A DNA stretch of 64,000 nucleotides from Burkholderiales bacterium (GTDB lineage: Bacteria > Patescibacteriota > Minisyncoccia > Phycocordibacterales > UBA9973). This document shows, one piece after another, positions 1 through 64,000 of the stretch; the first letter of the stretch is position 1, and each line of letters starts with the position of its first letter. The position numbers were made by a program, and so were the translations under genes. Under the pieces are notes generated by a model. That model was not told the origin of the DNA. It made no database searches and was given only the letters and a program-made list of their open reading frames with translations. Where the stretch lies: the NCBI GenBank assembly GCA_023701005.1, contig JAMPXW010000003.1, positions 9,148 through 73,147 on the forward strand. Reading direction: 5' to 3'.

Positions 1-482
1 ATGGTGATGGAAGTTTTTCTGTAGACATGGGTTTGCCTATTTTTTCTCATACAGACTTTCCAAATAATTTTTTAGAACTAGAAAATTATTTATTTAATTT
101 TGTTTCCATGGGTAATCCCCACGCCGTGGCACAAATAAATAATTTAGAAGAAATAAATATAAAAACATTAGGCCCTAAAATAGAAAATAATAAAATTTTC
201 CCCAATAAAATAAATGTTGAATTTATAGAAAAAATTAATGATACTCATTTCAAAGTAAAAGTTTGGGAACGTGGATGCGGAGAGACACTTTCTTGTGGCA
301 CAGGAGCTTGTGCTATCTTTGCAATTTTAACCTCAAACCCTCCCGCTAGGCAAAACCTAGCGGAAACAAAAGAAATAACTTTAGAGTTTCCTGGAGGCAA
401 ATTATTCCTTTCAAAAAACGAAAAGGACCACGTTATTCTGCGTGGCCCCGCTACTTTCGTATTTAAAGGAGAAATAAATTAA
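1..482 (+). CDS. dapF: diaminopimelate epimerase, C-terminal part (5' end lies outside window)
   Basis: Reading frame open to window start; motifs GNPHAV and ERGCGETLSCGTGACA match DapF active-site region. Confidence 0.75.
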   Translation, partial: GDGSFSVDMGLPIFSHTDFPNNFLELENYLFNFVSMGNPHAVAQINNLEEINIKTLGPKIENNKIFPNKINVEFIEKINDTHFKVKVWERGCGETLSCGTGACAIFAILTSNPPARQNLAETKEITLEFPGGKLFLSKNEKDHVILRGPATFVFKGEIN

Positions 483-1561
483 ATAGTATTTCCTGTCTTA
501 ATAACATGATCAACTAATGTATGGGTATACCCCATTTCATTATCATACCATCCAAGCACTTTCACTAAGTTGCCACCCACAACTCTCGTCATTTCTAGGT
601 CTGCGATAGATGCATGAGATTCTCCAAGAATATCTGAAGAGACTAATGGCTCTTTTGTAACTGCAAACAATTTCTCCCATTTTTTATCTTTTGCAGCTTT
701 TTCTAAAATTTCATTCACTTCTTCTTTGGTAGTATTTTTCTTTGAAATAAAAGTAATATCCACTATCGATCCAGCTGGCACTGGCACTCTGATAGATATA
801 CCATCAAACATTCCTTTCAAATCTGGGAAGGCTTCTGTCACAGCTATGGCTGCACCAGTCGAACTCGGAACTATATTTTGTGCAGCAGCACGTCCTTCAC
901 GTAAATCCCCGCCTTGACTCGTCGGCGAGGCAGGTTTTTTGCTTGGCCCATCGACGAGGGCTTGTGAAGCAGTATATCCATGAACAGTATTCAAAATAGC
1001 TTTTTCTATTCCTAAAGATTCGTGCAATATAGAGATGAGTGGAGATGCGGCATTTGTAGTACAAGAAGCATTGGAAGTAATATCACAAGTTCCAAATTTA
1101 TCTTCATTTATTCCGAGTAATATTGTCTCTCCTTTCACACTATCATCTCCTCCCTTGGCAGGAGCAGATATGACAACTTTTTTAGCACCTTGATCAAGAT
1201 GAAATTTTGCTTTATCAAAAGAAGTAAATAATCCAGTAGACTCGACAACGACATCAATATCCAAATCTTTCCATGGAAGTTTTGTTGTATCTTTTTCCGA
1301 GAGAAATTTAATTTCTCGAGGTCCTTCCATAGCTTTAGCGGAAAAGGACGGGTAAATTAATAAATTTCCATTTTTAACTTCTACTTTATGTTCCCAATTT
1401 CTGTACACAGTATCATGACGCAACAAATAAGCGAGGCTTTCTATTGAACCAAGATCATTCACCGCAATTATTTCTAATTCTGGTCTCTCCCAAGCAATTT
1501 TTAAAAAAGCCCTACCTATTCTCCCAAAACCATTTATAGCTACTTTAGTTTTATTTTTCAT
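479..1561 (-). CDS. gap: glyceraldehyde-3-phosphate dehydrogenase
   Basis: INGFGRIGR Rossmann motif, SNASCTTN catalytic Cys motif, S-loop; carries an in-frame GC-rich insert (see repeat 906-938). Confidence 0.92.
   Translation of the reverse strand: MKNKTKVAINGFGRIGRAFLKIAWERPELEIIAVNDLGSIESLAYLLRHDTVYRNWEHKVEVKNGNLLIYPSFSAKAMEGPREIKFLSEKDTTKLPWKDLDIDVVVESTGLFTSFDKAKFHLDQGAKKVVISAPAKGGDDSVKGETILLGINEDKFGTCDITSNASCTTNAASPLISILHESLGIEKAILNTVHGYTASQALVDGPSKKPASPTSQGGDLREGRAAAQNIVPSSTGAAIAVTEAFPDLKGMFDGISIRVPVPAGSIVDITFISKKNTTKEEVNEILEKAAKDKKWEKLFAVTKEPLVSSDILGESHASIADLEMTRVVGGNLVKVLGWYDNEMGYTHTLVDHVIKTGNTI
906..938. repeat. GC-rich mini-element (family 1) inserted in-frame in gap; encodes PASPTSQGG
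   Basis: tccccgccttgactcgtcggcgaggcaggtttt; near-identical copy at 10203-10232; ~70% GC in an AT-rich genome. Confidence 0.6.
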
Positions 1562-1590
1562 ATTATTATTATAATGCTATTATATAAAAA

Positions 1591-4500
1591 ATGGAAGATA
1601 AAGAAATCAAATTTATACACCTTCACACTCACAGCCATTATTCCCTATTGGACGGTCTTTCCAAGCTAAAAGACCTAATAGATTTAGCAAAAAAAGACAA
1701 AGCAGGAGCTCTAGCCATCACAGATCATGGCAATATGTATGGTGCTATAGAATTTTATAAATTAGCAAAAAAAGAAGGTATCAAACCCATCATAGGAGTA
1801 GAAGCATACATCACAGCAGGTTCTAGAAAAGATAGAAATGTGGAATCAAACGGAGGTAAAAGATATTATCATTTGACTTTGCTAGCAAAAAATCTACAAG
1901 GTTACAAAAATTTAATACGGCTAGTCACTCTTTCAAACCTAGAAGGTTATTATTACAAACCAAGAATGGATAGAGAAATATTGAGAGAATATAGTGAAGG
2001 TGTCATAGCTATGTCTGGATGTCTCGGTGGAGAATTGTCACAAAGTATAGTAAATAAAGATTTAGAGAAATCAGAAAAAATAATAAAAGAACATCAGGAA
2101 ATTTTTGGTAAAGAAAATTATTTTATAGAAATTCAATGTCACCCTACAGTAGAAAATGACAAATATGTGAGAGACACATTGATAAGCCTAGCTAGAAAAT
2201 TTGATATCAAAATAGTAGCTACTCAAGATTCTCATTATCCATGTATCGACGATCACGAAGCTCATCACACTTTACTTCAAATCAACACTCAAGGAGATAG
2301 CAAAGAAGCTTCCAAATTTGAATTTTCTGAAGACAATTTTTCTCTAATAAATACAGAAGAAGCTTTAAAAGTTTTTAAAGATATACCTGAGGCTGTCGCA
2401 AATACTCAAATAGTAGCCGATATGTGTAATCTAGAATTAGAACTCGGCAGCTGGGTATTCCCAGATTTTAAAATAGAAGAAGGCAAAACATATGATGAGA
2501 AATTACGCGAGCTTACTTATGAAGGCTTCAACAAGCTTGGCATAGAACAAACAAAAGAAACCATAGAAAGAGTAGAATATGAACTTCAAATTATTTTCAA
2601 AAAAGGGTATTCGCCTTATTTCTTAGTTGTGGGTGATTTATTAAAATATGCAAAAGAAAATGGTATTTTAACGACGATTAGAGGATCTGTCGCAGGCTCT
2701 ATGGTCACTTATCTCGTTGGTATTACAAATGTAAATCCTATTGAATACAAACTCCCCTTCGAAAGATTTTTAAATCCATTTAGACCATCAGCTCCCGATA
2801 TAGATATGGATTATGCCGACAACAGACGGGACGAAATGATAGAGTATGCAAAAAGAAAATATGGTGAAGACAAAGTAGCCCAAATAGGAACTTTCGGAAC
2901 GATGATGGCTCGTGGTGCTGTGCGTGATGTCGCTCGAGCTTTAGGATATCCATACAACACAGGAGACAGAATTTCCAAAATGATACCGATGAGTTCTCAA
3001 GGTATGCCAATGACGATAGATCATGCGATGGAAATAGTTCCTGAATTAAAAGCTGCTTATAAAAGTGAAAAAGATACGAAGAAAATAATTGACCTAGCAA
3101 AGAAATTAGAAGGATGCGTCAGGCACATCTCTGTACATGCTGCTGGTGTCGTCATCGCACCCAAGCCTCTATATGAATACGCACCTACACAATTTGACCC
3201 AAAGGGTGGAAAGATAATCACTCAATACGACATGTACAGTATCGAAGATGCTGGATTATTAAAATTTGATTTCTTGGGAATTAGAAACTTAGCAATATTG
3301 GGAGATGCAATAAGTTTAGTTAAAAGATTTTATAATATAGATATAAATATAGAACGCATACCCCTAGATGACAAAAAAACTTTCGCTTTATTGGCGAGTG
3401 GGCAGACAGAAGGACTTTTCCAATTAAACGGAGCAGGCATGACAAGATATCTAAAAGAATTAAAACCGACTTCAATACATGACATCAATGCCATGGTGGC
3501 ACTCTATCGCCCAGGACCAATGGAATCAATCCCAGAATATATAAAACGTAAACACAATAGAAATCTCGTAAAATATTTAGATCCCAGAATGAAGAAATTC
3601 TTAGGTGAATCTTACGGCCTGATAGTTTATCAAGACGATCTTCTCTTTTGTGCTATAGAACTCGCTGGTTATAACTGGGAAGAAGCAGACAAATTCCGTA
3701 AAGCTGTCGGTAAAAAAATTCCAAAAGAAATGGCTGCTCAGAGAGAAAAATTTACAAAAGGAATAATCACAAATGGACAAACTCCGGAATTTGCAGAGAA
3801 GCTCTGGAAACTTTTTGAACCATTCCAAGCTTACGGTTTCAACAAAGCTCATGCAGCTAGTTATGGGCGTGTAGCCTATCAGACAGCATATATGAAAGCA
3901 AATTATCCTGTCGAATACATGACAGCCATTCTCACCGCTGAATCAGGAGATGTAGAAAAAATATCTGAAATTATCGACGAATGTAAACATATGAATATCC
4001 CCGTCCTCCCTCCAAATATAAATGAAAGTTTTGGTGGATTCACTGTGGTTTTAAATCAAAATGAAAACAACATACCTACTCCAGAAGACACAGCCAAAAA
4101 CGGCAAAATAAGATTTGGATTATATACTATCAAAAATTTAGGCACCGATATTTCGGACGTGATAATAAAAGAAAGAAAAACAAATGGTAATTTCAAATCT
4201 ATAACAGACTTCTTGGACAGAATAAAACACAAAAACTTAAATAAAAAATCAATGGAGGCTTTAATCAAATCCGGAAGCATGGATGAGTGGGGCGACAGAG
4301 GCGTCTTTCTTTCCAACTTAGAAGATATGCTCGCTTACAATAAAGAACTAGGAGTAAAAAATGAAAATCAAGTCTCTCTTTTTGGTGGCTTACCAGAATC
4401 AGACATGAATACATTTAAATTAAAAGAAGCAGAAAAAGCGACACAAGCAGAAAAATTATTGTGGGAAAAAGAATTGTTGGGGCTTTATATCTCAGGACAT

Positions 4501-4821
4501 CCATTGGATAGAATAAGAGATAAATTAGAAAGTCGAGAGATAAATATCAAAAAAATAAAAGAAGAATTAGGTAATGGCAGAGAAGTCACCATCGCGGGCA
4601 TAATAGAAACAGCAAGACAAGTGATAACAAAAAAGAATGAGAGAATGGCATTTCTAAAAATTTCAGATTTAACAGATTCAATAGAAATAGTAGCTTTCCC
4701 AGATATTTTTCAAAAATCCATAGATATCTTAATCCCAGAAAAATGTATAGCTTTCTCCGGCAAAGTTTCTCTTCGTAATGGCGAAAAAAGCATAATCATG
4801 GAAGCCGTAAAAGAAATATAG
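1591..4821 (+). CDS. dnaE: DNA polymerase III alpha subunit
   Basis: N-terminal PHP domain HLHTHSHYSLLDG, polymerase core motifs, 1076 aa. Confidence 0.9.
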   Translation: MEDKEIKFIHLHTHSHYSLLDGLSKLKDLIDLAKKDKAGALAITDHGNMYGAIEFYKLAKKEGIKPIIGVEAYITAGSRKDRNVESNGGKRYYHLTLLAKNLQGYKNLIRLVTLSNLEGYYYKPRMDREILREYSEGVIAMSGCLGGELSQSIVNKDLEKSEKIIKEHQEIFGKENYFIEIQCHPTVENDKYVRDTLISLARKFDIKIVATQDSHYPCIDDHEAHHTLLQINTQGDSKEASKFEFSEDNFSLINTEEALKVFKDIPEAVANTQIVADMCNLELELGSWVFPDFKIEEGKTYDEKLRELTYEGFNKLGIEQTKETIERVEYELQIIFKKGYSPYFLVVGDLLKYAKENGILTTIRGSVAGSMVTYLVGITNVNPIEYKLPFERFLNPFRPSAPDIDMDYADNRRDEMIEYAKRKYGEDKVAQIGTFGTMMARGAVRDVARALGYPYNTGDRISKMIPMSSQGMPMTIDHAMEIVPELKAAYKSEKDTKKIIDLAKKLEGCVRHISVHAAGVVIAPKPLYEYAPTQFDPKGGKIITQYDMYSIEDAGLLKFDFLGIRNLAILGDAISLVKRFYNIDINIERIPLDDKKTFALLASGQTEGLFQLNGAGMTRYLKELKPTSIHDINAMVALYRPGPMESIPEYIKRKHNRNLVKYLDPRMKKFLGESYGLIVYQDDLLFCAIELAGYNWEEADKFRKAVGKKIPKEMAAQREKFTKGIITNGQTPEFAEKLWKLFEPFQAYGFNKAHAASYGRVAYQTAYMKANYPVEYMTAILTAESGDVEKISEIIDECKHMNIPVLPPNINESFGGFTVVLNQNENNIPTPEDTAKNGKIRFGLYTIKNLGTDISDVIIKERKTNGNFKSITDFLDRIKHKNLNKKSMEALIKSGSMDEWGDRGVFLSNLEDMLAYNKELGVKNENQVSLFGGLPESDMNTFKLKEAEKATQAEKLLWEKELLGLYISGHPLDRIRDKLESREINIKKIKEELGNGREVTIAGIIETARQVITKKNERMAFLKISDLTDSIEIVAFPDIFQKSIDILIPEKCIAFSGKVSLRNGEKSIIMEAVKEI

Positions 4822-4836
4822 GCTGTGGATAACTAA

Positions 4837-4871
4837 ACAAGGGCGGTCCTTTATAAAAGGACCGCCCTTGT
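4837..4871. terminator. bidirectional rho-independent terminator between convergent dnaE and pth
   Basis: acaagggcggtcctt / tataa / aaggaccgcccttgt perfect 15-bp hairpin flanked by A/T runs. Confidence 0.65.
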
Positions 4872-4877
4872 CTAAAT

Positions 4878-5408
4878 TTAGTTATACAAACTCATTGCCT
4901 TATCTTTGCCTTCTATGAAAATCACTTCAATAGCTTCATTTACTTTCTTAGAAAGTTTTTTAAGTTCATTTAGTTCTTTATCTTTAAATTCACCAAGCAA
5001 GAATTTCAAAACATCTTTCTCCCCTTTTGGTTTCTTCAATTTGCCTCCTGGGGTCTCCGGAGAAATACCAATTCTTATTCTCACAAATTCTCTTGATTTT
5101 AATTTTTTGATTATTGATTCCAGTCCATTGTGTCCACCAGAAGATTTATCATAAGATATTTTCATTCTTCCTATTGGCAAATCAATATCATCATAAATAA
5201 CAATCAAATCTTTTAAATCTTTTTTTGATTTTATTAAAGGAGCAACAACTTTGCCAGAATTATTCATAAATTTGTCTGGATACACAAATTTAACTTTATC
5301 TTTTAAATCCAACTTCTTCTCCACCATACCAAGAACAATAAAACCAGTATTGTGTCTACTGTTTTCATACTCTTCGCCCGGATTTCCCAAACCAACGATT
5401 AATTTCAT
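4878..5408 (-). CDS. pth: peptidyl-tRNA hydrolase
   Basis: MKLIVGLGNPGEEY...HNTGF start chosen at conserved MKLIVGLGNPG; the six-frame ORF extends to 5450 but that extension is unlikely. Confidence 0.88.
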   Translation of the reverse strand: MKLIVGLGNPGEEYENSRHNTGFIVLGMVEKKLDLKDKVKFVYPDKFMNNSGKVVAPLIKSKKDLKDLIVIYDDIDLPIGRMKISYDKSSGGHNGLESIIKKLKSREFVRIRIGISPETPGGKLKKPKGEKDVLKFLLGEFKDKELNELKKLSKKVNEAIEVIFIEGKDKAMSLYN

Positions 5409-5436
5409 CCGAATATTATAACATAAAAAATAAATA

Positions 5437-5509
5437 CACCTCACCCCCAATCTGCTATTAAGCAGATTTTCCCCTCTCCTTAATAAGGAGAGGGGTTAGG
5501 GGTGAGGTG
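5437..5509. other. nested three-stem palindromic element in pth/lepB divergent spacer
   Basis: outer stem cacctcacccc/ggggtgaggtg enclosing hairpins atctgct-atta-agcagat and cccctctcctt-aat-aaggagagggg. Confidence 0.45.
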
Positions 5510-5605
5510 CTCCTACCTCAACAAGCGAATACTAGGTGGGGTTATATTTTATTCCACATCACAAATATTCATTGTGTCAAGGCTTTTTTGTGCTAAAATA
5601 AACAA

Positions 5606-6196
5606 ATGGAAGAACAAAATATACCTACACCCACAAAAGGTGCAGAGAAATTCAATAAAAAATCATTTTGGGAGCTAGTTCGTTTTGCTTTGTTTGCCTT
5701 AGCTGTAGTTATACCTGTCCGTATATTTATAGCTCAACCCTTCATAGTATCAGGGTCTTCTATGTTCCCTACTTTTGAAGATGGTCAATATTTGATAATC
5801 GATGAGATATCATACAGATTAAATGACCCAGAAAGAAATGATGTGGTAGTTTTTAAATATCCAAATGATCAAAAAAAATATTTTATAAAAAGAATAATCG
5901 GTTTACCTAACGAGACGGTAGACATAAGAGGGAAAGAAATAATAATCACAAATGAGACACACCCTGAAGGTCTTGTCTTAGATCAAAGCTACATACAAAA
6001 TCCATCTATTGATGATATACATTTCCAATTAAAAGATGGGGAATATTTTGTAATGGGAGACAATCGTAATGCCAGTTCTGATTCCAGATTTTGGGGAGCT
6101 GTATCAAAAGATCTTCTAATAGGAAAAGCTTTCGTGCGATTATTTCCAATTACTAAAGTAGGTATATTGCCAGGTGATTATAAAAAAGTCGAATAA
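5606..6196 (+). CDS. lepB: signal peptidase I
   Basis: GSSMFPTF catalytic Ser region, GDNRNASSDSRFWG box. Confidence 0.88.
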   Translation: MEEQNIPTPTKGAEKFNKKSFWELVRFALFALAVVIPVRIFIAQPFIVSGSSMFPTFEDGQYLIIDEISYRLNDPERNDVVVFKYPNDQKKYFIKRIIGLPNETVDIRGKEIIITNETHPEGLVLDQSYIQNPSIDDIHFQLKDGEYFVMGDNRNASSDSRFWGAVSKDLLIGKAFVRLFPITKVGILPGDYKKVE

Positions 6197-6212
6197 TTTA
6201 TTTTATCTAAAT

Positions 6213-7523
6213 ATGAAAAAAGTTAAGACAAACTCAAGTTCAAAAAATAATAAAAATCTAGCTTCTCCAAAAGGAATGCGAGATATAATAAATGAAGATT
6301 ATTATAGTTTCCAGGGATTTTTTGAAAAAGCACAAGAAGTCGCTGTTTATTATGGATTCAAACCCATCGAAACACCGATACTAGAAGATGAACAAGTTTT
6401 TGCTCGTGGAGTCGGAGAAGGTACTGACATTGTAGACAAAGAAATGTATAGCCTCAAGACAAAAGGCGGAGATCATCTAGCGTTAAGGCCAGAGCACACT
6501 GCTGGACTTATGAGAGCTTATGTAGAACACGGAATGCAGACACTCCCCCAGCCTGTCATGTTTTATAAATATGGTCCAAATTTTAGACACGACAATCCTC
6601 AACGTGGACGTTACCGTCAATTTTGGCAATTTGATATGGATAGTTTAGGAAGCGATAAAAGTATCATGGATGCTTTGATTATAAAAGTAGGAATGAGTAT
6701 ATTAGAAGAAGCAGGTGCACATAATCTTTCTATTGATATAAATTCAATCGGAGACAAAGAATGTAGAGGGGCTTATATAAAAGAACTCACAAACTATTAC
6801 AAAAAGCATTTAAATGTTTTACCAGCTGTAGATCGTGAACGATTAAAAACAAATCCTCTAAGAATATTGGATTCCAAAGATCCAAAGACAAAAGAAATAA
6901 ACGAAAACGCTCCAGATTCAATAAGCTTCCTCTGCCCTTCCTGTAAAAAACATTTCAAAGAAGTTTTAGAGTATTTAGAAGAAATGAATATCCCTTATAA
7001 TCTAAATAAGAATTTAGTCCGTGGTCTTTCATATTACACCAGAACTGTTTTTGAAGTTATTGAGGAAAATGGTGGTGAAGATGGGTCTCCTCTTACTATA
7101 GCAGGAGGTGGACGTTATGATTATTTAGCTCGCCAACTCGGAAGTAAAAAAGATGTTCCAGCTGTCGGCTTCTCTATTGGAGTAGATAGAATAGTAGATG
7201 CTCCTTGGTACAAAAAGCTCTCTCCTCGTATAATCAAAAAACCAAAAATATATTTCATTCAACTTGGCTCAGAAGCAAAACTAAAAAGCTTAAATATAAT
7301 AGAAATATTACGCAAAGCACATATACCGATAGCTCAATCATTGTCCAGAGATAGCTTAGGTTCTCAGCTTGCCATTGCAGAAAAATTAAATATTCCCTTC
7401 GCTATAATATTCGGAGTCAAAGAAGCGATAGAAGATTCTGTAATCGTTAGAGATATGTCCAATAGATCTCAAGAAACAGTCAAATTAAGTAAACTTTTAG
7501 AATATCTTAAAGAAATAAAATAA
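6213..7523 (+). CDS. hisS: histidyl-tRNA synthetase
   Basis: class II motifs, MRDII...RPEHTAG, GGGRYD; alternative upstream start at 6174 overlaps lepB. Confidence 0.88.
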   Translation: MKKVKTNSSSKNNKNLASPKGMRDIINEDYYSFQGFFEKAQEVAVYYGFKPIETPILEDEQVFARGVGEGTDIVDKEMYSLKTKGGDHLALRPEHTAGLMRAYVEHGMQTLPQPVMFYKYGPNFRHDNPQRGRYRQFWQFDMDSLGSDKSIMDALIIKVGMSILEEAGAHNLSIDINSIGDKECRGAYIKELTNYYKKHLNVLPAVDRERLKTNPLRILDSKDPKTKEINENAPDSISFLCPSCKKHFKEVLEYLEEMNIPYNLNKNLVRGLSYYTRTVFEVIEENGGEDGSPLTIAGGGRYDYLARQLGSKKDVPAVGFSIGVDRIVDAPWYKKLSPRIIKKPKIYFIQLGSEAKLKSLNIIEILRKAHIPIAQSLSRDSLGSQLAIAEKLNIPFAIIFGVKEAIEDSVIVRDMSNRSQETVKLSKLLEYLKEIK

Positions 7524-7550
7524 CTACGAGCTTAACGCCACAAAATTAAT

Positions 7551-8084
7551 ATGAAAAAGATAGTCCAAAAAGAAGATAGGGTTTTGCACAAAGATGCAAA
7601 AGAAATACCAGTAAAAGACATCACCACCCCTAAAATACAAAAAATACTAAAAGAGATGTCTCAAGCTCTTAAAAATCAAAGTGACGGTGTCGCTCTCGCC
7701 GCTCCTCAAATAGGATATTCCCTTTCAATATTTGTCGTATCTGGAAAAATATTTCATAAAGATTTCGTAAGAGGTATGCAAGAATTTGAAAAAATTCCTG
7801 AAAATGAAGTCCCTAAAGATTTAGTTTTTATAAATCCAAAAATTTCAAAACTTTCCAGAGAAAAAGAATGGCTACCAGAAGGATGCCTTTCCGTGAGATG
7901 GCTTTATGGAAAAGCTTTGAGATCCAAAAAAGCCATGGTGACAGCTTATGACGAAAAAGGTAAGAAATTTCAAAGAGGTGCTTCAGGACTATTAGCTCAG
8001 ATTTTCCAACATGAGACAGACCATCTAAAAGGTGTATTATTTATCGACCACGCCAAAGATATAAGGGAAGAACTACCTCAATAA
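7551..8084 (+). CDS. def: peptide deformylase
   Basis: GVALAAPQIG, EGCLS, QHETDHLKG metal-binding motifs. Confidence 0.9.
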   Translation: MKKIVQKEDRVLHKDAKEIPVKDITTPKIQKILKEMSQALKNQSDGVALAAPQIGYSLSIFVVSGKIFHKDFVRGMQEFEKIPENEVPKDLVFINPKISKLSREKEWLPEGCLSVRWLYGKALRSKKAMVTAYDEKGKKFQRGASGLLAQIFQHETDHLKGVLFIDHAKDIREELPQ

Positions 8085-8091
8085 AATAACT

Positions 8092-8994
8092 ATGGTAAAT
8101 AGCAAAAAAAATCTTAATTTTATTTTTTGGGGAACACCAGATGTAGCAAAAGAAACATTAGATATTTTAAAAGAAAATGGCTATTTGCCTTCACTCATTG
8201 TGACTTCCACAGACAAACCACAAGGTAGAAAAATGATATTAACTCCCCCTCCTGTAAAAGTTTGGGCAATAGAAAACAATATTCCATATATTCAACCAGA
8301 AATTTTGTCTGGCAAAGATTTGCTTTTAGCGGGTGTCTCGCAGGCTGACGAGCCGAGAGGCAGCGCTCCGTTAGTAAACGGAAACAGCGACCCGATAAAA
8401 GTAGAATCCTTGCCAGATTTATCTATCGTGGTAGCTTATGGGAAAATTATTCCTGAAGAAATTTTAAATATGCCAAAATTTGGTTCTATAAATATACATT
8501 ATTCTCTGCTACCTAAGTATCGTGGAGCATCACCAGTAGAAAGTGCTATTTTAAATGGTGATAAAGACACAGGTGTCACAATACAAAAAATGGAATACAA
8601 AATGGATACTGGTCCCATTATTTCCACAGAAAAAACAGAAATATTGCCTACAGAAAAAGCTTCCGAATTAAGAAAAAGATTAATTAAAATAGGAGGAGAT
8701 CATTTAGTAAAAACTTTACCAAAGATTTTAGACAACACCATAACTCTAACTCCACAAAAGGATGAAGATGCTACTTATTGCAAAAAAATAAAAAAAGAAG
8801 ATGGCTTGATAGATCTTAATGATGATGCACAAAAAAACTATAATAAATTTAGAGCTTATTCTACATGGCCTCGTTCTTTCTTCTTTTTAGGAGAAAAAAG
8901 AATTATCATCACAGACGCAATACTAGAAAATAATCTTTTCACTATTAAAAAGATCATCCCCGAAAGTGGTAAAGAAACTAGTTACACTAAATAA
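8092..8994 (+). CDS. fmt: methionyl-tRNA formyltransferase
   Basis: formyl transferase N domain (HYSLLPKYRGASP) and C domain; contains 66-nt GC-rich in-frame insert. Confidence 0.88.
   Translation: MVNSKKNLNFIFWGTPDVAKETLDILKENGYLPSLIVTSTDKPQGRKMILTPPPVKVWAIENNIPYIQPEILSGKDLLLAGVSQADEPRGSAPLVNGNSDPIKVESLPDLSIVVAYGKIIPEEILNMPKFGSINIHYSLLPKYRGASPVESAILNGDKDTGVTIQKMEYKMDTGPIISTEKTEILPTEKASELRKRLIKIGGDHLVKTLPKILDNTITLTPQKDEDATYCKKIKKEDGLIDLNDDAQKNYNKFRAYSTWPRSFFFLGEKRIIITDAILENNLFTIKKIIPESGKETSYTK
8329..8394. repeat. GC-rich in-frame insert (family 2) in fmt linker; encodes AGVSQADEPRGSAPLVNGNSDP
   Basis: ~60% GC; shares 17-nt core ggctgacgagccgaga plus tcg with intergenic site 56065-56084; absent from E. 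coli-type Fmt linker between QP and VVVAYG. Confidence 0.55.
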
Positions 8995-9015
8995 AAACAA
9001 AAAACCCCTTACAGC

Positions 9016-9047
9016 GAGTTTTTTGTCTGCAAGGGGTAATTTTAATT
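9016..9047. terminator. bidirectional terminator between fmt and sixA-like gene
   Basis: ccccttacag / loop / ctgcaagggg with T-runs on both strands. Confidence 0.6.
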
Positions 9048-9048
9048 A

Positions 9049-9486
9049 TTATTCCTCCACTCCATTTTCAATGTTAATAATTCTCATACATCCATAACCT
9101 ATTCTTTTATATCCAATATCAAAACCCTTAGTTTCTCCGTAGATGTTAGGGAAATCAGTCGTAAACTCAAAATGTGTAACTAATATTACAATATCACGAT
9201 CTGATTTATTTTCTATCATCTTTAGTATTTCTTCTACTTGTTTGGAGTTAAGTTCACCACCACTCGAGCGAAGTGCCTCAACTTCCTCAGTGTCACAGTT
9301 GAGATATCTTTCCAGGATTTCTTTGCTTTCTTTTGTACGTTCTGTAGGTGAGTAAAGAATAATAAAACTAAATTGAGAAAATTTATTTTTTAATTTTTCA
9401 CCCAATTCCTTTAACTGCTCCCTTCCTTCGTTTGTTAGCGAAATATCTACATAATCCCCATGGCGAATTAAAACTAGTTTTTTCAT
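9049..9486 (-). CDS. histidine phosphatase superfamily protein (SixA-like phosphohistidine phosphatase)
   Basis: LIRHGD catalytic RHG motif, SPTERTKES, VTHFE second His. Confidence 0.6.
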   Translation of the reverse strand: MKKLVLIRHGDYVDISLTNEGREQLKELGEKLKNKFSQFSFIILYSPTERTKESKEILERYLNCDTEEVEALRSSGGELNSKQVEEILKMIENKSDRDIVILVTHFEFTTDFPNIYGETKGFDIGYKRIGYGCMRIINIENGVEE

Positions 9487-9658
9487 TTTTTGTTCTCCTA
9501 ATTATTATTTATTGAGTTATTTCTGTCTCTAAAGAATTAGAAACAAAAATAACCCAACAAATCTAACTTAAGAAGTTAATGTCAAAAAACTATTATATTA
9601 CATATAATAGCACAGATATTAAAATCTGTAAATAGTAACGTAAATTAAATATTTTCTT

Positions 9659-10057
9659 TTAGTATTTAGAAGTAAAAGGATTTCGGTCAGAAAGTCCTTT
9701 TAGCATCTTTTTCACACTAGCTGCGCCTCTTCGAAACATCGTTTGTTTGCGATCTTTACTTCTTCTTATTTCTTCATAAAGCCTCTCTTTCACTTCATCG
9801 ACGGCTTGATAAATGTCTTCTTTGTCAGATCCATAATAAAACTTCTCGCCATTTATACTTATCAAACAATCTGCATGGAAAACATCTCCACTTTTATGAT
9901 GTTTAGTACTTTTTCCAACTTCAAAATTAGCTTTTATTTCTCCCCCACTCGTTTCAATATCAGAAAGTAATTTTTCTAAATTTGTCACTTTCTTTAAAAC
10001 ATATTCTGTTAAAGCTTCTGTAAGTTCAAAATTTTTACCTTGTAAATTTATATTCAT
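9659..10057 (-). CDS. hpf: ribosome hibernation promoting factor / ribosome-associated inhibitor (HPF/RaiA family)
   Basis: MNINLQGKNFELTEALTEYV N-terminus typical of sigma-54 modulation/HPF family plus C-terminal extension. Confidence 0.8.
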   Translation of the reverse strand: MNINLQGKNFELTEALTEYVLKKVTNLEKLLSDIETSGGEIKANFEVGKSTKHHKSGDVFHADCLISINGEKFYYGSDKEDIYQAVDEVKERLYEEIRRSKDRKQTMFRRGAASVKKMLKGLSDRNPFTSKY

Positions 10058-10096
10058 ATTTTTATATTAAAACTTATAATGTTAATAATAATCAAA

Positions 10097-12052
10097 CTAA
10101 TATTTAATACTATGCACTAAGGCCTTGAGAACAATATCGAATTCTATCGTAGCGACTCCGATAACTTTATCTCCTCCGCCATAATAAATATACAGCAGTT
10201 TATCCCCGCCTTGACTCGACGAGGCAGGTTTTACTATCATACCACAAGGAAAAACGACATTATTCACAATTCCTATTTTTTCATATTCCTCTTTTGGTTC
10301 AAATATAGGGTCAGAGCTTCTAGCGAGGACAATAGCCGGATCTTTCAAATCTAATAACAAAAATCCTGTTCTATAAGTATTATGACTTTTAGAAACCCCA
10401 TGATATAAAAGAAGCCAGCCGTATTTTGTCTTAAGTGGTGGAGCAGAGATACCTACTTTTGCACTATCCCAAGTGTTTATTCGGGGTCCTGCTATTCTAA
10501 TACATTTTTTTACCATCTCATGTTTAAAATCTAAAGTAGAAAGATAATCTCCACAAATTTCATTACCGACACGATGAATTATAAAATATCCAAGTGGAAA
10601 CTTTTCAGGAAATATACAAGCATCCTTATCATCTATCCCCTGCGGAGTGATAAGAAAAGGTTTTTCCCAATTCCATTTATTTGAAATAAAATCTTGTTCA
10701 GTAATAGATGATATGGCTACTCTAGGTGGAGAGATACTATCATAAGCTGTATAACATAAATAAATATTCTTCCCTATTTTTGTAAGCCTAGGATCTTCAC
10801 AGCCAGAATTAGAATTATTTACTTTTTTATTTTCAAAATCTTCTCTAGGTACATAAACGGGCATTTTTAATCTCTTATCTATTTTTGTACCATTTTTTGT
10901 CATAGCATAGCCCATAGTAGAAGTATTATCATTAGACATTGCCCTATATAAAATATGTATCTTCTTGTCCAACAAGATAGTGGCTGGATTAAAAGTAGCT
11001 AAAGATTCCCAAGCATTTTCTTTTTTAGGTGAAATAATTGGATTATTTTTAAATCTTTTCAAACTAAATTTCTCTTTATATTTAAAATGTATACTTTGAA
11101 TTAAGTCTTCGAGATTAACTTTCGCCAAACATACAGTAGCATCTGCTGCTCCATAATATAAATTTAAGGTTTTTTTATCGATGATAGCTCCAGTAGGAAA
11201 AACAATATTAGGAACATAGCCAGAAAGTTCATAATGTTCTAAAGGTACAAGTATCGGGCCTTCAGTCTTGCCAACAATCTTTCTAGGATTCTTCAAATCC
11301 AAAATTACTGTCTCAATACCAAATATTTTATCTAAATTACTAGAAGATGCAAAATAGTTCTGAATATGAGAATAAATAAATAGCCAACCATCTTTCGTCT
11401 TTATTGGAGGAGCACCCACTTCTATGTGGTCAGAAGGAAAACGCTTCAAATCGATAGCATAATCATCTACATTCTTTTCCCACTTATTCCAAAATTCTAC
11501 AGACCATAAATCTTCTATCCTATCTAACATCGCGAAGACAGTTTTTGATGGTGGAGAATCCGTATGATAAGAAAATACAACTACAATTTTCCCATTTATT
11601 CTCTCTGGGAAAAGGGCCATAGCTTTGGCATTAAAAGGTGTCACCAAATGTCTCTCTTTTATTTTGTTTAAATCATCTGAAACAGCTACCGCAACCTTGA
11701 TACCCTCTCTTGAAAAAGGATATTTTGAAAGTGCAGTATAAAAAGTATAAAATTTGCCTTCAAAAAATGTAACTCTAGGGTCTTCACAGCCAAATTTTTC
11801 CCAATCTTCTTTTGGTGTGATAAATGGTTTTCTATTTTTAAAGTTAATACCATCTTTACTCTCAGCGATCCCTATCACAGAATTTTGTCTAGGATTTTGC
11901 AAGACATCAACTGCAGATATCGCTCTGTAAAGTCCATATATTTTACCCTTATATTTAATTGGACAAAGATTAAAAGTAGCAAATTCTTCCCAGTAATGAT
12001 CTTCCTTTGGTATTAAGATTGGATTGTGTTCTGATCTTTTTACAACAAACAT
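10097..12052 (-). CDS. tandem-duplicated GH130-like glycosidase/phosphorylase (two beta-propeller repeats)
   Basis: two copies of NPIL..W(E)..ATFN(P)...YRA..., ...YYG(A/G)(A/G)D pattern (GH130/DUF377-like); carries family-1 GC-rich insert near C-terminus. Confidence 0.55.
   Translation of the reverse strand: MFVVKRSEHNPILIPKEDHYWEEFATFNLCPIKYKGKIYGLYRAISAVDVLQNPRQNSVIGIAESKDGINFKNRKPFITPKEDWEKFGCEDPRVTFFEGKFYTFYTALSKYPFSREGIKVAVAVSDDLNKIKERHLVTPFNAKAMALFPERINGKIVVVFSYHTDSPPSKTVFAMLDRIEDLWSVEFWNKWEKNVDDYAIDLKRFPSDHIEVGAPPIKTKDGWLFIYSHIQNYFASSSNLDKIFGIETVILDLKNPRKIVGKTEGPILVPLEHYELSGYVPNIVFPTGAIIDKKTLNLYYGAADATVCLAKVNLEDLIQSIHFKYKEKFSLKRFKNNPIISPKKENAWESLATFNPATILLDKKIHILYRAMSNDNTSTMGYAMTKNGTKIDKRLKMPVYVPREDFENKKVNNSNSGCEDPRLTKIGKNIYLCYTAYDSISPPRVAISSITEQDFISNKWNWEKPFLITPQGIDDKDACIFPEKFPLGYFIIHRVGNEICGDYLSTLDFKHEMVKKCIRIAGPRINTWDSAKVGISAPPLKTKYGWLLLYHGVSKSHNTYRTGFLLLDLKDPAIVLARSSDPIFEPKEEYEKIGIVNNVVFPCGMIVKPASSSQGGDKLLYIYYGGGDKVIGVATIEFDIVLKALVHSIKY
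10203..10232. repeat. GC-rich mini-element (family 1) copy, in-frame in GH130-like gene; encodes PASSSQGG
   Basis: tccccgccttgactcgacgaggcaggtttt, 30/33 identity to gap copy; the N-terminal repeat of the same protein lacks it. Confidence 0.6.
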
Positions 12053-12057
12053 AAATT

Positions 12058-13275
12058 TTATTCAAACTTAAATAATTTATTTTTTTCTAATTTTACAGAA
12101 TTATTTTTCACAATATCGTCCAATAAATCTGAAAGTTTAATAGAAGCGACACATACGACACTATCAGCCCCTCCATAATAAACAAAAAGTCTACCTTCTT
12201 TTACAACGGCACCACATGAATAAATAACACCTGATTTAAATCCTTCATTTTCATAATATTTATCTGGTTCTAAAATAGGACTTTGTGCACGATATAATAT
12301 TTTATTTGGATTTTTCAAATCTAAAATCATAGCACCTAGTTTATATCTATTTGGATCATTCTTATCCATAGCATGATACAAAACAAGCCATCCAAGATCA
12401 GTTTTTATTGGAGTAGGACCAACTCCTCTCACCCTATTGTCCCAAGAACTCTGCCAAGCTGGGGAAGAATTGTAATAACTTTTTATAAATTTTGAACCAT
12501 TAAACTCTGAAAAATCATCAATATAATCTATCAAAATTTCTGGAGAGATACTATGTAATATTGCAAATTTACCATTTATTTTTTCTGGAAATAAAACCCA
12601 GTTCTTATGAATTTCATTTGGAGGAGAAATCAAGATTGGTTTTTCCCAATTCCATTTTTTATTTTTAAAATCTTCTAATTTTATTGAAGTTAAGGCCATG
12701 CGCAAAGAACCCCATCCATCAAAAGCTGTATAAATAAGATAAACGGTATCGTCGATCAATGTAACTCGAGGATCTTCACAACCACCATTCCAACCACCAC
12801 CAGAAATATAATCTATAGGTTCAGTAGATTTTACAAATTTTACAGATTTTTGATAGATTGCATTTATTGGTCTTTCCATCAACCCATAACCATCCAAACT
12901 TGCTGCATATCCTAAGACAGACACATCATTGTCTCCAATAGCTCTGTATATAAGATGTATTTTTTGTCCATCAAAAAAAGCTGCTGGATTAAATGTGGCT
13001 TTTGATTCCCAAGAATACGGCCTTGGTTCTATTATTGGATTGTATTTAAATCTTTCGAGTTTTATTCCTTTTACAATCTTTGTTAATTTTTTAGAAATTT
13101 TTTTTATAACTTTCTTTTTTATTTTCTTTACAGGTTTTTTAACGATCTTTTTTGTTATTTTTTTTACTACTATTTTTTTACTTGTCGTTTTTTTTACAAC
13201 CTTTTTAATTGGTTTCTTCTTGGGGGCAACTTTTTTCTTTGGAATCTTCAATTTTTTCTTCAGTATCTTTACCAT
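12058..13275 (-). CDS. GH130-like glycosidase/phosphorylase with 70-aa Lys-rich (KKxx repeat) N-terminal tail
   Basis: YNPIIEPRPYSWESKATFNPAA...YYGGAD; N-terminus MVKILKKKLKIPKKKVAPKKKPIKK... Confidence 0.55.
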   Translation of the reverse strand: MVKILKKKLKIPKKKVAPKKKPIKKVVKKTTSKKIVVKKITKKIVKKPVKKIKKKVIKKISKKLTKIVKGIKLERFKYNPIIEPRPYSWESKATFNPAAFFDGQKIHLIYRAIGDNDVSVLGYAASLDGYGLMERPINAIYQKSVKFVKSTEPIDYISGGGWNGGCEDPRVTLIDDTVYLIYTAFDGWGSLRMALTSIKLEDFKNKKWNWEKPILISPPNEIHKNWVLFPEKINGKFAILHSISPEILIDYIDDFSEFNGSKFIKSYYNSSPAWQSSWDNRVRGVGPTPIKTDLGWLVLYHAMDKNDPNRYKLGAMILDLKNPNKILYRAQSPILEPDKYYENEGFKSGVIYSCGAVVKEGRLFVYYGGADSVVCVASIKLSDLLDDIVKNNSVKLEKNKLFKFE

Positions 13276-13290
13276 GTTATAGACATTATA

Positions 13291-13755
13291 CTACTTTTTT
13301 ATCTTCTTTGAATACTCCTTTAAAAGTTGCGAAGAGCTTCTTATTTTTCCACCCTTCCCAACATTAAAAACCATCTCTATACCTAATTTTTGACATATTT
13401 TATACTCTGCTTGAGGTAAATCATTGTCTTCCGGTTTTCTATCACCACCATTTGCAAATACGTGAGGTTTAATTTTTAATAACTCCTTACAAACACTAAT
13501 ATCCTTTGTATTTTTCTTATGACTAGATATCACAACTTCATCCACACATTCCAAAGCCTCTATGATCTCCCTGCGTTCATGGTGAGACATAAAAACAGGC
13601 TTACCTTTAACGTCAAACCAATTATCATTGTTTAAGATAACTATCAACTTATCTCCCAGTTTCTTTGCCTCCTGCATATAACGAATATGTCCAATATGCA
13701 AAGGATCAAACCCCCCACTAACTGCCACTATTTTTTGTTGTTTATTTTTTTTCAT
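13291..13755 (-). CDS. nucleotidyltransferase, HldE/RfaE domain II-like (ADP-heptose synthase / cytidylyltransferase family)
   Basis: VAVSGGFDPLHIGHIRYMQEAKKLGDKLIV ... ANGGD; start set at conserved MKKNKQQKIVAVSGGFD. Confidence 0.65.
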   Translation of the reverse strand: MKKNKQQKIVAVSGGFDPLHIGHIRYMQEAKKLGDKLIVILNNDNWFDVKGKPVFMSHHERREIIEALECVDEVVISSHKKNTKDISVCKELLKIKPHVFANGGDRKPEDNDLPQAEYKICQKLGIEMVFNVGKGGKIRSSSQLLKEYSKKIKK

Positions 13756-13759
13756 ATTT

Positions 13760-15466
13760 CTAATAAACTTCTTGTTGATAACATTTTTCACAATAAAGTA
13801 TTGGGGCATAATCCTCATTATAAACTGTCTCGACATCAATATTACATTTTCCACATTGTCTTTTAATAATTTTAAGCTTAGGACGTTTATTCATTCTTTT
13901 CCAATATCGAATATTAAAACAAACCCTAGGTAGTGGTAAGTCCATCTTGCGATAAAACTGTAATTCATTAGCGGTAATTCTAAAAGCTCCTGCAGATTCT
14001 AAATTATCTTTCTCCTCGCATTCTATCACTTCGTCAAGTATTGAATCATTAACCTCAGAAATAGTTTCTGGTAAGGTTCCCGACCTTAGTGTTATTTTAT
14101 AATTAATCTTTTCTTTATTTTTCCATTTATAATCCTTAAATAAAGCCTCTTCACGAGATAAAGCAAAATGATAATTAGCGATTGTCTCATTGTAAGCAAA
14201 ATCTGAAAATTCAACTGGAAAAAATTCACCAAAATAATATTTTATACCTCTCTTATCTACAAAAGGAACCTCCTTCATTTGCTTAATTATCTTTTCTTTT
14301 AGAATTTCATATTCTTCTTTTGAATATCTTTTATTTAAAATTGAATATTCTCCTTTTCTTAAACCAACACAACCAAAACAATTTCTAGCACCAGGGCAAG
14401 TATTACAATAATATAAATCAGTGGCTCCTGCCCAGCATTGATTACAAAAATATAATCTAGTTATATTTAAACCACAATTCACGGATTCATAAATTTGTTC
14501 AGCCTTATTTCCCCATTCATAATAATCCATACAATCTTCGGCCCCAAATACCATAAATAAATGTTTACCATCTTTTATTTCTATGCAATCGAAAGATTCT
14601 CGAACATTTTTACAATTTGAAAACCAATTACCAGAAACTTTTTCTGATTTTATGGTAGCCATACTTTTGATTGGAAACTTTTTTCGGAACACCTCAAAAT
14701 CTTTTTTCATTTTTTCTATTCCGGAATGTTTATTAAGGCTTAAATTTTTTAGTGTTTTAAAATATTCTTCTTTCGTATATTGTTTATTCCAAATACAATA
14801 CTGATTATTTACTAAATTTACACACGCGATACAATCTGAACAATTTCTACATGCATATAAAAAATAAGAATCTCGACAATCATTACTTTCCTGTCCAAAT
14901 TTTAGATTATAACAATTCTTAATATTTACACATTCATAACATATTTGTGAATCAAAAACCCATGAACAATCTATACAATTTTTAGAATATTTACCATTAT
15001 ATTCATACAAACAGTCTTCTGGATAAGTAGATCGAAATACCATAAAAGAATTCTTGGGACCAGTTACTCTATGAGTGTATGAGCTATTTATACTTTCCCC
15101 TTGTTTGACCAAAGACATTCTTGGTACTTTATTTTGAAGTTCAAAAAATTGCTCTAAAAATGGCCTCTCTTCATCAAAATCAATTCCATATTCATACGGG
15201 TCCCATTTGTCAGAATACCATTCATATGTTTCATACACAGGGAAAGATACATCAGATGGATACATACTAAAAATCTCTTTCCCAGTTAAATCACATTTCC
15301 TCTTATAAAGAACAACTTCGTTTGTCTGCGCAAATCTTCTCATCCTTCTACATCCTGGACAAAAAGTAGGTGGAGGAACTTTTATTTTCTCATAAAAATT
15401 AAAATCTTCTGGCTCTATAATAAAGTCTTGCTTGCAGTTTTGACAATTTCGAGTCTCTGTATTCAT
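13760..15466 (-). CDS. cysteine-rich protein of unknown function (zinc-ribbon-like termini, internal CxxC ladder repeats)
   Basis: ~45 Cys; N-term NCQNCK...FCPGCRRMRR, C-term QCGKCN...YCEKCY, internal CIDCSW..CYECVN..CRNCSDCIACVN; first gene of operon with 13291-13755 and GH130 genes. Confidence 0.5.
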   Translation of the reverse strand: MNTETRNCQNCKQDFIIEPEDFNFYEKIKVPPPTFCPGCRRMRRFAQTNEVVLYKRKCDLTGKEIFSMYPSDVSFPVYETYEWYSDKWDPYEYGIDFDEERPFLEQFFELQNKVPRMSLVKQGESINSSYTHRVTGPKNSFMVFRSTYPEDCLYEYNGKYSKNCIDCSWVFDSQICYECVNIKNCYNLKFGQESNDCRDSYFLYACRNCSDCIACVNLVNNQYCIWNKQYTKEEYFKTLKNLSLNKHSGIEKMKKDFEVFRKKFPIKSMATIKSEKVSGNWFSNCKNVRESFDCIEIKDGKHLFMVFGAEDCMDYYEWGNKAEQIYESVNCGLNITRLYFCNQCWAGATDLYYCNTCPGARNCFGCVGLRKGEYSILNKRYSKEEYEILKEKIIKQMKEVPFVDKRGIKYYFGEFFPVEFSDFAYNETIANYHFALSREEALFKDYKWKNKEKINYKITLRSGTLPETISEVNDSILDEVIECEEKDNLESAGAFRITANELQFYRKMDLPLPRVCFNIRYWKRMNKRPKLKIIKRQCGKCNIDVETVYNEDYAPILYCEKCYQQEVY

Positions 15467-15510
15467 GCTTAAATTATAAGCCTTTCATGAGATTAAAGCA
15501 AAAAATATAA

Positions 15511-15981
15511 ATGTCTGTTATAATTTATTTTATGTATATAATATATGCTTTGTTGGGTGCTATAATGGCTAGCCTTGGCACAATATTTGCCAAATTAGGA
15601 TTAAAAGGAGTAGACGCAAATATGCTCACAGCCATCCGTGGCATAGTGATGGCTCTCATAGTTTCTATCGCTGCACTATCATTAGGTAAATTGAATATAA
15701 CAGCCCTTTCTTCCCTTTCTGCAAAACAATGGATCTTTGTCATTTTGTCTGGATTGGGAGGAGCTTTGTCTTGGATTTTCTTTTATCAAGCACTATCTGT
15801 TGGCCCCACTGTCGCTGTGACAGTGATCGACAAATTGTCTATCACATTTACCGCTATTTTGGCTGTTGCCGTTTTGTCTGAAGGAATAACTTTACAAGCA
15901 AGTATTGGTTTAGCTTTCGTTGTATTAGGGACACTTCTCGTAGCTATCCCTTGGGAAAAAATTCAAAAACTTTTTTCCTAA
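15511..15981 (+). CDS. small EamA/DMT-family membrane protein (4 TM)
   Basis: hydrophobic 156 aa, EamA-like half-transporter pattern. Confidence 0.45.
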   Translation: MSVIIYFMYIIYALLGAIMASLGTIFAKLGLKGVDANMLTAIRGIVMALIVSIAALSLGKLNITALSSLSAKQWIFVILSGLGGALSWIFFYQALSVGPTVAVTVIDKLSITFTAILAVAVLSEGITLQASIGLAFVVLGTLLVAIPWEKIQKLFS

Positions 15982-16020
15982 AAAGAAGATACTATAAATC
16001 AATTTCTATCATCTTATATC

Positions 16021-16177
16021 AAAAAAAAACATAAAGATAATTTTTAGAATGCCTTGCGCAGAAGCTTAGAAAATAAAAATAGTATTCTATTTATTATTTT
16101 CTTGAGCGGCGAGCAGTTCGCTAGCGAAGCTTCGCTAGATAGATTGCATTATAAAAATTGATCTTTATGTTTTTTGA
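16021..16177. repeat. MITE-like element: ~16-bp terminal inverted repeats flanking GC-rich palindromic core
   Basis: aaaaaacataaagat (16024-16038) vs atctttatgtttttt (16161-16175); core contains perfect palindromes ttcgctagcgaa and tagcgaagcttcgcta; lies between convergent genes. Confidence 0.45.
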
Positions 16178-16182
16178 TTCTC

Positions 16183-16857
16183 TTATTTAATTAAGAAACT
16201 CATTGTGGAGACTAAACGTATCTTTTTATATTCAGGTGATCCTGGATCCTTTTCTGAAATATCAAACACTCCTTGATTACCACGATGTAAGCCACCCAAG
16301 CTAGACCCTGTTTCCCCAGCTATCTTTTGAGCAGTATCTTTTGCATTCTTGAGAGCTTCAGCCAACATTTCTGGCTTTATTGTATTTATGTCTGAAAATT
16401 CAAAAGAAACAGAATTTTGATTCATTACAATTCCATTCTTTATTAATACTAAAGTATCTTTTGAAACTGATTTTATCAAATCAACTTTTTTAGTATAAAC
16501 AGAAAGTTGGTTTGTAGAATTGTATCTAAACAATGCATCTTTGTAGGTATCTTGATATATATTTACTGGTGCGACATTTATTTCAGATTCTTCAAAACCT
16601 TTCTCTTTCAAGAAAGCTTTGATAGTAGCTATGTTTTTACCAATATCAGCATATAAAGAATCAACATTATTTGATTTAACTTCAAAATTGATTGACCAAA
16701 TAGCTGTATCAGCTTTTACTATTCTCTCAGACAAACCTTTGACCTCTACATAAGAACCTTGTTTTGAAAAGTTTTGTGCAGCAAGGAAAAATATTGCTGA
16801 AAAAACCAAAACACCTAAACCTATAACCCACACATTGTAATTTTTTGTATTTTCCAT
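16183..16857 (-). CDS. SIMPL/DUF541-like secreted or membrane-anchored protein
   Basis: N-terminal TM then beta-rich region; weak family resemblance only. Confidence 0.35.
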   Translation of the reverse strand: MENTKNYNVWVIGLGVLVFSAIFFLAAQNFSKQGSYVEVKGLSERIVKADTAIWSINFEVKSNNVDSLYADIGKNIATIKAFLKEKGFEESEINVAPVNIYQDTYKDALFRYNSTNQLSVYTKKVDLIKSVSKDTLVLIKNGIVMNQNSVSFEFSDINTIKPEMLAEALKNAKDTAQKIAGETGSSLGGLHRGNQGVFDISEKDPGSPEYKKIRLVSTMSFLIK

Positions 16858-16881
16858 AATTTATAAATTAAGCTAATAATA

Positions 16882-17325
16882 TTAATTTTTTTCTATATCT
16901 TTTTCTATTTCATCTAATCTTTTAGAAATCTCTTTCACTTCGTTCTTTATTTCTTTTAATGTACCGGTTTCTAATCTTACTTCTTCTTCTGTCTTTTCTG
17001 TCAATTTCTTTTCACCCTTAAGACCCGTCACTATCATTTCATTACCAATGAAACCAAAAACAAAAAGCCCTGTAGATAGAAGCAATATGCTTCCGATTAT
17101 TAATGAAAGTGGACCATCCCACCAAGGCAAAGCCCCCAAATCAACTGAGCCATTTACTTGATAAGAAAATATAACTTCTGTGAAGAAATCGGCTGTATGC
17201 CAAACTCCACGCCAAAATACGACTATTCCTATCCCACCAATAAAAGCATAAAGTATAGGATAGTGGCTCAATTTGCCTCTTATCTTATCTTCAAGTTTAT
17301 CAAAAAATCCATATATCGATCTCAT
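16882..17325 (-). CDS. hypothetical membrane protein with C-terminal coiled coil
   Basis: two TM segments, EKxxEE-rich tail. Confidence 0.4.
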   Translation of the reverse strand: MRSIYGFFDKLEDKIRGKLSHYPILYAFIGGIGIVVFWRGVWHTADFFTEVIFSYQVNGSVDLGALPWWDGPLSLIIGSILLLSTGLFVFGFIGNEMIVTGLKGEKKLTEKTEEEVRLETGTLKEIKNEVKEISKRLDEIEKDIEKN

Positions 17326-17332
17326 AAAAAAA

Positions 17333-17458
17333 TTATTTATGTTTCTTTTTTGCAGCCTTTTTAGCTAGTGTAAGCTTTTTGATTTCAAGTCTCTTTTTTG
17401 TTTTGCGAGAATGTCTTGATTTCTTTTTTGGGCCCAATGTTGTACTTCTTTTTGCCAT
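17333..17458 (-). CDS. unannotated 42-aa highly basic protein (possibly ribosomal, bL34/bL32-like)
   Basis: MAKRSTTLGPKKKSRHSRKTKKRLEIKKLTLAKKAAKKKHKK found by manual translation; below the 60-aa cutoff of the ORF track. Confidence 0.3.
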   Translation of the reverse strand: MAKRSTTLGPKKKSRHSRKTKKRLEIKKLTLAKKAAKKKHK

Positions 17459-17523
17459 ATAATTATTATTCTTTTATTATTAATAAGTATCTATACTATA
17501 CACCAAATTTAACAAAAATAATA

Positions 17524-17550
17524 GCCCCGAAAATAAATCCGGGGCATTTT
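17524..17550. terminator. hairpin terminator gccccg/ccggggc
   Basis: gccccgaaaataaatccggggc followed by T-run; sits just downstream of a 55-aa minus-strand ORF (17551-17718). Confidence 0.5.
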
Positions 17551-17718
17551 AAAACTATACTTTTACATATTCATTAATAGTATTTTCTTTAGCATTAAAA
17601 TATAAATACGCTATTAAAAAATTATTTACCCACAACTGGCAACCATCCTTCATGCTATCTTGTTGTTCCCAACCTTTTTCTAATAATTCTTTTCGAGATA
17701 TTTTATCTCCTTTTTTCA
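17551..17718 (-). CDS. hypothetical 55-aa protein
   Basis: MKKGDKISRKELLEKGWEQQDSMKDGCQLW...; preceded by GGAG-like RBS and followed by terminator. Confidence 0.25.
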
Positions 17719-17754
17719 TTATTCCCTCTTTATTTAGATTTGTTTAATAATTAA

Positions 17755-17994
17755 TTAATTCTGCACCTTTGAATAATGATTATACTCTTGTTTGTCGATA
17801 CTAAGACTACAAGAACATTCTCCTTTTTTTACTTTTACAAAAACAGAGTTTGTCAAAATAAGTTTATTATAAACAAAACAACCATCAGCTTTTTTCCCAC
17901 ATCTTGAAGAAGGAAAATTAAAAATCATTTCCTTTTGAGTAACCTCTGCAATAGTTGAAGTTATCATGGCGTTAACCTTTCTATTTATTGTCAA
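17755..17994 (-). CDS. hypothetical protein, 79 aa
   Basis: ORF only. Confidence 0.3.
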   Translation of the reverse strand: MTINRKVNAMITSTIAEVTQKEMIFNFPSSRCGKKADGCFVYNKLILTNSVFVKVKKGECSCSLSIDKQEYNHYSKVQN

Positions 17995-18086
17995 GGAAGT
18001 TAATTAATTAAACTAATTATACTCCTAAAAACAACAAGGCAAATAATGCCTTGTGGAGAACTTTTAAAATAAAAACTCAAATTAAA

Positions 18087-18115
18087 AAGCCGCCTTTAAT
18101 TAAAGGCGGCTTATA
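18087..18115. terminator. terminator aagccgccttt/aaaggcggctt
   Basis: 11-bp perfect stem immediately downstream of 18119-18670 gene. Confidence 0.6.
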
Positions 18116-18118
18116 ATT

Positions 18119-18670
18119 TCACAAACTCTCTTTGTATTCTTTTGCTACCAATCTGTCCATTTCTTCCGAGGATAACTCCAGATTTTCTGGGTTAAGCATT
18201 AATGTTGCTCTCAACATATCCATTTCAAAATCAGGCTGAGAAAAATCTTTCTCATCTTCTTCGTGGAAGTTAATTGCGACATTATTTTCATCAAAAGGTA
18301 AAAATTGAGTATACATCTGATGAACTTGAAGAATATGCTGAGTTTTGTCATTCAATATTTCCTTAAATGCTTCGTCGGTTAAAATTAAATGACAATAAAC
18401 GTGGTCTTCTTTGATTATCTCAACTATATAAACAATCAAAAGATCAGTCTCAGATTCTTCTTGGATAGTAAACAATGTTTCAATGGTCTTGTTTGGAAAA
18501 GCAAACCAATTATTTCCAGAATTATGGCTTTGCTTGGACTCATATATAGTAAATATATTTTTTAATCCAAAACCAGAACCATCACGATATTCTGCAATAG
18601 TTAATGATGGTTTCATTTCCAAAAGTCCATTTAGACTTTGTGCGATAAGATTCTTAATACTTGCTTTCAT
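18119..18670 (-). CDS. hypothetical protein, 183 aa
   Basis: ORF with terminator; no recognisable motif. Confidence 0.45.
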   Translation of the reverse strand: MKASIKNLIAQSLNGLLEMKPSLTIAEYRDGSGFGLKNIFTIYESKQSHNSGNNWFAFPNKTIETLFTIQEESETDLLIVYIVEIIKEDHVYCHLILTDEAFKEILNDKTQHILQVHQMYTQFLPFDENNVAINFHEEDEKDFSQPDFEMDMLRATLMLNPENLELSSEEMDRLVAKEYKESL

Positions 18671-18860
18671 TTTTTTGTTCCTTTTGTTGTTTTTTATTTT
18701 ATTGATTTATTACTATCTCCAACAAAAGGGACAAAAATAAACCAATAAAGTTAAAAACGGAACCTAATTTCAATGTTCTAAACTATATAAAGTATAGCAT
18801 ATTATAACATATTTGTCAATATCTTATAGACGAATTCAACAACTTTAATAAAAATTTTGA

Positions 18861-19052
18861 TTATTTATTCTTTTTTACTTCCCTCCTAAATAGAAAAATA
18901 CCAGCAACAAATAAAACAAAACCCAGTAGCTGTGCGCCTGGGCTATCATCGTATCCCCCGTATACAAACATAAATATTCCAAACAATACTGCCAATATGG
19001 AATATGTTATTTTAAATTTATTCATATATAAATAAAAATTATTTTTCGACAA
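18861..19052 (-). CDS. small membrane protein, 63 aa
   Basis: two hydrophobic helices. Confidence 0.35.
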   Translation of the reverse strand: MSKNNFYLYMNKFKITYSILAVLFGIFMFVYGGYDDSPGAQLLGFVLFVAGIFLFRREVKKNK

Positions 19053-19485
19053 TTTCTTTCAACTTAGAAATAAAAGCTTTTTCCCAAAACTTCATTGAAT
19101 AAGAACCCAAAAGTGGCTTAGCTATAAACCTTAATAGCTTGTTGTGAATATCAACACCATAAAAGTAACCAATCTTCGTTCCTTCATTTGTCTCCTCCAT
19201 TAAAAATTCTTCATGTCCAGATATGCCCAATTTTGAATTCTCATTATCAGAAATATATCCCCTTCCAGGAATAATTTCTGTCTTCATTTTAACTGGGAAA
19301 ACCATACCGAAAGATTTTGCTTTTGCATCAATTTCTAATTTATTACCATCTTTTTTAGTAATGACTAATGACTCTGCAACAGTCGGAAAATTTTTAGGCA
19401 TATTTTCAAAATCACTGATAATTTCAAAAACTTTACCCATGGGGGCTTTTATAAACCAAGAACCTTTTAGATTAATATGTTTCAT
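19039..19485 (-). CDS. SRPBCC (polyketide cyclase/START-like) domain protein
   Basis: 148 aa, pattern typical of Bet v1-like fold proteins; weak. Confidence 0.4.
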   Translation of the reverse strand: MKHINLKGSWFIKAPMGKVFEIISDFENMPKNFPTVAESLVITKKDGNKLEIDAKAKSFGMVFPVKMKTEIIPGRGYISDNENSKLGISGHEEFLMEETNEGTKIGYFYGVDIHNKLLRFIAKPLLGSYSMKFWEKAFISKLKEIVEK

Positions 19486-19489
19486 TGTT

Positions 19490-20170
19490 TTACATTAATC
19501 TTCTACCCTTACGACTAATTGTAATTTCTGTTATTTCTACCTGTTTCGGCAATCTTAATAAATAAAAAACTATACCAGCTACATCTTTTGTATCCATCCA
19601 CTCTGTTGGATCTTCTATTTTCTTTCCATAATCTTTTTCATGCATTTGTGTGTTCATACCACCACAGTGGACATATATCATTCTACTTTTTGTTTTTGAT
19701 AACTCTAATCCAAGATTGTAAGAACCACCCCTTAATCCATATTTAGTTGAAGTGTATGCTAGTTGGTCAACAAATCCAGCTTTCAAATCTGCTGTCGTTC
19801 CTATATTTAATATATCAGCCTCATTTTTTACAATGTTATCAAACAGAGAAGACAAAAAATATAATGGTGCAATAGTATTAATTTTAAATGCTTTCTCAAA
19901 TTTAGAGTATGAGATTTCATTTATCTTTTCCATAGCTACGATAGCGGCACAATTTATAATTGCATCAAAATCATTATATTTTTCTTTTATTGCTTTAACA
20001 GTATTATCAATGTCTTCTTGCTTAGATAAATCACAAGCTATATTAATGACACCTGATACATTACTAGGCGTTCTACTTACATTAATTACTTCTATTTTTT
20101 CATCAATACACAAGCCAGCAATCGATTTGCCAAGTCCGTCACTAGCTCCTAAAATAATCACTTTTTTCAT
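19490..20170 (-). CDS. short-chain dehydrogenase/reductase (SDR)
   Basis: ILGASDGLGKSIA glycine-rich NAD(P) motif, YTSTK catalytic YxxxK. Confidence 0.8.
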   Translation of the reverse strand: MKKVIILGASDGLGKSIAGLCIDEKIEVINVSRTPSNVSGVINIACDLSKQEDIDNTVKAIKEKYNDFDAIINCAAIVAMEKINEISYSKFEKAFKINTIAPLYFLSSLFDNIVKNEADILNIGTTADLKAGFVDQLAYTSTKYGLRGGSYNLGLELSKTKSRMIYVHCGGMNTQMHEKDYGKKIEDPTEWMDTKDVAGIVFYLLRLPKQVEITEITISRKGRRLM

Positions 20171-20186
20171 ATAATAAAATTATATC

Positions 20187-20276
20187 ATAGGTTCAAACTT
20201 GATTTGTAGTAAGAAAAAATACCTTTATTTTGTAAGGTTATTTTCGATGCTCCGAACTTGGGAGGATGTTTGAATT
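20187..20276 (+). repeat. structured ~100-nt repeat unit, copy 1 (taggttcaaacttg / acctt..aaggt hairpin / gattttcgatgctccgaacttgggagg)
   Basis: shares three-part architecture and ~75% identity with copies at 20899-21000 and 21871-21963. Confidence 0.5.
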
Positions 20277-20283
20277 AATATTA

Positions 20284-20898
20284 TTAAGAGATAAATTTAT
20301 CAGGATACTCACCTAATAATTCTAATGCGTTCAAATATCTACTTTCAAAAGTTTTCTTAACTTCAGGTAAAACTATTTTTCTTTCCCAATCTACTTTTAT
20401 TTTCTTTCTTATTTCTTCTCTAACCCATTCAATCCCCTCTTTGGGCTCATCACTAAAAAACCCTGGATAAAATTGACCGACAAAATGAGATGCTCCATCA
20501 GCTGTACTAACTATCTGTACTTCAATAACTTCTTGAGATATATCTATCTCATTTTTCATTTCCATTTTTTCCCAATATCTAAAAACTTTATCTATAAAAT
20601 CCTCTGCCAGACCAACACGCCTTAATGCTTCTATTCCTTTTTCTTTTGTTAATTTTCTTTCATTTTTTATATCTATTGGCTTTCCAAAATCATGGAACCA
20701 TACTAATGCGGTAACAACTTCTCTATCAGCTTCTTTGTATATATCACAAAGTTCCATTGCTATTCTTTCAACTATCAAAAGGTGGTCAGACACAAACCAT
20801 TCTCTGTATTCAAAATCTTTATTCTTGCAATTTTCTTTTACTATTTCTTTAAATTTGTTTAATTTATCTTCCATAATTTTATTATACACTAAAACCAT
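20284..20898 (-). CDS. HD-domain phosphohydrolase
   Basis: H...HD...D pattern: SDHLLIVERIAMEL ... ALVWFHDFGKP. Confidence 0.65.
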   Translation of the reverse strand: MVLVYNKIMEDKLNKFKEIVKENCKNKDFEYREWFVSDHLLIVERIAMELCDIYKEADREVVTALVWFHDFGKPIDIKNERKLTKEKGIEALRRVGLAEDFIDKVFRYWEKMEMKNEIDISQEVIEVQIVSTADGASHFVGQFYPGFFSDEPKEGIEWVREEIRKKIKVDWERKIVLPEVKKTFESRYLNALELLGEYPDKFIS

Positions 20899-21000
20899 TT
20901 AGGTCCGAACTTGGTGATATTTCCTAAGAAGGTAACAAAAAATCACCTTGTAAATAAAGGTGATTTTGCTGGCTCCGAACGTGGGAAGAAGTTCGGAAAG
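20899..21000 (+). repeat. structured repeat unit, copy 2
   Basis: ttaggtccgaacttgg...cctaag; caccttgtaaataaaggtg hairpin; gattttgctggctccgaacgtgggaagaagttcgg. Confidence 0.5.
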
Positions 21001-21492
21001 CTATTCTAGGGTGTAATTAAAAATTTTAATTGGTATTCCCTTCTTCTCTGCTTTGTTTATAGTATCTTGTGTTCCTTCACTTTTATTTACGTGAAAAGCG
21101 ACTAGTTCATCGGCATTTTCAATAATCTTTGTTATGCGGTTATAATAAGTTTCCTTATTTAATACATCTTCGTTTCCTTCTATCAAAGAACCTCTTTTTT
21201 TAACTTCTTTCAATTGCGACAAAAGAGCATCAGCTTGGTCTTTAGTTATTACGCCTTCTTGTGCTCTTTTGGAATAATGGTTTTCGTATGTTTCTAAAGT
21301 GGAAGGAATAATTATTTTCAATTTTCCATCTAATTCTAAAGTTCTTTCTGTGGCTATGTAGTCTACCCCCAAAGCTCCACCTGAAACAATCCCGTTTCCT
21401 GCTGAAATTATTTCATCAACGGTCTTTAATATGTCTTCTTTTATTTGAGAATTGGTTTTTCTCCAAGATCCTGCTACTGCAATCCATTTCAT
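21001..21492 (-). CDS. standalone DprA/SMF-like Rossmann (SLOG) domain protein
   Basis: IVSGGALGVDYIATERTL and YYNRITKIIENADELVAFHV..SEGTQDTINKAEKKGIPIKIF resemble DprA core (GxARGID / RNRII..VVEA..SGsLiTA). Confidence 0.5.
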   Translation of the reverse strand: MKWIAVAGSWRKTNSQIKEDILKTVDEIISAGNGIVSGGALGVDYIATERTLELDGKLKIIIPSTLETYENHYSKRAQEGVITKDQADALLSQLKEVKKRGSLIEGNEDVLNKETYYNRITKIIENADELVAFHVNKSEGTQDTINKAEKKGIPIKIFNYTLE

Positions 21493-21558
21493 AACTTAAT
21501 TATATGATATAATTTTAAATATGGAAGGAAACAAGCAAAATAATATAACTTTCATAGA

Positions 21559-21768
21559 ATGAAGAACTTAATTGAAAATAACACTTTTAATAAAATAGTT
21601 TTGGTTTCTGGTGATGGGGATTATAAAAAATTAGTATACTACCTAGTTGAAAAAAATAAATTTTGCAAAATATTGTTTCCTAATAAAAAATTTGCTTCAT
21701 CTTTATATGATTCACTTGGGTCAGAATACTTTGATAATTTAGAGAACTTAAAAACATACATAGCTTAA
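21559..21768 (+). pseudogene. NYN/LabA-like domain C-terminal fragment (likely remnant of a longer gene)
   Basis: IVLVSGDGDYKKLV...KFCKILFP matches the distal SGDGDF...G..V motif of NYN/LabA domains; N-terminal catalytic half is absent. Confidence 0.4.
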
Positions 21769-21870
21769 AAAAGAAAAGGGCTCCTAAGGCACTAACACCT
21801 TTCGGATCCCTTTTCATATTGATACCCATATTGTATTACAGTTGTCAGACAAAAGTCAAGTGTTTGTTTA

Positions 21871-21963
21871 CTTAGGTTCGAATGTCCTAAGTTCCTCTGA
21901 AAATTACCCTTATATTGCAAGGCTTAGATTTTGCTCGGGATGCTGAACAATGTTCGAACATTC
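21871..21963 (+). repeat. structured repeat unit, copy 3
   Basis: cttaggttcgaatgtcctaag; ccttatattgcaagg; gattttgctcgggatgctgaacaatgttcgaaca. Confidence 0.5.
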
Positions 21964-22259
21964 TTATATTCAAAATATAACAAAAATTATTTGCATGATC
22001 AATAAACAAAATGATATAATGTTACACGTTACCAAGCTGATCTGCATACGCGTCAGCCCATGGTAGATAGGATGCGATTTGCTACCCTTTCTCCATTGGT
22101 CATATGACCTAATTTATTGGTCAATGAAAGGTGCCAAGCATTTGCTGGCATTTCCCGGTCGATCTATATAATAAGGGGAAACCAGATTGTGAGGTGCGTA
22201 TGAGCGCACTTTTTTGTTGCGTTAACAATTATTAGTAATAGTTAATTAACAAAATTATC

Positions 22260-23441
22260 ATGAATAATACAATTAAAATTAGAAAGGTTTCCTCGTTTAG
22301 AAAGGTTTTTAGTTCTCCTCAAGGAAAAAGCAAGAATATCTACATAGCTATTCTTAATATAAAAGATTTACCGAAAGAGCTTGATGGTTGGTTGGCAATA
22401 AACCCAAGAGAGTCTACCCCTGTTTCTGGTGTAGCAAAAAAAATACAAGCTTCATTAATCGAACAACCTGAAGCTTTTATATTCAAAAACAGAGGATTAA
22501 CGGTAATGACAAAAAAAGTTAATTTTGAAACTCAGACAAATATAATTTCTCTAGAAATGTCTGATCCAAAAATACATGGATTACTTGATGGTGGACATAC
22601 TTACAAAGTAATACAAAATGAACTAAGCAACACAATTGATGGGAGAAAAGATTTAGAAAACGCTTATGTTCGAGTTGAGTTTCTTGAAGGTTTTGATGAC
22701 TTAAATGAAGTTGTTGATATAGTAGACGCAAGAAATAGATCGGCCCAAGTAAAAGAACAAAGCTTAGAGGAATTAAGAAGTCACTTTGAGTCAATAAAAA
22801 GTGTTTTGAAAGACCGACCATATGCGGACCGAGTTGCATATAAAGAAATTGAATTATTAGAAGATGGATCTAAAAAAGATATTGATGTAAAAGAAATCTT
22901 ATCCTATCTAGTATGTTTCGACAATGAAGCATTCACTGACAACAAGCACCCAATAGTTGCCTATTCTGGAAAAGCTACTGCACTAAAACACTACATAGAA
23001 AACAGAGATAGAATGTCTAAATATACGATATTGCTACCTAAGATACTTGAACTAGTAGATAAAATTAAACAAGATATACCTAAATCTTATAATGCTCAAG
23101 GTGGCAGATGGGGCGGTTTACAAGGAGTTATAACTGAAAAAGAAAGTAAAAGAAAAACTGAGCTACCTTTTATAGGCGGTGAGTCAGAATACCAAACGCC
23201 ATCAGGTTTTATCTACCCAATCCTTGCTTCGTTTAGATCTGTGGTTCGAATTGAACGAAATAAGGTATCCTGGAAAATCGATCCTGTGGAATTATTTGAA
23301 AAAGTAAAACCCATGCTAGCCGAAGCAATTGGTGAACAAGCAATTGAATTTAGAAATCCAAACAAACTCGGTAAAGACGGAGCAACTTGGAGATTATGCT
23401 ACGCTCTTGTGGCACTCGAAGTAGCGAAGTTGGGTTATTAA
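22260..23441 (+). CDS. defense-associated ParB-fold protein, DGQHR/DndB-like (positional analogue of Abi genes beside Type I R-M)
   Basis: INPRESTPVSGVAKKI then LLDGGHTYK (DGQHR-like motif) ~residue 110; own terminator at 23455-23488; the family assignment is tentative. Confidence 0.35.
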   Translation: MNNTIKIRKVSSFRKVFSSPQGKSKNIYIAILNIKDLPKELDGWLAINPRESTPVSGVAKKIQASLIEQPEAFIFKNRGLTVMTKKVNFETQTNIISLEMSDPKIHGLLDGGHTYKVIQNELSNTIDGRKDLENAYVRVEFLEGFDDLNEVVDIVDARNRSAQVKEQSLEELRSHFESIKSVLKDRPYADRVAYKEIELLEDGSKKDIDVKEILSYLVCFDNEAFTDNKHPIVAYSGKATALKHYIENRDRMSKYTILLPKILELVDKIKQDIPKSYNAQGGRWGGLQGVITEKESKRKTELPFIGGESEYQTPSGFIYPILASFRSVVRIERNKVSWKIDPVELFEKVKPMLAEAIGEQAIEFRNPNKLGKDGATWRLCYALVALEVAKLGY

Positions 23442-23454
23442 AAAAAATATTTTT

Positions 23455-23488
23455 CAGCACCTAGATAAAATAGGTGCTGTTTTTTTTA
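23455..23488 (+). terminator. rho-independent terminator after 22260-23441
   Basis: cagcaccta-gataaaa-taggtgctg followed by T8. Confidence 0.65.
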
Positions 23489-23540
23489 AAAAAAACAAAG
23501 TATGAAAATCTTATAAAAAATGCTAAAATGAAAAGTATCT

Positions 23541-25853
23541 ATGTCTAAAGATCAAGATAATCCAAATCGTGTAATTACAGAACAAGATGCTCGCATCGTA
23601 ATAAACAGAAAACTCCAAGAAGCTGGATGGTCTTTAGAAGGTCCGGAAAAAAATGTATTGACCGAGCAACACTCAGATGCAGGATTTATGGACTATCTCC
23701 TCTTAGATCGAAATGGTAGAAACCTAGCCCTAGTTGAAGCAAAAAAGGATTCCATAGATCCATACACTGCAAAGAACCAAGCGCGAGGATACGCAGAAGC
23801 AAATAACTGCAGATATGTATTCCTAGCGAACTCTGAACAATTATATTTCTGGGACTTAGAAGATGGTGATGCTACTCCCATCGAAAGGTTTATATCTCCA
23901 CAAGACTTACAACGCAGACATGATCTCAAGCTGTCACGCAAACCATTATCTTCAATTCCTCACAATATGGAGATCTGTGACAGACCATATCAAGTTAGCG
24001 CGTCAGACACCATTGCAAAACAATTCGACGAAGGTAAAAGATCTTTCCTTCTTGAGATGGCCACAGGTACAGGCAAAACAAGATTGTCTGCAGGGATAAT
24101 AGACCGCTTCTTAAAAGCACATCAAGCTGAAAGAGTTTTGTTTATTGTGGACCGAATAGAACTAGCTAAACAAACACTAGATGCCTTTCAAATAGCATTC
24201 AAAGACAACTATAGAGCTGTACGTTATAAACCCGGCCAGCATGCAGTATTCGGTGGTGCAAATATCGTAGTAGCGACAATACAAAGCTTAAACATCCACT
24301 TCAAAAAAGACTTCACCCCGGGTTATTTTGACTTAGTTATCAACGATGAAGCACATCGATCCATATACGGCGAATTACCACGCCAAGTTGTTGAATACTT
24401 CCAAGCGGTGCGTATAGGACTAACTGCTACTCCAAACGACTTTTTGAAAAATATAGACATAGAAAAACTACAAGATAGTAATCCCCTTAAACTTGAATAC
24501 AGGTTTGCTCGTGATACATACAAACACTTCGGCTGTGATATGAGTACGCCAACATTTAGATACACCATCCAAGATGGAGTAAAGGATGGCTTCCTCGTTG
24601 CTCCACGTATTGCTCGTATGGTATCAGTAATCACCAAAGAAGCTGTTTCAGAAGATGGATGGAATATAGAAATAGATGGCGAAGACTATACCTATCGTAT
24701 TTCTCAGTTAGAAAAAAAGGTTCTCATCCCAAAAAGAAACGAATTGATTTGTTTTCAATTTTTACAAAATGCATTAAAAACACCAGATGGAGCTATTGGT
24801 AAATCTGTATTCTTTGCAGTATCACAAAACCACGCCGTGGCTCTCGCTCGAGAATTAAACAGACTAACTCCTGAACACAATGGTAAATTCGCGGAGGTTA
24901 TAACTTCTCGTGTGCAAGGAGCTTCTGACCTGGCTAAGCAATTCAGAAAAGATGAAAACTTCTATCCTCGTATAGCGGTGAGTGTGGACATGCTAACTAC
25001 GGGTTTTGATTGTCCTGAAATTCTAAACATAGTACTCGCTCGTCCGATTGCTTCACCAACCACATACATTCAGATCAAAGGACGTGGTACTAGAAAGTAT
25101 ACCTTCCCAGACGGCACACCCAAAAAAGAATTCTTGGTGCATGACTTCTGTGAAGTGGTGAAGTATTTTGAAGAAGAATATGACTTCGAAGCACCGTTAC
25201 CTGTGACTGGTACTGGTGGCGGTGGCACAACACCACCCCCACCTCCTCCACCACCTGAAGAAGTAAAAACCTACGAAGGCACTGATGAAATAGTACTAAC
25301 AGAAATGATTCAAGTCGGTCCTGAGGGTGAAAAAGTAGACCGTCTTGTTTATATAACAAAATGGGAAAAGACTATCAGACAAATTATCAACGAAAACCCA
25401 ATCCTAGCTAAACAAGTAGAAGAAGGTTCTGAAGAAGAAATATCAGAATTCTTGCGTACAAATGTCTTCGACAAACCGACAGAATACTTCAACGAGAGAA
25501 ACCTTTCCCGTGCATATAGAGTGTTTGGGGATTTGATTGATTTTGTGAAAGCAGGTCTTGGTATGCAAAAACTTCCGACCCGAGAAGAGCAATTACTCGA
25601 ATTGGTAGAAAGCATCAGAACTGATCACGACCTAAACCTAGAACAAGTAAGGTTGTTAAAGATACTTGTAAGGCAATTGAGCCAAAGCCCTAAGCTCTTG
25701 GCCAAGTTTGAGGCCGGAGATTACTCTTTCCTCGACGAATCGCCTTTCTCTCAGTTTGGTGGTACAAGAATGTATATAGCTGGCTTTGATTCGAAAATTA
25801 GAGTAGTGTTTGATACCGTACGCTCAAGTCCGGCGTTAACAATAGTTGAATAA
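23541..25853 (+). CDS. hsdR: Type I restriction enzyme R subunit (short form, with poly-Pro linker)
   Basis: HSDR_N nuclease-like N-terminus (DYLLLDRNG..LVEAKK), helicase motifs EMATGTGKT, DEAH, LTATP, QIKGRGTR; GGGGTTPPPPPPPP linker at ~25200-25260; noticeably higher GC than surroundings. Confidence 0.85.
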   Translation: MSKDQDNPNRVITEQDARIVINRKLQEAGWSLEGPEKNVLTEQHSDAGFMDYLLLDRNGRNLALVEAKKDSIDPYTAKNQARGYAEANNCRYVFLANSEQLYFWDLEDGDATPIERFISPQDLQRRHDLKLSRKPLSSIPHNMEICDRPYQVSASDTIAKQFDEGKRSFLLEMATGTGKTRLSAGIIDRFLKAHQAERVLFIVDRIELAKQTLDAFQIAFKDNYRAVRYKPGQHAVFGGANIVVATIQSLNIHFKKDFTPGYFDLVINDEAHRSIYGELPRQVVEYFQAVRIGLTATPNDFLKNIDIEKLQDSNPLKLEYRFARDTYKHFGCDMSTPTFRYTIQDGVKDGFLVAPRIARMVSVITKEAVSEDGWNIEIDGEDYTYRISQLEKKVLIPKRNELICFQFLQNALKTPDGAIGKSVFFAVSQNHAVALARELNRLTPEHNGKFAEVITSRVQGASDLAKQFRKDENFYPRIAVSVDMLTTGFDCPEILNIVLARPIASPTTYIQIKGRGTRKYTFPDGTPKKEFLVHDFCEVVKYFEEEYDFEAPLPVTGTGGGGTTPPPPPPPPEEVKTYEGTDEIVLTEMIQVGPEGEKVDRLVYITKWEKTIRQIINENPILAKQVEEGSEEEISEFLRTNVFDKPTEYFNERNLSRAYRVFGDLIDFVKAGLGMQKLPTREEQLLELVESIRTDHDLNLEQVRLLKILVRQLSQSPKLLAKFEAGDYSFLDESPFSQFGGTRMYIAGFDSKIRVVFDTVRSSPALTIVE

Positions 25854-25856
25854 AAA

Positions 25857-27335
25857 ATGAAATTACAATTTACAAATTCAGACATAAAACAAAAAGTAGA
25901 TCGCATCATGTATGAGCTGTTTGCTGGTGGAGTAAACAACCCAATGACAGCCATCGAACAGATCAGCTATTTGATGTTTCTAAAATCCTTAACTGAATTT
26001 GATGAGCAACAAGAAAGAATTTCTAATCTATCTGGTAAAAAATACGAGAGTGTATTCAATGGAAAAATCAGCAAGTTCAGTTGGCGTGTAATTAGTCGAC
26101 TTTCTGGTGATGAGCTATATAACACACTAGCAGAAGTATTCGAACATTTACACGAACTTCCAAAACTTACAGCCACAGGAAAAACCCTATTCCGCCAAGC
26201 TCACTTAAAGATATACAATCGCCCTACCCTAAAATCAGTAGTGAGTATTATAGATGGAATGGACTACAACAATGCTGAAAAATACGACACAGATGTCAAA
26301 GGAGATATGTATGAATATCTCTTAAACAGAATAGCTGTGGCCGGTACAAACGGACAATTCAGGACTCCACGTCACATCATCAAGGCTATGGTTGAATTAA
26401 GTAAACCAAAACCATCAGATCTAATACTGGACCCGGCTTGTGGTACTGCTGGATTTTTGATTGAAGCATACAAACACATACTCAAAGAAAATACTTCAAA
26501 AGAAGAATTAGCTGAAGGAAATGAAAATGGTGACGAACTATCACCTGCACAACATGAATTCCTAAAAACAAAAGCTATCAATGGTTTTGACAACGATGCA
26601 GACATGATTAAAGTAGCGGTAATGAATTTATACCTTCATGATTTAGCTCAATCAAATGTAATAAACTTCGATCCACTAACTCTTCCAGAAGAAAAGAAAA
26701 AGAAATACGATTTGATACTCGCAAACCCTCCTTTCGCTGGTAATATAAACCCTGAAGCAATCCAAGAAGACATTGGATTAAGTACTACAAAAACAGAATT
26801 ACTATTCTTGAAATACATGTATGACCATCTAGCTGATGGTGGTAGATGCGCAGTGATTGTGCCTGAAGGAATCTTATTCGGGTCTACAGGCGCTCACAAA
26901 AAAATGCGTGAACTAATGATGGACACATGCAAAATAGATGCAGTAATCAGTCTTCCCTCTGGAGTATTCAAACCATATGCGGGAGTAAAAACTGCGATAA
27001 TCTTGTACACGAAAGGTGGTAAAACTGACAAGGTCTGGTTTTATGAAGTAGTTGGTGATGGATTTACTCTTGATGATAAAAGAAACCCAGACCCAAAGAA
27101 TGACAACCTAAAGGATTTATTCAAGGCTTTCGAAAAGAAAGAAGCTGGCCCGTATAGTTGGATAGTAAAAAGAGATGAAATAGTAGCTGAAGAATACAAC
27201 CTCACAGCATCACGATACAAACCTGCAAGCACTGAAGTCATAAACCACCGAGACCCTAAAGAGATCATTACAGAGGTAATGAAACTTGAAAAAGAAATAG
27301 TCGAGGGTCTTGAAAATCTAAAGAAAAAGATATGA
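25857..27335 (+). CDS. hsdM: Type I R-M N6-adenine DNA methyltransferase subunit
   Basis: HsdM N-domain, AdoMet motif DPACGTAGF, catalytic NPPF. Confidence 0.9.
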   Translation: MKLQFTNSDIKQKVDRIMYELFAGGVNNPMTAIEQISYLMFLKSLTEFDEQQERISNLSGKKYESVFNGKISKFSWRVISRLSGDELYNTLAEVFEHLHELPKLTATGKTLFRQAHLKIYNRPTLKSVVSIIDGMDYNNAEKYDTDVKGDMYEYLLNRIAVAGTNGQFRTPRHIIKAMVELSKPKPSDLILDPACGTAGFLIEAYKHILKENTSKEELAEGNENGDELSPAQHEFLKTKAINGFDNDADMIKVAVMNLYLHDLAQSNVINFDPLTLPEEKKKKYDLILANPPFAGNINPEAIQEDIGLSTTKTELLFLKYMYDHLADGGRCAVIVPEGILFGSTGAHKKMRELMMDTCKIDAVISLPSGVFKPYAGVKTAIILYTKGGKTDKVWFYEVVGDGFTLDDKRNPDPKNDNLKDLFKAFEKKEAGPYSWIVKRDEIVAEEYNLTASRYKPASTEVINHRDPKEIITEVMKLEKEIVEGLENLKKKI

Positions 27336-28423
27336 CATGGGAAACGATACAATTCGACAAAATAATTACTTCATATGGTGTTGGTAAAAATGGTCTATCT
27401 AAAAAAGATTGGAGTGAAGATGACAAATATCCAGTAATAGGACAAGGCGCTGATTTCATAGAAGGTTGGACAAACAGAGAAGATTTGGTAATTAATCCTG
27501 ATTCTGAGGGTTTAGTTATTTATGGTGGACACACACGAAGAGCAAAATATATAACTACACCTTTTGTGCCCGGTCCTAATGTGAAAATACTAAAAACACC
27601 TCCTGAGATAAAACCTAGATTTTTATTCTACTTTCTTAATTCTGCAGAAATACCAAATAAAGGGTATGCGGATCACTTTCCTCTTGTAAAAAGAATTAAA
27701 GTACCTATACCTTCCATAAAAGAGCAAGAAAGAATTGTAGCTCTTCTTGAGCAAGCTGAGGAATTAAAAAACAAAAGAGCTGAGGCAGATCAAAAAATGG
27801 AAGAACTAGTCCCTGCATTATTTAATGATATGTTCGGGAATTTGTCACAATGGCCAAAAATCAAACTCAGAGATATAGCAATTGTTAAAATAGGCCCCTT
27901 TGGGACACAATTACATAAACATGATTACATAGAAAATGGCACCCCCATTGTTAACCCTACTCATATAGTTGAAGGTAAAATAATTGTAAATCAATCATTT
28001 ACTATCAGTGAAGAAAAGACCAAAGAAATTAATCAGTATATTATGCATACCGGAGATATCGTGCTAGCAAGAAGGGGTGAAATGGGAAGATCTGCGATAG
28101 TCTCTGAAAAAGAAGATGGCTACTTGTGCGGTACAGGTAGTTTGTTTATAACTCCAACTAACCAAATTAATCCATATTTTCTAAACACAATTTTTTCTTC
28201 AATTCAAATGAAAAAAACATTAGAGGAAAATGCTCGTGGCGTGACAATGAAAAACTTAAATATCAATATCGTTGAAAATATATGTATTTCAAACCCACCC
28301 ATAGAATTACAAAACCAATACGAGAGAACTATTAAAGAACTTATGTTCTTAAAACATAAACAAGAAGAATCGGTCAATAAATTAAAAGAACTATTTACGG
28401 CTATTCTAACAAAAAGCATATGA
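27332..28423 (+). CDS. hsdS: Type I R-M specificity subunit (two target-recognition domains)
   Basis: two TRD halves separated by conserved coiled region (EQERIVALLEQAEELK); start overlaps hsdM stop (ATGA). Confidence 0.85.
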   Translation: MTWETIQFDKIITSYGVGKNGLSKKDWSEDDKYPVIGQGADFIEGWTNREDLVINPDSEGLVIYGGHTRRAKYITTPFVPGPNVKILKTPPEIKPRFLFYFLNSAEIPNKGYADHFPLVKRIKVPIPSIKEQERIVALLEQAEELKNKRAEADQKMEELVPALFNDMFGNLSQWPKIKLRDIAIVKIGPFGTQLHKHDYIENGTPIVNPTHIVEGKIIVNQSFTISEEKTKEINQYIMHTGDIVLARRGEMGRSAIVSEKEDGYLCGTGSLFITPTNQINPYFLNTIFSSIQMKKTLEENARGVTMKNLNINIVENICISNPPIELQNQYERTIKELMFLKHKQEESVNKLKELFTAILTKSI

Positions 28424-30102
28424 CAAGACAGAAACCTATAAAAGAAATAATGCCGTGGAGCAAAGATGAGCTAGAAAAACTATTACTCAAAGTAATAGAC
28501 CTTGGTGTAGAGACAGCTAAAATTGATTTCAAGCTCGAAATTGAAACAAACACTCCTGAGCAAAAATCAGAACTATTAAAAGATATTTGTGCAATTTCAA
28601 ATACTTATGACCTAAATTATGATGATTATGGTTTTCTTATATATGGAGTAAAATCAAAATCTATTATTGGTATCTCTACAACGGAAGAAAATACTGACAA
28701 TTTTCAAAATCACATAGAGCAATTACTCAAAAACAACATCACTCCTACTCCACAAATACAGATTGTTTCTTTTGAAACCGAAGACAATAAAAAATGGGGT
28801 GTAATTGTTATACCACCAGACAACAATAAACCTCACATGTTCTTTAAGGATTTCTCTTGTCCAACAAATCCAAGCAAAAACAGAAAAAAGGGCGAATGGT
28901 TTGTAAGACATGGTTCTACTACCGACCCTGCTTCAGCAGAAGATCTCTCAATCATTAACCAAAAACAAATTGAAATAACCTTAGAGCCACTAAAAGAGAG
29001 TATTAAGAATTTACAAGCTCGTGTTCTAAAAACTGAAGAGCAGTACAACAGCGCCCTATTTAAGCTAATAGAAACTGCACTAAAAAATACTACTCAAAAT
29101 AGAAATGCGCCTGAAGTAGAAAAAACTGAAATTGCATCTGATATTGAAGAAGTAGTTTCAGTTGATTTGGCAAGTCGATTCAAAAGTAAATTACTTACAC
29201 CTAAAGATAAGTTATCCGAAGAACTTATCTCGGAGGCAATTAAAATAAGAGAATACATAGATGGAGCAAATACAGGGCTAACTTGGATACCTCAATTAAA
29301 TAATTCGGAAGACAATAAAAAGATCGTAGAAAACTTAGAAGAAAAGATAAAACCATTTATTGATTCTGTGGCCATGATCGTATTAAAGGACGAAAAAAAT
29401 ATCTATAAAGAATCACTAATAAAAGCTATAAAAATTCTTTGCAAATCAATAGATGCCCCAAGTGGCACTCAGTATAATAGAATAGGACAAGGTATTAGAT
29501 ACTATCCATTATACCTACTCTTATATGTGATTTTTATTTGCGGGGTGGTTTCAAATAAAGGATCGTTACTAAAAGATATACTGAATCTTCAAATAAAACA
29601 TCCACGAACTAAAAATACCTCACCTATTACAGATGTTTATTTCTTCGCCTATGAAGGAAAAGCTTTAGTAAACGATGCTTATAAACAAAGGTGGTGTGAG
29701 CCAATTGCGCAAAGAATACGACAATTTATAAGTGACAATATCGGTGAACATATTACAGAAATGTCTGAGGCGGAGTATTTTTTCAAAGGAGAATTTGTTC
29801 TATCACTAAGTAATATCAATAAGGCGATGAGTGATGGCGAACAAGTAGAACACAGAATTCCACTAGGTGGACTTTATCTACATTTATATGAATGCAACGA
29901 ACCAATAACCGATTTAATAACAGAATTACCCGATTGGCTAGATAAATTATATGATCATCCACTAAACGAAATTCTAGACATGTTTGATAAAAATGCAACA
30001 AAAATGTCTGGCCAGGGTTGTTTTGCAACAGGTACTCATGGTCTTAAAACCAGAGAATTATATGACCTCGCGTTAAGCTCTAGAGCTAAAAAGACTCGAT
30101 AA
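28420..30102 (+). CDS. AlbA_2/Schlafen-like (COG2865-type N-domain) protein with coiled-coil middle and uncharacterised 230-aa C-terminal domain
   Basis: N-term ETAKIDFK...ICAISNTYD..GFLIYGV...WFVRHGSTTDPASAEDL matches AlbA_2 signature (E..LEFK / AlANt.GG / yvRvGsst..A..ee); ATGA overlap with hsdS stop. Confidence 0.6.
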   Translation: MTRQKPIKEIMPWSKDELEKLLLKVIDLGVETAKIDFKLEIETNTPEQKSELLKDICAISNTYDLNYDDYGFLIYGVKSKSIIGISTTEENTDNFQNHIEQLLKNNITPTPQIQIVSFETEDNKKWGVIVIPPDNNKPHMFFKDFSCPTNPSKNRKKGEWFVRHGSTTDPASAEDLSIINQKQIEITLEPLKESIKNLQARVLKTEEQYNSALFKLIETALKNTTQNRNAPEVEKTEIASDIEEVVSVDLASRFKSKLLTPKDKLSEELISEAIKIREYIDGANTGLTWIPQLNNSEDNKKIVENLEEKIKPFIDSVAMIVLKDEKNIYKESLIKAIKILCKSIDAPSGTQYNRIGQGIRYYPLYLLLYVIFICGVVSNKGSLLKDILNLQIKHPRTKNTSPITDVYFFAYEGKALVNDAYKQRWCEPIAQRIRQFISDNIGEHITEMSEAEYFFKGEFVLSLSNINKAMSDGEQVEHRIPLGGLYLHLYECNEPITDLITELPDWLDKLYDHPLNEILDMFDKNATKMSGQGCFATGTHGLKTRELYDLALSSRAKKTR

Positions 30103-30342
30103 AAACCAAGGAAAATGGTAAAATGAATTTACCATAATTTATGGTGACAAAACCTAAACCAGAGCAATCTGGCATGGTTCAAATATCCCACGCGAATAGA
30201 AACGGCCACATAAGCCGACATTCATTCGCGTGGGTCCACAATCGAAAGGTTGTGGGATAGTTCCGAAAGGAGCTGTCGTCGTGTCTTGTGTGGCCATTTG
30301 TGTTAAACAAGCCGACTATTATCAACTAAAACCCACGCGAAA
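30103..30342 (+). other. GC-rich highly structured leader/ncRNA candidate with mutually exclusive pairings
   Basis: cccacgcgaa at 30187 and again at 30329 just before the ATG, complementary ttcgcgtggg at ~30231; hairpins atggtaaa/tttaccat/atggt, ccaga-gcaa-tctgg, cccacaa-tcgaaagg-ttgtggg. Confidence 0.45.
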
Positions 30343-31212
30343 ATGAAAACTAAATATAACAAAGGATTTATTCCTATCATAGCGATAGTGATACTTGGAA
30401 TGCTTGTTGTCGCCGGAGGCACAACGGCTTTGATAAGTAGTAAAAAAGAAAATGTAAATAAAATTGCACCCGAAGATAAGAGTGTCCTAAAAAACGAAGA
30501 GGTGTCTTCAAACAAAAACACAGAAGTAAAGACAGAAAAAACGAATATCTCTGAGACAGAAAAACAAGTAAAAATTGAAACAAAAACTCCTCTGGTAGAT
30601 ACAGAAGAAAATGTAAAAACAAAACTAGTAGATACAACAAAAGAACAACCGGCAGAGATACCACAGGAAGTAAAAACTGGACATCTAGGAATAAAATTGA
30701 TCAATGAATTTTTACAAATTCCTACCTTAGACAACCTGAAAGCATTCTGTACTAAAGCAAAAAACGTAGATGGTATATCAGAAAAGAAAGTAATGAATCA
30801 GGACAAAACTGCATATGTGATACAAAAAAATTCTCTCTATGATGAAGTAAAAATATGCAAAACAGCTCTAAATGAATACCAAGGAAGCGAATGGTATAAA
30901 TGGACTTCTTATAAAGAAGATTACTTAATCAAACTAGTAGACCCTAGTGAACCAGACAGCATTAGATCTAAAAAATTGGATTACAACGAAAAGATGTTGT
31001 TAATGAAAGAATATAATTTATTTGCATATGATCCCTCTTCTGCAAGATTTGAAGATGTATCCAACTATTTGAAACCAAACGTGGTGATGGAAAAGATAAT
31101 AGAAATTGATCAAAGCAAAAGAAATAGTATAACATCGAGGATGTATCTAAATTCATTTTTAATACCCGAGAAAGAAATGGTCAAACTCAAAGAAAGACTA
31201 ATAAAACAATAG
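30343..31212 (+). CDS. hypothetical secreted/membrane-anchored protein (N-terminal TM, Lys/Glu-rich linker)
   Basis: signal-anchor FIPIIAIVILGMLVVAGG then low-complexity region. Confidence 0.5.
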   Translation: MKTKYNKGFIPIIAIVILGMLVVAGGTTALISSKKENVNKIAPEDKSVLKNEEVSSNKNTEVKTEKTNISETEKQVKIETKTPLVDTEENVKTKLVDTTKEQPAEIPQEVKTGHLGIKLINEFLQIPTLDNLKAFCTKAKNVDGISEKKVMNQDKTAYVIQKNSLYDEVKICKTALNEYQGSEWYKWTSYKEDYLIKLVDPSEPDSIRSKKLDYNEKMLLMKEYNLFAYDPSSARFEDVSNYLKPNVVMEKIIEIDQSKRNSITSRMYLNSFLIPEKEMVKLKERLIKQ

Positions 31213-31261
31213 ACGCAATTGAAAAAACAAAGAATTCAAAAAATGTCTCAAAATAAACCCT

Positions 31262-31801
31262 TTATAAATAAGGTTGCAAGTCTCTGCAATTTGACCTATC
31301 CAAAAGATTACTAGGGAGACGTGTAGTTATCCAATCAGAATTAGAAAGTAGTAATAACTTCCAAACCCAAGCAGATTCAAAAAACAATCTGGTCCTATCC
31401 TTCCAAGATAATTCAGGGTTAGCATAACAACTAAAACCATCTTCATTTATAAATAAAGTATTATAGGAAGTTATAGCTTTGTATGCTTCTTCCATAAAAC
31501 AAGAAGACAACTTAATCCCTCCACGCTTCTCTAAATCCTTAGCTAAAGCTTCTAAAACAGCATTCAATCGTCCATCCTGTATCCATCTTTTATACCTTCT
31601 ATGACATGTTTGAAAAGACGGAAAACCCTCGCCTTTAGGTAAGCGCCTCCAAGAACCACCTAGCTGAATCACATACAAAATACTATTAAGCACATCTCTA
31701 TCAGAAGTTCTTTTTCTTCCTCTGGTTTCCAAAGAATTACGCTTAATAAGCGGTTCTACTAAAGCCCATTGTTTATCTGTTAACTTAAATGGCAAGATCA
31801 T
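31262..31801 (-). mobile_element. IS5-family (IS427/ISL2 group) transposase remnant, N-terminal DUF4096-type domain only
   Basis: LTDKQWALVEPLI..RGRKRTSDRDVLNSILYVIQLGGSWRRLP...YKRWIQDGRLN matches IS5-family N-terminus; DDE region degenerate/absent, 179 aa. Confidence 0.65.
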
Positions 31802-31838
31802 ATATTAATTATAAAATAAATTGATATAATTAAAATGT

Positions 31839-32525
31839 ATGGAAACTAAAGGCGATAAAAATGTGCTAGCGCACATAGCTGATGTGATATTAAAATCGAA
31901 AGTAAAAGACAATAATCAATACTCTGGAATCAAGTATGAGTCTCTTCCGTTTGCAAAAGAAGAAGCTAGAGAAGGACTCAAGGAATTAGCAAGAAACAAG
32001 TACATAGAAATAGAAAAAGATTATGATACATACTTACACGAAGAACCAATACACGACCCATTCCCTATAAATAACCACCCCTCAAAAACAATCTATACAA
32101 TACCGGCCGGAGCATTAGTAAAAATAAAGAATGAAAAAGAACTAAAAAAACTAGCTTCGACTAAATCATTTATAAATCCAAATATCAAAGATTTGAAAAA
32201 AGATGAGAGTACTGGAGATTTTTATTTGAAAGAAGATAAGTTAGAAATGGGACACGAAACCACACATTACACTCTCTTAGAGTTATTCTACGAAAAAGCT
32301 ACTGATGGAGTTATCACACAAGACTCCGCTCTAGAATTTTTTAATGAAAGAAAAATCAAAGTCGGTGGCAAAAAGATAACAAAAGAAAATATAAATAAAA
32401 CAATAAATAACTATACCGCTTCTCTACTAAGATTCGCAAAAATTAAAGGAAAAAGATTCACAAGCTCACCAATAAAAAAAGTGAAAAAAGGCAAATATGT
32501 AATCGGCTGGAAATTCTCTAAATAA
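31839..32525 (+). CDS. hypothetical protein, 228 aa
   Basis: ORF only. Confidence 0.45.
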   Translation: METKGDKNVLAHIADVILKSKVKDNNQYSGIKYESLPFAKEEAREGLKELARNKYIEIEKDYDTYLHEEPIHDPFPINNHPSKTIYTIPAGALVKIKNEKELKKLASTKSFINPNIKDLKKDESTGDFYLKEDKLEMGHETTHYTLLELFYEKATDGVITQDSALEFFNERKIKVGGKKITKENINKTINNYTASLLRFAKIKGKRFTSSPIKKVKKGKYVIGWKFSK

Positions 32526-32664
32526 TATAATACTTACATTTTACTTATGGATAACCTCAATTGAGGTTATTTTTACATTGCAAACAAAGACTATTTTCTA
32601 AATATAAGTAAAACTAATCAATTCTAAGCTAAAAAAGAAATTCATAGAATAAATATACACAACG

Positions 32665-32727
32665 CCAAGGCGATCAAAGTAGTTGTGTAAGTCCATCCCT
32701 TGATCCAATCGCCTTGGTCAAGGGATG
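32665..32727 (+). promoter_or_regulatory. leader with two mutually exclusive hairpins (attenuator-like)
   Basis: stem A ccaaggcgat/atcgccttgg; stem B catcccttgatc/ggtcaagggatg whose loop contains the 3' arm of A; B abuts start codon region of 32725-32949. Confidence 0.35.
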
Positions 32728-32949
32728 TATTTATTTATGAAGTTCAGCACAGAACAATTAAACAGACTAAGAACAATCATGGAAAAAGATTATGGGGTTC
32801 TTATGAATGACTCTCAGTTAGAAAAATTCGCATCATCTATAGTACGTTTAGCAAATGTATCTCTAAAAGCTTTGACTGAAGAGAACGACACAGAGTCGCT
32901 CCCTTCAGTGAGGGCTAATGTGTCCTCAATAGCAAATACCAGCACTTAA
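32725..32949 (+). CDS. hypothetical small protein (74 aa; alternative start 32737)
   Basis: ORF only. Confidence 0.35.
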   Translation: MYLFMKFSTEQLNRLRTIMEKDYGVLMNDSQLEKFASSIVRLANVSLKALTEENDTESLPSVRANVSSIANTST

Positions 32950-33326
32950 GTGCCTTTTCAAGCCCTGGGCGCACCTATGTGGGGCTTGTAAAAATAAAAT
33001 AGACATAGGATTGGTTTCGTGATCCCGCGATTAAGGGATGAGGGGTGTCACAAGGAAACCAAACCACTGATTGCGGTGTAGCTTAAAAGACCCTAACGCA
33101 ATCAAGTTCACCACCAGTACATTATTATGAGCTGTGTTGGATAGATGGGTCCAAGTAACCTCCGAGATAAAACGGAAAAAGGTACGGCGACCCCCTAAGG
33201 TTCTAAAACCGTGGGGGTTTGGGGGCTATTGGATTCGGGAAAGGTGTCTTTACTAGACTTCTTGAGAAAAATCCAATACCCTTGTGTTTGCATAAATTAT
33301 TAGAAATTAATAACAAAAAAAATAAA
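32950..33326 (+). other. GC-rich structured non-coding region upstream of serine recombinase (ncRNA or recombination-site candidate)
   Basis: hairpins caagccc...gggcttg, tggtttc...gaaacca, gattgcg...cgcaatc, attggatt...aatccaat; competing ccccc/ggggg segments; markedly GC-richer than genome. Confidence 0.4.
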
Positions 33327-35036
33327 ATGGAAAAAGAACAACAAAAATTAAACAAATACTTTATTTATTGCAGAAAGTCTACAGACAGCGAAGATAGACA
33401 AATACAATCATTATCAGATCAAATTAGGATATTACAAGAAATGGCAGAAAAGAAAGGTTTAATGATAGTAGAAACCTTACAAGAAGCTAAATCTGCTAAA
33501 GCACCCGGTAGGCCAGTATTCACGAAAATGATTGAGAGAATTAGTAAAGGTGAAGCCAATGGAATAATCACATGGAAATTAAATCGATTAGCGCGTAATC
33601 CTATAGATGGTGGAACTATCAGCTGGCTACTCCAACAAGGAGTGATTAAAGAAATCCTCACCCCGGAAAAAAGCCACTATCCAAATGATAATGCATTAAT
33701 CATGTCAGTAGAATTAGGTATCGCAAATCAATTCATTAGAGACTTAAGTAGTGATGCTAAGCGTGGTATAAAAACAAGAGCAACACAAAAAGGTTACCCA
33801 AATGGAGTTGCTCCTATAGGATACTTAAATGATCTTGTGAAAGCCAAAGGAGATCGTGGCTGGAAAGTAGACGAAGAAAGATTTCCAATAATAAAACAAA
33901 TACTAAAAATGTTTGCCACGGGTAAATACTCAGTGAGACAAATGACTAGTATTGCTAACGAAGAAATGGGATTGAGAACCTTTATAAGGAAAAAACAAGG
34001 TGGAAAGAAAATCGTTGTATCTTACATGGATGTGATATTAAAAAATCCAGTATATGCCGGCTTCTTCTTTCTCAATACAGATAATAGTAGGCATGAAGTA
34101 AACAAAGAAATTCCAAGAATGATCTCTGAAGAAACATATTGGAAAATACAAAAAATTCTTGGAAACAGAGGACGCCCTAGGCCTCACAAAAATATAAAAG
34201 CTTTCGCTTATACAGGTCTCACCAAATGCGGTGGCTGTGGTGGCTCTGTGACGGCTGAAGAAAAATACCAATTAATATGTTCCAGTTGTAAGCATAAATT
34301 CGCCTATGCAAGTAAAAACGAATGCCCCAAATGCAAAACAAAGATAAAAGACATGGAAGATCCTACTTACTTACACTATACCTACTATCACTGCACAAAA
34401 AAGAAAAGAGAACTAAAATGCAAAGAAAGATCAGTGGTGGATACAAAAATCGATGAGACGCTGGCAGACTACTATAAAAAAAACTTAAAAATATCAGCCG
34501 ACTTGTCTAAGTGGTGCATAGAAAATCTACGAGTAATTGAGAAAGAAGAAAAGCAAAATGATTACGAGATAAAAGCGTCTTTACAGAAAACCCTGACATC
34601 AAAAGAAAAAGAGCTTTCAGAACTAGCACTGATGCGCGCCAGAGGGCTTTTGGACGATGAAAGCTTCATTACAGCACAAAATACAATAAAGGAAGATATT
34701 AGCGCCCTTAAGCGAAAATTGAGCGAATTTGAGCATCTTGATCCAGAAAAAGCAGAAAGGATTTACCAAGCATTCGACCTATCGCAAGGCATAGACGAAA
34801 TTATCAGAAATGGCACGCCTGAAGAGAAAAAATCAGTATTATTGGAAATTGGTTCGAACCTAACTCTAAAAGACAAAACAATCAATGTTTATAACAGCGA
34901 ATTGTATTCTGCAATAATAAATGGACTACATTTAGCAAAGTCTGAAATTGAGTGGTTCGAACCTGAAAATTATCAAGCAGAACAAGAACAAAACGCCTCT
35001 TTCGAGGCGCTTCGTTCAACCATGCTCCGGGGGTAG
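33327..35036 (+). CDS. large serine recombinase (integrase type: resolvase catalytic domain + recombinase domain + zinc ribbon + coiled coil)
   Basis: YCRKSTDSEDRQ..SLSDQ catalytic Ser region, LNRLAR, CGGCGGS...CSSCKH...CPKCKT zinc ribbon; start set at MEKEQQ (ORF track start 33219 overlaps a conserved hairpin); stop overlaps tRNA-Asn 3' end. Confidence 0.8.
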   Translation: MEKEQQKLNKYFIYCRKSTDSEDRQIQSLSDQIRILQEMAEKKGLMIVETLQEAKSAKAPGRPVFTKMIERISKGEANGIITWKLNRLARNPIDGGTISWLLQQGVIKEILTPEKSHYPNDNALIMSVELGIANQFIRDLSSDAKRGIKTRATQKGYPNGVAPIGYLNDLVKAKGDRGWKVDEERFPIIKQILKMFATGKYSVRQMTSIANEEMGLRTFIRKKQGGKKIVVSYMDVILKNPVYAGFFFLNTDNSRHEVNKEIPRMISEETYWKIQKILGNRGRPRPHKNIKAFAYTGLTKCGGCGGSVTAEEKYQLICSSCKHKFAYASKNECPKCKTKIKDMEDPTYLHYTYYHCTKKKRELKCKERSVVDTKIDETLADYYKKNLKISADLSKWCIENLRVIEKEEKQNDYEIKASLQKTLTSKEKELSELALMRARGLLDDESFITAQNTIKEDISALKRKLSEFEHLDPEKAERIYQAFDLSQGIDEIIRNGTPEEKKSVLLEIGSNLTLKDKTINVYNSELYSAIINGLHLAKSEIEWFEPENYQAEQEQNASFEALRSTMLRG

Positions 35037-35062
35037 GGATCGAACCTACGACCAATCGCTTA

Positions 35063-35631
35063 CACTTTATCTCCTATTACTAGAAGTGTGGACTATATCA
35101 TCTCCATGTTCATAAAATTTATGAATTTAGAAGCAAGGCGCTTCGCGCTCTAACATAAATTAGAGAGCTACTCCATAAATGGATAGTCTCTACACCTTCC
35201 TCAATTTAAAATTGAGGCTTGGCTCGGGATTACCCCATAAGGGCTTCCCCGAATTCACCTTGTTTTTCAACCTAAGTTTTCTTAGGAAGCTGCGTAATAC
35301 CGTCATGTATTTCCATATGACAATTTGCACACAAGAGAACACATTTATCAATTTCTTTTTTGATACGTTCCCATGACCTAGTTAACCCCCTAGAAGAAAG
35401 ATCAAAATCTTTTTCTTTTGGATTTAAGTGATGAAAACTTAATGATCTCTGGCATTTATTATAGCCACACACAATACACTTACCGCCTTTATAGTCTCTA
35501 GCCATTTCACGAAGCTTTTTTCTTCTTCTTGTAACAGCCATTACCATATATTCTCTACGGTCGGCATATGTTCGTTTTTCTACTCGTTTCTTTTTGGTAT
35601 ACACAAGTAGATTATACCACAAACATCCGAC
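35063..35631 (-). mobile_element. group I intron within tRNA anticodon loop
   Basis: 5' exon ends in U, intron ends in G; P7 pairing agacta...tagtc and P8-like hairpin tccatttatgga downstream of ORF. Confidence 0.65.
35272..35622 (-). CDS. HNH homing endonuclease encoded in the tRNA intron
   Basis: CIVCGYNKCQRSLSFHHLNPKEKD...LLCANCHMEIH HNH motif; non-ATG (TTG) start in track. Confidence 0.7.
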   Translation of the reverse strand: MWYNLLVYTKKKRVEKRTYADRREYMVMAVTRRRKKLREMARDYKGGKCIVCGYNKCQRSLSFHHLNPKEKDFDLSSRGLTRSWERIKKEIDKCVLLCANCHMEIHDGITQLPKKT

Positions 35632-35832
35632 ACAGGCGACCGCTCTACCGCTGAGCTACCCCGGAATATTTTATTTTCAATTCTTCTTTTAAATACCATA
35701 ATTTCCACCAAACTATCTACCTATAAGTAGATAAGCCCCGGAATATTATTCAATTAAAAGAACTTTTTATATCTTAACAGAAAATAACTAAAAAACAAGA
35801 TGGCTTTTCGTTTTAGTGTATAATTAAATACA

Positions 35833-36537
35833 ATGGATTATCAATATTTTTATATAGTTTGGACTTTAATATTTTTCGCCATTTGGATGGCTCTTTTTTT
35901 ATATCGCAAAGATTTAAGACATGAAATATCAGTCATAAGTTTTGGTTCTGGGTTCGGAGGGATATTCAGTCAGGCTACTCACATAGAAGACTGGTGGAAT
36001 CCTTTAAGACTAACTCAAACACCCATAGGAATTGAAGATTTTTTAATAGGATTTTCTATTGGAGGAATATGTTCTGTTGTATATGCAATATTGTTTAACC
36101 TAAAAGTCGAACCAAATAATTTTTATTTTACAAAAAATGGTAAAAACGATCGCTTGCTAGGTAATATTTTTTTACTTTCTTTTATTCTCTTATTCTTTTG
36201 GATGTTTTATATACTCAATATTAGTTCATCATATTCTGTATTGATATCATATTTGCTAGGAATATCTGTAATGCTTTTCTTCCGCAGGGATTTAATACAA
36301 AATTCTTTAATAAGTGGACTCATCACTCTCATGTTAGGGTCTCTCATTTATTACTTCCTAATGCTCTTATTCCCAGGATTCATAAATAAATTCTGGTATC
36401 TACCTCAAGTTTGGTATTCTAAAACATTTTTTGATATACCATTAGGAGAATATATCTGGTATTTTCTGACTGGAGCATTCATAGGTCCATTGTATAAATT
36501 TGTCAGAAATAAAAAGACAGTAAGAATAACACCTTAA
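35833..36537 (+). CDS. integral membrane protein (possible lycopene-cyclase-domain family)
   Basis: 7 predicted TM; PIGIEDFLIGF and IPLGEYIWYF resemble the hPhEE motif of lycopene cyclase domains; weak. Confidence 0.35.
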   Translation: MDYQYFYIVWTLIFFAIWMALFLYRKDLRHEISVISFGSGFGGIFSQATHIEDWWNPLRLTQTPIGIEDFLIGFSIGGICSVVYAILFNLKVEPNNFYFTKNGKNDRLLGNIFLLSFILLFFWMFYILNISSSYSVLISYLLGISVMLFFRRDLIQNSLISGLITLMLGSLIYYFLMLLFPGFINKFWYLPQVWYSKTFFDIPLGEYIWYFLTGAFIGPLYKFVRNKKTVRITP

Positions 36538-37172
36538 TCACGAGTGGGTGGTCTAAAGAATATATTTTCTAACATTCCTTGACTATTTCCTTTCAAAACC
36601 CTAATAGCGTATTTTTTACCTTTCTTAAAACATTTATCTAAAATCTTTTTGTTTTCAAAAGTTCTTATATCTCCACTATAAAAAGCCCCCATGACTTTAG
36701 CTCCAAAATAAAGAAAAAGTGCCCTCAACCAAAAAGCAGGAAAAGCAAAAAACAAAATATGCTCAGCCCAGTTTGGGGTGCCTCCAGAGACTAAAAAATA
36801 AGTTTTTAAATTGTGAAGCTTACCTACGGGCTGACCAAATTTATTTCTTTGTGTTAAATCAAGGGCAATAAACCTAATCCTGTCTATAAAATTCTTCAAA
36901 TGTGCAGGCACAGAAAAATTATAAGTGGGTGTGGCTATGACTAAACCTGAGATGTCATTTGCTATCTTGCTAACCAATTTTTTGAAATCTTTCTCCCCTT
37001 CTTCTGGGTCTTTACTATTTTCAAAACGATAACTATTTATATGAACATCTTCGAGATAAATCTTTTCTACTTCGATACCAGAAACTTCTCTCATTCCCAA
37101 AATAAAAGAATCCAACATAGTGTCAGAATTCCTTCCACGAGATGGCGAACAAGAAATAGCAAGTATTTTCAT
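36534..37172 (-). CDS. NAD(P)H-dependent FMN reductase / flavodoxin-like fold protein
   Basis: MKILAISCSPSRGRNS...ATPTYNFSVPAHLKNFIDR; ORF extends to 37190 with alternative start. Confidence 0.7.
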   Translation of the reverse strand: MKILAISCSPSRGRNSDTMLDSFILGMREVSGIEVEKIYLEDVHINSYRFENSKDPEEGEKDFKKLVSKIANDISGLVIATPTYNFSVPAHLKNFIDRIRFIALDLTQRNKFGQPVGKLHNLKTYFLVSGGTPNWAEHILFFAFPAFWLRALFLYFGAKVMGAFYSGDIRTFENKKILDKCFKKGKKYAIRVLKGNSQGMLENIFFRPPTRD

Positions 37173-37211
37173 ATCTTTATAATACAACAAATAGATTAAT
37201 TTTTCCTATAT

Positions 37212-37745
37212 TTAAGATTCTTTTTCTTCTTTGAGTTCTAGATTGATATCAAATTTTATTTCTTCTGATACAACAACTCCCCCTTTTTCAAGAGAAGCAT
37301 TCCAATTAAGACCAAAATCTTTGCGATTCAAAGAACCATTTATTTCAAAAGCCATCACATTGCCGCCATACATATCTACCATCTTCCCGTTGAACACAGC
37401 CTCAAAAATAACTTCCTTCGTCACTCCACGCATAGTCAAATCTCCAACAACTACATAATTATTATCATTTTTATTTTTTACACTTTTAGATTTGAAAGAT
37501 ATTAAGGGAAACGAAGAAGCATCAAAAAAATCAGCAGATTTCAAATGTTCATCCCTCATTTGATTGTTAGTATTTACAGTGGCCGCTTCTGCTGAAAAAG
37601 AAATCTCTGCTTTTTCAAAATTATCTTCTGGTAATACAACACTTCCTTCAAAATTACTAAAATTACCTTTTACTGTTGAGATCATCAGATGTTTGACCTT
37701 GAATCCAACTTCAGAATGCATTTTATCTATAGTCCATTTACTCAT
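37212..37745 (-). CDS. YceI-like polyisoprenoid-binding protein
   Basis: WTIDKMHSEVGFKVKHLMISTVKGNF YceI family N-terminus; ORF track start at 37760. Confidence 0.7.
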   Translation of the reverse strand: MSKWTIDKMHSEVGFKVKHLMISTVKGNFSNFEGSVVLPEDNFEKAEISFSAEAATVNTNNQMRDEHLKSADFFDASSFPLISFKSKSVKNKNDNNYVVVGDLTMRGVTKEVIFEAVFNGKMVDMYGGNVMAFEINGSLNRKDFGLNWNASLEKGGVVVSEEIKFDINLELKEEKES

Positions 37746-37840
37746 ATATTTTTTATTCATATTAATTATAATAAACTCATCTTAGACTATCTACTTTACT
37801 TTGTAAAGGACTTTACAAGTTAAAGCACAAATGCTACACT

Positions 37841-38146
37841 TTGTCCATGAAAAACAAACTTCATAATAATTGCCCTGTAGGAAGGGTCGCTTCTCTTCTC
37901 TCTGATACTTGGACCATGCTCATCATTCGAGATCTATTAAAAAAAGAGATGCGCTTTTCTGATTTAGAAAGATCTTTAGAAGGCATCAGCACTCGCACTC
38001 TAATAAAAAAAATAAAATGCCTAGAAAGTGAAGGCATCGTAGAAAAAGAAGACATGCATTATGTCATAACAAAAAGAGGAAAGAAATTAAAGAAAATAAT
38101 AGATGCTATGTCGGAATACGGCAAGACTTTACCTGCTTTAAAATAA
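37841..38146 (+). CDS. HxlR-family winged-helix transcriptional regulator
   Basis: CPVGRVASLLSDTWTMLIIRDL...RFSDLERSLEGISTRTLIKKIKCLESEGIV; divergent from yceI/FMN reductase pair. Confidence 0.8.
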   Translation: MSMKNKLHNNCPVGRVASLLSDTWTMLIIRDLLKKEMRFSDLERSLEGISTRTLIKKIKCLESEGIVEKEDMHYVITKRGKKLKKIIDAMSEYGKTLPALK

Positions 38147-38194
38147 TTTTCTAATAAATGCTAAAAACCTTCTTTTTTGATAGAATAAATAAAT

Positions 38195-38779
38195 ATGAAA
38201 AAACATCTAGAAAAATTTGTATTATTCTTACATAAGAAATATAAGATAACTCCAGACATATTAACCTACATAAGAATATTTTCTGCACCGTGGATTGCTC
38301 TACTCATTTCAAAAGTTCTTTCTGGTAAAAGTCTAAGTCTGTCTATAATCACAATAGTTATTTATATTCTTGTAGTATCTACCGACTTATTGGATGGCAT
38401 ACTAGCTCGCGCCATATCAAAAACAAATGAGCATGATCATGCTCATGGAGGAATGCTCGATAGAATAGCAGACAAAATACTCATCATCACCTTACTCATT
38501 CCTTTTGGTTTAAATCTTTTTACTTTTCTAATCATCTTGGCTGAATCGATACTTCTCTTCCATGTCTTATTTGCTCCAAGTGAAGAAAAACAAGCACACA
38601 AAGCTGGCAAAATAAAAATGATTCTTCAAACTATACTCATACCAATATTAATATTGAATACAACCATTAACATAGCTCCAGAAATGTTGGTCTATATTTA
38701 TATCATAATCACGATCATCGCTTCTTTTGTATCAGTATATTCACACTACTCACATTACTTTTATATAAAAAATGACTAA
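38195..38779 (+). CDS. pgsA: CDP-alcohol phosphatidyltransferase (PgsA-like)
   Basis: DLLDGILARAISK...HGGMLDRIADK = D(x)2DG(x)2AR...G(x)3D(x)3D motif. Confidence 0.75.
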   Translation: MKKHLEKFVLFLHKKYKITPDILTYIRIFSAPWIALLISKVLSGKSLSLSIITIVIYILVVSTDLLDGILARAISKTNEHDHAHGGMLDRIADKILIITLLIPFGLNLFTFLIILAESILLFHVLFAPSEEKQAHKAGKIKMILQTILIPILILNTTINIAPEMLVYIYIIITIIASFVSVYSHYSHYFYIKND

Positions 38780-39749
38780 CTCTATAGCTTTCAATATTTG
38801 TAGCTTATTTAGAATATGCAAAAAAACTAAAATGCCTGGCACAATAGCAAGCTTTGTAGCTTTAATATTTTCTTTTCTCTCTTATTACTTTTTCAACAAA
38901 ACAATATATATCGTTTTGTTCTTCTTTATTTTATTCTTAAGCTTTTGGGCAATAAAAAAAGTACAAGAAAAAAATGGTGTATCAGACCATCAATGGATAG
39001 GAATAGATGAATGGATAGGAATGTGGATTGCAAATATGTTTTTATTTGAATTCACTTTCAATCTTACCCAAGCAATTATTTTTTCTATAGTCGCTTTCAT
39101 TATTTTTAGAATAATAGATATCTTTAAATTTATCCCTCCCCTCCAAACAATAAATAATGAAAAAAATCAGAATGCTTTCAATGTTATCTTCGATGACTTT
39201 ATCGGAGGAATATATACATACTTTTTTATGCTATTAATTTTAGGTATTTATGATCTAAATTATCTTTATGCTTCATTCATATTGCTTTTACCAGCAATGA
39301 TAGCAAATATGACACCGGTATTATTGAAAATAAACTTTTTGAATAAATCAATAAATGAAGAAGTTTTTGGTAAAAATAAGACTTGGCGTGGATTCATAGG
39401 AGCTATAATCGTCGGAACATTTTCTTACTTTTTATTAGTTAAATATAATTTAATAGAATCCGTAGATAACCTGACTTTCATACTTTTAATCGGATTTTTA
39501 TTTAGTTTTGGAGCTATTGGTGGAGATTTAATAAAATCATATTTCAAAAGAAAAATCGGTATAAAAGCAGGAGAAAGTTTTACCCCATGGGACCAAATCG
39601 ATTATGTTTTAGGTATCATATTACTAACTTATTTCATTTACCAATATTCATTCAGCCAAATAATCTTCTTACTCATATTGGGCGGAAGTATAAGTGCATT
39701 AACTCATAGGTTGGGGTTTTTAATTAAAATGACTAAAAATAAACAATAG
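38772..39749 (+). CDS. fusion protein: phosphatidylglycerophosphatase A (PgpA) domain + CarS/DUF46-like CDP-alcohol synthase membrane domain
   Basis: N-half MPGTIASFVALIF...WIGIDEWIGMWIA (PgpA PGT and DE motifs); C-half KTWRGFIGAIIVG...GGDLIKSYFKRKIGIKAGESF resembles CarS/CdsA-type cytidylyltransferase C-terminus. Confidence 0.5.
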   Translation: MTNSIAFNICSLFRICKKTKMPGTIASFVALIFSFLSYYFFNKTIYIVLFFFILFLSFWAIKKVQEKNGVSDHQWIGIDEWIGMWIANMFLFEFTFNLTQAIIFSIVAFIIFRIIDIFKFIPPLQTINNEKNQNAFNVIFDDFIGGIYTYFFMLLILGIYDLNYLYASFILLLPAMIANMTPVLLKINFLNKSINEEVFGKNKTWRGFIGAIIVGTFSYFLLVKYNLIESVDNLTFILLIGFLFSFGAIGGDLIKSYFKRKIGIKAGESFTPWDQIDYVLGIILLTYFIYQYSFSQIIFLLILGGSISALTHRLGFLIKMTKNKQ

Positions 39750-39754
39750 CTCGT

Positions 39755-40828
39755 TTATTTCGTAATCATATCTGTAAATTTATTGAATACTTTTATAGCA
39801 TTCTCAAAAGTGTTAAAACAAAAATCATAAAATAAATCTAGCAAATGAGTATTTCTCATCTTTGGAGAATATGTGACTGAATCTTTCTTCCAATTGTCTG
39901 CAACTAAGGAAAGTTCTTTAATCAATTCTTCATCTGTAAAAAATATTCCTGATTCAATATTCAAATCAAAAGAAATAATATCAATATTTTGTGAACCCAA
40001 TATTCCCTCTTCATCATCCACCAACATCATCTTGCTGTGTATCATCTCTTTAGTTAAGAAAAATTTGATATCATGCTTATAAAGCTTCTGCATATAGAAA
40101 TAATTTGGTACATTTGCTATCTTGGGATGATCAGCCATCTCCGGCATTATTATTTCTACATTCACTCCTCTTTTGGCTGCTTTCTTCAAAGATTTTATAA
40201 GCCATCGGTTTGGCATAAAATAAGGAGTGACAATCAAAATCTTATTTTTCGCCATATCTATTTTGTCGCGATAATATTTACTAAGTCTAAAAGAATTCCT
40301 CAAAGGAGAATGTTCGAAAAACCAAACCTTCCCTTTTGATGTGCGAAATTCCTTTTCATATTTTAAAACTAAGTGATCTTTACCTCCACAATATTTATAA
40401 AGTTTAGCAAAAGATTTGATAACATATTTAACAACTTTCCCTTCTATTCTTATCTGAAGATCATCCCATTTTTTATAAAATTTAGTTATATTTATTCCAC
40501 CTACATAAGCAATCTTTTCATCTATCACAAGAATCTTTCTATGTGTGTGGCGAAATAAAGTTTTAAAAAATAAAATCTCTACACCTGCATCTCTCAACTT
40601 TTTAATAGAATTTTCAGTAAATTCTGCACTTCCAAAAGAATCCATAACTAATTTGATAGATACTCCAGATAATGCCTTCTTTTGCAAAATTTCGATGAAA
40701 TCATGACTTTCTTCTGTATTATCAACAAAAGTATACATTTCAAAGAAAATAGAGCTCTTGGCCCTATTTATAGCTTGCAACATAGCGTCCCAAGCCTTTT
40801 CTGTCTTTGTATATATCTTGTAACGCAT
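39755..40828 (-). CDS. cls: phospholipase D-family cardiolipin synthase-like protein
   Basis: two HKD motifs: HRKILVIDEKIAYVGGINI and HSKMMLVDDEEGILGSQNID. Confidence 0.8.
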   Translation of the reverse strand: MRYKIYTKTEKAWDAMLQAINRAKSSIFFEMYTFVDNTEESHDFIEILQKKALSGVSIKLVMDSFGSAEFTENSIKKLRDAGVEILFFKTLFRHTHRKILVIDEKIAYVGGINITKFYKKWDDLQIRIEGKVVKYVIKSFAKLYKYCGGKDHLVLKYEKEFRTSKGKVWFFEHSPLRNSFRLSKYYRDKIDMAKNKILIVTPYFMPNRWLIKSLKKAAKRGVNVEIIMPEMADHPKIANVPNYFYMQKLYKHDIKFFLTKEMIHSKMMLVDDEEGILGSQNIDIISFDLNIESGIFFTDEELIKELSLVADNWKKDSVTYSPKMRNTHLLDLFYDFCFNTFENAIKVFNKFTDMITK

Positions 40829-40918
40829 ATAGATCTATATTATACCTTTTACTAGATTTTGTTCAAAACAGCAAATTTGCATTTTAAAAAAAATAATATA
40901 GAATATTCTATATTGGTT

Positions 40919-40992
40919 GGGCCCTTAGCTCATCTGGCTAGAGCGCCTCATTTGCAATGAGGAGGTGGCAGGTTCGAGTCCTGTAGGGTCCA
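40919..40992 (+). tRNA. tRNA-Ala(UGC)
   Basis: cloverleaf: GGGCCCT acceptor (G3:U70), D-arm GCTC/GAGC, anticodon stem CCTCA/TGAGG loop TTTGCAA, T-loop TTCGAGT, discriminator A; no encoded CCA. Confidence 0.85.
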
Positions 40993-41003
40993 CGCGTAAA
41001 AAA

Positions 41004-41030
41004 AGAGTTCCACAAAGTGGGACTCTTTTT
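41004..41030 (+). terminator. terminator after tRNA-Ala
   Basis: agagttccac-aaa-gtgggactct + T5. Confidence 0.65.
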
Positions 41031-41151
41031 GCGTGAACCCTAAGTAAGCAAACTGCTTTGCTTACGTCAGGACGAGAAAAGCTTTTTGTTATAAATTGGG
41101 ATTTAATAATCCTAATTTATCTAAAAGGTATACTGGTCATGTAATGACCGA

Positions 41152-41169
41152 GATTCCTGTAGGGTCCAC
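41152..41169 (+). repeat. direct repeat of tRNA-Ala 3' end (gattcctgtagggtccac vs gagtcctgtagggtccac at 40976-40993)
   Basis: 17/18 identity, 160 nt downstream of the tRNA. Confidence 0.55.
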
Positions 41170-41179
41170 AAAAAGAAAA

Positions 41180-41211
41180 AGCGTGAATAATTTTATTTTC
41201 ACGCTTTTTTA
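41180..41211. terminator. bidirectional terminator agcgtgaa/ttcacgct
   Basis: 8-bp stem with A/T runs on both sides; downstream of minus-strand sigma factor gene. Confidence 0.55.
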
Positions 41212-41258
41212 TTTTAATAAAAATGCAAATTTAAAGAGGCAGTTTTCTGCCTCTTTTC

Positions 41259-41900
41259 TTAATTATAACTAGACAACTTTAACTTTAATTTATTAAGAAT
41301 ACGCGAATGAAGTTGGGAAACCCTAGAGATTGTTATACTCAGAACTTGAGCAATATCTTTGTAGTTCAGACATTCATAATAATACAAAGAAAGTACTGTT
41401 CTTTCTCTTTCGTCCAATTCTTTAATTAACTCCAGCATTCTCTTTTTTAACTCTTTTTTCTCTAAAATTAAATCTGGTTTTAAAGAAGAAAAATCCTCTA
41501 AAACTTGATAGAGTTGCAAACCATCAGGATCACCAACCTCAACTGAATGGTTAAGAGAAAAATTAGATGTTGGAAATATTGTCGTTGCATATACATCAAA
41601 TTCTTCTTGCTTAGGAAAATATTTACGAATATTATCAAGTATTTCACCTCTAATTCTTTGAATGGCATAAGTTTCAAACTTTGTGCCATGGTCTGGGTCA
41701 AATCTATCAACCGCTTCACTTAAACCCTCAATTCCAAACTGAAAATAATCTTGTCTTTCTAATAAAACAGTAGGAATCAAATTTGCTTTATTAATTATAT
41801 AATGGACCAAATTCTGATACCGCAAAATTATTTCCTTTTTTAATTTAGGGGTTGGATTCTTTTTATAAGAAGCCCAAAGCTCTTGATTAATGGTGTCCAT
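41259..41900 (-). CDS. RNA polymerase sigma factor, sigma-70 family (group 3, FliA/SigD-like)
   Basis: region 2 FETYAIQRIRGEI, region 4 ERERTVLSLYYYECLNYKDIAQVLSITISRVSQLHSRILNKLK; start set at MDTINQ (ORF track extends to 42029). Confidence 0.75.
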   Translation of the reverse strand: MDTINQELWASYKKNPTPKLKKEIILRYQNLVHYIINKANLIPTVLLERQDYFQFGIEGLSEAVDRFDPDHGTKFETYAIQRIRGEILDNIRKYFPKQEEFDVYATTIFPTSNFSLNHSVEVGDPDGLQLYQVLEDFSSLKPDLILEKKELKKRMLELIKELDERERTVLSLYYYECLNYKDIAQVLSITISRVSQLHSRILNKLKLKLSSYN

Positions 41901-42104
41901 TTTAATACTCCTTTTGGCTGGTTTTTGTATTTTTTTTATAAATTTACTAAATATATCTGATATAAATATAACATACAAAAGCTGTTTAGTCAAAACAAAA
42001 GCCCACCTTGCGGTGGGCTTTTGCGGCACTTATGTTGTTTACGATAAATGTAAGTTTTACCTCACACTCACAAAAAGAGTATAGCATACTTGAAATAAAA
42101 AAGC

Positions 42105-42435
42105 AAGTCTGGTAAGATAATACCGGTCCTGTATTGAATAGTTGCGCTCCGGCCTCGGCTGGAGTGAGGAAAGTCCGAACACATAGTCTCGGCTTAGGCC
42201 TTAGACAAGCGTAGTGGGTAACGCCCATCGGGAGCAATCCCAGAGTTGAGAACAGTGACGAACCGATTTAGTTCGGGTGAAACGGCAAAATACTTACGTG
42301 TGTGCAAGATCGTGTTCTGCGAAGCTTCATGCGAAGCAGAAAGAATCGCTTGAGCCCGAGCGTAAGCGAGGGCCTAGACAAATAACTATTGCCTTTATTG
42401 GTACAGAATTCGGCTTATAGATACAAGGCTCACAT
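42105..42435 (+). ncRNA. rnpB: RNase P RNA, bacterial type A
   Basis: GAGGAAAGUCCGAAC (P4 5' strand), GGGUAACGCC, GGGUGAAACGG, GCUUGAGCC, ACAGAAUUCGGCUUA (P4 3' strand) in canonical order; ends approximate (+/-20 nt). Confidence 0.85.
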
Positions 42436-42438
42436 ATG

Positions 42439-42470
42439 AAAAATCCTCTCGCAAGAGAGGATTTTTCTAT
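42439..42470. terminator. bidirectional terminator after rnpB / nrdJ
   Basis: aaaaatcctctc-gcaa-gagaggattttt. Confidence 0.7.
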
Positions 42471-42483
42471 TTTAAATTAACAT

Positions 42484-44850
42484 TTATTCTTTAGCTCCAT
42501 CTACCTTATCTTTCTTCCCTTCTTCTGCTAATATATCGTCGATAGAACAAACTCCTGAGACACAAGCAAACTCTTTGGCTCCTACAGTATTGTCTTCTTG
42601 CTCGTAATAAACAAGTTTAGAAAAATCAATATGTTTTATTTCTTTCATTCTATTTGCATATTCTTCTTTTGAAATCTCTTCATAAGGAGCGAGCTGATAA
42701 ACATGCTCTGAACGAGGAAGGAAAGAAAGTCCTCCTACTATATCCCAATTTTCATAAATAAAGTTCGCAACTTTTATCCATTCATCTTCTCCGACATAAA
42801 TAGTGACTGAAGGATTGTGTTCAATATAATTTATTTTTAATCTCTTCCATTCATTCAACAAATCAATTGCTGATACTTGGTCGCGAGTCACAGCTCCTTC
42901 TGGGGCTTTTATCGGAAATTCAACAACAGCAACTGTAGAATTTGCAGTAGAATATCCAACTTCAGCTTTGAAAGGCACGCCTTGATCTTTTATCAATTGG
43001 AAAAGAGGATCGTTGGTAGAAATACGAACACGTCTAATATAATATTTTGCATACCATGGATGCATTCCTGATCCGACATAAAGAAGTTGTCCTGAATTAC
43101 CATGAGGCTTGATAGTGGTTATGCATGTAGAACTATTTATACCAAACTTTTTTGCAAATTCTTTATTTACTTTTATTGATTCTTCTCTAAGATCTGACAA
43201 AACTTTATCTGTTCTTATAGTTTTATTGTCGTAATATCCAGTAATAGAAACTCCAAGCAAAGCTTCTTCATCACAATTATTTTTCCATTCTTTAGATAAA
43301 TAACCGAAGTTGGTCAAAGTAGCTTGATAAGTACCTAATATAGTAGAAAGTCTAACTTTCCTCTTCAAATCAGCTACAGTGTCTCTAGGACGCACTACAA
43401 TAGATGTAAGATTACAGAATTGTTTAGAGCGTAGTGTAATCTCTCCACACGGATTTGAACCAGGTAAATCTACAATCGTATTTTGATCATCTATTATTCC
43501 AGCTTTCTTCCAATTGTCTATTCGACGTTTTGGAAGCTGAGTCATAAGACCACCTCTATTGAAGATACCTCTCTCTCCTGTGCCTGATTTGATCAATTCT
43601 ATCCATTCATTCAAAAATTCTGAAGCTGAAGGTTTTTGATTATATACAGCAGAATTATTTGCCATACTACGCTGACCATTGTCTACCCAAAATTGTCCTT
43701 GTTTAGACTTACGCATTGATTCATCATCAATATCTGACAAAGAGATAAGGGCACTACGACGTACACCACCCGCAACGACGATCAGACCAATCTGGCAAAC
43801 GATATCATGAAGATCTAAGTTTGTAAGACGTTTACCTTGTCTAGCTAAGATTTTCTTTTTTGTAAAATTAATCAAATCGATAAGTGGTTGCGGACCTGAA
43901 GCTCTTCCTCCAGCTACTTTCAACCTTGCTCCTGATGGACGAATTTTACTGAAATCAAAATCTACATCATAACCATCCGCCCAAGCTTTACATCCCAACA
44001 CATATGCATCCGCCCAACCTTCTTTGCTATCAGCTACTACATGAGTAGCAAGCTTCTTGCCTGTTTGTCTTTTTATTTGTGGAAACTTTTGAACTGTCTC
44101 TGATTCAACAGAAAAACCCAACCCTGCTCCACACATAAGTATATACATTATCTCTCCCAAATCTTGCCAAGCTGAAGGTGCTACGTAAGAACAATTGTAA
44201 GCCCACACATTCGTCTTGTCACAAGCTTCACCTGCAGACCAAAGCAATCGCATTGATGGACAAACTTCTTGTTTTAAAATTGCTTCTCTAACATCTGAGT
44301 AATCTTTCGTAGACATTTTGTTGCCAAGATTTTTCTTCATGTAGGCCATAAAACGGTCAATCGTCTCTATCCATGTTTCTCTTCTTCCTAAACCATCTTG
44401 CCATTTTGAATATGTTCTATAAAAAATAAATTCTTCATATGAACTAACAAAGTAAGAACTTGAATCATCAAAGACTTTTTTACTCTCTGTTGGTATTATG
44501 CCTACTTCTTTTCTCAATTCTGCTCTTTTTGATCTATATAAAATATAAGATTTAGCAGTGGTATGGTATCCCATATCCATTAAAAGAGCTTCAACTAAAT
44601 CTTGTATCATTTCTACTGTTGGAGTGAAATTTTTATCAGTGCTTTTAGATTTTATTTGAATTAATTTATAAAAAACTTTTGTTGCAACATCTTTCGCTTC
44701 TTTTTTCTCTCCTTCTTTCGTCTCAATAAAAGCTTTATATACAGCATCCGCTATCTTATTTATATTGAAAGGAATAATTTCTCCTTCACGATTACGAACA
44801 TTTTTAATCTTGTTTAATTCTTTTTTGCCCAAAATAAAATCTTTTTCCAT
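42484..44850 (-). CDS. nrdJ: ribonucleotide reductase large chain with N-terminal ATP-cone (class II NrdJ-like; class I NrdA not excluded)
   Basis: ATP-cone GEIIPFNINKIADAV, active site NPCGEITL, C-terminal CVSGVC pair; no adjacent small subunit gene. Confidence 0.65.
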   Translation of the reverse strand: MEKDFILGKKELNKIKNVRNREGEIIPFNINKIADAVYKAFIETKEGEKKEAKDVATKVFYKLIQIKSKSTDKNFTPTVEMIQDLVEALLMDMGYHTTAKSYILYRSKRAELRKEVGIIPTESKKVFDDSSSYFVSSYEEFIFYRTYSKWQDGLGRRETWIETIDRFMAYMKKNLGNKMSTKDYSDVREAILKQEVCPSMRLLWSAGEACDKTNVWAYNCSYVAPSAWQDLGEIMYILMCGAGLGFSVESETVQKFPQIKRQTGKKLATHVVADSKEGWADAYVLGCKAWADGYDVDFDFSKIRPSGARLKVAGGRASGPQPLIDLINFTKKKILARQGKRLTNLDLHDIVCQIGLIVVAGGVRRSALISLSDIDDESMRKSKQGQFWVDNGQRSMANNSAVYNQKPSASEFLNEWIELIKSGTGERGIFNRGGLMTQLPKRRIDNWKKAGIIDDQNTIVDLPGSNPCGEITLRSKQFCNLTSIVVRPRDTVADLKRKVRLSTILGTYQATLTNFGYLSKEWKNNCDEEALLGVSITGYYDNKTIRTDKVLSDLREESIKVNKEFAKKFGINSSTCITTIKPHGNSGQLLYVGSGMHPWYAKYYIRRVRISTNDPLFQLIKDQGVPFKAEVGYSTANSTVAVVEFPIKAPEGAVTRDQVSAIDLLNEWKRLKINYIEHNPSVTIYVGEDEWIKVANFIYENWDIVGGLSFLPRSEHVYQLAPYEEISKEEYANRMKEIKHIDFSKLVYYEQEDNTVGAKEFACVSGVCSIDDILAEEGKKDKVDGAKE

Positions 44851-44970
44851 AGCATGATTATACACAACTTCTGATAGATAAAACTAGTGGAAAACAGACA
44901 AAAATCTCACAAAAAAACAGTTAAAAATAACTGTAAATAGCATTCCTCTTAGAGGCTGAAATGGCAAGCT

Positions 44971-45456
44971 TTAAGAGGCCAAAAATTTCACAAAATCTCC
45001 GACTTTTAAATTATTCTTTTCAGAAAACAAGCTATTAACTTCCAAAACATACCTGGCTTTCTTATTTGGGAAAAATGTTTCTGGGTATGATTCTGGTGTC
45101 GCATTTTCTTTAATATAAACAACTCGAAAATCTTCATCAATCCAAATTATATCAATAGCAAAATTCATATCTTTCATCCAAAAAGGATATTCATCAGAAT
45201 AATTAAAAACAAAAAGTAATCCCTCGTCTTTTTTTAATTCTTTTCTACCAGAAAGACCTTTCTCCCATCTGTCTGGAGTAGAAGCTGTCTCTACTTTCAG
45301 AGTTTCTCCCGCAATTTTTACATATTTTATAGTATTTACATCATTTCTCGTTGTCCAAGTTTTATTTGGAGACGCAAAAAAGAATATTGTAACAATAAAT
45401 GTCACAACTATCACAAAATAAAAGAGATTTTTATTTATGTTCTCCATTCCATCCAA
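44971..45456 (-). CDS. DUF192 (COG1430) secreted protein
   Basis: GLLFVFNYSDEYPFWMKDMNFAIDIIWID matches DUF192 core. Confidence 0.6.
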   Translation of the reverse strand: MDGMENINKNLFYFVIVVTFIVTIFFFASPNKTWTTRNDVNTIKYVKIAGETLKVETASTPDRWEKGLSGRKELKKDEGLLFVFNYSDEYPFWMKDMNFAIDIIWIDEDFRVVYIKENATPESYPETFFPNKKARYVLEVNSLFSEKNNLKVGDFVKFLAS

Positions 45457-46837
45457 AAAGTTTCCCTATTTCTTCTGCTGTTTGTCTCTTGCGAGATAAT
45501 TTGACTGCACCATTTTGACAAACGACGAGTGCTGGTTTGGAAAGTAAACAATGATTGTTACCTAAAGTATATTGATATGAACCTGTATCAAAAGCTACCA
45601 AATATAAATCTGTCATCTCTTCTGTAAATTTTGGAAGTAAAACATAATTACCCGAAGAAGTGTATCTATCATCAGAATCACAGGTAGAACCTGCAAGCCA
45701 AACTTTTTGCAAACGGCGAGCATTCAAATGATTGGCTGTGACAAAATGCCATTTGTGATGCACAGGAGACCATGTATCTGTAAGATGAGAAATAAAACTA
45801 CCATCAATAAAATACCATTTCGTGTCTGCTTTTTTAAAAATAGCTTTTTCTCCTAATATCTTAAAAATCGTTATCTGAGATGGAGCGGTAAAATAACTTC
45901 CCCATTCACAAACGAGGTTGGGATGTTTTACTCCGAGCTTATCACTTTCTTTCTTTGCCACCTTTATCATTTGATTAACTAAATTCTTAACTGAAATTAG
46001 TTTCTTTCTTTTTTCATAAGGCACAGCCATACCTCCACCGAAATTTATAGTATCCAAATTTGGATTATGTTGTTTTAATTTTGCATAAAGTTCTATCGCC
46101 CTCTTTAAAGGTTTTATAAAGCCTTCTATCTTCTCATTCTGTGTAGAAATATGATAATGCAGCATAGAAAGATTTCTAACCTTGCCTATCTTCGCCAATT
46201 CATCTTCATCAAAACCAAAATGGTTATATTTCTTATCCCAATGCGCATCAACTTTCAAATCAAGATTTACCCTCAAGCCTACTTCACCTTTAAATTTCTT
46301 GAGTCTTTCCAGTTCACCACTATTTTCTATTATAGGAATAATTAACAAACCCTTGCCTCGAAGCTCTTCGATAAGACTTATGTATTGATCTGTCTTAGGA
46401 CCGTTACAAGTGACTCTAATTTTGCGATTAAATTTATCTTGCTCCAACATCTTTTTAACCAAAGAAAGCTCATTGGCTGAAGAAACCTCAATATGAGCTC
46501 CTTCTGCAATAGCAGGCAAAACAAATTCACGACTCTGATTTGATTTCATCACATAATGGTAATAAAATTTACCTTTGTAATTTAAAATCTTTATATAAGC
46601 ATTAAAAAGTTCTATAAGATCTCGTACTCTGTTCTCAAGAATAAACGGGAAAAATACTTCGGTCACTGTTCCGTATCTTTTTACTATATCCATTATGTTG
46701 TATTGATAGTACCCTTCCTTAACTACCAATTCTCCATTTGCATTTACATCAAAATATTGGGTATTGAATTCATCTTCGCCGAGTTTCCAAAATTTCTTCA
46801 AATTCTTGCTCTGTTTTTTTGTTTTTTTGTTCGCCAT
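45431..46837 (-). CDS. PLP-dependent decarboxylase, Orn/DAP/Arg decarboxylase family (arginine decarboxylase-like)
   Basis: PLP-Lys motif YVMKSNQS, glycine loop INFGGGMAVPY, EWGSYFTAPS. Confidence 0.6.
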   Translation of the reverse strand: MANKKTKKQSKNLKKFWKLGEDEFNTQYFDVNANGELVVKEGYYQYNIMDIVKRYGTVTEVFFPFILENRVRDLIELFNAYIKILNYKGKFYYHYVMKSNQSREFVLPAIAEGAHIEVSSANELSLVKKMLEQDKFNRKIRVTCNGPKTDQYISLIEELRGKGLLIIPIIENSGELERLKKFKGEVGLRVNLDLKVDAHWDKKYNHFGFDEDELAKIGKVRNLSMLHYHISTQNEKIEGFIKPLKRAIELYAKLKQHNPNLDTINFGGGMAVPYEKRKKLISVKNLVNQMIKVAKKESDKLGVKHPNLVCEWGSYFTAPSQITIFKILGEKAIFKKADTKWYFIDGSFISHLTDTWSPVHHKWHFVTANHLNARRLQKVWLAGSTCDSDDRYTSSGNYVLLPKFTEEMTDLYLVAFDTGSYQYTLGNNHCLLSKPALVVCQNGAVKLSRKRQTAEEIGKLFGWNGEHK

Positions 46838-46880
46838 TTAATTGAAAATAATTATACCAGTTTCTCTAGAAAATGCAAAG

Positions 46881-46911
46881 AAAATAAAAATGGCGACTTT
46901 TTACAGTCGCC
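46881..46911 (-). terminator. terminator ggcgact/agtcgcc downstream of 46924-47370
   Basis: 7-bp GC stem, T-run on minus strand. Confidence 0.5.
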
Positions 46912-46923
46912 TATTCCCAAAGA

Positions 46924-47370
46924 TTAATCTCTGTTTAATTTTAAACCTTCATCGTTATGATAAGGCCTCACTTTTTCGAGCTCTTCTTCTCTCGCTATCT
47001 TAAAACAAAGATAGCTAAAATAAAAAACATACAAAAATAGCAAAACAACACCAACGACTTTAAAGTTTTGATAAGACAATATTTCATTCATGAAATAAAT
47101 ATTTCTTTCATTGAACATCATGAATATTCCTATAAAAATTGTAACAACAGAAATTATTCTGGAATGTTCAAACTTCTTTATTCCTATCAAAACAACAAAT
47201 GATAAAAATATAGAAAAACCTGTCATCAAAACCAATGTTACTAATTCTGCCTTAAAATCATTTACAAACATAGTTATAATTAATATAACTGTCGCAAATA
47301 TCATAAAAAAAGCAACAGCATTAAACATTAGTTGAATAAAAAAAGTTTTGTCTCTTTTAAAATGTTCCAT
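46924..47370 (-). CDS. hypothetical membrane protein (4 TM)
   Basis: hydrophobicity only. Confidence 0.4.
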   Translation of the reverse strand: MEHFKRDKTFFIQLMFNAVAFFMIFATVILIITMFVNDFKAELVTLVLMTGFSIFLSFVVLIGIKKFEHSRIISVVTIFIGIFMMFNERNIYFMNEILSYQNFKVVGVVLLFLYVFYFSYLCFKIAREEELEKVRPYHNDEGLKLNRD

Positions 47371-47467
47371 TTACGCCTCCCTGGCTTTTATGTTGTGATT
47401 TTTAGTAAATTATTTAAGAACTTATTTTTATATAAAATACATCCAAAAGCATCTTTTGTCAAATAAA

Positions 47468-48658
47468 TTAAACAATATATTTACTTAAAAATTCTTTTTT
47501 ATATTCAAAGAAATTATCGTCTAAAATAGACTGACGAATGTTATCTACAAGGTGAACTATAAAATATAAATTATGAATTGAAGCTAAGGTGCCTGCCAGC
47601 ATTTCTTTCCCATGAAAAAGATGTGCTATATATGCTTTTGTATAATTCTGACAAGAATAGCATCCACAATCTTTTTCTATTGGAGAATAATCATCTCTAA
47701 ATTTCTTATTTGTAATACTTATCTTGCCTCTATTAGTGTAAATCGTTCCATTTCTTCCAAGACGTGTAGGTAAAACACAATCAAAAAGATCTATTCCATT
47801 TTCTATTCCCATAAAAAGATCTTCTGGCTCCCCTATACCGAGTAAGTGACGGGGCTTTTCTTCTGGCAAAATTTCATTCACCCATTTTACAGCCGAAGAC
47901 ATATCTTCTTTGGCAAAAGATCCACCTATACCAAATCCATCAAAATCCATAGAAGAAATAACTTTAGCACTTTCTTGTCTTAATTTTTTCTCACGTCCCC
48001 CTTGTACTATTCCAAACAATGCCTGACCTCCTCCTAATTTTAAATGTTCAACTAGACTTCTTTCTGCCCAACGATGTGTACGTTCTAAAGCTTCTTCTTG
48101 ATACTTTATATCTTCCGTGGGACTCGTACATTCATCAAAAGCAAAAATAATATCCGCCCCTAAATTGTGTTGTATCTCTATCGATTTCTCAGGAGTAATA
48201 TAATGTATGCTTCCATCTAAATGTGATTTAAAAGAAACACCATCATTCCCTATCTTGGCCAATCTAGGAGCATCATTGTCATCAAAACGTTCTGGAATCA
48301 TTAAAGATGGATCTGTTATTTTTGTTATTTTAGAAATATCTTTTCCATAAGCAGCTCCTAAAGAAAAAACTTGAAAACCACCAGAGTCTGTCATGGTAGG
48401 ACCTTTCCAATTCATAAATTTACCAATACCTCCTGCATCGCGGACTATCTCATCTCCTGGCTGTAAAAATAAATGATAAGTATTGCCTAACACAACTTGC
48501 GTACCAGCATCTTTCACTTGTTCTGGATTTAATGATTTGACTGTAGCTTTCGTTCCGACAGCCACAAAAGAAGGAGTCTTTATTTCTCCATGAGGTGTTT
48601 TTAAAATCCCAGCACGTCCAAGACTATTCTTTAATTTTTTTTCAATTTTAAATTCCAT
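47468..48658 (-). CDS. tgt: queuine tRNA-ribosyltransferase
   Basis: GNTYHL, DSGGFQ, zinc site CGCYSCQNY..H. Confidence 0.9.
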   Translation of the reverse strand: MEFKIEKKLKNSLGRAGILKTPHGEIKTPSFVAVGTKATVKSLNPEQVKDAGTQVVLGNTYHLFLQPGDEIVRDAGGIGKFMNWKGPTMTDSGGFQVFSLGAAYGKDISKITKITDPSLMIPERFDDNDAPRLAKIGNDGVSFKSHLDGSIHYITPEKSIEIQHNLGADIIFAFDECTSPTEDIKYQEEALERTHRWAERSLVEHLKLGGGQALFGIVQGGREKKLRQESAKVISSMDFDGFGIGGSFAKEDMSSAVKWVNEILPEEKPRHLLGIGEPEDLFMGIENGIDLFDCVLPTRLGRNGTIYTNRGKISITNKKFRDDYSPIEKDCGCYSCQNYTKAYIAHLFHGKEMLAGTLASIHNLYFIVHLVDNIRQSILDDNFFEYKKEFLSKYIV

Positions 48659-48661
48659 TAT

Positions 48662-49483
48662 TTATTTTTCTACCTGCACAAATTTCAATTCAAAAATATT
48701 TATTGGACTTATGAGTAATGCTTTTTGAAAAGAATCTCTCGGATCAGAAATGATTGTCTCTACTGTGCCTATCACATGTGATGTTATCCCTGGCAAAACA
48801 ACCTCTGTCCCGTTTTGTAAAACAAAATCTCTAGGTAAAATCATTTCAAAATTTCCTCCACCTCTACCTACGACTTGCATAAAAGTATCTCCGCCTAGGC
48901 TCGTGCTAGTCGAGACTGGACTACCAGAAACAACAACTTCTGTCTTTTCTCCTGGGTTAGAGTATAAAACTACTTTTGAAGATCTAGGATACACCTCTTT
49001 TATATAACCAACAGGGGTATCACCTAATACTAAAACTTTTTGTCCTTCCACCACTCCATCTTTTGTTCCAATATCTATGATCAATGTATCATAAGGTGAT
49101 TGATTTGGCTTAGATAAAATACTACCTAAAATTAAATTTTTATTTTCTTGTTTACGATTAAGAATTTCTTTTATTTTTAAATTTTCGTCTGAAAGAGTAT
49201 CATAATTTGTCATTCTCGCATTATTCTCATCTAATTTTAATTTTAGACTTTCATTTTCTGCTACCAATGCTTTTTTAGATTTTAAATAAGGACCAAAATT
49301 AGAAATCTTCATACTAAAATTATTTCCTAAAGAAATAACTGGTCTAAAAATTATATTAGAAACATATGATAAACCATCAAAAACTCCATTTTTTAAAAAA
49401 ATTAGAATAAACAAAACTACAACAAAAATTGAATATTTTAACCATCTATTTCTTTTTATTTTTCTATCTAGGAGGTAATTCAT
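48662..49483 (-). CDS. mreC: rod shape-determining protein MreC
   Basis: N-terminal TM, coiled coil, C-terminal beta domain; directly downstream of mreB. Confidence 0.7.
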   Translation of the reverse strand: MNYLLDRKIKRNRWLKYSIFVVVLFILIFLKNGVFDGLSYVSNIIFRPVISLGNNFSMKISNFGPYLKSKKALVAENESLKLKLDENNARMTNYDTLSDENLKIKEILNRKQENKNLILGSILSKPNQSPYDTLIIDIGTKDGVVEGQKVLVLGDTPVGYIKEVYPRSSKVVLYSNPGEKTEVVVSGSPVSTSTSLGGDTFMQVVGRGGGNFEMILPRDFVLQNGTEVVLPGITSHVIGTVETIISDPRDSFQKALLISPINIFELKFVQVEK

Positions 49484-50531
49484 CTTGATTCCCTATTAAA
49501 ACTTCTTTGAAAGATTCAATATCATCTAAAACAACTCCAGTACCTCGAGCCACAGCAGAAAGAGGATCTTCTACTACATAGACAGGCATTTTCAAAACAG
49601 TTTGTAAAAGTTCTCCTAACCCTGGCAAAAGAGCTCCACCGCCAGACAATGTTATTCCTCTGTGCATTATGTCAGACAAAATCTCAGGAGGTGTCGTTTC
49701 CAAAACATCTTTTACGCCTTCTACTAGCTCTTTTACAGACTGAGCTAGGGCTTCACGAATATCAGAATCAGTGACGACAACTTCACGAGGAAGACCAGTC
49801 AACAGATCACGCCCACGAACTTCTGTCTCCATGTATTCTCCTGGCAAAACAGAACCTATGACCATCTTTACCATCTCAGCTGTAGTCTCTCCGATAAGAA
49901 TTTTGAATTCATCACGCATGTAAGTAATGATGTCATTGTTGAATCTATCTCCAGCAATTTTAAGATTTTTTGATTTTACAATTCCACCAAGAGAAATAAC
50001 TGCAATATCAGTCGTCCCTCCACCTATGTCTATAATCATAGAACCAACTGGATCTTTAATAGGAAGCCTCACACCTATGGCTGCAGCCATAGGCTCTTCT
50101 ATTAAAAATACTTCTCTAGCCCCAGCTGAACGTGCTGCATCATACACAGCCCTCGTCTCCACATTTGTGGTACCAGAAGGCACTCCGACGATCACACGAG
50201 GTCTGGTAAATTTCTTCGACATTTTATTTGCTTTATTTATAAGATAAGAAAGCATTTCTTCTGTCACTTCAAAATCTGAGACCACCCCATCTACAAGAGG
50301 ACGTACTGCTTTGATATGTCCCGGAGTTCTTCCAAGCATTTCCTTTGCTTTTTCACCAACTGCAAGAATTTGATTTGTCTTTATATTTACAGCGACGACT
50401 GATGGCTCATTTATTACTATTCCATGTCCTTTCAAATAAACTAAAGTATTAGAAGTACCTAAATCTATTCCAATATCATTGGAAACTAATTCATAAAATC
50501 TTTCAATCATTTTACTTGGAGTTCTAGGCAT
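49464..50531 (-). CDS. mreB: rod shape-determining protein MreB (actin homologue)
   Basis: DLGTSNTLVY phosphate-1, IDIGGGTTD phosphate-2, adenosine motif. Confidence 0.92.
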   Translation of the reverse strand: MPRTPSKMIERFYELVSNDIGIDLGTSNTLVYLKGHGIVINEPSVVAVNIKTNQILAVGEKAKEMLGRTPGHIKAVRPLVDGVVSDFEVTEEMLSYLINKANKMSKKFTRPRVIVGVPSGTTNVETRAVYDAARSAGAREVFLIEEPMAAAIGVRLPIKDPVGSMIIDIGGGTTDIAVISLGGIVKSKNLKIAGDRFNNDIITYMRDEFKILIGETTAEMVKMVIGSVLPGEYMETEVRGRDLLTGLPREVVVTDSDIREALAQSVKELVEGVKDVLETTPPEILSDIMHRGITLSGGGALLPGLGELLQTVLKMPVYVVEDPLSAVARGTGVVLDDIESFKEVLIGNQDELPPR

Positions 50532-51783
50532 TTGATTTTAATAAAATTAATAATTCATCCAAAGAAATAACTTTACCTTTCTCTTCATTTCTCTTTTTTA
50601 TTTCAATCCCATTTTCTTTCATACTTCTAGAAGAAACTACAGCTCTGTAAGGCATACCTAAAAGATCAGCATCTGCAAATTTTTCACCAGGAGAAACTCC
50701 AATTCTATCATCAAAAATAACTTCTATTTTATTTTTCAATAAAGATTCATAAACTTTTTCTGCTTCATTCTTCACATTTTCATCATCTCCTAGTAAAAGC
50801 AAATGAACTTTATAAGGAGCTATAGATTCTGGCCAAATTATACCTTTGTCGTCTGCCAGAGCTTCCACAACTGTTCCCATCAACCTACCAAGCCCAATAC
50901 CATAACTACCCATTATTACTAGCCTATCTTCCCCATTTTCATTTTTGTATTTCAAGTCAAAAGGTTCAGAAAATTTAGTACCTAATGAAAAAATATTACC
51001 AACTTCAACTGCTTTTTGTTCAACCAAATTTTCTCTTTTTAAATTTAATGATTCTAATACTTCATCGTTCAAAACTTCCTTATTTACAGCAATTCCAGAA
51101 TTCTCATCTAAATAAATAGTATCTTCCCCAACAGAACTCACTGTCTGAAATTCATGAGAGAATTTTGAAAAACTTCCTCCTGTCGCAAAAGTAAGATAAG
51201 TCAAATGTCCAATGCCAGCTCTTTTAAAAATATTCTGATAAGCCATTTTAGCTTTTTCATAAAATTCGTTATGTTCCTTTTCGTCTTTAGAAAAAGAATA
51301 AAGAGCTTTCCAATAAAATTCTCTGCCACGCATAATTCCAGACTTACTTCTAACCTCGTTTCTAAAAATTTCTTTAAAATCATAAGGATAAACTGGTAAG
51401 TCTTTATAAGAACTTATGTATTGTTTTAAAATATTTGAATAAGCTTCTTCGTTAGTAAACGACAAGCCTATCTCTCCTCCACTTTTTAATTTTGTTTTAA
51501 ACCAAACATCAACTACTTCATCATCCCAGCGATTTGATTTTTCCCATATTTCCTTATTCTGAAAAACTGTAGTCTTCATTTCTTGACCACCAATAGCATC
51601 CATCTCTTCGCGAATTATATTTTCTATCTTTTCTATAACACGCAAACCAAGAGGCAGAAAGCTATATACCCCTGCCATCTCTTTATAAATAAATCCTCCA
51701 CGAATAAGAAGCTCAGCATTTTTTGATACTTCGTCTGAAGGAGCTTCCTTTTTTGTTCTAGTGAAAAGTTTAGATTGTCTCAT
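50524..51783 (-). CDS. proS: prolyl-tRNA synthetase (short form without editing insertion)
   Basis: class II motifs, GVYSFLPLGLRV, FRNEVRSKSGIMRGREF, anticodon-binding C-domain. Confidence 0.8.
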   Translation of the reverse strand: MRQSKLFTRTKKEAPSDEVSKNAELLIRGGFIYKEMAGVYSFLPLGLRVIEKIENIIREEMDAIGGQEMKTTVFQNKEIWEKSNRWDDEVVDVWFKTKLKSGGEIGLSFTNEEAYSNILKQYISSYKDLPVYPYDFKEIFRNEVRSKSGIMRGREFYWKALYSFSKDEKEHNEFYEKAKMAYQNIFKRAGIGHLTYLTFATGGSFSKFSHEFQTVSSVGEDTIYLDENSGIAVNKEVLNDEVLESLNLKRENLVEQKAVEVGNIFSLGTKFSEPFDLKYKNENGEDRLVIMGSYGIGLGRLMGTVVEALADDKGIIWPESIAPYKVHLLLLGDDENVKNEAEKVYESLLKNKIEVIFDDRIGVSPGEKFADADLLGMPYRAVVSSRSMKENGIEIKKRNEEKGKVISLDELLILLKSNA

Positions 51784-51866
51784 CCCCCCATATTACCCGA
51801 AAAAACTCTTTTTTGCAAAATTTTATAGCATTTGCAAAAGTGTCCATATTCTGCTAGAATAATCTC

Positions 51867-52592
51867 ATGCAAAAAGTAAAAAATGATAATATAAATAGTA
51901 ATATAAGCGTAGAAAAGATGTTCGAAGCAGGAGCACACTACGGCTATGGCAAACAAAGAAGACACCCTTCTGTTTCTTCTTATATATACGCCACAAAAAA
52001 CAATAGTGATATTATAGACCTAGAAAAATCAAGTGTTATGTTAGAAGAAGCAATGGAGTTTGCAAAAGACCTAGGATCTAGAAACAAGACCATTTTATTC
52101 GTTGGAACAAAACCAGAAGCGAGAGAAGTCATGAAAAATGCTGCGTTGAGTTTAAATATGCCATACGTAGATACTCGTTGGATAGGTGGAACTTTAAGTA
52201 ATTTCATAGAAATAAAGAAAAGAATAGCTGAATTAGAAAAATACAACAAAGAAAGCGTAGATGGAGGTTTAGATAAATATACAAAGAAAGAAAGAGTCGT
52301 TATGGCAAAGAAAATGGAAAAACTTTCAAAATATTACACTGGTTTAATAGGTTTGAAGAAAACTCCAGATGCTTTGTTTATAATCGATTCCAAGGGTGAA
52401 CACATCGCAGCCACAGAAGCTAAAAAGTCTGACGTTCCTGTAATAGCATTAGCAAATTCTGATTCAAACATAAAAAGCATCGACTACCCTATCGTCGGCA
52501 ATGATTCTGGTATCCCATCTATTAAATTTTTCACTAATGCTATAGTTAGTGCTTATAAAGGAGGCCAAATGTCTCTACCTAATAATAAATAA
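51867..52592 (+). CDS. rpsB: 30S ribosomal protein S2
   Basis: MFEAGAHYGYGKQRRHP, FIIDSKGEHIAATEAKK. Confidence 0.9.
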   Translation: MQKVKNDNINSNISVEKMFEAGAHYGYGKQRRHPSVSSYIYATKNNSDIIDLEKSSVMLEEAMEFAKDLGSRNKTILFVGTKPEAREVMKNAALSLNMPYVDTRWIGGTLSNFIEIKKRIAELEKYNKESVDGGLDKYTKKERVVMAKKMEKLSKYYTGLIGLKKTPDALFIIDSKGEHIAATEAKKSDVPVIALANSDSNIKSIDYPIVGNDSGIPSIKFFTNAIVSAYKGGQMSLPNNK

Positions 52593-52596
52593 AAAT

Positions 52597-53376
52597 ATGT
52601 CTCAAGAAATAACTACTAAGTTGATAAAGGAACTTAGAGATGCTACCGGCATCTCTGTTATGCAATGTAAAAATGCTCTAGAAGAAGCACAAGGAGATAC
52701 AGAAAAAGCTTTAGCTATATTAAAAAAGATTAGTTCTGACATAGCATTAAAGAAATCCAGCAGAGAGGTAAAAGATGGAAGAGTCTGTGTAAAATCAGGA
52801 AATAATAAAAGTGTTCTAGTAGCTTTACATTGCGAAACTGATTTCGTCTCCAAAAACGAAGATTTCGTAAATTTACTCACAAATCTAACCGAAAAAGCTT
52901 TTGCTAACGGTATAGATAAAATGAAAGAAGAAGCAAAAGAATTAATTGACCTTATAATCCAAAAAACTGGTGAAAACATAGAACTTGGAGAAGCATACGA
53001 AGTAAATGGATCTGTATTAGGAAACTATATACATAACAACAAATCTGCTGTCATCGTGTCTCTAGAGGGCGGAAATGAAGAATTAGCACGTGATATAGCA
53101 ATGCATATAACAGCAATGAAACCAGAATATATCTTTAAAGAAGATATTACTGAAGAAACTAAAAAGATAATGACAGAAATATTCGAAAAGGAAGTTGCAA
53201 ATATAGACAAACCAGAAGACATAAAGAAAAAAATGCTAGAAGGCAAAATAAATACTTATTTTAAAGAAAAAACACTACTTGACCAAGTATTTATAAAAGA
53301 CGGCAACGAAACAATAAATAGTTTGTTAAATAAAAACAAAGCACAAATAAAAGAAGTAAAACGTTATTCAATATAA
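52597..53376 (+). CDS. tsf: elongation factor Ts
   Basis: UBA-like N-term LIKELRDATGISVMQCKNALEEAQGD; start set at MSQEITTK. Confidence 0.88.
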   Translation: MSQEITTKLIKELRDATGISVMQCKNALEEAQGDTEKALAILKKISSDIALKKSSREVKDGRVCVKSGNNKSVLVALHCETDFVSKNEDFVNLLTNLTEKAFANGIDKMKEEAKELIDLIIQKTGENIELGEAYEVNGSVLGNYIHNNKSAVIVSLEGGNEELARDIAMHITAMKPEYIFKEDITEETKKIMTEIFEKEVANIDKPEDIKKKMLEGKINTYFKEKTLLDQVFIKDGNETINSLLNKNKAQIKEVKRYSI

Positions 53377-53382
53377 TAATAT

Positions 53383-53802
53383 ATGTATACGCCTTTAATT
53401 TTTTTCTTTATATCTCTAGCGGGTATCGTCATAATGATATGGCGAGAGCTAGTACTTGTCAGAAACGGTACAATAATTAAAGCACAACACTATTCTCATC
53501 CTTTTGTTTTAGATTTAGAAAAAATAAAATACCTAACATATAAAAATTTAAAGAGATTTAGTTATATAGCACTCTTTGTAACACTCAGATTCTTTATCAA
53601 ATCTTCTAATTTCTTAAAAACAAAAGGAAAGATAACGTTGGAAAAGTTAGCAACAAAAATAAGAAAAAGTAAATTAGGAAGAAAAAGTGAAGCATTAGAA
53701 AAGAAAGAAGTTTCTAAATATCTGAGAGTCATATCAGAATATAGACAAAAGATAAGACAAATGAAACACAGAATAAAAGAAGAAGAAGGAATAGAAGAAT
53801 AG
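53383..53802 (+). CDS. hypothetical membrane-anchored Lys-rich protein
   Basis: ORF only. Confidence 0.4.
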   Translation: MYTPLIFFFISLAGIVIMIWRELVLVRNGTIIKAQHYSHPFVLDLEKIKYLTYKNLKRFSYIALFVTLRFFIKSSNFLKTKGKITLEKLATKIRKSKLGRKSEALEKKEVSKYLRVISEYRQKIRQMKHRIKEEEGIEE

Positions 53803-53842
53803 TTGAAAAAATAAAATAAAATTGGTAGTATGTGATGAGTAA

Positions 53843-53915
53843 GCCGCCTTAGCTCAGTTGGTAGAGCAACGCTTTTGTAAAGCGAAGGTCCTCAGTTCAA
53901 ATCTGAGAGGCGGCT
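53843..53915 (+). tRNA. tRNA-Thr(UGU)
   Basis: GCCGCCT acceptor/AGGCGGC, D-arm GCTC-AGTTGGTA-GAGC, anticodon loop TTTGTAA, T-loop TTCAAAT; parallels E. coli tRNA-Thr. Confidence 0.85.
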
Positions 53916-53926
53916 CAAAAACAATA

Positions 53927-53955
53927 AAAGCCTACGTAAAACGTAGGCTTTTATT
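53927..53955 (+). terminator. terminator after tRNA-Thr
   Basis: aagcctacg-taaaa-cgtaggctt + T-run. Confidence 0.65.
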
Positions 53956-53968
53956 ATAAATACTCTAT

Positions 53969-54667
53969 TTATTTCTTTATAGTGGTTGTTTCTTTTTCAG
54001 GTTTTACTTCTTGTAATTTAAAAGATTCTTTCACCTTAGATTCAAGCTCTTCTACTCCATGGAACCCTGTCATCACTTCTTCGTCGATTACCAAAGCAGG
54101 AAGCTTCGTATCTTCTATTTTATATATTTTGAGCATTGATTTAACAGCAGACAAATCAATACTATAATCAAAAGAATATACCCTAAGTTCTGGATATTTG
54201 TCTCTTAGAGAAGAAAGAGCAAGTCCTTCCCTTTCACATTCACTACAATTCTCTGCTGTGGTATAAAAATACAAAATAAATGCTGCTTTTTTACCACAAC
54301 GAGCTGATATCTTTTTAGATAACAAATAATCTTTTATTTGCAAAAGAGAATAATATTTTTTCAAATACAAAACTGTATCTGTCATTCCTAGATTTTCTTG
54401 TCCCCATTCCAATTTCTTTGCAAGTTCTCCAAGCTCTCCAGAAAGAACGGAATCAGAAATATTCTTACAAGAAAGTTCTGAAAGTAAAGAAAATTGTGTC
54501 TCTGAAGATAAAATATCTATAGATATTTTATCTTGAATTAATTTTAATTGATCTACTTTTTTATTACTAAAATAATTACTAATATAAGAAGCACTTAAAA
54601 ATATACCTGCTGTAAACAAAAAAACTATTAAATACTTTTTCCAATCTATGTGATGATTTTGTTCCAT
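53969..54667 (-). CDS. membrane-anchored protein with thioredoxin-like CxxC (CSEC) region
   Basis: N-terminal TM; AAFILYFYTTAENCSECERE; weak fold inference. Confidence 0.35.
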   Translation of the reverse strand: MEQNHHIDWKKYLIVFLFTAGIFLSASYISNYFSNKKVDQLKLIQDKISIDILSSETQFSLLSELSCKNISDSVLSGELGELAKKLEWGQENLGMTDTVLYLKKYYSLLQIKDYLLSKKISARCGKKAAFILYFYTTAENCSECEREGLALSSLRDKYPELRVYSFDYSIDLSAVKSMLKIYKIEDTKLPALVIDEEVMTGFHGVEELESKVKESFKLQEVKPEKETTTIKK

Positions 54668-54717
54668 TTTTTTAATCTAATTTTAACTTTATAAGCTTTA
54701 TAACTTTCTACTATTAA

Positions 54718-55962
54718 TTATCTCCAAGCTGGTTTCCTCGACAAAAGAGTGTTGTACACTGCTTTCAAAAGCCAAAAAGGTCCTATAACACTAAAAATAA
54801 CAAGGAAATATATTATATTAAAAGAAAATTTCCATTTTCCATCTATCATTTTCTTTCCTAAGATTATAGAAAATATAATCATGACAAACAACAACATTGA
54901 TATAAAAGACAGTGACTGAGTATTTATAAAAAAGGGATCTAGAAAGTCAGAGTTAAAATTAAAATTAAAACCTATGGTCTTGTATTCTATAAACTTAGAT
55001 AATAAGAAATTACCAAGATTATATATCATCTTTCCAAAAAGATAACTAGCAGCAAAAACAGAAAGCACGCCAGACGGAACTGTAAAAACAGAAAAATTAC
55101 CATACTTTTTTCTAAAAAGAATATTTCTGTAGTCAATAGTATTATTTATAAAACCATAAATCCAGCGAAGCCTTTGTTTATAAAGTTTTATTACTGTAGG
55201 TGGTGTACCAGTATAAACATAAGCATCATTACATTGTTCTATTTTGTAATGATTCTTCTGCATTCTGTAAGCTATCTCCATATCTTCTGTATTGTGAGCA
55301 TGACGATATGGCCCCAAGTCATCAAATACTTTCTTTCTAAATATGGTCAAAGGCCCAGGGGTCACATGTATTCCACCCACCAATCCAAGCATTTTCTTAA
55401 TATAAACAGACATCTCATATTCTATTTCTTGAGCATGTTGAATCATATTTTTTGAATTTACTGCAACAATAGAAGGAGCTACAGCCATAATGCTCGAATC
55501 TTTTTCAAAATAACTCATTATTCTTATTAATGACTCTTTGTCTGCCACCGAATCAGCATCAAGGCAACCGACAAAATCTGTCTCTATGTGTTCAAGCCCT
55601 AAATTTAAAGCAGTGTGTTTACCTCCATTTTCTTTATGAAAAATCTTTACATTAGAAAATTCAGAAAATTTTTGAATAGCCTCCCATGTCTTATCAGTCG
55701 AACCATCATCAATCAAAAATATTTTTAATTTATCTTTCGGATAATTTAAACTAAGAAGTGATTGCACTGTCTTGTCGATAGTCTTTTCTTCATTCCAAGA
55801 AGGTACTATCACTGTGACTTTTGGATAGTCTTTTAATTCGATAGGACCATTCCTAACAACTATTTTCTTTCTATTTTCAAAGAAAGTAATCAAAAAAAAT
55901 ACCTGCACGTATACAGACAAAAACGTCAAACTATAGAAGACTATTTCAGAAAATGAAGTCAT
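54718..55962 (-). CDS. processive family-2 glycosyltransferase (PgaC/IcaA/cellulose-synthase-like) with C-terminal TM helices
   Basis: VTVIVPSWNEE..., DDGSTD, DADS, QRLRW (QxxRW) motifs. Confidence 0.75.
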   Translation of the reverse strand: MTSFSEIVFYSLTFLSVYVQVFFLITFFENRKKIVVRNGPIELKDYPKVTVIVPSWNEEKTIDKTVQSLLSLNYPKDKLKIFLIDDGSTDKTWEAIQKFSEFSNVKIFHKENGGKHTALNLGLEHIETDFVGCLDADSVADKESLIRIMSYFEKDSSIMAVAPSIVAVNSKNMIQHAQEIEYEMSVYIKKMLGLVGGIHVTPGPLTIFRKKVFDDLGPYRHAHNTEDMEIAYRMQKNHYKIEQCNDAYVYTGTPPTVIKLYKQRLRWIYGFINNTIDYRNILFRKKYGNFSVFTVPSGVLSVFAASYLFGKMIYNLGNFLLSKFIEYKTIGFNFNFNSDFLDPFFINTQSLSFISMLLFVMIIFSIILGKKMIDGKWKFSFNIIYFLVIFSVIGPFWLLKAVYNTLLSRKPAWR

Positions 55963-56064
55963 ATTTATCTATATAATATAACATTTTTTAAGAAAAAAGC
56001 AACAAAAAAATACAAATTAGTGCTTTCTAATAAAAAAACCTAAAAAGAAAGTTTTTAAGGGGTT

Positions 56065-56084
56065 TCGAGGCTGACGAGCCGAGA
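56065..56084. repeat. intergenic copy of GC-rich family-2 core (tcgaggctgacgagccgaga)
   Basis: 20-nt match to fmt insert core at 8341-8360. Confidence 0.5.
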
Positions 56085-56165
56085 ATTTCAGGATTTTTTA
56101 AGCTTCAAAAAATCCGTACCGACAAAAACTTTGCTTTTTAGGTTTTTAAATTATTATATTTAAAA

Positions 56166-56468
56166 CTACATAGTCCCCTCTGTCTTTGGAGCTTCTGTTG
56201 CTCCACATGGAGTACATACTCCGTCGGCAGAACATTTTTGACACTTACAATCAAAGATAGCCATAACAGCAGCTACGCCTACCAATAGATAGACAACAGC
56301 CTCAAGCACTGGGATAGAACTTAATAACATATTAACAATATTGTATCCACCTTCTACTCCCAAAAGCATACCTAAGCCGACTAAACCCCAATTTACACCA
56401 CCAATGATCACTAATACTTTTACGATCATAGCTAGCGTGCAAACACCCTTTTTACAACAATTAATCAT
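56166..56468 (-). CDS. DUF378-family small membrane protein with Cys-rich C-terminal tail
   Basis: IIGGVNWGLVGL core of DUF378; tail CKCQKCSADGVCTPCG. Confidence 0.5.
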   Translation of the reverse strand: MINCCKKGVCTLAMIVKVLVIIGGVNWGLVGLGMLLGVEGGYNIVNMLLSSIPVLEAVVYLLVGVAAVMAIFDCKCQKCSADGVCTPCGATEAPKTEGTM

Positions 56469-56555
56469 AATACTAAATAATTATTTTATAATATTTCCAC
56501 CAAAACGACGATCTAAGTGGACTTAAATAATACAATATAATTATAGCATATTTAT

Positions 56556-57818
56556 TTAATCAAAATAGTTTTTTAATCTTGCTATCTTTTCGTGCTGACG
56601 AAGCTTTTCATGCACTTTCGCTTCGATCTGACGAATACGCTCACGAGTGACACCAAACTTTTCTCCAACATTTTCTAATGTATGCTGAATACCATCAACC
56701 AAACCGTATCTCATCTCTAATATTTGCCTTTCTTTATCACTAAGCTCATTTAAAACTTCACGAATCTGGTCAGACAATATTCTCCTTGAGGATTCTTGAT
56801 CAGGTCGTAATATCTTATCATCTGGAATAAAGTTTTCTAATGTTGATTTATCATCATCGTCCCCTACTGGTTGTTCCAAAGAAATAGTTTCCTGGCTTAT
56901 ATTCTCAATAACATGAATCTTCTCTACAGGGATACCCATTTCTGTAGCTATCTCTTCTGCTAGTGGCTCTCTACCTAAATCTTGAGATAACCTTCTGTAA
57001 GTTTGTTTGTATTTAGAAATAGTTTCAACCATGTGTACTGGAATACGAATAGTCCTACTCTGATCTGCCAAAGCTCTGGTGATAGACTGACGAATCCACC
57101 AAGTCGCATAAGTAGAAAATTTATAACCTTTAGTCCAATCAAATTTTTCTACGGCTTTAAATAAACCCAAGTTACCTTCTTGTATCAAATCAAGCAAGCT
57201 TAAGTTTGCACTTCTTCCTACATACTTTTTGGCGATAGACACAACCAAACGTAAGTTTGCACGAGCTAATAAATTTTTTGCTTCCGGATCTCCTAACTCT
57301 ATTCTTTTTGCCAAATCCTTTTCATCGCCGGCATGGATAAGAGAGTATTGTCCTATTTCTTTCAAATACATTTGGATAGAATCATGAATTGTCCCTTTGT
57401 TTAAGTCCTTATCATTCAAATCGTTATCCAAATTGAGAAGATTCCCCCCTTCCAAGACATCTATACCTGCAACTGCAAATTTCTCGTAAAGTTCATCTAA
57501 AAAGAAAATATTATTTTCAATATCTGGAAAAGTTTTCAATATCTCATCATAAGTTATAAATCCTCTTTTTTTACCTTTTTCTATTAATTCATTTGAAAGT
57601 TTTGCAAAACCTTCTGCCTTTTTTTCAGAAGCTGTCATTTTCTTTACAGTCTTTTCTTTTACTATTTTCTTTACAACTTTCTTTGTTACTTTAGCTTTTT
57701 TTACTACCTTTTTTGCTTTCTTTATAATCTTTTTAACAACTTTCGCTTTCTTTACTGTTTTTTTTACTTTAGATTTTAAAACTTTTTTAACCACTTTTTT
57801 ATTTTTTATTTTTTTCAT
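56556..57818 (-). CDS. rpoD: RNA polymerase sigma factor RpoD with Lys-rich KKxx-repeat N-terminal extension
   Basis: regions 1.2-4: [43 protein letters not shown]...[23 protein letters not shown]. Confidence 0.9.
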
Positions 57819-57865
57819 ATATAAAATATCTAACTTTATAAACTTAATCACTTTATAACTTTTCA

Positions 57866-59611
57866 CTAATTCTTACGACCATTTTTAATTTCTTGTATTT
57901 TTTTATTTATATCATTTATATCTTTTAAAACTTTATTTGATGCAACTGAATCTTTTTTCATTTCTGAAATTTGTAATTCTTTCATTTTTTTGAAAAGTTC
58001 TTCTTTCAAAGATTCTTCTTTGAAATTAATTAACAATTCTTTTGCATCTTTTTCTAAGGTAAGCCCATCTCCATAAAAAACTTCTGCTTCAAAAATCAAA
58101 TCTTCTTTATTATCATTCATTTTCTGTATAAATTCTTCTTTTTTTGTATCTAAAATAGATAATAATTCCTTTTCAATATCGTCCACATCAATTATTTTTT
58201 CCGAGAGACTCTTCTGCCAAAGAATTATACCCATCAGCCTTCTTTCTATGTAATCTTTTCTAAAAACTTTATTTTCTTCATTTTTTGCTTTCTCAATTTC
58301 TTGTTTTTCTATTTTGGAATCTTTTTCTATTTTTAATAAATCTTCTTTCAAGGCACTTTCTTCTATTCCCGTCTTTGAATTAATAAGTTTTATAAAATTA
58401 GCTTTCTCAATAGCACTTTCTATAACATCAACATAAGGAAGAACTTTCTCTTTTATTTCTCTTCCTGCTTTTCTAGAGTCCTCTTTATAATTAAACAAAA
58501 CTCTATTTAAGAGAAATTCTATTACATGCTTTGATTCACGTATAGCTGTACGCCAAGCATCTATGCCATTCTTTGATATCAAATCTGCCGGGTCTACACC
58601 TAAAGGCATAGAAACGACTTTCACGTCCATATCAAAAGATAAAGCTATCTTGGCTGCTCTAGATGATGCATTAAAACCAGCCTTGTCTGCGTCAAAAGCC
58701 AAAACTATGTTTGAAGACAATCTACGCAACAAACCTAAATTTGAAACAACATTCTCTTTTGAAATAGTAGAATCAGACAACGCCGTTCCTGAAGTAGCTA
58801 CTGTATTTCTAAAACCTGCCTGATGAGATAAAACTAAATCCATCTGGCCTTCTACTAAAATAGAAAAATTATTCTTTCGAATTGATTCCTTTGCTTTATC
58901 TAAACCATACAAAACTGCTGATTTATTAAAGATAGGTGTGTCTGGACTATTTAAATACTTAGCTGATTTTCCATCGTCTTCAAAAATTCTACCTGAAAAA
59001 GCTATAATACGCCCACTCGAATCGGAAATCGGAAACATTATTCTGCCTCTGAATCTATCATAAAATCCCTTCTCAGTCTTTTTTGCTAATCCAGCTTTTT
59101 CTATTTCTAAATCCGTAAAACCTTTACTCTGAAGAAATGTCAAAAGCAATCTCCAATCATTTTTAACAAACCCAATTCTAAAATCTTTTATAGATTTATC
59201 ATTTAAACCACGTGATTTTAAATATGCTAAAGCTTTTTCTTCTTTTTCTAAATTCTTTTCATAAAATTTAGTTGCCTCCTCCATTGCTCTATACAATCTT
59301 TCTTTCTCTCCTTCTTTTTCTTTATTGAAATGAGCTAAAGAAACTCCTGCTTTTTCTGCCAAAACTTTCAACGCACCTTTAAAATCTAATCCCTCAAATT
59401 CTTCAATAAACGTAAAAATATCTCCTTTTGCTCCACAGCCGAAACAGTAATAACTGTTTCGATCTGGGGATACAAAAAAGGATGGTGTTTTTTCATTATG
59501 AAAAGGACACCTAGCTCTAAAGTTAGTACCTGCTCGATCTAGCTTTATATAAGAAGAGACTATTTCTTCAATTGAAAGCCTCTCCTTAATCTGTTCTACG
59601 GGAGAGTTCAT
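57866..59611 (-). CDS. dnaG: DNA primase
   Basis: CHC2 zinc finger [11 protein letters not shown]...CFGCGAKGD, Toprim domain. Confidence 0.9.
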
Positions 59612-59616
59612 ATCTT

Positions 59617-62600
59617 TTATTCTTCTTCTGGTACAGAAACGTTATTTTTAAATCCAGTTCCTGCTGGAATCAAACGTCCTATAATAACATTTTCCTTCAA
59701 TCCTCTTAGAGAGTCAACTCCTCCTTTGACTGCATTTTCTATCAAAACACGATTTGTATTTTGGAATGATGCAGCAGAAAGCCAACTCTTTGTACGTAGA
59801 GAAACTTCTGTAATACCTAGAACAATTGTTTCTGCTTTTGCTTCAGTTTGATTTATCTTAGCTACTCTGTTATTTTCTTCGATGAATGCTGTATTTTCTA
59901 CTATATCTCCTACTGAGAAATTAGTCTCACCAGCATCTTTAATCTTTCTTCGTGAGAACATTTGTCTGATAATTATTTCAGTATGTTTTCTAGAAATAGA
60001 AGCACTCTGAAGTTCATAAACTTTATTTATTTCTCGAATGATATATTCTTCGACAGATTCTTTCGTGCCATATTTGTAGATCTCAGCAATATCAGCGGAA
60101 CCGTCTGTTAGAAGCTCCCCTTTCTTAACTTTCTGACCAACTTTTACTATTGGAGTTCTGCGGAATGGTACTAAATATTCCATCTCATTTGCTTTGCCGT
60201 CTGCCTTGCTGTCGGAAAGTACTTTAATTATCTTTTCTTTTCCATCTTTATCTTTTATCTCAAAGACTTCCCCATCTGTGTGAGAAATGATTGCAGGATT
60301 CTTAGGAATTCTTTTTTCAAAAATTTCTTCAATACGAGGCAAACCTGTAGTGATGTCTGTACCTGCGACACCTCCAGCATGGAATGTACGAAGTGTAAGC
60401 TGAGTACCAGGCTCACCGATAGCTTGAGCTGCGATGATACCTACTGCTTCACCAAGATCCACAAGATGATTTCTTCCAAGGTCTAATCCGTAACACATTT
60501 GACAAATACCATGAGCTGTGCGACATGTGAGCGGGGAACGTACATAAACTTCTTCAAAACCCATGCCTTCTATATTGTAAGCTTCTTCTTTTGTGACCAA
60601 GAAACCTTTTTTGTATACAACTTTTCCATCTTTATCTTTCAAATCAGCTGCCAAAACTCTTCCACGAATATTTTTAGAAAGAGGAATTTCTATTCCAGAA
60701 ATATTTTCTCTTGTCACAATCTTTCCATCTTTTGTTCCACAATCTTCTTCGGTAATAACGACATCTTGTGCAACATCTACCAATCTACGAGTCAAATACC
60801 CTGCCTTAGCTGTGTTTAAAGCCGTATCTGAGGCTCCTTTACGAGCACCGTGAGTAATGACGAAATATTCGATTGGAGACAAACCTTCTTGGTAAGAAGG
60901 TATAATTGGAAATTCCAATGTTTTACCTTGGTTGTTTTGAATAAGACCTTTCATACCAGTCATCTGAATAAGTGATGTCATAGTACCTCTAGCACCAGAC
61001 ATGAAAAGATCATAAGTAGATCCATTCTTATCAAGAGTCTTAGGAAGAACTTTTTCTAATTCTTTCTTTGCGTAAGTCCATATCTCAATAATCTTTTGGT
61101 ATCTTTCTTCTTCTGAAAGTAAACCTTCATTCCATTCTGCAATAATTTTTGATTCCTGTTTTCTTCCTTCTTCAATTATTTTAGCTTTTTCTGGAGGAAC
61201 TTTGACGTTGTCAAAACCCCATGTCGTACCAGAAAATGTAGAATATTTGAAACCAAAACTTTTTATCTTGTCCAAAATAGGAGGAGTGTTGTCTACTCCG
61301 TAATGCATGATGAGCTCGTCTACTAGAGATGATAATCTCTTTTGATTCATTTCATCGCTCACATAAGAAAAATCATTTGGCAAAATACTATTGAATAATA
61401 ATTTACCAACAGAAGTTTCAAAAATTCCACCATCAAATTTTCTGTATTTATGTGTATCTGTAGCTAAAACTTTTATTTTTGCTCGGAGAGATACTACTCC
61501 ATATTCATACGCAGTGATAGCTGTATTTGGGCTTGAGAAGTATTTACCTTCTCCTATTTCTCCATCGACAGACTTTGTCATCCAATATGAACCAAGAACA
61601 ATATCTTTACTTGGATGCACGATAGGGTCACCATTTTGAGGTTTAAGCAAGTTTTTATTTGCAGCCATTAATTCTCTAGCTTCGTACTGAGCTTCTTCAA
61701 GCAATGGTACATAGACAGCCATCTGGTCTCCGTCGAAGTCTGCGTTGAAAGCCTGACATACGAGTGGGTGCACTTGAATAGCATTACCTTCTATAAGAAT
61801 AGGATTGAAAGCTTGAATACCTAGACGGTGAAGTGTAGGCGCACGGTTCAATAATACATATTTACCTTGAATAACTTCTTCGAGCATAGCCCAAACTTCT
61901 GGAGTACGCTCTTCTATCAATTTATTCGCACCACGGATATTGAATGCCAATTCTGCTTGTAATATTTTAGAAATAACAAATGGTCTGAAAAGTTCCAAAG
62001 CCATATGTTTTGGCAAACCACATTGATTGAGTTTCAATTCTGGCCCGACAACGATAACAGAACGTCCAGAATAATCTACACGTTTACCCAAAAGATTTTG
62101 TCTGAACAAACCTTGCTTAGATTTCAAATTATCAGACAAAGATTTAAGTGGACGCTTTTGAGATTGACTCATAGCCGCACTATCATTTTGTTTTGCTATT
62201 GAGTTATCTATAAGAGCATCTACAGCTTCTTGAATAATTCTTTTTTCATTTCTTAAAATTACATCCGGAGCATTTATCTCTTTTAATTTCTTTAAGCGAT
62301 TATTTCTATTTATTACACGACGATACAAATCGTTTAGGTCTGAAGTAGCATGTCTGCCTCCATCGAGAGCAACCATGGGACGCAAAACTGGAGGGATGAC
62401 GGGGATAACAGTCAAAAACATCCATTCAGGCCTGATGTTTGCATACATCATAGCTCTTATCAAAGAAAGTCTCTTTTGTAATTTTTCTTTTTCTATGACA
62501 CTTGCCTTTTCAAGCATCTTTTCAGTGTGAGCTTTTAATTTGTTCAAATCCAAATTTTTGAATATAGAATAAATAGCTTCAGCACCTATGTTGGCTTCAA

Positions 62601-63225
62601 AACAAGTACCATATTTTAGAGAATAATGATGGAATGAAATCTCATTCAAAACTTTACCTTCATATATTTCTAAAATTTCCTTTTTTGTACTAGAAAATAG
62701 ATTCTTTAATTTCTCTCTAGTTTCATCATCAGCTGAATTTTTTAATTTAGCTTTATATTCTTTTTCTAGACCTTGAACAATATTTTCTTTTTCTTCTTCA
62801 TGAACTTTAGTGATTATATAACCAGCAAAATAAATTACCTTTTCAAGATCTGAAACAGAAATATTCAAAAGTATACTCATTCTTGATGGTACTCCTCTCA
62901 AAAACCAAATATGTGCTACTGGTGTAGAGAGTTCTATGTGGCCCATTCTTTCTCGTCTCACGATAGAACGAGTGACTTCCACTCCACATTTTTCACAGAT
63001 AATATCTTTGTAACGAATACGGCGGTATTTCCCACAATAACATTCATAGTCCTTTTCTGGACCGAAAATTTTCTCATCAAAAAGACCTCCACGTTCAGAT
63101 CTACCTGTTCGGTAATTTATCGTCTCTGGTTTTGTGACTTCTCCATAAGACCATTCTTTTATTTGCTCAGGTGATGCGAGCTTGAGCGAAATGTGATCAA
63201 AATCTGTTTTATTTAATGTTTTCAT
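59617..63225 (-). CDS. rpoC: DNA-directed RNA polymerase subunit beta'
   Basis: [11 protein letters not shown] catalytic motif, zinc-binding CxxC x n, 1202 aa. Confidence 0.95.
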
Positions 63226-64000
63226 TGTATTTTTTTAGGTTAACATCTAACGCAAGTCCTCGTAAATAATTGAGCAAAACATTGAATGATGCTGGAGAAT
63301 TTGGCGGTTTAATGGTTTCGTTTTTGATAATAGAATCGAATGTCTGTGAACGACCCAAGATATCATCAGACTTAATTGTAAGCATTTCTCTTAATGTATA
63401 AGCTGCTCCATAACCTTCCAAAGCCCAGACTTCCATTTCTCCAAATCTTTGTCCTCCGCCTTGAGCTTTACCTCCCAAAGGTTGCTGGGTGATGAGTGAG
63501 TAAGGCCCAATAGAACGCATATGTATCTTGTCTTCTACCATATGGTGGAGTTTCAACATATACATATAACCTACTGCCACGTCTTGATCAAAAGCTTCAC
63601 CTGTACGTCCATCAAAAAGTTTTAATTTACCATTTTCTGGCAAACCAGCTTTCTTTAATTCTTCTTTAACTTCATCATGAGTGACTCCCAAAAATGGAGG
63701 AACTATCGCTTGATAACCTAAAGTATTTGCTGCCATACCAAGATGTATTTCTAAGATCTGTCCCAAGTTCATACGTGAAGGAACACCGAGTGGTGAAAGT
63801 ATTATATCTATTGGTGTGCCATCTGCTGTATAAGGCATATCTTCTTCTGGAAGAATTCTTGATATAACACCCTTGTTTCCATGACGTCCTGAGAGTTTAT
63901 CTCCAACAGAAATATTTCTAACTTGAGCAACTTCAATAACAATTTTCTTTATTATTCCAGCTTCCAAAGTATGTCCTAAATCTCTAGAGAATATTTTGAC
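63209..64000 (-). CDS. rpoB: DNA-directed RNA polymerase subunit beta, C-terminal part (N-terminus beyond window end)
   Basis: [22 protein letters not shown]; ORF open to window end. Confidence 0.9.

Follow-up and report, generated by a model that had tools for sequence, protein, structure and literature searches.

A Patescibacteria-only family of cysteine-rich repeat proteins with predicted zinc modules and VirD4-like ATPase neighbours

The 568-aa cysteine-rich protein encoded in the window (i.e., the whole 64-kb stretch of DNA analysed) is a member of an unnamed family found only in Patescibacteria, which are ultrasmall bacteria. Based on sequence comparisons and genomic association, we tentatively propose that members of this family are cytoplasmic zinc-stabilised repeat proteins which may serve as scaffolds or adaptors together with VirD4-like ATPases. 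The family comprises about 4,500 clusters at 50% identity, and all its members in the databases searched are labelled "hypothetical"; literature searches covering the family, its Pfam modules and CPR T4CP or DnaK links returned no description of it. A preliminary description of this DNA had left the protein without a family, which is right insofar as no characterised family includes it, but it does belong to this huge family of Patescibacteria-only hypothetical proteins. The analysis below assigns a domain order to these sequence clusters of dark matter and models their structure with confidence.

The gene and its family

The protein is encoded by the following gene.

13760..15466, minus strand: cysteine-rich gene, a complete ATG-started ORF of 568 aa followed by a TAG stop

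The ORF is real, as preliminarily described, and all the motif strings quoted at that time are found in its product. The cysteines however number 33 (5.8%) and not ~45. The protein contains 12 overlapping CxxC motifs while 1.84 +/- 1.28 would be expected, and none of 20,000 shuffles reached 12 or more. It is predicted to be cytoplasmic, having neither a signal peptide nor a transmembrane segment.

Searches of Pfam, NCBIfam and PDB sequences revealed no family matching the whole protein. With the 568-aa protein alone, zero matches were obtained in Pfam and among PDB sequences, and the module B1 segment searched alone (see below) likewise found nothing. An NCBIfam match to NrdI was at chance level (E 0.91) and was rejected, as were weak matches to Med15 KIX in 20/85 family members, which lie on the cap helix following module B2 and are considered spurious. 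The protein matched none of the defence families in PADLOC. With regard to a mobile-element origin, tblastn returned no matches in 72,556 plasmids and 50,697 phages, and IMG/VR contained a single marginal fragment. Many Patescibacteria genomes encode several 1.7-kb copies, as many as six complete ones being found in 14 kb, and the window protein and its orthologues form a tight group of 60-86% identity. Since tiny genomes keep several copies of the family and its orthologues are conserved like housekeeping proteins, it is probably important to the biology of Patescibacteria. One relative (P0200) is fused to a GNAT domain, a single case.

Domain architecture, predicted zinc sites and solenoids

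An internal duplication with the order A-B-B'-M-A' is well supported by profile comparisons: domain A aligns with A' (hhalign probability 99.7%, E 1e-26) and module B1 with B2 (99.9%, E 2.5e-37). The predicted features are as follows.

15113..15466, minus strand: domain A (aa 1-118), a treble-clef zinc module then helices, homologous to A'
15350..15445, minus strand: predicted Zn(Cys)4 site 1 (C8, C11, C36, C39), CxxC-x24-CxxC, zf_Tbcl type
15221..15295, minus strand: degenerate second site of domain A (aa 58-82), C58 being the sole cysteine left
14681..15112, minus strand: module B1 (aa 119-262), a Cys/Ser-lined beta-solenoid, then cap motif YCIWNKQYTKEEY and two helices
14267..14680, minus strand: module B2 (aa 263-400), the second solenoid copy, duplication by hhalign
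14036..14266, minus strand: region M (aa 401-477), a highly conserved segment then a variable linker
13763..14035, minus strand: domain A' (aa 478-568), which repeats domain A at the C-terminus
13781..13855, minus strand: predicted Zn(Cys)4 site 2 (C538, C541, C559, C562), exact CxxC-x17-CxxC

Each A domain is well supported as a predicted pair of treble-clef Cys4 modules, of which the window orthogroup would retain one intact site per domain. Paired CxxC knuckles were confirmed at both termini (C8/C11 with C36/C39; C538/C541 with C559/C562), and the complete quartet is present in 402/430 family sequences for site 1 and in 415/430 for site 2, the latter being followed by a family-wide C-terminus, CYxxEV(Y). 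In the second site of domain A, T61, E79 and E82 stand in for the cysteines of CxxC-x17-CxxC; this site reads CCCC in 114/430 relatives and Cxxx or xxxx in 304. The first site of domain A' is half-degenerate, with C483 and C516 retained and S491 and I519 in place of cysteines. The proposal that both termini are zinc modules thus gains from the all-or-none behaviour of the quartets and from remote matches to PF13451 and PF23477/TIGR04272, which specify the treble-clef type.

The cysteine spacing of PF13451 (zf_Tbcl) and PF23477 (zf_Tbcl_2)/TIGR04272 equals that of the terminal domains, CxxC-x24-CxxC and exactly CxxC-x17-CxxC. PF23477 matched 40/85 family members and PF13451 matched 27/85, the former (with TIGR04272) at the position of predicted site 2 and the latter in the domain A region. 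The knuckles of zf_Tbcl lie about 20-25 residues apart, with which the 24-residue interval of site 1 agrees, and a helix (37-45) follows the second knuckle of site 1 in the AlphaFold2 (AF2) model, as zf_Tbcl demands. Foldseek searches of BFVD superposed 40-44 residues of the module on "putative zinc-ribbon domain" proteins of phages at 0.6 A. The window protein nevertheless remains below every reporting threshold of these models, which span ~40-residue modules (<30% of its length), and two of its four sites are degenerate. It has no match at E<=1 to PF13451 (gathering threshold 24 bits), for which P0166 (26.6 bits) is the only individually scanned member above the cutoff, nor any match to TIGR04272 or PF23477 (cutoffs 36 and 27 bits), for which individually scanned relatives reach at most 22.9 and 26.4 bits, respectively. 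Zinc binding by a CxxC-x17-CxxC motif has been measured by ICP-MS for two small proteins of M. mazei only (PMC12704099). The cysteine-rich (CxxCxGxG) domain of DnaJ and LIM domains are Cys4 zinc modules too, and the family is genomically associated with dnaK and dnaJ. Yet no DnaJ_CXXCXGXG match was found, a profile search of the PDB aligned the C-terminal site with CRP proteins, at their second LIM finger, without significance (E 0.03; match discarded), and the architectures are unrelated.

The B modules are well supported, on the basis of structural models, as narrow beta-solenoids of ~12 residues per coil, a value derived from DSSP strand spacing and sequence periodicity. A confident AF2 model was obtained only from a diverse alignment of 146 sequences (pLDDT 91.8, pTM 0.91), in which strands are exactly 12 residues apart; with 36 close orthologues, pLDDT fell to ~30 in the Cys-rich zones. 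In the confident model domain A has a pLDDT of 95-99. Module B1 reaches 68-79 only, with coils of ~12 residues each, CRNCSDCIACVN among them, and strands at 189-192, 201-204 and 213-216. Module B2 (pLDDT 81-98) consists of long hairpins, 12-residue coils with strands at 349-352, 361-364 and 373-376, cap YSILNKRYSKEEY and a helix; its N378 is invariant. The conserved pattern of region M is GEFFP..S.FAYNET.A..F..L...EA...Y.W, with mean information of 2.54 bits for aa 401-449 and 1.79 bits for aa 450-477.

Every third residue of the coils is well supported as an inward position, usually occupied by Cys, Ser or a small hydrophobic residue, and cysteine frequency in B1 displays a period-3 autocorrelation (r 0.39-0.64 at every multiple of 3). 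Across the family, interior cysteines give way singly to Ser, Leu or Val, and the resulting patterns are mosaic. Both observations argue well for the interior ladder being core packing and neither an Fe-S nor a disulfide array. Whether the ladder forms a beta-helix or metal clusters had been put forward as a point to check; the AF2 model, Foldseek, cysteine substitutions and period 3 all favour the beta-helix.

Foldseek matches in the PDB were weak, and all of them were beta-helix proteins. Left-handed beta-helix hexapeptide acyltransferases and gamma-carbonic anhydrases are the sole PDB folds topping the results, and the local geometry is solenoid-like. E-values are however 1.6e-3 or worse, with TM-scores of 0.06-0.21 and rmsd >7 A, no Hexapep Pfam match exists, and the family repeat is 12 with period 3 whereas theirs is 18 with period 6. 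The B modules also resemble the Tenebrio molitor antifreeze protein, a narrow beta-helix of 12 residues per coil, in their 12-residue strand repeat and in the small inward residue, often Cys, at every third position. Unlike that protein, which is secreted and has paired (i, i+6) disulfide cysteines in its coils, the family has no signal peptide, no TxT ice-binding face and no cysteines conserved as disulfide pairs; sequence and Foldseek matches are absent and the solenoid sits between zinc domains.

Neighbouring genes

The conserved neighbours of the family are ancient tandem paralogues, soluble VirD4/TraD-like ATPases and grpE/dnaK/dnaJ. Same-strand paralogues (2-6 per locus, median identity 41%) were found in 55/84 family-seeded loci, and a VirD4/TrwB-like ATPase in 25/82. 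Conversely, 38 of 52 ATPase-seeded metagenome loci, each of at least 8 kb, contained the family, 28 of them in at least two copies; since the ATPase seeds came from family-adjacent genes, this 73% is valid for that ATPase subfamily only. Recurrent gene orders are dnaK-ATPase700-FAMn-ATPase500-dnaJ and membrane protein-ATPase-FAMn, FAM standing for the family. The 700-aa ATPase matches PF23477 (42-49 bits) and TIGR04272 (51 bits), i.e., the CxxC-x17-CxxC finger of the family.

For the window orthogroup, the link to the ATPases is weaker than at family level. Its members occur in the order grpE-FAM-FAM-X-dnaK...ATPase700 at two loci (L010 and L170) and ATPase700-FAM-X-ATPase500-dnaJ at a third (L007); orthologue sites thus include positions between grpE and dnaK, and also positions after frr-rseP. 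Overall, ~3 of ~17 loci of this orthogroup are in the chaperone/ATPase cassette and 5 follow frr-rseP. The ATPase-seeded loci contain 99 family copies, none of which falls in this orthogroup, and such an ATPase, dnaK and dnaJ are all absent from the 64-kb window.

In keeping with VirD4/TraD/TrwB coupling proteins, such ATPases are the most conserved non-self neighbours of the family, on the same strand and often a few nt away. Unlike type IV coupling modules, the family-linked ATPases are soluble, lie away from virB4, relaxase or channel genes, and are located inside a grpE-dnaK-dnaJ locus. A 2025 survey reported VirD4-like ATPases in most Patescibacteria genomes, far from type IV secretion genes: among 2,918 genomes, only 148 of 5,713 VirD4-like genes were near virB4, and the authors suggested that the orphan genes may have been exapted (PMC12102498). 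Genomic linkage to the family gives this known puzzle a testable partner. In PADLOC, the ATPases also gave partial-length matches to mad8 (E 1e-12 to 1e-14) and weak ones to HerA models. The housekeeping nature of the neighbouring genes led to the rejection of a defence island.

Downstream of the cysteine-rich gene, the window encodes sugar-related proteins.

13291..13755, minus strand: cytidylyltransferase-like gene (RfaE domain II-like), with ATG 13755 as its most likely start
10097..13275, minus strand: two GH130 genes, of 405 aa with a Lys-rich N-terminal extension and of 651 aa (double-GH130)

Pfam and NCBIfam matches confirmed these same-strand neighbours, which had been recognised earlier as HldE-like and GH130-like: the first gene matches PF01467 (9.8e-14) and TIGR02199 (RfaE domain II-like, 2.3e-21, far below the TIGR02199 cutoff), and the GH130 genes match at 4.4e-46 and, for the double-GH130, 1.5e-91. 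The few-nt overlap reported between the cysteine-rich and nucleotidyltransferase genes arose because the first upstream GTG was taken as the start of the latter. The TAG stop at 13760-13762 is followed by 4 nt and then by ATG 13755, which opens MKKNKQQKIVAVSGGFDP. As this is where the matches to Pfam (from residue 46) and TIGR02199 (from residue 34) start, a 4-nt gap separates the genes, which do not overlap. No terminator-like site was found between them on the minus strand, and co-transcription in the window genome is therefore plausible.

Proposed role and alternatives

Conservation across all family paralogues extends to the zinc domains, the M segment and the late, capped coils; the early coils and linker helices are variable. 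In the scaffold or adaptor reading, the conserved parts would serve as a handle common to all members, and each paralogue would owe its binding specificity to its variable solenoid faces. The common partner would most likely be the two soluble VirD4/TraD-like ATPases that flank family arrays inside the grpE-dnaK-dnaJ locus. The family would then provide scaffolds or adaptors, less likely cargo, for an ATP-driven module that handles proteins or nucleoproteins. The copy in the window would be the most conserved, usually single-copy member and would have drifted away from the ATPase/chaperone cassette.

The role in sugar activation or transfer suggested by the preliminary description would make the protein an accessory of a glycan pathway, co-transcribed with the cytidylyltransferase and the GH130 phosphorylases and acting on or scaffolding that pathway. 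The window genes do follow one another on a single strand at distances of 4, 15 and 5 nt, uninterrupted by any terminator-like site, and a family member is followed downstream by a cytidylyltransferase/GH130 block in the locus of the nearest orthologue and in two others (L042 and L051). In these two, however, the slot is occupied by paralogues sharing only ~40% identity with the window protein. The nearest orthologue (86% identity) is separated from the block by a paralogue and a 200-aa gene, and the block itself comprises a different GH130 (28-31% identity) and a GT4. Most orthologues lack the block beside them; the syntenic relative L019, for instance, keeps the flanking synteny without a trace of it. 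GH130 or cytidylyltransferase genes occur within 6 kb in only 2-3/84 related loci, confined to a small clade of close relatives, and Pfam and NCBIfam searches detected no sugar- or nucleotide-binding domain in the window protein or its relatives. Family-wide linkage to sugar genes is thus absent, and this distribution across genomes largely refutes a glycan role, which we consider scarcely credible; a misleading "glycan operon" annotation lead is thereby removed. The 4-nt junction may instead be a recent, lineage-specific juxtaposition. It is also very unlikely that the protein is an Fe-S or multi-zinc, metallothionein-like redox protein whose ladder (e.g., C206-x2-C209-x2-C212-x2-C215) ligates clusters. 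The stretches aa 152-224 and 285-366 contain 17 cysteines, and 293/430 relatives have all four cysteines of the CxxCxxCxxC quartet, each of which is 79-94% conserved. Single losses (105 sequences) nevertheless far exceed joint losses, and the equivalent B2 positions are Cys in only 26-76% of sequences. The window protein contains no CxxCxxCxxxCP or CxxxCxxC motif, neither it nor its 85 relatives match ferredoxin or radical-SAM families in Pfam/NCBIfam, and strict period-3 cysteines over ~100 residues suit inward-facing solenoid positions.

There are two further alternatives. The proteins could be substrates translocated by the VirD4-like ATPase and a single-pass membrane partner, i.e., surface or host-directed effectors possibly stabilised by disulfides outside the cell. 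This would agree with arrays of many diversified paralogues adjoining coupling-protein-like ATPases, with the recurrent upstream membrane protein and secD/secF in one cassette, and with an extreme C-terminus invariant in position; a 12-residue Cys-lined coil is also reminiscent of extracellular beta-helices with disulfide bonds, the Tenebrio antifreeze protein being an example. We nonetheless regard it as quite unlikely: orthogroups are strongly conserved (60-86% identity) and paralogues ancient, unlike fast-evolving effectors, cysteines are not lost pairwise as disulfide partners would be, and no T4SS channel gene or relaxase is found nearby, the neighbours being housekeeping genes. Stable terminal zinc modules and a tight solenoid are moreover poor substrates for unfolding-dependent translocation. 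A nucleic acid-binding factor independent of the ATPases, whose Arg-rich treble-clef helices would contact RNA or DNA with the solenoid as a spacer or mimic, is unlikely as well. Treble-clef and CxxC-x17-CxxC fingers often bind nucleic acid. TFIIB-like fingers are discussed in PMC12704099. Conserved basic motifs (CPxCRxxRR...RN and CxxxRxxxR) adjoin both zinc sites, and several orthologues lie among translation or replication genes (frr, rluA, holB, scpAB). Against this, the net charge of domains A and A' is near neutral (-5 and +1), no known nucleic acid-binding domain was detected, and neighbourhoods in reduced genomes are mostly housekeeping anyway.

The scaffold or adaptor reading could be extended to a doubtful but conceivable undescribed machine, specific to Patescibacteria and independent of a T4SS, in which coupling proteins would act alone. 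It would consist of the family arrays, the two ATPases, the single-pass membrane protein (450 aa, with no known domain) and the Hsp70 system, with the solenoid paralogues as a repertoire of specificity adaptors (or cargo) for protein or nucleoprotein handling. If true, such a machine would account for the orphan T4CP genes, which number roughly two per genome (PMC12102498).

Domain architecture of the window protein

The Cys-rich ORF is genuine, and every motif string cited in the preliminary description was found in its product, which contains 33 Cys (5.8%) instead of the approximately 45 counted there. It carries 12 CxxC motifs (overlapping count) versus 1.84 ± 1.28 in shuffled sequences, 12 being reached in 0 of 20,000 shuffles. 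Signal peptide and transmembrane segment are both absent from the protein, and its cytoplasmic location is strongly supported. The gene and those downstream of it are:

13760..15466, minus strand: Cys-rich ORF, ATG start, 568 aa, TAG stop
From ATG 13755, downstream of the Cys-rich gene, minus strand: cytidylyltransferase-like gene (PF01467), RfaE domain II-like, far under the equivalog cutoff
12058-13275, minus strand: downstream GH130 gene, 405 aa
10097-12052, minus strand: double-GH130 gene, 651 aa, with two complete tandem GH130 domains (two Pfam stretches) in a single ORF

Profile-profile comparison of sub-alignments revealed two internal duplications, aa 3-83 versus aa 478-563 (probability 99.7%, E 1e-26) and aa 119-242 versus aa 269-393 (probability 99.9%, E 2.5e-37), which therefore strongly support the layout A-B-B'-M-A'. 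The zinc domains, the late coils and caps (YCI.NKQYSKEEY), the M segment (GEFFP..SPF.YNET.A..YFPL) and the C-terminus (CYxxEVY-COOH) reach 2.1-2.7 bits per column, and the early coils, inter-module helices and linker 1.6-1.8.

Each A domain has room for two Cys4 sites, CxxC-x24-CxxC of the zf_Tbcl type and, after it, CxxC-x17-CxxC. At these sites family members match PF13451 (27/85), PF23477 (40/85) and also TIGR04272, mostly under curated cutoffs; the window protein itself falls under every reporting threshold for these models. The terminal Cys quartets act as units in 430 non-identical family sequences, C8/11/36/39 being CCCC in 402 and C538/541/559/562 in 415. At the second N-terminal site 114 sequences retain CCCC and 304 have only Cxxx or xxxx; the first C-terminal site is CCCC in 228, CxCx in 127 and Cxxx in 59, Cys being mostly lost pairwise. 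One intact Cys4 site is present in each terminal domain of the window protein. The terminal Cys4 sites are thus strongly supported, and the zinc-module termini proposed earlier are upheld by the quartets kept as units and by the family matches to PF13451, PF23477 and TIGR04272; the window protein is predicted to bind zinc. Zinc binding by a CxxC-x17-CxxC domain was measured for two small proteins of Methanosarcina mazei (PMC12704099).

Structure prediction had been proposed to tell whether the interior Cys ladder forms a beta-helix or metal clusters. AF2 modelled aa 121-209 and 270-351 poorly from 36 close orthologues (pLDDT about 30); 146 diverse sequences gave pLDDT 91.8 and pTM 0.91 (B1 68-79, B2 81-98), and DSSP placed short strands exactly 12 residues apart (189/201/213; 349/361/373). 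Over the family as a whole, the Cys frequency of B1 shows correlation at each multiple of 3 (r 0.39-0.64) and anticorrelation at other spacings, with the repeat consensus (C/S)-x-(N/D)-C-x-x-(S/C)-x-x-(L/S/C)-x-x. Foldseek found no significant match to the model in the PDB, its weak top matches all being beta-helices (LpxA, LpxD, GlmU, gamma-carbonic anhydrase; TM <=0.21), and local zinc-module matches only in BFVD. The AF2 model and the period-3 Cys strongly support a ladder lining the Cys/Ser core of a narrow solenoid, whose coils would span about 12 residues; it may resemble the Tenebrio antifreeze beta-helix. Interior Cys are 16-94% conserved, with Ser, Val and Leu as substitutes, and are lost singly, neither as quartets nor as pairs (C206/209/212/215: 293 CCCC and 105 single losses in 430 sequences). 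On this pattern the ladder was judged not to be an obligate Fe-S, multi-zinc or disulfide array, and of the two earlier alternatives the beta-helix is the better reading.

Genomic context of the window gene

The few-nucleotide overlap reported between the Cys-rich and nucleotidyltransferase genes is an artefact of how the ORFs were called. Four nucleotides lie between the TAG stop and ATG 13755, which opens MKKNKQQKIVAVSGG... and was taken as the cytidylyltransferase start because the family matches begin there (TIGR02199 from residue 34, Pfam from residue 46). As no terminator-like site was found between the two genes, co-transcription of the Cys-rich and downstream genes is plausible in the window genome. 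The two GH130 genes together encode three consecutive GH130 domains; the 405-aa protein bears an N-terminal extension of about 65 residues, nearly all Lys/Val/Ile/Pro (KKKLKIPKKKVAPKKKPIKKVVKK...), which is unusual for a GH130 phosphorylase. On the other side, 44 bp (15467-15510) separate the Cys-rich gene start from a divergently transcribed EamA half-transporter gene, leaving scant space for two promoters.

This arrangement is rare elsewhere. GH130 or cytidylyltransferase genes lie within 6 kb in 2-3 of 84 related loci. The nearest orthologue (86% identity) is ordered SIMPL-EamA-X-paralogue-200 aa gene-cytidylyltransferase-GH130-GT4, its GH130 being 28-31% identical to those of the window. 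At loci L042 and L051 the flanking genes (EamA, SIMPL, GH130, HPF) are 70-87% identical to window 9659-16857 and the slot is occupied by one to three family paralogues that share only about 40% identity with the window protein, suggesting that paralogues have turned over at a fixed locus; in L019 the flanking synteny is retained and GH130 is missing. Elsewhere, orthologues follow frr-rseP (five loci) or rluA, sit between scpAB-adjacent paralogues or occupy the grpE-dnaK interval. Given these varied contexts and the rarity of such neighbours, the close spacing of these genes in the window appears to be a lineage-specific juxtaposition. The suggested role in sugar activation or transfer is therefore not sustained, and a glycan-pathway accessory protein is highly improbable.

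Association with VirD4-like ATPases and the Hsp70 locus

Same-strand tandem family copies (2-6) occur at 55 of 84 loci. Pairwise identities are bimodal, at least 60% within the tight orthogroup of the window protein and 30-45% for every other pair; tandem neighbours, with a median identity of 41% and none above 61%, are therefore ancient paralogues. The commonest non-family neighbours are a P-loop ATPase cluster (25/82 loci), DnaK/MreB-type proteins (16) and DnaJ (10). These soluble VirD4-like ATPases match TrwB_AAD_bind, T4SS-DNA_transf, TraG-D_C, DUF87/HerA and TraD/VirD4 NCBIfam models, and the ~700-aa form (ATPase700) matches PF23477/TIGR04272 at 42-51 bits, well over cutoffs, a finger type common to the family termini. 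Two orders recur, where FAMn denotes tandem family copies and ATPase500 the ~500-aa form: (grpE-FAMn-)dnaK-ATPase700-FAMn-ATPase500-dnaJ and (secD-secF-sigma70_r4/HARE-HTH-)450-aa single-pass membrane protein-ATPase-FAMn.

In the reverse direction, ATPase alignments seeded from family-adjacent genes retrieved 80 metagenome loci, of which the 52 of at least 8 kb were counted. The family was present at 38 (two or more copies at 28), two ATPases at 31, dnaJ at 18, dnaK at 12 and the membrane protein at 19, almost always on a single strand; other neighbours were housekeeping genes (cysS, dnaB, recR, rplU, arginase), and neither virB4 nor genes for a relaxase or channel were among them. A 2025 survey counted 5,713 VirD4-like genes in 2,918 Patescibacteria genomes, 148 of them near virB4, and its authors raised their exaptation as a possibility (PMC12102498). 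Assuming about two VirD4-like genes per ~1 Mb genome, we estimate a ~3% chance of such a gene in a 14-kb stretch versus the 30% observed. Family-level linkage to VirD4-like ATPases and the Hsp70 locus is thus strongly supported. The orthogroup of the window protein accounts for none of the 99 family copies at the ATPase-seeded loci, only L007, L010 and L170 of its ~17 loci lie in a chaperone/ATPase cassette, and no VirD4-like ATPase, dnaK or dnaJ was found in the window, so that a function proposed for this gene would rest on its family membership.

The heat-shock locus of many Patescibacteria is interrupted: two soluble VirD4/TraD-like ATPases and family arrays separate grpE, dnaK and dnaJ (L007, L029, L049, L060, L081, L087-L104, L144, L170). 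Identity of the 500-aa ATPase is 70-91% across most aligned loci, falling to 63% at the most divergent one. The protein that recurs upstream of the VirD4-like ATPase (L012:2642-3994, L066:2729-4138 and 19 of the L086-L165 loci), often with a conserved ~182-aa gene in the vicinity, has 450-470 aa and a single N-terminal transmembrane helix and matches nothing in Pfam, NCBIfam or PADLOC; this protein may anchor a split coupling protein in the membrane.

A common partner, for which the ATPases with the same finger are the most economical candidates, would be bound through the conserved zinc handle and M segment, and the variable solenoid faces would confer a distinct specificity on each paralogue. 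On that basis the family could be read, tentatively, as a set of adaptors or scaffolds serving a module that uses ATP to handle proteins or nucleoproteins. That the proteins bind nucleic acids independently of the ATPases seems unlikely, and that they are translocated cargo or effectors quite unlikely; a metal-cluster protein, against which the one-by-one replacement of interior Cys argues, is very improbable. That the family and the orphan ATPases together define a new Patescibacteria-specific machine is possible but less likely than not. The terminal modules are remotely related to known treble-clef families and the ATPases are relatives of known coupling proteins; the solenoid is of a known fold kind but in an unusual, very narrow, Cys-lined form. 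At full length, the window protein fits no described family and would be a zinc-capped solenoid scaffold.

Family size and distribution

As the preliminary description had anticipated, Pfam, NCBIfam and PDB-sequence searches with the window protein alone gave no family match, and we found no description of the family in the literature. Homologues number more than 6,281 among 90%-identity clusters; the best 120 are full-length and 62-100% identical, the named ones all being called "hypothetical protein". A profile search of 1.84 billion representatives yielded 4,516 clusters at 50% identity (E<=1e-3; 1,903 at E<=1e-30), nearly all of 550-600 aa. The best 80 loci from GTDB species representatives belong throughout to Patescibacteria (Nomura-, Pacei-, Staskawicz-, Jorgensen-, Sungii-, Lipton-, Abawaca- and Peribacteria) or unclassified MAGs. 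No matches were obtained in plasmids and phages; IMG/VR held a single marginal fragment.

An identical protein (P0001) is deposited as "MAG: Burkholderiales bacterium NDI62_02995". Since the window has 29-40% G+C, and its close homologues and syntenic loci all come from Patescibacteria (Nomurabacteria-like), the contig was probably mis-binned and the Burkholderiales label a binning error. One family protein, P0200 (731 aa), carries a GNAT acetyltransferase domain (PF00583, 3e-08) N-terminal to a full-length family region, which could be a genuine fusion or a gene-calling merge.

Follow-up and report, generated by a model that had tools for sequence, protein, structure and literature searches.

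A conserved junction module beside tRNA-Asn separates single accessory genes in same-direction arrays of Patescibacteria

The question raised by this locus is what a structured repeat, present in three copies at successive gene boundaries, is doing in a 64-kb stretch of Patescibacteria DNA (the window, meaning the whole 64,000 nucleotides analysed). An earlier note on this DNA divided each copy into parts (i) to (iii), called the arrangement cassette-like, and suggested a small RNA family, terminators/promoters or recombination sites as candidate roles. The three structured repeats are real: all are matched on the plus strand in direct orientation by a full-unit profile. As the note had stated, they sit at gene boundaries, filling the intervals that separate SDR, HD and SLOG, all on the minus strand, with copy 3 coming after an NYN remnant. 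Copies 1 and 2 clearly belong to one family, of which copy 3 is a degenerate representative. The features of the locus are as follows.

19490-20170, minus strand: SDR, a short-chain dehydrogenase gene, downstream of unit 1
20187-20283, minus strand: junction unit 1 (HD / SDR); core profile E=4e-11, full-unit profile E=1e-23
20190-20198: unit 1 box A, GGTTCAAAC
20221-20238: unit 1 hairpin, ACCTT/AAGGT
20249-20274: unit 1 core, GCTCCGAAC-TTGGGAGGAT-GTTTGAA
20284-20874, minus strand: HD-domain cassette gene, between units 2 and 1
20899-21000, minus strand: junction unit 2 (SLOG / HD); core profile E=3e-9, full-unit profile E=5e-23
20902-20910: unit 2 box A, GGTCCGAAC
20939-20967: unit 2 hairpin, AAAATCACC/GGTGATTTT
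20972-20997: unit 2 core, GCTCCGAAC-GTGGGAAGAA-GTTCGGA
21001-21768: SLOG and NYN remnant, a divergent two-gene cassette (SLOG 21001-21492, minus strand; NYN 21559-21768, plus strand)
21868-21965, minus strand: junction unit 3, degenerate; full-unit profile E=1e-5, missed by the core-only profile
21875-21883: unit 3 box A, GGTTCGAAT
21907-21923: unit 3 hairpin, CCTT/AAGG
21933-21959: unit 3 third part, degenerate, GCTCGGGATGCTGAACAATGTTCGAAC
21966-34953: integrated island of ~13 kb, from array to tRNA-Asn, bounded by copy 3 (left) and the partial unit (right)
33219-35036 (likely start 33324), plus strand: large serine recombinase; Resolvase 4e-18, Recombinase 2e-5
34954-35030, minus strand: fourth, partial unit; box GGTTCGAACC at 34954-34963, hairpin CGCCTC/GAGGCG at ~34994-35009
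35025-35665, minus strand: tRNA-Asn(GUU) gene, anticodon loop split by a group I intron (Intron_gpI 35070-35359)

Copies 1 and 2 are 71% identical over 62 nt and measure 85 and 96 nt, respectively, from box A to the end of the core. The part (iii) pattern matches the window twice, against 0.10 matches expected. Part (iii), which the note assigned to every copy, is present in the first two. In copy 3 the conserved core is missing, and the third part opens with GCTCGGGA, similar to a tRNA-Asn 3' end in reverse complement, and closes with GTTCGAAC. The ttagg...cctaag hairpin proposed for part (i) does not recur as a family feature, and the conserved element at that place is a GGTTCGAAC box. The inventory of three copies was correct but omitted a fourth, partial unit, the link to tRNA-Asn and a serine recombinase 11 kb away. 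The hairpin of the partial unit is followed, from 35024, by GCTCCGGGGGTAGGG, which is the tRNA-Asn 3' end in reverse complement; the same box-hairpin-tRNA layout is found in loci L102, L020 and L130. Searches of the 64-kb window with box regexes, the core profile and the full-unit profile return no copies beyond the three and this tRNA-side partial unit. After the copies, the next full-unit match (E=0.005) lies on the opposite strand inside copy 3, and the best match outside the array (E=0.02) covers the hairpin only.

To place the repeats in a wider context, one 26-nt pattern from part (iii) was searched for in other genomes, and a profile was then run over the matched ~8-kb genome tiles. The pattern occurs in at least 119 tiles on at least 114 contigs from at least 105 Patescibacteria assemblies, and the profile recovers at least 272 copies of the junction core. 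Among the matches listed, the pattern's free positions are nevertheless 93-99% conserved, a single orientation is kept in all 70 of the 70 multi-copy loci, and copies are spaced at a median of ~850 nt. The interval between copies usually holds one or two small genes (78% of ORFs on the opposite strand, median 155 aa), and cores usually lie 0-100 nt past a stop codon; in unit 2 the core starts 5 nt past the SLOG stop codon. The cargo is diverse, with 91 Pfam families in 150 ORFs, including NUDIX, methyltransferases, GNAT and glyoxalase. Of 47 units, 42 measure 84-87 nt, and box A stands at the standard distance in only ~1/3 of cores. Few ORFs per unit, co-oriented sites past the ORF 3' end, diverse cargo and cassettes that recur across arrays together give the organisation of a cassette array. 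The family amounts to a conserved junction module of ~85-100 nt, which lies between single accessory genes in same-direction arrays beside tRNA-Asn. More than 100 Patescibacteria genomes carry such arrays, which look like a cassette system of integron type that lacks the integron integrase. These arrays strongly reinforce the cassette-like description. The comparison with other genomes that the note had proposed shows a family that occurs elsewhere as well and whose copies are linked to variation in gene content; the outcome that the note had named as adverse, copies confined here and unconnected with gene content, is accordingly not what is seen. The motif is absent from the viral collection and phage records searched.

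The core consensus on the gene strand is a 26-nt imperfect palindrome, TTCGAAC-ATCnTCCCAn-GTTCGGAGC, whose last bases match the tRNA-Asn 3' end. Pairing in its B/C stem reaches 93% on the gene strand, the only strand to show G-U pairs, and arm mismatches amount to 6.6% on the gene strand versus 17% on the other; this wobble pattern favours folding of one strand. The ccgaac/gttcgg pairing described by the note exists, but it is conserved as sequence and not by covariation. The central region of the core spans 6 to 10 nt, with one central position that varies, a length that is long or unusual for known recombinases. Several cores are interrupted by hairpin insertions in the loop, a trait better suited to an RNA motif than to a DNA site. 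A long-range A-C (C'-A') pairing was considered as a selected structure and set aside, its compensations being restricted to window copies 1 and 2.

On the gene (minus) strand, unit 1 runs core', hairpin and T-run, box A', TGATATAAT and SDR ATG, with the TGATATAAT -10 element 8 nt ahead of the ATG. A TGnTATAAT sequence lies 6-8 nt ahead of each ATG, beside box A'. Across the family, many cores directly precede TTGACA-17-TATAAT promoters, a -10-like TATAAT follows box C (T at position 32 conserved in 97%), and many copies have a strong terminator between the stop codon and the core. The part (ii) hairpin carries A and T runs on either side, and its stem covaries across 50 units. In copy 2 the minus-strand order AAAATCACC-N11-GGTGATTTT-TTGTT, a stem-loop followed by a T-run, is that of a predicted intrinsic terminator; a simple terminator scan missed the part (ii) hairpin because it has fewer than three G-C pairs. 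The suggested terminator/promoter role is borne out for parts (ii) and (i) as sequence features. Other readings of the core failed on inspection: spacings do not fit a sigma-54, ECF or standard sigma-70 promoter, the nearest promoter layout (TTGGGA-15-TATAAT) points in the wrong direction for most genes, and a mini-ORF (ATG TTC GAA TGA) has no usable ribosome-binding spacing.

The hairpin and box A also form the 3' flank of tRNA-Asn(GUU) genes. This shared flank is 87-91% identical between units and tRNA-Asn genes (87% for unit 1 and the tRNA-Asn gene in L062), and one box A-hairpin subtype is joined to a tRNA-Asn in one genome and to a core in a different one, the two parting at GCTC. With the tRNA-Asn 3' end, read in reverse complement, the core has GCTCCG and T.GGGAT in common; the rest of its sequence differs. 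By the author's tally, ~32 of 34 tRNA-like sites point in the array direction. In the window, the 3' half of the tRNA-Asn gene is identical to that of intron-less tRNA-Asn genes at other loci, and its group I intron has an upstream 116-aa ORF.

Between the array and this tRNA lies the ~13-kb island, in which GC content is raised (0.38 at 22-28 kb) and whose cargo comprises AIPR, type I R-M, an SLFN/AlbA_2 ATPase, LOOT RNA, an IS5-family fragment and the serine recombinase. Like the corresponding islands in L102, L020+L063 and L130, it displays the tRNA adjacency, tRNA-proximal recombinase and boundary repeats of a tRNA-targeting island; a faithful copy of the tRNA 3' segment is not found in the repeat. 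A large serine recombinase adjoins tRNA-Asn in the window and in L102, L020+L063, L092, L111 and L130, and the order array, island, recombinase, tRNA is the same in those loci where their DNA extends far enough. The window's enzyme is ~23-25% identical to phage large serine integrases. Its 3' coding end runs into the tRNA-Asn 3' end and contains two GGTTCGAACC boxes (34851-34860 and 34954-34963) in two reading frames. Two such boxes in different frames are kept in homologues at 34-37% protein identity; protein constraint could explain conservation of boxes inside a gene. A homologue is found in only ~8 of the 119 tiles, which are short (8 kb), and a metagenome scan with the recombinase returns one relative only. 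In these 8-kb tiles most arrays have no recombinase inside or directly beside them, and no circle, empty site or recombination event was seen; like the two-thirds of cores without box A at the standard distance, these are points against a recombination role. The recombinase at 33219-35036 is the best candidate enzyme. Att sites of large serine recombinases are imperfect dyads of 40-50 bp with a crossover dinucleotide at the centre; the link of this enzyme to the boxes is one of position.

Cassettes are mosaic between loci. The HD gene has homologues with 85-88% nucleotide identity in four other contexts with unrelated neighbours (L122, L124 and L131 among them), and many single-cassette HSPs connect different genomes. 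A full SLOG and NYN pair is present in L015, beside a box A-hairpin-X element-tRNA series; the NYN remnant of the window has an internal deletion of ~290 nt, and homology between the window and L015 stops at 21868. The X element has no Rfam match, and ARAGORN found no tRNA or tmRNA in it. All homology breaks that could be mapped coincide either with a GTTCGAA-type box or with GCTC, where the core begins. Against L122 the homology of HD ends in box C', and against L131 it starts at box A'; units of the same subtype match from exactly box A to the last base of box C, with unrelated sequence on either side. Since every copy has the conserved core, pairwise comparison locates crossovers at base level only to a limited extent. 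Breakpoints at the boxes could also arise by homologous recombination between the conserved repeats.

Our preferred explanation, to which we assign a probability of about 0.55, is that the repeats are recombination junctions of cassettes mobilised in trans that also carry a terminator and a promoter. The modules would then be the junctions of a gene-cassette array anchored downstream of tRNA-Asn(GUU). Each, read on the gene strand, would consist of the conserved imperfect palindrome, a terminator-like A-run, hairpin and T-run as found after tRNA-Asn, and a GTTCGAACC box set against the TGnTATAAT -10 element of the following, probably leaderless gene. A site-specific recombinase supplied in trans would bind and cross over at the TTCGAA-type boxes, with single-gene cassettes and larger islands being inserted, excised and swapped at them, and repeated events at the tRNA-Asn flank would produce co-oriented arrays. 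The enzyme would belong to the large serine recombinase family encoded by the islands between array and tRNA. The module would insulate the cassettes, since transcription of the upstream gene would end in it and that of the downstream gene would start there. Recombination sites are the best supported of the three suggested roles.

The same breakpoints would be expected if the module were pure transcription punctuation, made up of a terminator, a promoter and GTTCGAA operators, that spread passively and recombined by ordinary homologous recombination. The covarying hairpin with its A and T runs, the -10 and promoter sequences ahead of ATGs, after cores and after box C, and the use of the same hairpin after tRNA-Asn genes all agree with this account. 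It is nonetheless an unlikely one: housekeeping genes do not use the module, which within 64 kb is found in this cluster alone, the cassette functions form no coherent regulon, and the 10-nt spacer between boxes equals them in conservation, an unusual property in an operator. It also leaves the single orientation in 70 of 70 loci and the anchoring at tRNA-Asn unexplained, and it has no place for two cores that lie 64 nt apart with no gene between them. The one-strand pairing of the B/C stem, the tolerance of the loop for variable hairpins, a core that ends in CGGAGC as tRNA-Asn does, and a unit 2 fold far more stable than those of shuffled sequences (z=-5.9) could instead indicate a structured RNA, either a tRNA-acceptor-like minihelix in the 3' UTR of the cassette mRNA or a small RNA, recognised by a protein or RNase. 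Against this, no pair of the stem has changed on both sides, and RNAalifold gives essentially no consensus structure (-1 kcal/mol) and no conserved long stem. Unpaired core bases are as conserved as paired ones, the core often lies past a strong terminator, and Rfam 15 gives no match to the motif at the gathering threshold; at E<=10 over 20100-22300 there are four weak hits, none on the copies. Altogether a structured RNA is improbable, and a small RNA family is the weakest of the suggested roles.

Discrete ~85-nt modules with sharp ends, inverted terminal boxes, unrelated flanking DNA and outward-facing -10-like sequences, as in Correia elements, recall a MITE-like non-autonomous transposon with GTTCGAA terminal inverted repeats that inserts between genes. 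This origin is very improbable, given that target-site duplications are missing (no offset gives more than 3 of 47, and shuffled pairings give 2-5), copies are clustered in one orientation in 70 of 70 loci instead of being dispersed, two-thirds of cores lack box A at the standard distance, and no transposase is associated. Canonical attC sites, of a CALIN or a degraded integron, would account for one or two ORFs per cassette, co-oriented arrays and integron-like cargo. They would account equally for the inverted end boxes, TTCGAAC ... GTTCGAA(CC) on the gene strand, whose AAC...GTT ends lie 85-96 nt apart, within the 57-141 nt of attC R''/R' boxes. Yet the second (L''/L') pairing, central spacer, extrahelical bases and long bulged stem of attC are missing, sequence rather than structure is conserved across at least 105 assemblies with a nearly invariant core, and each cassette appears to have its own promoter and terminator in arrays anchored at a tRNA. 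A motif-level test found no tyrosine-recombinase signature, as of an adjacent intI, among the ORFs of the window or among 1137 from the 119 tiles, and in a family count Phage_integrase is not among the 25 most frequent of 199 Pfam families in flanking ORFs. We hold attC identity to be very improbable, and the note was right not to call the locus an integron.

The preferred explanation, recombination junctions with a built-in terminator and promoter, can be extended, tentatively and at less than even odds, to an undescribed platform of Patescibacteria in which self-expressed cassettes are captured and shuffled, by a large serine recombinase acting in trans, at ~85-nt modules derived from the tRNA-Asn flank. 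In the literature searched, neither the motif nor integron-like arrays of Patescibacteria are described. These bacteria have tiny genomes and live on other cells, and their exchange of accessory and defence genes is poorly understood. As a conserved feature of more than 100 species-level genomes, a cassette platform at tRNA-Asn would count among the principal routes of gene flux in the group, which is very large, and, if the proposal is true, the task that integrons perform would have been solved a second time by an independent construction. With the junction as a simple sequence marker, the variable gene pool could be traced in metagenomes, and the recombinase and site pair could serve as a tool.

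The arrays resemble integron arrays and CALINs in their mostly single, promiscuous genes, in ~60-140-nt sites of one orientation at every boundary with inverted ...AAC/GTT... ends, in cassettes shared between different arrays and in arrays without an adjacent integrase. They differ in a junction that is conserved in sequence across more than 100 species and not in structure alone, without L-box or extrahelical-base architecture, in an anchor that is tRNA-Asn and not attI/intI, and in a nearby recombinase that is a large serine enzyme, with no tyrosine integrase found. Cassettes here, unlike those of integrons, are probably self-expressed, because the module holds a terminator hairpin and abuts a promoter. 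With islands that target tRNA genes, which leave behind direct repeats of the tRNA 3' end and accumulate in tandem, the system shares a site downstream of a tRNA, repeats that start like the tRNA 3' end and carry its 3' flank, a recombinase gene at the tRNA-proximal end of a 13-kb island, and the newest element nearest the tRNA. However, most units bound ~0.8-kb elements without an integrase, the repeat leaves the tRNA sequence after 4-6 nt for its own conserved palindrome, and the recombinase is serine, not tyrosine.

Xer modules (Acinetobacter pdif, IMEX at dif) are also small cargo modules with short imperfect palindromes and no recombinase of their own, and the core can be drawn as 9-6-9, TCCGAACnT-GGGAnG-ATGTTCGAA, where dif-type sites set two inverted arms of roughly 11 bp about a centre of 6-8 bp. 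Similarity to dif is not demonstrated, though, and the sites are direct and not alternating; neither an Xer gene (motif test) nor a replication-terminus signal is seen in the window, where the skew tracks gene strand and gives no sign of a terminus or dif position for the array. Correia, REP and MITE-like repeats share the ~100-nt intergenic module with inverted ends, one promoter-like and one terminator-like, and Correia elements have outward-facing -10-like sequences; the present units differ in having no target-site duplication, a strict single orientation and arrays with one gene between copies. SCC and pseudo-SCC elements of staphylococci use Ccr large serine recombinases and direct repeats of the integration site downstream of rlmH, and SCC elements without a recombinase are mobilised in trans. 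The arrays may be likened to these in having a large serine recombinase and tandem elements split by direct site repeats beside a conserved gene. They are distinguished from SCC by single-gene elements, by structured modules of ~85-100 nt in place of 15-18-bp repeats, and by host phylum and target.

The three repeat copies that the earlier note placed at gene boundaries are all located on the + strand in direct orientation. They fill the spaces separating SDR, HD and SLOG, all of them minus-strand genes, and copy 3 comes after a fragment of NYN:

19490-20170, minus, SDR
20160-20175, minus, -10-like element without Shine-Dalgarno
20187-20283, plus, copy 1
20284-20874, minus, HD
20875-20890, minus, -10-like element without Shine-Dalgarno
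20899-21000, plus, copy 2
21001-21492, minus, SLOG
21493-21510, minus, -10-like element without Shine-Dalgarno
21493-21768 region, plus, NYN fragment, preceding copy 3
21868-21965, plus, copy 3

Each unit consists of box A (GGTYCRAAY), a short hairpin flanked by runs of A and T, and a third part, whose sequence in copies 1 and 2 is GCTCCGAAC-nTGGGAnGAn-GTTYGRA (the 'core': box B, a 10-nt loop, box C). These two copies are 71% identical over 62 nt; the core pattern occurs twice in the window against 0.10 expected, and the core profile gives them E-values of 4e-11 and 3e-9. A whole-unit profile recovers copies 1, 2 and 3 at 1e-23, 5e-23 and 1e-5, and outside the array its best further match in the 64-kb window is to a hairpin only (E=0.02). 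In copy 3 the third part opens with GCTCGGGA and does not have the conserved loop; given its profile score, it is classed by sequence as a degenerate family member. The ttagg...cctaag hairpin, initially taken as a family feature, is not one, and the conserved element there is box A itself.

Species-representative genomes were scanned with GCTCCGAACNTGGGANNNNGTTYGRA, counting by 8-kb tile (L-numbers below). The repeat, for which the earlier note had proposed a wider search, is widespread: at least 119 tiles on at least 114 contigs from at least 105 assemblies match, with about one chance match estimated, and a profile search of these tiles finds 272 copies. The pattern's free positions are still 93-99% conserved, and conservation extends about 10 nt beyond it (T..TAT..T). 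Nearly all tiles listed are labelled Patescibacteria, Paceibacteria, Nomurabacteria or Minisyncoccia, with a few short contigs in other bins. For protein P0001, identical to the window HD protein, the source MAG (75.9-kb contig) has the NCBI label 'Burkholderiales bacterium'; because gene content, 33% GC and all relatives point to Patescibacteria, the contig is probably mis-binned. No family matching the repeats was found in Rfam, the motif is absent from the viral collection and phage records searched, and no description of it was found in the literature searched.

In all 70 of the 70 multi-copy tiles, every copy has a single orientation. Copies are spaced 300-3000 nt apart (median ~850 nt), and contiguous tiles hold at least 9-10 copies in 12-16 kb; ordinary housekeeping genes flank the arrays. 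Neighbouring copies are separated by one or two small ORFs (median 155 aa), 78% of them on the strand opposite to the motif as written, so that on the gene strand the core falls 0-100 nt past the stop codon. A Pfam scan of 150 such ORFs returned 91 families, including NUDIX, methyltransferases, GNAT, glyoxalase, HAD, kinases and CAAX proteases. At L115:5010-5118, two complete cores stand 64 nt apart with a small hairpin alone between them, an 'empty' cassette position.

The same cassettes recur in other genomes with different neighbours. HD homologues in L122, L124 and L131 share 85-88% nucleotide identity with the window gene, next to unrelated genes every time. The homology ends within box C' (primes denote the gene-strand reading) for L122, runs on through a unit with the same rare GTTTGAA box for L124, and begins at box A' for L131, a 1154-nt contig with both ends within cores, as expected of an assembler breaking at repeats. 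The SLOG+NYN pair also occurs in L015, beside a tRNA gene, and the window homology ends at 21868, the start of copy 3. Since that pair is complete in L015, the window NYN is an internal-deletion remnant that lacks ~290 nt of the 5' part; the shared divergent promoter TATGATATAATTTTA is kept. The 15-mer is identical to that preceding SDR at 20175-20189, on the opposite strand. In an all-against-all comparison, different genomes share many blocks that cover a single cassette, 300-700 nt long and 80-93% identical. Across genomes, units of the same subtype are 87-98% identical over a stretch that begins exactly where AGGTTCGAAC begins and stops where GTTCGAA(T) stops, and sequence outside these limits is unrelated on both sides. 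Of 47 units, 42 measure 84-87 nt from box A to box C, and all placeable breakpoints fall at box A, box C or the GCTC opening box B. A MITE is a very improbable reading because copies keep one orientation throughout multi-copy tiles and the 47 units carry no target-site duplication (at most 3/47 at any offset, the level of shuffled pairings).

The array is linked to tRNA-Asn. The 3' end of tRNA-Asn(GUU), read as its reverse complement, is GCTCCG.GGGTAGGGATCGAACC, which has GCTCCG and T.GGGAT in common with the core. At many loci the tRNA gene replaces the core after the same box A and hairpin: the tRNA flank of L062 matches window copy 1 at 87% with a break at GCTC, and the same substitution and break are seen in L026 versus L030 and L073 versus L088. 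By our tally, about 32 of 34 tRNA-like sites are co-directional with the array. The window's own tRNA gene lies beyond copy 3:

30151-30277, plus, LOOT RNA (71 bits), at the end of the type I restriction-modification/SLFN block
33219-35036, large serine recombinase (Resolvase 4e-18, Recombinase 2e-5)
34954-35030, fourth, partial unit: hairpin and GGTTCGAACC box after tRNA-Asn
35025-35665, minus, tRNA-Asn(GUU), anticodon loop split by a group I intron (Rfam 35070-35359)
42126-42433, plus, compact RNase P RNA (308 nt vs 367-nt model), further along the window

The 13 kb between copy 3 and the partial unit is raised in GC and has the appearance of an integrated island; its genes and elements are AIPR, a type I restriction-modification system, an SLFN-like ATPase, LOOT RNA, an IS5-family fragment and the recombinase. 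The latter shares about 23-25% identity with serine integrases of phages and is convergent with tRNA-Asn, with an overlap of ~10 nt. Its homologues adjoin tRNA-Asn in L102, L020 (contiguous with L063) and L130 and lie at tile ends in L092 and L111; wherever the DNA extends far enough, the order is cores, island, recombinase, tRNA. Recombinase 3' coding ends contain two GGTTCGAACC boxes ~100 nt apart in different reading frames (GSN, WFEP), and because both are kept at just 34-37% protein identity, they hint at selection on the DNA.

Several further features were observed here. A GC-rich stretch of ~200 nt upstream of AIPR (22018-22215, plus), with a terminator-like hairpin at its end (22191-22212), folds modestly better than shuffles (z=-2.3); it has no Rfam match and no homologue in the other loci, and the island may use it as a leader or a small RNA. 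The intron-split tRNA was missed by ARAGORN, and the same intron-bearing tRNA also occurs in L015, L020, L039, L060, L073 and L106. An upstream 116-aa ORF (35272-35622) has a CxxC...H pattern and no match in a Pfam scan. A second TCCGGGG start resembling the tRNA-Asn 5' end (35720-35745, minus) precedes the real tRNA start by 77 nt and may have been left behind by an earlier rearrangement. An 'X' element, structured and ~170-200 nt long, absent from the window and without Rfam or ARAGORN match, is found at L015:4101-4290, L023:3893-4060 and in L062, L066, L076, L079, L089, L106, L111, L113, L117 and L121, always between hairpins adjoining arrays or tRNA-Asn. Its beginning resembles the tRNA-Asn 3' end in reverse complement (GCTCCGGGGGTAGGG), and its end resembles a forward tRNA 3' end into which a hairpin has been inserted (...CCCTAC-hairpin-CCCCGGAGC); the inserted hairpin shows clear compensatory changes between loci.

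An RNA element would draw on the pairing of ccgaac and gttcgg arms described previously. These arms do pair (93% on the gene strand), and a common C-box variant forms G-U on that strand and a C-A mismatch on the other (mismatches 6.6% vs 17%). No pair is changed on both sides, RNAalifold finds almost no consensus structure, and C'-A' compensations are confined to the two window copies; the part (ii) hairpin covaries. Some cores are interrupted by GC-rich hairpins of 20-90 nt, inserted into the loop at a single position between TGGGAn and GATGTTCGAA (L085:7330-7409, L030:4402-4472, L009:2700-2778, L086:4115-4193, L022:6142-6270); inserts of the type agcctgcccgc... are found in several genomes. 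Many copies have a strong terminator between stop codon and core. Because conservation is of sequence rather than structure, it points to recognition of the core by a protein, and we consider an RNA element quite improbable. Pure transcription punctuation with an operator seems unlikely. Expression signals are predicted from the sequence: the hairpin carries a T-run on the minus strand, and another unit class passes directly from the core to TTGACA-17-TATAAT. TGnTATAAT or TATAAT precedes the ATG of SDR, HD and SLOG by 6-8 nt, which, with no Shine-Dalgarno, suggests leaderless cassette mRNAs.

On the reading we prefer, at a probability of roughly 0.55, the repeats serve as junction modules in a cassette array that resembles an integron and has tRNA-Asn as its anchor. 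Recombination would take place at the TTCGAA-type boxes through an enzyme supplied in trans, the most plausible candidate being the serine recombinase of the island, and each module would have a predicted terminator and promoter built in. Co-oriented arrays, diverse cargo and cassette mosaicism bear out the cassette-like arrangement first proposed. The earlier note was also right to withhold the name integron: no tyrosine-recombinase signature is present in the window ORFs or 1137 tile ORFs, and a canonical attC site or CALIN is a very unlikely reading. Among known systems, integron/CALIN arrays and tRNA-targeting islands come closest to the present arrangement, which differs from both in the tested features, together with SCC-type composite islands, from which it differs too.

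Follow-up and report, generated by a model that had tools for sequence, protein, structure and literature searches.

A patchwork anti-phage island in a CPR bacterium joins a Type I restriction-modification operon to a Schlafen-like gene

Layout and mobility of the island

The window, by which we mean the whole 64,000-nucleotide stretch of DNA analyzed, probably belongs to the chromosome of a CPR bacterium resembling Nomurabacteria/Paceibacterota. This tiny-genome organism carries a patchwork anti-phage island that consists of a Type I restriction-modification (R-M) system, a Schlafen-like gene and a separate AIPR gene. Low-GC minus-strand housekeeping genes stop at 21492, and the five ORFs of 22260-30102 all lie on the plus strand. 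The features of the region are as follows.

21559..21768, plus strand: 69-codon C-terminal fragment of an NYN-domain gene, left edge of the island region (Pfam NYN, E 1.1e-5)
22012..22020, plus strand: extended -10-like promoter element TGATATAAT ahead of the AIPR leader, as read from the sequence
22020..22214, plus strand: conserved structured leader RNA upstream of AIPR, ~190 nt, seven helices
22260..23441, plus strand: AIPR-family abortive-infection gene, 393 aa (Pfam AIPR PF10592, 105.8 bits, E 4.5e-30)
23455..23487, plus strand: AIPR intrinsic terminator (hairpin 23455-23479 with a 9-bp stem containing 5 GC pairs, then T8)
23541..25853, plus strand: hsdR, Type I restriction subunit of EcoAI/EcoEI-like type, 770 aa (Pfam ResIII 1.7e-39, EcoEI_R_C 1.2e-9)
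25857..27335, plus strand: hsdM, Type I N6-adenine methyltransferase, 492 aa (Pfam N6_Mtase 1.4e-60, HsdM_N 3.6e-9)
27332..28423, plus strand: hsdS, specificity subunit with two target-recognition domains, 363 aa (Pfam Methylase_S, two stretches)
28420..30102, plus strand: ORF560, predicted prokaryotic Schlafen (pSlfn) protein, 560 aa
30151..30277, plus strand: LOOT RNA (Rfam RF03000), starting 49 nt past the ORF560 stop codon
30343..32949: island cargo, namely ORF289 (plus), a DUF4096 transposase fragment at 31262-31801 (minus), ORF228 (plus) and ORF74 (plus)
33219..35036, plus strand: large serine recombinase, 605 aa (Pfam Resolvase 4.2e-18, Recombinase 1.7e-5; NCBIfam XisF-like 5.7e-26)
35070..35622, minus strand: right island edge, with a group I intron-like ribozyme (35070-35359) and an overlapping upstream HNH endonuclease ORF (35272-35622)

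At the left edge, the NYN fragment aligns only to positions 88-136 of the 145-position Pfam profile. To the right of the defense genes, the transposase fragment is recognized by Pfam DUF4096 (3.2e-22), and ORF289, ORF228 and ORF74 have no match in Pfam, NCBIfam, PADLOC or PHROG; in locus L031 an ORF289 homologue also comes after a LOOT RNA. The serine recombinase is probably the mobility gene of the island, and its homologues adjoin relatives of ORF560 in at least nine lineages. The ribozyme scores 65.5 bits against Rfam Intron_gpI (threshold 50), the endonuclease ORF matches PHROG at 8.7e-30, and the pair recurs in loci L001 and L017.

With respect to base composition, an earlier note on this DNA had described the whole block as GC-richer than its flanks and had read this as a mark of horizontal acquisition. 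Compared gene by gene with the background (mean GC 0.320, sd 0.028), hsdR (0.406, z = 3.1) and hsdM (0.371, z = 1.8) are the only GC-rich genes within 22260-30102, joined further right by the recombinase (0.360), whereas AIPR (0.342), hsdS (0.331) and ORF560 (0.330) sit at background in GC and likewise in GC3. The compositional argument is thus valid for two genes only, but mobile, non-core DNA is supported on other grounds. Specifically, related islands occupy other genomic positions with differing content: the first gene is missing from L001 and L002, in L023 the R-M genes persist and ORF560 is reduced to a 41-codon remnant, and the recombinase and transposase fragment lie to the right.

An AIPR gene with its own promoter, leader and terminator

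The first gene of the block had been taken for a DGQHR/DndB-like gene carrying a DGGHT motif in a ParB-like context. Profile searches instead place it in the AIPR family: its Pfam match lies far above the gathering score of 25 and covers residues 47-350, no other Pfam family appears at E<=10, and its 631 homologues come in the main from CPR bacteria. A weak resemblance to AbiU (PADLOC E 0.0026) and a match to the PHROG 'Abi alpha-like' family (E 1.9e-4) point the same way, and the predicted product is a bona fide AIPR abortive-infection member. Like other AIPR genes it adjoins R-M genes, as is often the case in this family, although at 393 aa it is far shorter than the 537-position model of lactococcal AbiUi, to which it shows only weak similarity.

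The motif itself is real, as it occupies residues 110-114 and is invariant across 38 homologues. In the AF2 model (pLDDT 86.3) a beta-strand ends in this motif and a helix comes next, a placement that favors a ParB-fold protein forming one multi-layer system with the R-M genes and the AlbA_2 protein. The ParB-like context, however, was unsupported by every test. No NCBIfam family matches at E<=0.01 in a scan that included the DGQHR and DndB models, hhalign against a DUF262/GmrSD (GmrSD_N) protein gives a probability of 0.05, and a profile search of PDB sequences returns zero matches. Among PDB structures, Foldseek retrieves no match to the model at E<=0.001, and the best ParB-related one is BrxU at E 0.63. 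A DGQHR, DndB, ParB or DUF262 identity was dropped on the basis of these missing profile matches and the Pfam assignment to AIPR.

The gene is, moreover, a module of its own. It has a dedicated promoter, a leader RNA that finishes in a terminator, and a separate terminator downstream, the last as the earlier note had stated. The element TGATATAAT is accompanied by a weak -35 box (TTGCAT, 21991-21996), on account of which a consensus promoter scan omitted it; equivalent boxes (TATTAT/TACAAT/TATCAT) align across five loci. The leader that follows is 78% identical in nucleotides to its counterpart in L007, folds with an MFE z of -2.9, and closes with a helix that is an intrinsic terminator (22191-22212 plus a U run). 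A covariance model, R1, scores 169.9 bits at 22020..22214 and finds the element directly 5' of AIPR in all nine independent loci, four of which had been left out of training. Covariation is strong, with double changes in 38 of 54 pairs and 94.8% of cells paired (34-47% in slid controls). Rfam contains no family that matches the leader, even with the threshold relaxed to E<=1, and we know of no earlier description of a conserved, structured RNA leading an Abi gene.

In terms of gene order, promoter, structured RNA, terminator and Abi gene succeed one another as in type III toxin-antitoxin/Abi systems (ToxIN, AbiQ). The antitoxin RNAs of those systems consist of tandem repeats that are processed by the toxin. 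The AIPR leader is a single seven-helix fold instead, a search for tandem repeats in 21500-22260 found none, and no test run supported a ToxN/AbiQ-fold RNase.

Being adjacent to R-M systems, as AIPR genes are in six of nine independent loci, is likewise what membership in one system would predict. Those partners elsewhere are, however, unrelated Type II systems, and the self-contained transcription signals also speak against it, as does the lack of AIPR in both sister islands (L001, L002). Taken together with the missing profile matches, these observations make a single DGQHR-centered system very improbable.

The Type I operon and the coupled ORF560

The hsdRMS genes (23541-28423) are predicted to encode a complete Type I R-M system in a single operon. 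HsdR combines an SF2 helicase/ResIII motor with an N-terminal nuclease region (Pfam Helicase_C present, HSDR_N_2 weak; PADLOC REase_I 1.4e-67). Its 246.7 bits against NCBIfam restrict_EcoAI fall below the 550-bit cut-off, and the predicted protein is related to the Type IB (EcoAI/EcoEI) subfamily, not an equivalog. HsdM matches PADLOC MTase_I end to end (2.6e-148) and HsdS matches Specificity_I (3.9e-49). The HsdS protein is 57% identical to that of L001, compared with 92-93% for HsdR and HsdM, and DNA homology to L001 breaks off at 27840-28352, inside hsdS. A promoter-like site (23502-23529) precedes hsdR, and a gap of 3 nt lies between hsdR and hsdM. The ATGA stop/start overlaps reported earlier are indeed present, at 27332-27335 between hsdM and hsdS (-4 nt) and at 28420-28423 between hsdS and ORF560, the latter also in L001 and L002. 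The description of a complete Type I operon translationally coupled to an AlbA_2/Schlafen gene therefore stands.

In ORF560 an N-terminal AlbA_2 nuclease domain (residues ~12-180) is connected through a coiled-coil linker to an all-alpha C-terminal domain (~245-560), and the AF2 model (pLDDT 86) shows two domains. The AlbA_2 homology anticipated by the earlier note is borne out by profile search, with residues 31-171 matching Pfam SLFN_AlbA_2 (PF04326) at 56.4 bits (cut-off 25.3), and the model has the Schlafen-core fold, with Foldseek pairing it with the SAMD9 tRNase domain 9o0d (E 2.8e-4). The family profile also matches CbCash (9ylu, E 4.1e-14), such that E31, D36 and K38, invariant among 38 homologues, align with CbCash E17, D22 and K24. 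In CbCash, a CRISPR-associated Schlafen and tRNA endonuclease, this E-D-K set is an experimentally required catalytic triad (Nat Commun 2026, PMC13462974), and E15/D20 play the equivalent role in RorSlfn5, one of the pSlfn defense proteins (Perez Taboada et al., Nat Microbiol 2026, PMC13056530). The N-terminal domain is thus predicted to be a metal-dependent RNase with an intact triad.

Neither Pfam nor the PDB contains a relative of the C-terminal domain, and a structure search yielded no informative solved relative. The domain is rare (97 clusters among 1.84 billion representatives), and other proteins carry it behind SIR2_2, PNP_UDP_1 or nucleotide-cyclase domains. The SIR2 form, P0296, matches the PADLOC candidate PDC-S65 over its full length (positions 21-551, E 5e-170), whereas the match of ORF560 is confined to residues 271-491 against positions 330-543 of 592 (E 2.5e-12). 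A domain with such varied partners is the usual pattern of a putative sensor with swappable effectors. ORF560 thus shares a homologous C-terminal domain with the PDC-S65 candidate and carries a Schlafen nuclease in place of SIR2, and its predicted output is therefore RNA cleavage rather than NAD+ depletion. Residues 361-380 form a hydrophobic helix, which could instead reflect membrane association.

Overall, ORF560 fuses a Schlafen effector to a distinct putative sensor domain among defense genes (R-M, AIPR), as pSlfn proteins do. It shares with pSlfn and CbCash the N-terminal AlbA_2/Schlafen nuclease with its E-x4-D-x-K motif, the single chain of conserved effector and variable sensor, and the defense-island neighborhood. 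It differs in that the C-terminal domain is all-alpha rather than Ig-like, HisKinase, DUF262 or Csx15, in its translational coupling to a Type I R-M operon and in its CPR host.

Against a nuclease role, AlbA_2 domains can be simple binders of nucleic acids, several mammalian SLFNs lack nuclease activity, and SAMD9 residues 156-385 were originally solved as a DNA-binding domain. In a rival reading, ORF560 would be a non-toxic protein that binds nucleic acid and regulates or assists the R-M system, acting for example on hsd expression or target choice. We regard this as quite improbable given that the E-D-K triad is invariant, that the partner domain is common to NADase and nucleosidase-type effectors, that a Pfam scan finds neither an HTH nor a HATPase domain in ORF560, and that the gene mostly occurs apart from R-M.

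Proposed roles in defense and a downstream RNA

Insertion of an ORF560-family gene into a Type I or related R-M operon has happened independently on at least three occasions. Besides the window lineage, L029 has the order hsdR-hsdM-ORF563-hsdS, in which hsdM overlaps the ORF560 homologue by 4 nt and the R and M subunits are just 34-37% identical to those of the window, and in L013 the homologue begins 37 nt past an HsdM-like methyltransferase (44% identical). In about 19 of 22 family lineages, however, no Type I R-M is detectable using the Hsd proteins of the window, which makes R-M coupling an optional trait of the family rather than its defining one. Most members are solo genes near recombinases or tRNA genes, mainly as cargo of serine-recombinase islands. 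Homologues at 55-60% identity come from CPR phyla, Sphingobacteriia and Syntrophaceae, and more distant ones (42-46%) from Terriglobia and Bryobacterales.

Taken together, we consider the locus to be probably a mosaic of separately mobile defense modules, in which hsdRMS is coupled to ORF560 as a single-chain sensor-plus-effector Schlafen and AIPR is independent. The mechanism we propose builds on the domain identities, catalytic residues, modular effector swap and operon coupling established here. Most likely, restriction would act first, with phage-triggered, tRNA-cleaving growth arrest as backup. Unmodified incoming DNA would be cut by the R-M enzyme; should a phage escape, a phage-derived cue would act on ORF560 through its regulatory or sensory C-terminal domain and release the Schlafen nuclease onto tRNAs, halting translation and phage production at the expense of the cell. 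Co-translation with HsdS would place this backup under the expression control of the R-M enzyme, and AIPR may add a further abortive-infection layer acting independently. The earlier suggestion of multi-layer restriction plus abortive infection is plausible in its logic, but the parts are three modules and not one system, because AIPR is equipped with a separate promoter, leader and terminator and accompanies unrelated Type II R-M elsewhere, and because ORF560 mostly occurs where Type I R-M is not detectable.

The R-M complex may also gate ORF560, as EcoprrI gates PrrC. The prrC gene sits within the EcoprrI hsd operon, and the T4 Stp peptide activates PrrC, an ABC-ATPase with a HEPN-like nuclease. 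By this precedent, an HsdM2S or HsdR2M2S complex would bind ORF560 and keep it inactive until a phage anti-restriction protein disabled the R-M system, so that the complex rather than the C-terminal domain alone would be the sensor. The embedding in a Type I hsd operon is indeed common to ORF560 and PrrC/EcoprrI (and RloC), and by analogy the two may share the logic of a latent tRNA-targeting nuclease that is expressed together with the hsd genes and serves as a fallback defense. Consistent with such a guard, two unrelated Type I operons have each acquired translational coupling through a 4-nt overlap, and the third embedding adjoins an HsdM-like methyltransferase. ORF560 nonetheless has no sequence relation to PrrC, whose architecture (ABC-ATPase N-domain plus C-terminal ACNase) is absent in Pfam, NCBIfam and PADLOC scans. 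Its family is usually R-M-independent, with members mostly solo next to recombinases or tRNA genes, and a C-terminal domain common to SIR2, PNP and cyclase effectors fits an autonomous sensor. Masking of ORF560 by the R-M complex is hypothetical, and we judge a guard arrangement of this kind unlikely.

The LOOT RNA beyond ORF560 scores 71.3 bits, well above its gathering threshold (46.4), and covers model positions 1-121 of 121. LOOT elements lie 0.05-3.1 kb 3' of ORF560-family genes in L001, L002, L005, L013, L014, L015, L016, L023 and L031, and none occurs outside those sites in about 560 kb scanned. Counted by lineage, the 3' placement is seen in eight independent ones. As a separate observation, the two extra genes of the island, AIPR and ORF560, each adjoin a conserved structured RNA.

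Composition and host of the island

The finding overall is real and for the most part ordinary, namely a mobile defence island of composite make-up, in which the two associations with RNAs most deserve follow-up. Its components, whose identities we assign with high confidence, are encoded by five forward-strand open reading frames, as the earlier note had described:

22260-23441 (+), AIPR gene, 393 aa
23541-28423 (+), hsdR, hsdM and hsdS of a Type I restriction-modification (R-M) system
28420-30102 (+), ORF560, 560 aa

The ATGA stop/start overlaps reported in that note are real (27332-27335 for hsdM/hsdS and 28420-28423 for hsdS/ORF560), and the gap between hsdR and hsdM is 3 nt. The separate terminator proposed for the upstream gene was also found, as a clean intrinsic terminator at 23455-23479 with a run of eight T residues, and it is followed by a promoter-like site at 23502-23529. 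The description of the entire block as GC-rich, by comparison, holds for hsdR (0.406) and hsdM (0.371) and fails for AIPR (0.342), hsdS (0.331) and ORF560 (0.330), which are ordinary relative to 46 background genes of the window (mean 0.320, s.d. 0.028) and whose GC3 is likewise ordinary. The island-wide GC argument should be dropped.

With respect to the host, the window has a GC content of 33%, the DnaE encoded there shares 85-88% identity with Candidatus Nomurabacteria/Paceibacterota proteins, and the neighbouring genes are of kinds typical for small CPR genomes. For these reasons the Burkholderiales label is a poor fit; judging from sequence, it is probable that the host is a CPR bacterium resembling Nomurabacteria and that its label arose from a binning error. 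CPR/Patescibacteria have tiny genomes and their phage resistance is poorly known, and the island provides an example from this group of a Type I R-M system, an AIPR gene and a Schlafen-type putative tRNase on a recombinase-borne element.

In profile searches hsdR, hsdM and hsdS were complete and canonical. HsdR is EcoAI/EcoEI-like, its score of 246.7 bits falling below the NCBIfam equivalog cut-off of 550. Relative to the sister island L001, HsdR and HsdM are 92-93% identical and HsdS is 57% identical, with DNA homology lost at 27840-28352; this concentration of divergence in the specificity subunit suggests replacement of a target recognition domain in hsdS.

The AIPR gene and its leader RNA

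The earlier note had read the gene at 22260-23441 as DGQHR/DndB-like with a ParB-like fold. Profile searches instead identified it as AIPR (Pfam PF10592, 105.8 bits, E 4.5e-30), which was the sole Pfam match at E<=10, and NCBIfam gave no match. The DGGHT motif on which that reading drew is genuine and does not vary across the family; its ParB-like/DGQHR context was unsupported by any test. The AF2 model (pLDDT 86.3) returned nothing below E 0.15 in a Foldseek search of the PDB, BrxU (E 0.63) being the sole ParB-related structure among the matches. PDB sequences searched by profile gave no matches, and comparison by hhalign with a DUF262/GmrSD protein gave a probability of 0.05. The DGQHR/ParB reading should be dropped. 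The protein matches PADLOC AbiU weakly (E 0.0026) and also a PHROG 'Abi alpha-like' family; our literature search on AIPR and on the PADLOC candidate system PDC-S65 found nothing usable.

Pfam describes the AIPR family as frequent in R-M operons, in agreement with the loci compared here. Among nine independent loci carrying AIPR homologues, R-M systems of quite different types adjoin the gene in six:

Window, Type I
L007, L010 and L069, DpnII-type
L062, C5-methylase with an EcoRII-C-like enzyme
L070, MutH-like enzyme with a methylase
L060, L061 and L072, none

The sister islands L001 and L002 are without AIPR, and their homology to the window begins only at 23513, which marks AIPR as a separate module.

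Upstream of the AIPR gene, approximately 240 nt are 78% identical to the equivalent region of L007, a level of conservation similar to that of the protein. This region contains a structured RNA of approximately 190 nt with seven helices, which begins just past an extended -10 box, TGATATAAT (22012-22020), and ends with an intrinsic terminator (22191-22212) some 45 nt ahead of the AIPR start codon. Its folding beats that of all 200 shuffled sequences (z = -2.9). When five sequences were used to build a covariance model, it recovered four loci on which it had not been trained, namely L072 (83.5 bits), L070 (34.2), L010 (27.2) and L069 (17.8), such that a match lies directly 5′ of AIPR and on the same strand in all nine independent loci of this AIPR subfamily:

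Window, 22020-22214 (+)
L007, 7779-7966
L061, 4777-4967
L060, 4785-4968
L062, 256-442
L072, 3795-3983
L070, 3790-3949
L010, 7797-7971
L069, 3829-3978

In the nine-sequence alignment, which was itself fitted to the model, double-sided changes occur in 38 of 54 pairs and 94.8% of cells are paired, versus 34-47% with slid partners. The leader has no match in Rfam and contains no tandem repeats. It is absent from two distant viral AIPR genes (38-39% identical), and a pattern scan of viral contigs for the leader core gave six matches, each of them in unrelated DNA of high GC content where tblastn detected no nearby AIPR gene. The leader is a new RNA motif with strong covariation, linked to an abortive-infection family that is widespread. 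It may serve AIPR as an attenuator controlled by read-through or as a riboswitch, or else act as an RNA antitoxin within an arrangement of type-III-like kind.

ORF560 and its coupling to restriction-modification

The AF2 model of ORF560 is confident (pLDDT 86.1) and consists of three parts:

Residues ~12-180, N-terminal alpha/beta domain
Residues 173-225, long coiled-coil helix, followed by a disordered linker
Residues 250-560, all-alpha C-terminal domain

The N-terminal domain is a Schlafen/AlbA_2 core, bearing out the AlbA_2 homology expected from the sequence alone (Pfam, 56.4 bits; Foldseek match to the SAMD9 tRNase domain, E 2.8e-4). A profile of 38 ORF560 homologues also matches the PDB sequence of CbCash (E 4.1e-14), a cA4-activated tRNA endonuclease that requires the triad E17-D22-K24 for cleavage (PMC13462974). 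These residues align with E31, D36 and K38 of ORF560, all three of which are invariant in the family. The same spacing of E31 and D36 is seen in the acidic pair E15 and D20 of RorSlfn5, a Schlafen protein that protects E. coli from T5 by cleaving the anticodon arms of tRNAs and in which mutation of E15/D20 abolishes cleavage (PMC13056530). We consider it probable that ORF560 is a trigger-activated Schlafen RNase causing growth arrest. That its substrate is tRNA, as likeness to CbCash, RorSlfn5, SLFN11/13 and SAMD9 would suggest, is an evenly balanced proposition.

The C-terminal domain is rare: when 1.84 billion representatives were searched exhaustively with phmmer, only 97 clusters emerged. 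Most of these proteins share the length and layout of ORF560, including AlbA_2, and in others the same domain is preceded by SIR2_2 (P0296), PNP_UDP_1 (P0246) or a nucleotide cyclase (P0254). In single-gene defence proteins, a constant domain preceded by exchangeable toxic effectors is the usual mark of a sensor or regulatory region. P0296 matches PDC-S65 over its full length (E 5e-170). The match of ORF560 to that model is confined to the C-terminal portion, and its putative sensor domain is shared with PDC-S65. The ORF560 family connects two previously separate subjects, the newly established Schlafen effectors of prokaryotes and the putative sensor domain found in this candidate system, and the occurrence of one domain with Schlafen, SIR2, PNP and cyclase outputs makes its trigger worth finding. 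A published survey of prokaryotic Schlafen proteins describes 55 fusion architectures, with unannotated partner domains in 17% of proteins; ORF560 can be counted as a further member of this recently established defence class.

The ORF560 family is small and mostly from CPR, with members 55-60% identical also found in Sphingobacteriia and Syntrophaceae and members 42-46% identical in Terriglobia and Bryobacterales. Usable flanks were available for ~22 lineages, in which R-M genes were sought with the Hsd proteins of the window. Type I or related R-M adjoins the ORF560-family gene in three independent cases:

Window/L001/L002 lineage, including L023
L029, hsdR-hsdM-ORF563-hsdS, with R and M 34-37% identical to those of the window and a 4-nt hsdM/ORF563 overlap
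L013, ORF560 homologue starting 37 nt past an HsdM-like methyltransferase

Such repeated independent embedding in Type I operons gives the ORF560 family a genomic habit like that of PrrC, to which it is not homologous, and would make it a second instance of the PrrC strategy. The main rival to an autonomous sensor is a PrrC-like gating of ORF560 by the R-M complex. In other lineages the gene stands alone, typically beside a large serine recombinase (at least nine lineages) or a tRNA gene, and R-M coupling therefore recurs without being obligatory. The pattern speaks for an autonomous sensor that is co-expressed as a convenience; we regard PrrC-like gating as unlikely, and a functional dependence of ORF560 on the R-M complex as similarly doubtful. 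The converse arrangement is seen in L023, a Jorgensenbacteria MAG whose hsdRMS genes are 82-85% identical to those of the window and in which ORF560 is cut down to its first 41 codons (8001-8123), a natural deletion in which R-M persists without ORF560. In L029, hsdS is followed by two more tightly packed ORFs of 482 and 402 aa (10824-13504), which may be additional embedded defence genes.

LOOT and the flanks of the island

A LOOT RNA (RF03000, 71.3 bits) lies 49 nt past ORF560. Rfam lists RF03000, a family derived from metagenomes, as an sRNA, and the literature searched reports no function for it. Within the ~560 kb scanned with Rfam, all LOOT matches lie 49-3088 nt 3′ of an ORF560-family gene or remnant, on either strand, and the loci (the sister island L002 among them) represent eight independent lineages:

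Window, 30151-30277 (+)
L001, 10746-10872
L015, 9847-9965
L031, 12405-12541
L005, 12819-12939 (-)
L013, 4205-4336 (-)
L014, 10646-10767 (-)
L016, 4901-5021 (-)
L023, 9542-9660 (-)

Besides ORF560, LOOT has no conserved protein neighbour at these loci, where the genes present are heterogeneous and include SNase, DUF805 and surface proteins as well as unknowns. As a functional RNA, LOOT may partner the Schlafen nuclease. The chief competing reading is that LOOT may mark a site at which the islands integrate or a junction of theirs, a role that tRNA genes play in three of the ~13 ORF560-family loci without LOOT (L003, L012 and L028), where they occupy the equivalent position.

In both cases an association of RNA and gene by genomic position is established (the leader in nine of nine loci, LOOT in eight independent lineages and always 3′ of the gene). 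A broader proposal is that each of the two Abi-type genes has a dedicated structured RNA controlling it. The leader would gate AIPR as a riboswitch-like attenuator or type-III-like antitoxin, and LOOT would partner the putative tRNase as a decoy, inhibitor or substrate mimic. We view this joint scheme as improbable; if true, it would supply the first function for LOOT. The two RNA observations open concrete experiments on this orphan Rfam family.

Continuing 3′ of ORF560, LOOT is followed by ORF289, a DUF4096 transposase fragment, two unknown ORFs and a large serine recombinase (605 aa), and then, on the minus strand, by a group I intron-like ribozyme that overlaps the ORF of an HNH endonuclease. 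A 35-nt repeat had raised the possibility that ORF289 is a decayed ORF560 paralogue, which was rejected. The right-side gene order is the same in L001, where the island adjoins RNase HII and DnaE; that of the window is 17 kb from DnaE. Searches for direct and inverted repeats as att sites across 21000-36600 gave AT-rich chance matches only, so that the sole markers of the island ends are the points where homology is lost, a gene fragment and the recombinase.

The ribozyme/HNH pair occurs beside these islands at three loci, with no obvious host gene or exons, and it abuts the 3′ end of the recombinase gene in the window and L001. A terminator-like hairpin (34986-35017, minus strand) lies within the recombinase coding region. 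The pair and the housekeeping RNAs of the right flank are located as follows:

35070-35359 (-), complete group I intron-like ribozyme, directly 3′ of and overlapping the HNH ORF at 35272-35622 (-)
L001, 15699-15943 (ribozyme) and 15899-16213 (HNH)
L017, 9905-10140 (ribozyme) and 10101-10430 (HNH)
40919-40993, tRNA-Ala(TGC)
42126-42433 (+), RNase P RNA class A, 109.9 bits
53843-53916, tRNA-Thr(TGT)

On the left side, the C-terminal 69 codons of an NYN-domain gene (21559-21768, +) lie ~500 nt upstream of the AIPR module and may be a remnant of an insertion site or of a former neighbour. A full-length NYN gene is found in L070 (1724-2320), 1.7 kb upstream of AIPR.

Follow-up and report, generated by a model that had tools for sequence, protein, structure and literature searches.

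A predicted Schlafen tRNase joined to a PDC-S65-type C-terminal domain at the end of a Type I restriction–modification operon

The last gene of a Type I restriction–modification (R-M) operon on contig JAMPXW010000003.1 codes for a protein of 560 residues, here called X, in which a Schlafen/AlbA_2 domain with an intact catalytic motif is followed by a helical linker and by a C-terminal domain shared with the PADLOC candidate PDC-S65. In related proteins the same C-terminal domain stands behind quite different N-terminal domains. We lean towards the view that X is a single-chain anti-phage sensor–effector of the prokaryotic Schlafen (pSlfn) kind, with a Schlafen tRNase as effector and the C-terminal domain as sensor.

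The hsd operon and its neighborhood

The window, i.e., the whole stretch of 64,000 nucleotides that was analyzed, contains the genes of all three Type I subunits, HsdR, HsdM, and HsdS, co-oriented with each other and identified with both Pfam and PADLOC. The features around X are the following:

22260..23441, plus strand: AIPR (abortive-infection-like) neighbor gene (Pfam AIPR, E=4.5e-30)
23455-23479: terminator-like hairpin after the AIPR gene (terminator scan)
23541..25853, plus strand: hsdR, EcoAI/EcoEI-like Type I restriction subunit (Pfam ResIII, EcoEI_R_C, and HSDR_N_2; PADLOC REase_I; the match to NCBIfam restrict_EcoAI is below the cutoff of that family)
25857..27335, plus strand: hsdM, Type I methyltransferase (Pfam N6_Mtase and HsdM_N; PADLOC MTase_I, E=2.6e-148)
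27332..28423, plus strand: hsdS, specificity subunit (Pfam Methylase_S; PADLOC Specificity_I)
28420..30102, plus strand: X, 560 residues, predicted Schlafen/AlbA_2 nuclease domain, helical linker, and PDC-S65-type C-terminal domain
33219..35036, plus strand: large serine recombinase (Pfam Resolvase and Recombinase)

The junctions in the order hsdR-hsdM-hsdS-X are a gap of 3 nt and two overlaps of 4 bp, and at the last of these the stop codon of hsdS overlaps the start codon of X (ATGA). A reading of the sequence alone had described X as embedded in the hsd operon; in the window it is instead the last gene of this operon. X is translationally coupled to hsdS and should therefore be produced along with the Type I R-M subunits. 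The GC profile shows that the operon is carried on an island of ~13 kb with higher GC content, and the serine recombinase is probably the mobility gene of this island.

The open reading frame of X starts with ATG, and its translation contains all the motifs which had been pointed out before, namely ETAKIDFK (residues 31-38), ICAISNTYD (56-64), WFVRHGSTTDPASAEDL (160-176), and YYPLYLLLYVIFICGVV (361-377). The gene is real and conserved, since we found 92 homologs, mostly of 545-565 residues, which are 45-63% identical over the full length.

The N-terminal Schlafen domain

The protein can be divided into the following parts:

28447..28935, plus strand: residues ~10-172, Schlafen/AlbA_2 domain, predicted tRNA endonuclease effector (Pfam, phmmer, Foldseek, pLDDT)
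28510..28533, plus strand: E31-T-A-K-I-D36-F-K38, Ex4(E/D)xK catalytic motif (alignment with CbCash, invariance in 48 sequences)
28936..29202, plus strand: residues 173-261, long helix, then linker (AF2 secondary structure and pLDDT)
29203..30099, plus strand: residues 262-560, mostly alpha-helical C-terminal domain (C-module of PDC-S65), predicted sensor or regulator (AF2, PADLOC, profile search, and domain-swap analysis)
29500..29550, plus strand: residues 361-377, YYPLYLLLYVIFICGVV, hydrophobic helix within the C-terminal domain (AF2 pLDDT)

The assignment of the N-terminal part to the AlbA_2/Schlafen family, made in the sequence-only reading, is borne out by Pfam. SLFN_AlbA_2 (PF04326) is the sole Pfam family in the protein and matches residues 31-171 with E=5.4e-15 and 56.4 bits (gathering cutoff 25.3), covering positions 1-117 of the 118 positions of the profile. 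With phmmer the closest solved relative of the domain is CbCash (9ylu, E=4.8e-10), a proven tRNA endonuclease whose tRNA cleavage needs E17, D22, and K24 (PMC13462974). These residues align with E31, D36, and K38 of X, which are invariant across 48 aligned members of the family, and the motif Ex4(E/D)xK was found in all eight context-diverse homologs that were checked. The same motif has been defined in pSlfn and is common to 5,930 pSlfn proteins (PMC13056530).

The AF2 model of the Schlafen domain has pLDDT values of about 88-94. When the full model was searched with Foldseek, the tRNase domain of SAMD9 (9o0d; probability 1.0, TM for the target 0.39-0.44) and the AlbA_2 domain 2kyy (TM for the target 0.54) were found, the E-values of these Schlafen-fold matches being modest (1e-3 to 3e-2). 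Judged from the conserved motif and the relatives, the N-terminal domain is most likely a tRNase effector.

For the part following the Schlafen domain, a coiled-coil of residues 180-330 had been suggested. In the AF2 model a long helix is indeed present, but only at residues 173-225; it is followed by a low-confidence linker (226-260), and the folded C-terminal domain begins at about residue 262. The segment 173-261 could possibly serve as an oligomerization stalk.

The C-terminal domain

The last ~300 residues are modeled with confidence as a helical domain (pLDDT 93.2, pTM 0.91). Family-wide core residues of this domain are W289, D324, R360-x-Y362-P363, E458-F459, G484, and F522-D523. The hydrophobic helix starts at R-x-Y-P, which is more strongly conserved in the family than any other motif, and residues 362-377 lie in blocks with a pLDDT of 96-97 inside the compact domain model.

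According to the sequence-only reading the C-terminal half matches nothing recognizable, and this is right as far as Pfam, the PDB, and BFVD are concerned. Even at E<=10 the Pfam scan of residues 181-560 gave only noise (RhoGEF 0.049, TSC22 0.93), the NCBIfam scan of the protein gave no match, and a profile search of the C-terminal half against the PDB sequences also gave noise only (E about 1). A structural search with the AF2 model and Foldseek returned from the PDB at best designed helical repeats (E 0.015, TM about 0.2) and from BFVD no match at all. However, residues 271-491 match positions 330-543 of the 592 positions of the PADLOC profile PDC-S65 (PDLC05061) with E=2.5e-12. Within PDC-S65, a candidate for phage defense with the PADLOC models PDLC05060 and PDLC05061, the domain corresponds to the C-terminal ~240 positions. 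Carriage of the domain by phages or plasmids was not found by tblastn, and there were no relatives in IMG/VR.

In a search with a profile of the C-terminal domain, 63 of the 72 relatives match PDC-S65. The domain is carried by 134 representatives and by more than 3,000 proteins of the SIR2 type. PDC-S65 proper consists of a SIR2 domain and the C-module: the relative P0162 matches end to end with E=5e-170, and in true members positions 21-551 of the profile are matched and SIR2_2 is present. In the relatives the C-module is preceded by PNP_UDP_1 (2e-23), SIR2_2, or EAD8 and, with weak matches, also by Mrr-like or cyclase domains. The core residues are retained in these domain-swapped relatives, including the SIR2-fused subgroup. 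A UvrD-like protein (P0224) was dropped as a further fusion partner because its match to the C-terminal domain is too weak (E=0.013).

X and PDC-S65 have in common the C-terminal helical module of ~250-300 residues with W289, D324, R360, Y362, P363, E458, F459, F522, and D523, and both are single genes that are sometimes located within Type I loci. They differ in the N-terminal part, where the SIR2 domain of PDC-S65 is replaced by the Schlafen domain in X, and X does not match PDC-S65 over its full length. PDC-S65 itself is uncharacterized, and a search of the literature on PDC-S65 and on LOOT RNA yielded nothing usable.

Since the C-module is constant and the N-terminal effector domains are swapped, we consider the Schlafen domain the putative effector and the C-terminal domain a putative shared sensor or regulator. 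Going by this pattern, the C-terminal domain is probably a sensor of infection or a regulator and not a new weapon. The proposal of a new effector domain in the C-terminal half does not agree with the Schlafen triad, which is intact and invariant, nor with the constancy of the C-module behind SIR2, PNP, and weakly matched Mrr-like effectors.

Genomic context of the homologs

A genome-contig search with a single sequence as query gave one locus only, and an alignment-based metagenome scan was added. A partnership with Type I R-M had been proposed for X. It holds for X itself, which lies in one operon with hsdRMS, but the survey of R-M-adjacent genes in relatives shows that the linkage is recurrent but optional, and an obligatory Type I partnership of the family is ruled out. 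About a quarter of the surveyed lineages are located within or beside R-M operons and most others are solo genes; for most homologs on long contigs R-M genes are absent within 8-10 kb.

Type I, Type ISP, and Type III are all represented among the linked operons, Type I with two different gene orders. A 60%-identical homolog sits between hsdM and hsdS, and others follow a Type ISP enzyme or lie between mod and res of Type III. Two homologs which are 82% identical belong to a Type ISP and a Type I operon, respectively, and each has an ATGA overlap with the upstream methyltransferase gene. A SIR2-fused relative is located inside another Type I locus, after hsdS. Many of the homologs stand alone, on islands with a serine recombinase, and transposases and tRNA-adjacent islands are recurrent associations as well. 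A conserved antitoxin-like partner next to the gene was not seen across the surveyed loci.

Comparison with known systems

The pSlfn proteins, among them RorSlfn5 (Slfn and an Ig-like sensor) and EcoSlfn7 (DUF262-Slfn), resemble X in the N-terminal Schlafen nuclease with Ex4(E/D)xK, in the combination with a proposed sensor domain in one chain, and in the location in defense islands (Perez Taboada et al., Nat Microbiol 2026; PMC13056530). Unannotated fusion domains are present in 17.2% of the pSlfn proteins (PMC13056530), and X likewise has an unannotated fusion domain. In contrast to the Ig-like, DUF262, and HisKinase partners, to which it is unrelated, the C-terminal domain of X is all-alpha, and the host of X has apparently a CPR/Patescibacteria-type genome and is not an enterobacterium. 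Defense in CPR bacteria is poorly studied.

With Cash (CRISPR-associated Schlafen) X shares the N-terminal domain and the conserved E/D/K triad, and Cluster 4 of the Cash paper fits X by description. The match to CbCash, however, covers residues 2-157 of 297 and ends before the C-terminal Csx15 domain, which binds cyclic oligoadenylate, and the pocket residue R25 of CbCash is L39 in X. As the match stops before Csx15 and the C-terminal half is without a match in the PDB, activation of X by cA4 is not expected.

PrrC and RloC are tRNA-cleaving suicide nucleases which are encoded in Type I hsd loci and serve as back-up to restriction; they have an N-terminal domain of the ABC-ATPase type and a different nuclease. 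X is also encoded in a Type I hsd locus, which is true for a minority of its homologs only, but there is no Pfam match to an ABC-ATPase or to a PrrC-type nuclease. Proteins of the COG2865 type (AlbA_2-HATPase_c_4-HTH) resemble X in the N-terminal AlbA_2/Schlafen domain and the frequent R-M neighborhood. X had already been set apart from this arrangement, and rightly so: HATPase_c_4 and HTH are absent from the C-terminal half in Pfam even at E<=10 and in NCBIfam, and the COG2865 architecture was rejected.

Possible mode of action

We propose that the N-terminal domain of X would act as a metal-dependent tRNA endonuclease with the active site E31/D36/K38, and that the alpha-helical C-terminal domain of ~300 residues, joined to it by the long helix, would keep the nuclease inactive as long as no infection is sensed. 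Once activated, probably via oligomerization as in other Schlafens, the nuclease would cleave tRNA and so arrest translation, with abortive infection as the outcome. X could provide a second layer of defense beside the Type I R-M system on the serine-recombinase island. In published experiments pSlfn proteins defend against phage, their fused domains acting as sensors.

The location of X could also mean that it guards the R-M system as PrrC does. Contact with the R-M system or its function would then keep the Schlafen nuclease inactive, a phage anti-restriction factor that disables R-M, or DNA ends made by restriction, would release it, and the C-terminal domain would sense the state of the R-M system and not a structural protein of the phage. 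PrrC-EcoprrI is the precedent for such a guard. The translational coupling of the gene in operons of three R-M types (Type I with two gene orders, Type ISP, and Type III), the ATGA overlaps of the 82%-identical homologs, and the SIR2-fused relative after hsdS are all in favor of it, and Weickert et al. have put forward, as a speculation, that Schlafens linked to R-M sense products of DNA cleavage. But most homologs on long contigs lack the R-M neighbor, and a specific protein contact is unlikely as the linked systems are of unrelated types with different subunits. Moreover, Type I loci act quite generally as hotspots at which defense genes are inserted. We therefore regard a guarded nuclease as unlikely, and the same applies to a C-terminal domain that reads the state of the R-M system. 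We are similarly doubtful about a wider variant in which the C-terminal domain would be an unrecognized portable sensor, with a fold unseen in solved structures and at least four outputs (Schlafen tRNase, SIR2 NADase, PNP-type nucleosidase, and EAD8 adaptor), that registers whether restriction succeeds or fails; monitoring via anti-restriction proteins or DNA ends would explain the repeated insertion in Type I, ISP, and III operons.

The assignment of roles could be the reverse, as in the sequence-only reading, the AlbA_2 domain binding or targeting DNA and the C-terminal half being a new effector, e.g., membrane-active via the hydrophobic helix or enzymatic via the conserved R/E/D residues. 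AlbA_2 has historically been annotated as DNA-binding, as the source names of the homologs show, and the C-terminal domain, which is without a known fold match, contains a hydrophobic helix of 17 residues and polar residues that hardly vary (R360, E458, and D523). Yet for binding alone the Schlafen catalytic triad would not have to be invariant, the C-terminal domain is constantly paired with the effectors SIR2 and PNP and the effector-associated adaptor EAD8, two effectors in one protein being unusual, and the high-confidence hydrophobic helix is part of a compact domain of the soluble type; we consider this reversal improbable. Slightly less probable still is that X has no immune role and is a toxin/addiction module or an RNA-processing factor with a role in the stability of the serine-recombinase island or in regulation of the hsd operon. 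The recurrent proximity of the homologs to mobility genes and tRNA-adjacent islands would fit, as would the finding that 30% of the pSlfn genes are not near known defense genes (Perez Taboada et al.; PMC13056530). But X has no HTH or other regulator domain, the loci lack a conserved antitoxin-like neighbor, and phage defense has been demonstrated experimentally for related pSlfn proteins.

Significance

Papers from 2026 have already described tRNases of the prokaryotic Schlafen group which lie close to R-M systems and whose C-terminal domains are unannotated, and since the principle of a Schlafen tRNase with an interchangeable sensor is thereby published, X does not form a category of its own. 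Its novelty lies in the kind of domain that serves as C-terminal partner, one without a match in Pfam, NCBIfam, the PDB sequences, and the Foldseek libraries of PDB and BFVD. The reuse of this domain with SIR2, PNP, and EAD8 N-termini links the Schlafen lineage to the PADLOC candidate PDC-S65. If the trigger of the C-terminal domain were found, one explanation would serve for a whole set of effector-swapped systems, and the trigger could show why such genes nest in R-M operons, including those of small CPR genomes.

Position of the gene in the hsd operon

Translation of the window gives a 560-aa protein with an ATG start (28420-30102, + strand), in which all motifs quoted in the sequence-only reading were found. 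It is preceded by a Type I restriction-modification (R-M) system, identified with Pfam, PADLOC and NCBIfam:

23541-25853, hsdR, upstream of the target
25857-27335, hsdM, upstream of the target
27332-28423, hsdS, directly upstream of the target

At the junction the stop codon of hsdS shares the sequence ATGA with the target start codon. We therefore regard the gene not as embedded in the hsd operon, as had been proposed, but as the final member of an R-M-S-X operon, with its translation coupled to that of hsdS. The protein has 92 homologs, most of them 545-565 aa long with 45-63% full-length identity; assemblies of Parcubacteria, Nomurabacteria or Paceibacterota are the source of many. NCBI names them only "ATP-binding protein" or "hypothetical".

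The N-terminal Schlafen domain

Pfam SLFN_AlbA_2 covers residues 31-171 (E=5.4e-15). The sole significant match among PDB sequences is the CRISPR-associated Schlafen CbCash (9ylu; E=4.8e-10, residues 16-176 against 2-157), a tRNA endonuclease switched on by cA4, whose active site consists of the triad E17/D22/K24 with Mg2+ and whose cleavage activity is lost in E17Q, D22N and K24A (PMC13462974). In the alignment with 9ylu the counterparts of the triad in the target are E31, D36 and K38, which are invariant across the family alignment (48 sequences); the triad is also kept in all eight context-diverse homologs checked, and it fits the Ex4(E/D)xK motif described for 5,930 prokaryotic Schlafens (PMC13056530). 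With the full-length AF2 model (pLDDT 83.8) Foldseek found the SAMD9 tRNase domain with probability 1.0 and also an AlbA_2 NMR structure. Given the CbCash match, the conserved triad and the structural matches, the N-terminal domain is best interpreted as a Schlafen nuclease with a competent active site, its activity being predicted.

The C-terminal domain and its partners

The architecture of the C-terminal half (C-domain, residues 262-560) differs from that of COG2865 proteins and no counterpart of its fold was found, which bears out the earlier description of this half as uncharacterised and not of the COG2865 type. Residues 271-491 are matched by PDLC05061 (PDC-S65; E=2.5e-12), a single-gene phage-defence candidate in PADLOC. 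An exhaustive search of 1.84 billion cluster representatives with a C-domain profile gave 134 matches, and 63 of the 72 longer representatives match PDC-S65. Most representatives have a Schlafen N-terminus; in the other fusions the C-domain is matched with E-values from 1e-16 to 1e-68.

N-terminal partners of the C-domain in non-Schlafen representatives
P0131: PNP_UDP_1 (2e-23)
P0162, P0196: SIR2_2
P0137, P0174, P0206: EAD8
P0182, P0210: Mrr-like (weak matches)
P0110: cyclase (borderline match)

Since the PDC-S65 profile covers P0162 from end to end (E=5e-170), PDC-S65 proper is SIR2 plus C-domain, and the target is its effector-swapped sibling. The SIR2-fused family has more than 3,000 matches, and its nearest subgroup retains all core residues (W289, D324, R360, Y362, P363, E458, F459, F522 and D523 in target numbering).

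Defence systems are known to use SIR2, PNP-type phosphorylases, Mrr nucleases and Schlafen domains as effectors, EAD8 is an effector-associated domain by its Pfam name, and the one constant partner of varied effectors is normally a sensor or regulator. The C-domain stays constant beside SIR2, PNP, EAD8 and Schlafen N-termini, so that the roles proposed in the sequence-only reading, where the C-terminal half was the new effector, would be reversed. Judging from this domain swapping, the C-domain is most likely a sensor, although it may instead act as a scaffold, be autoinhibitory or even be enzymatic. Both 2026 papers applied the same logic to Schlafen fusions (PMC13056530, PMC13462974).

Linkage to restriction-modification systems

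We surveyed the context of homologs in about 19 lineages with usable flanks. The order hsdR-M-S-X occurs in the window and in its 96%-identical relative. A 60%-identical homolog separates hsdM from hsdS, overlapping by 4 bp, and its 82%-identical relative lies downstream of a Type ISP enzyme, with ATGA once more as the overlap. A 31%-identical branch is placed between Type III mod and res, and one homolog has a Dcm methylase 0.8 kb and a Type I system 4 kb away. In the remaining lineages the homolog is a solo gene, with neighbours such as IS200-type or serine-recombinase genes, an integrase, AAA_15/21 ATPase, Mrr with a nucleotidyltransferase, Fic, SocA or housekeeping genes. Four SIR2-fused relatives were also examined: one has likewise been inserted behind hsdS of a Type I locus, and another is Tn7-like cargo.

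Direct R-M adjacency, found in about 5 of the 19 lineages, is well above the level expected for a random gene, which was put at roughly 1-2% by estimate, not from a computed background. Being facultative and not tied to one R-M type, the linkage speaks against a dedicated protein-protein contact with Hsd subunits. In the window the gene shares an operon with Type I R-M, but the suggested partnership is optional in the family, where other R-M types and solo homologs occur. The linkage fits co-expressed layered defence, or the sensing of a general consequence of restriction or anti-restriction; that the C-domain is a portable sensor monitoring restriction itself we consider rather improbable.

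Three further observations concern these loci. In the Type I locus L050 (1866-15757) five genes are inserted between hsdM and hsdR (Fic, SIR2-PDC-S65, an AAA_15/AAA_21 ATPase, and an AAA_21 and DUF4276 pair), and this hsd operon is a clear example of a landing pad for defence genes. In two loci (L015, 8976-9917, - strand; L047, 7998-8936, - strand) the next gene upstream of the homolog is divergent and encodes a DUF4236-TPR protein; the two proteins are 58% identical and could reflect shared synteny or a functional partner. In two others (L001, 9758-9844, - strand; L008, 11753-11839, - strand) the homolog is followed, at a distance of about 100 bp or less, by a tRNA gene of 87 nt, which suggests that homolog or island inserted next to tRNA genes.

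The island and its RNA elements

Within 10 kb of the gene there are serine recombinases, both in the window and at no fewer than seven further distinct loci. Between 22.5 and 36 kb the GC content of the window (33% overall) exceeds that of the flanks, the island of about 13 kb having 0.33-0.41 against 0.28-0.31. Besides the operon, the following lie in or beside it:

22260-23441, + strand, AIPR (abortive-infection-like) gene, immediately upstream of hsdR
23455-23479, terminator-like hairpin of the AIPR gene
30151-30277, + strand, LOOT RNA (Rfam RF03000; 71 bits, gathering score 46)
31262-31801, - strand, DUF4096 transposase fragment, IS4/IS5-type, right-hand part
31839-32525, + strand, 228-aa ORF, right-hand part; L048 counterpart with HTH_36
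33219-35036, + strand, large serine recombinase, right-hand part
35070-35359, - strand, group I intron (Rfam RF00028; 65.5 bits)

Where the window has the AIPR gene, the 96%-related locus L048 carries an EcoRI-type methylase together with a GmrSD/HNH gene, and the island is therefore a variable defence hotspot. Between the two loci HsdR and HsdM are 92-93% and the Schlafen protein 96% identical, whereas HsdS (7924-9018 in L048) is only 57% identical, consistent with swapped target-recognition domains.

The LOOT RNA begins 49 bp past the target stop codon and ends 66 bp ahead of a 289-aa ORF without Pfam match. LOOT RNAs recur in three separate lineages at 0.05-2.8 kb past the homolog (copies outside the window: L048, 10746-10872; L047, 12940-13046; L015, 14405-14541), and every copy near homologs is just 5′ of a different ORF inside a serine-recombinase island. 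Possible roles are that of a 5′ leader or of an RNA of mobile islands in CPR bacteria. The group I intron comes directly after the stop codon of the recombinase gene (35036), and a small ORF on the minus strand (35272-35622) overlaps it; the L048 equivalent of this ORF has a faint HNH match, and L048 also contains a group I intron (15699-15943, - strand). Candidates for the host of the intron are a split tRNA and the island attachment site. Outside the island are ordinary housekeeping RNAs:

40919-40993, + strand, tRNA-Ala(TGC)
42126-42433, + strand, RNase P RNA, class A (110 bits, gathering score 100)
53843-53916, + strand, tRNA-Thr(TGT)

Relation to known Schlafen proteins

Perez Taboada et al. 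(PMC13056530) demonstrated protection of E. coli by prokaryotic Schlafen (pSlfn) proteins. In their work RorSlfn5 is a tRNase that phage infection activates and that has an Ig-like domain as its sensor; fusion domains lacking annotation occur in 17.2% of the pSlfn proteins surveyed. With serine recombinases as bait, a 2025 preprint also uncovered a defensive Schlafen whose C-terminus is unannotated. This kind of protein is thus already known, and the target probably belongs to a flagged, uncharacterised Schlafen class. What appears to be new is a C-domain without a fold match and, with it, the identity of this Schlafen-fused domain as the PDC-S65 module common to SIR2, PNP and EAD8 fusions.
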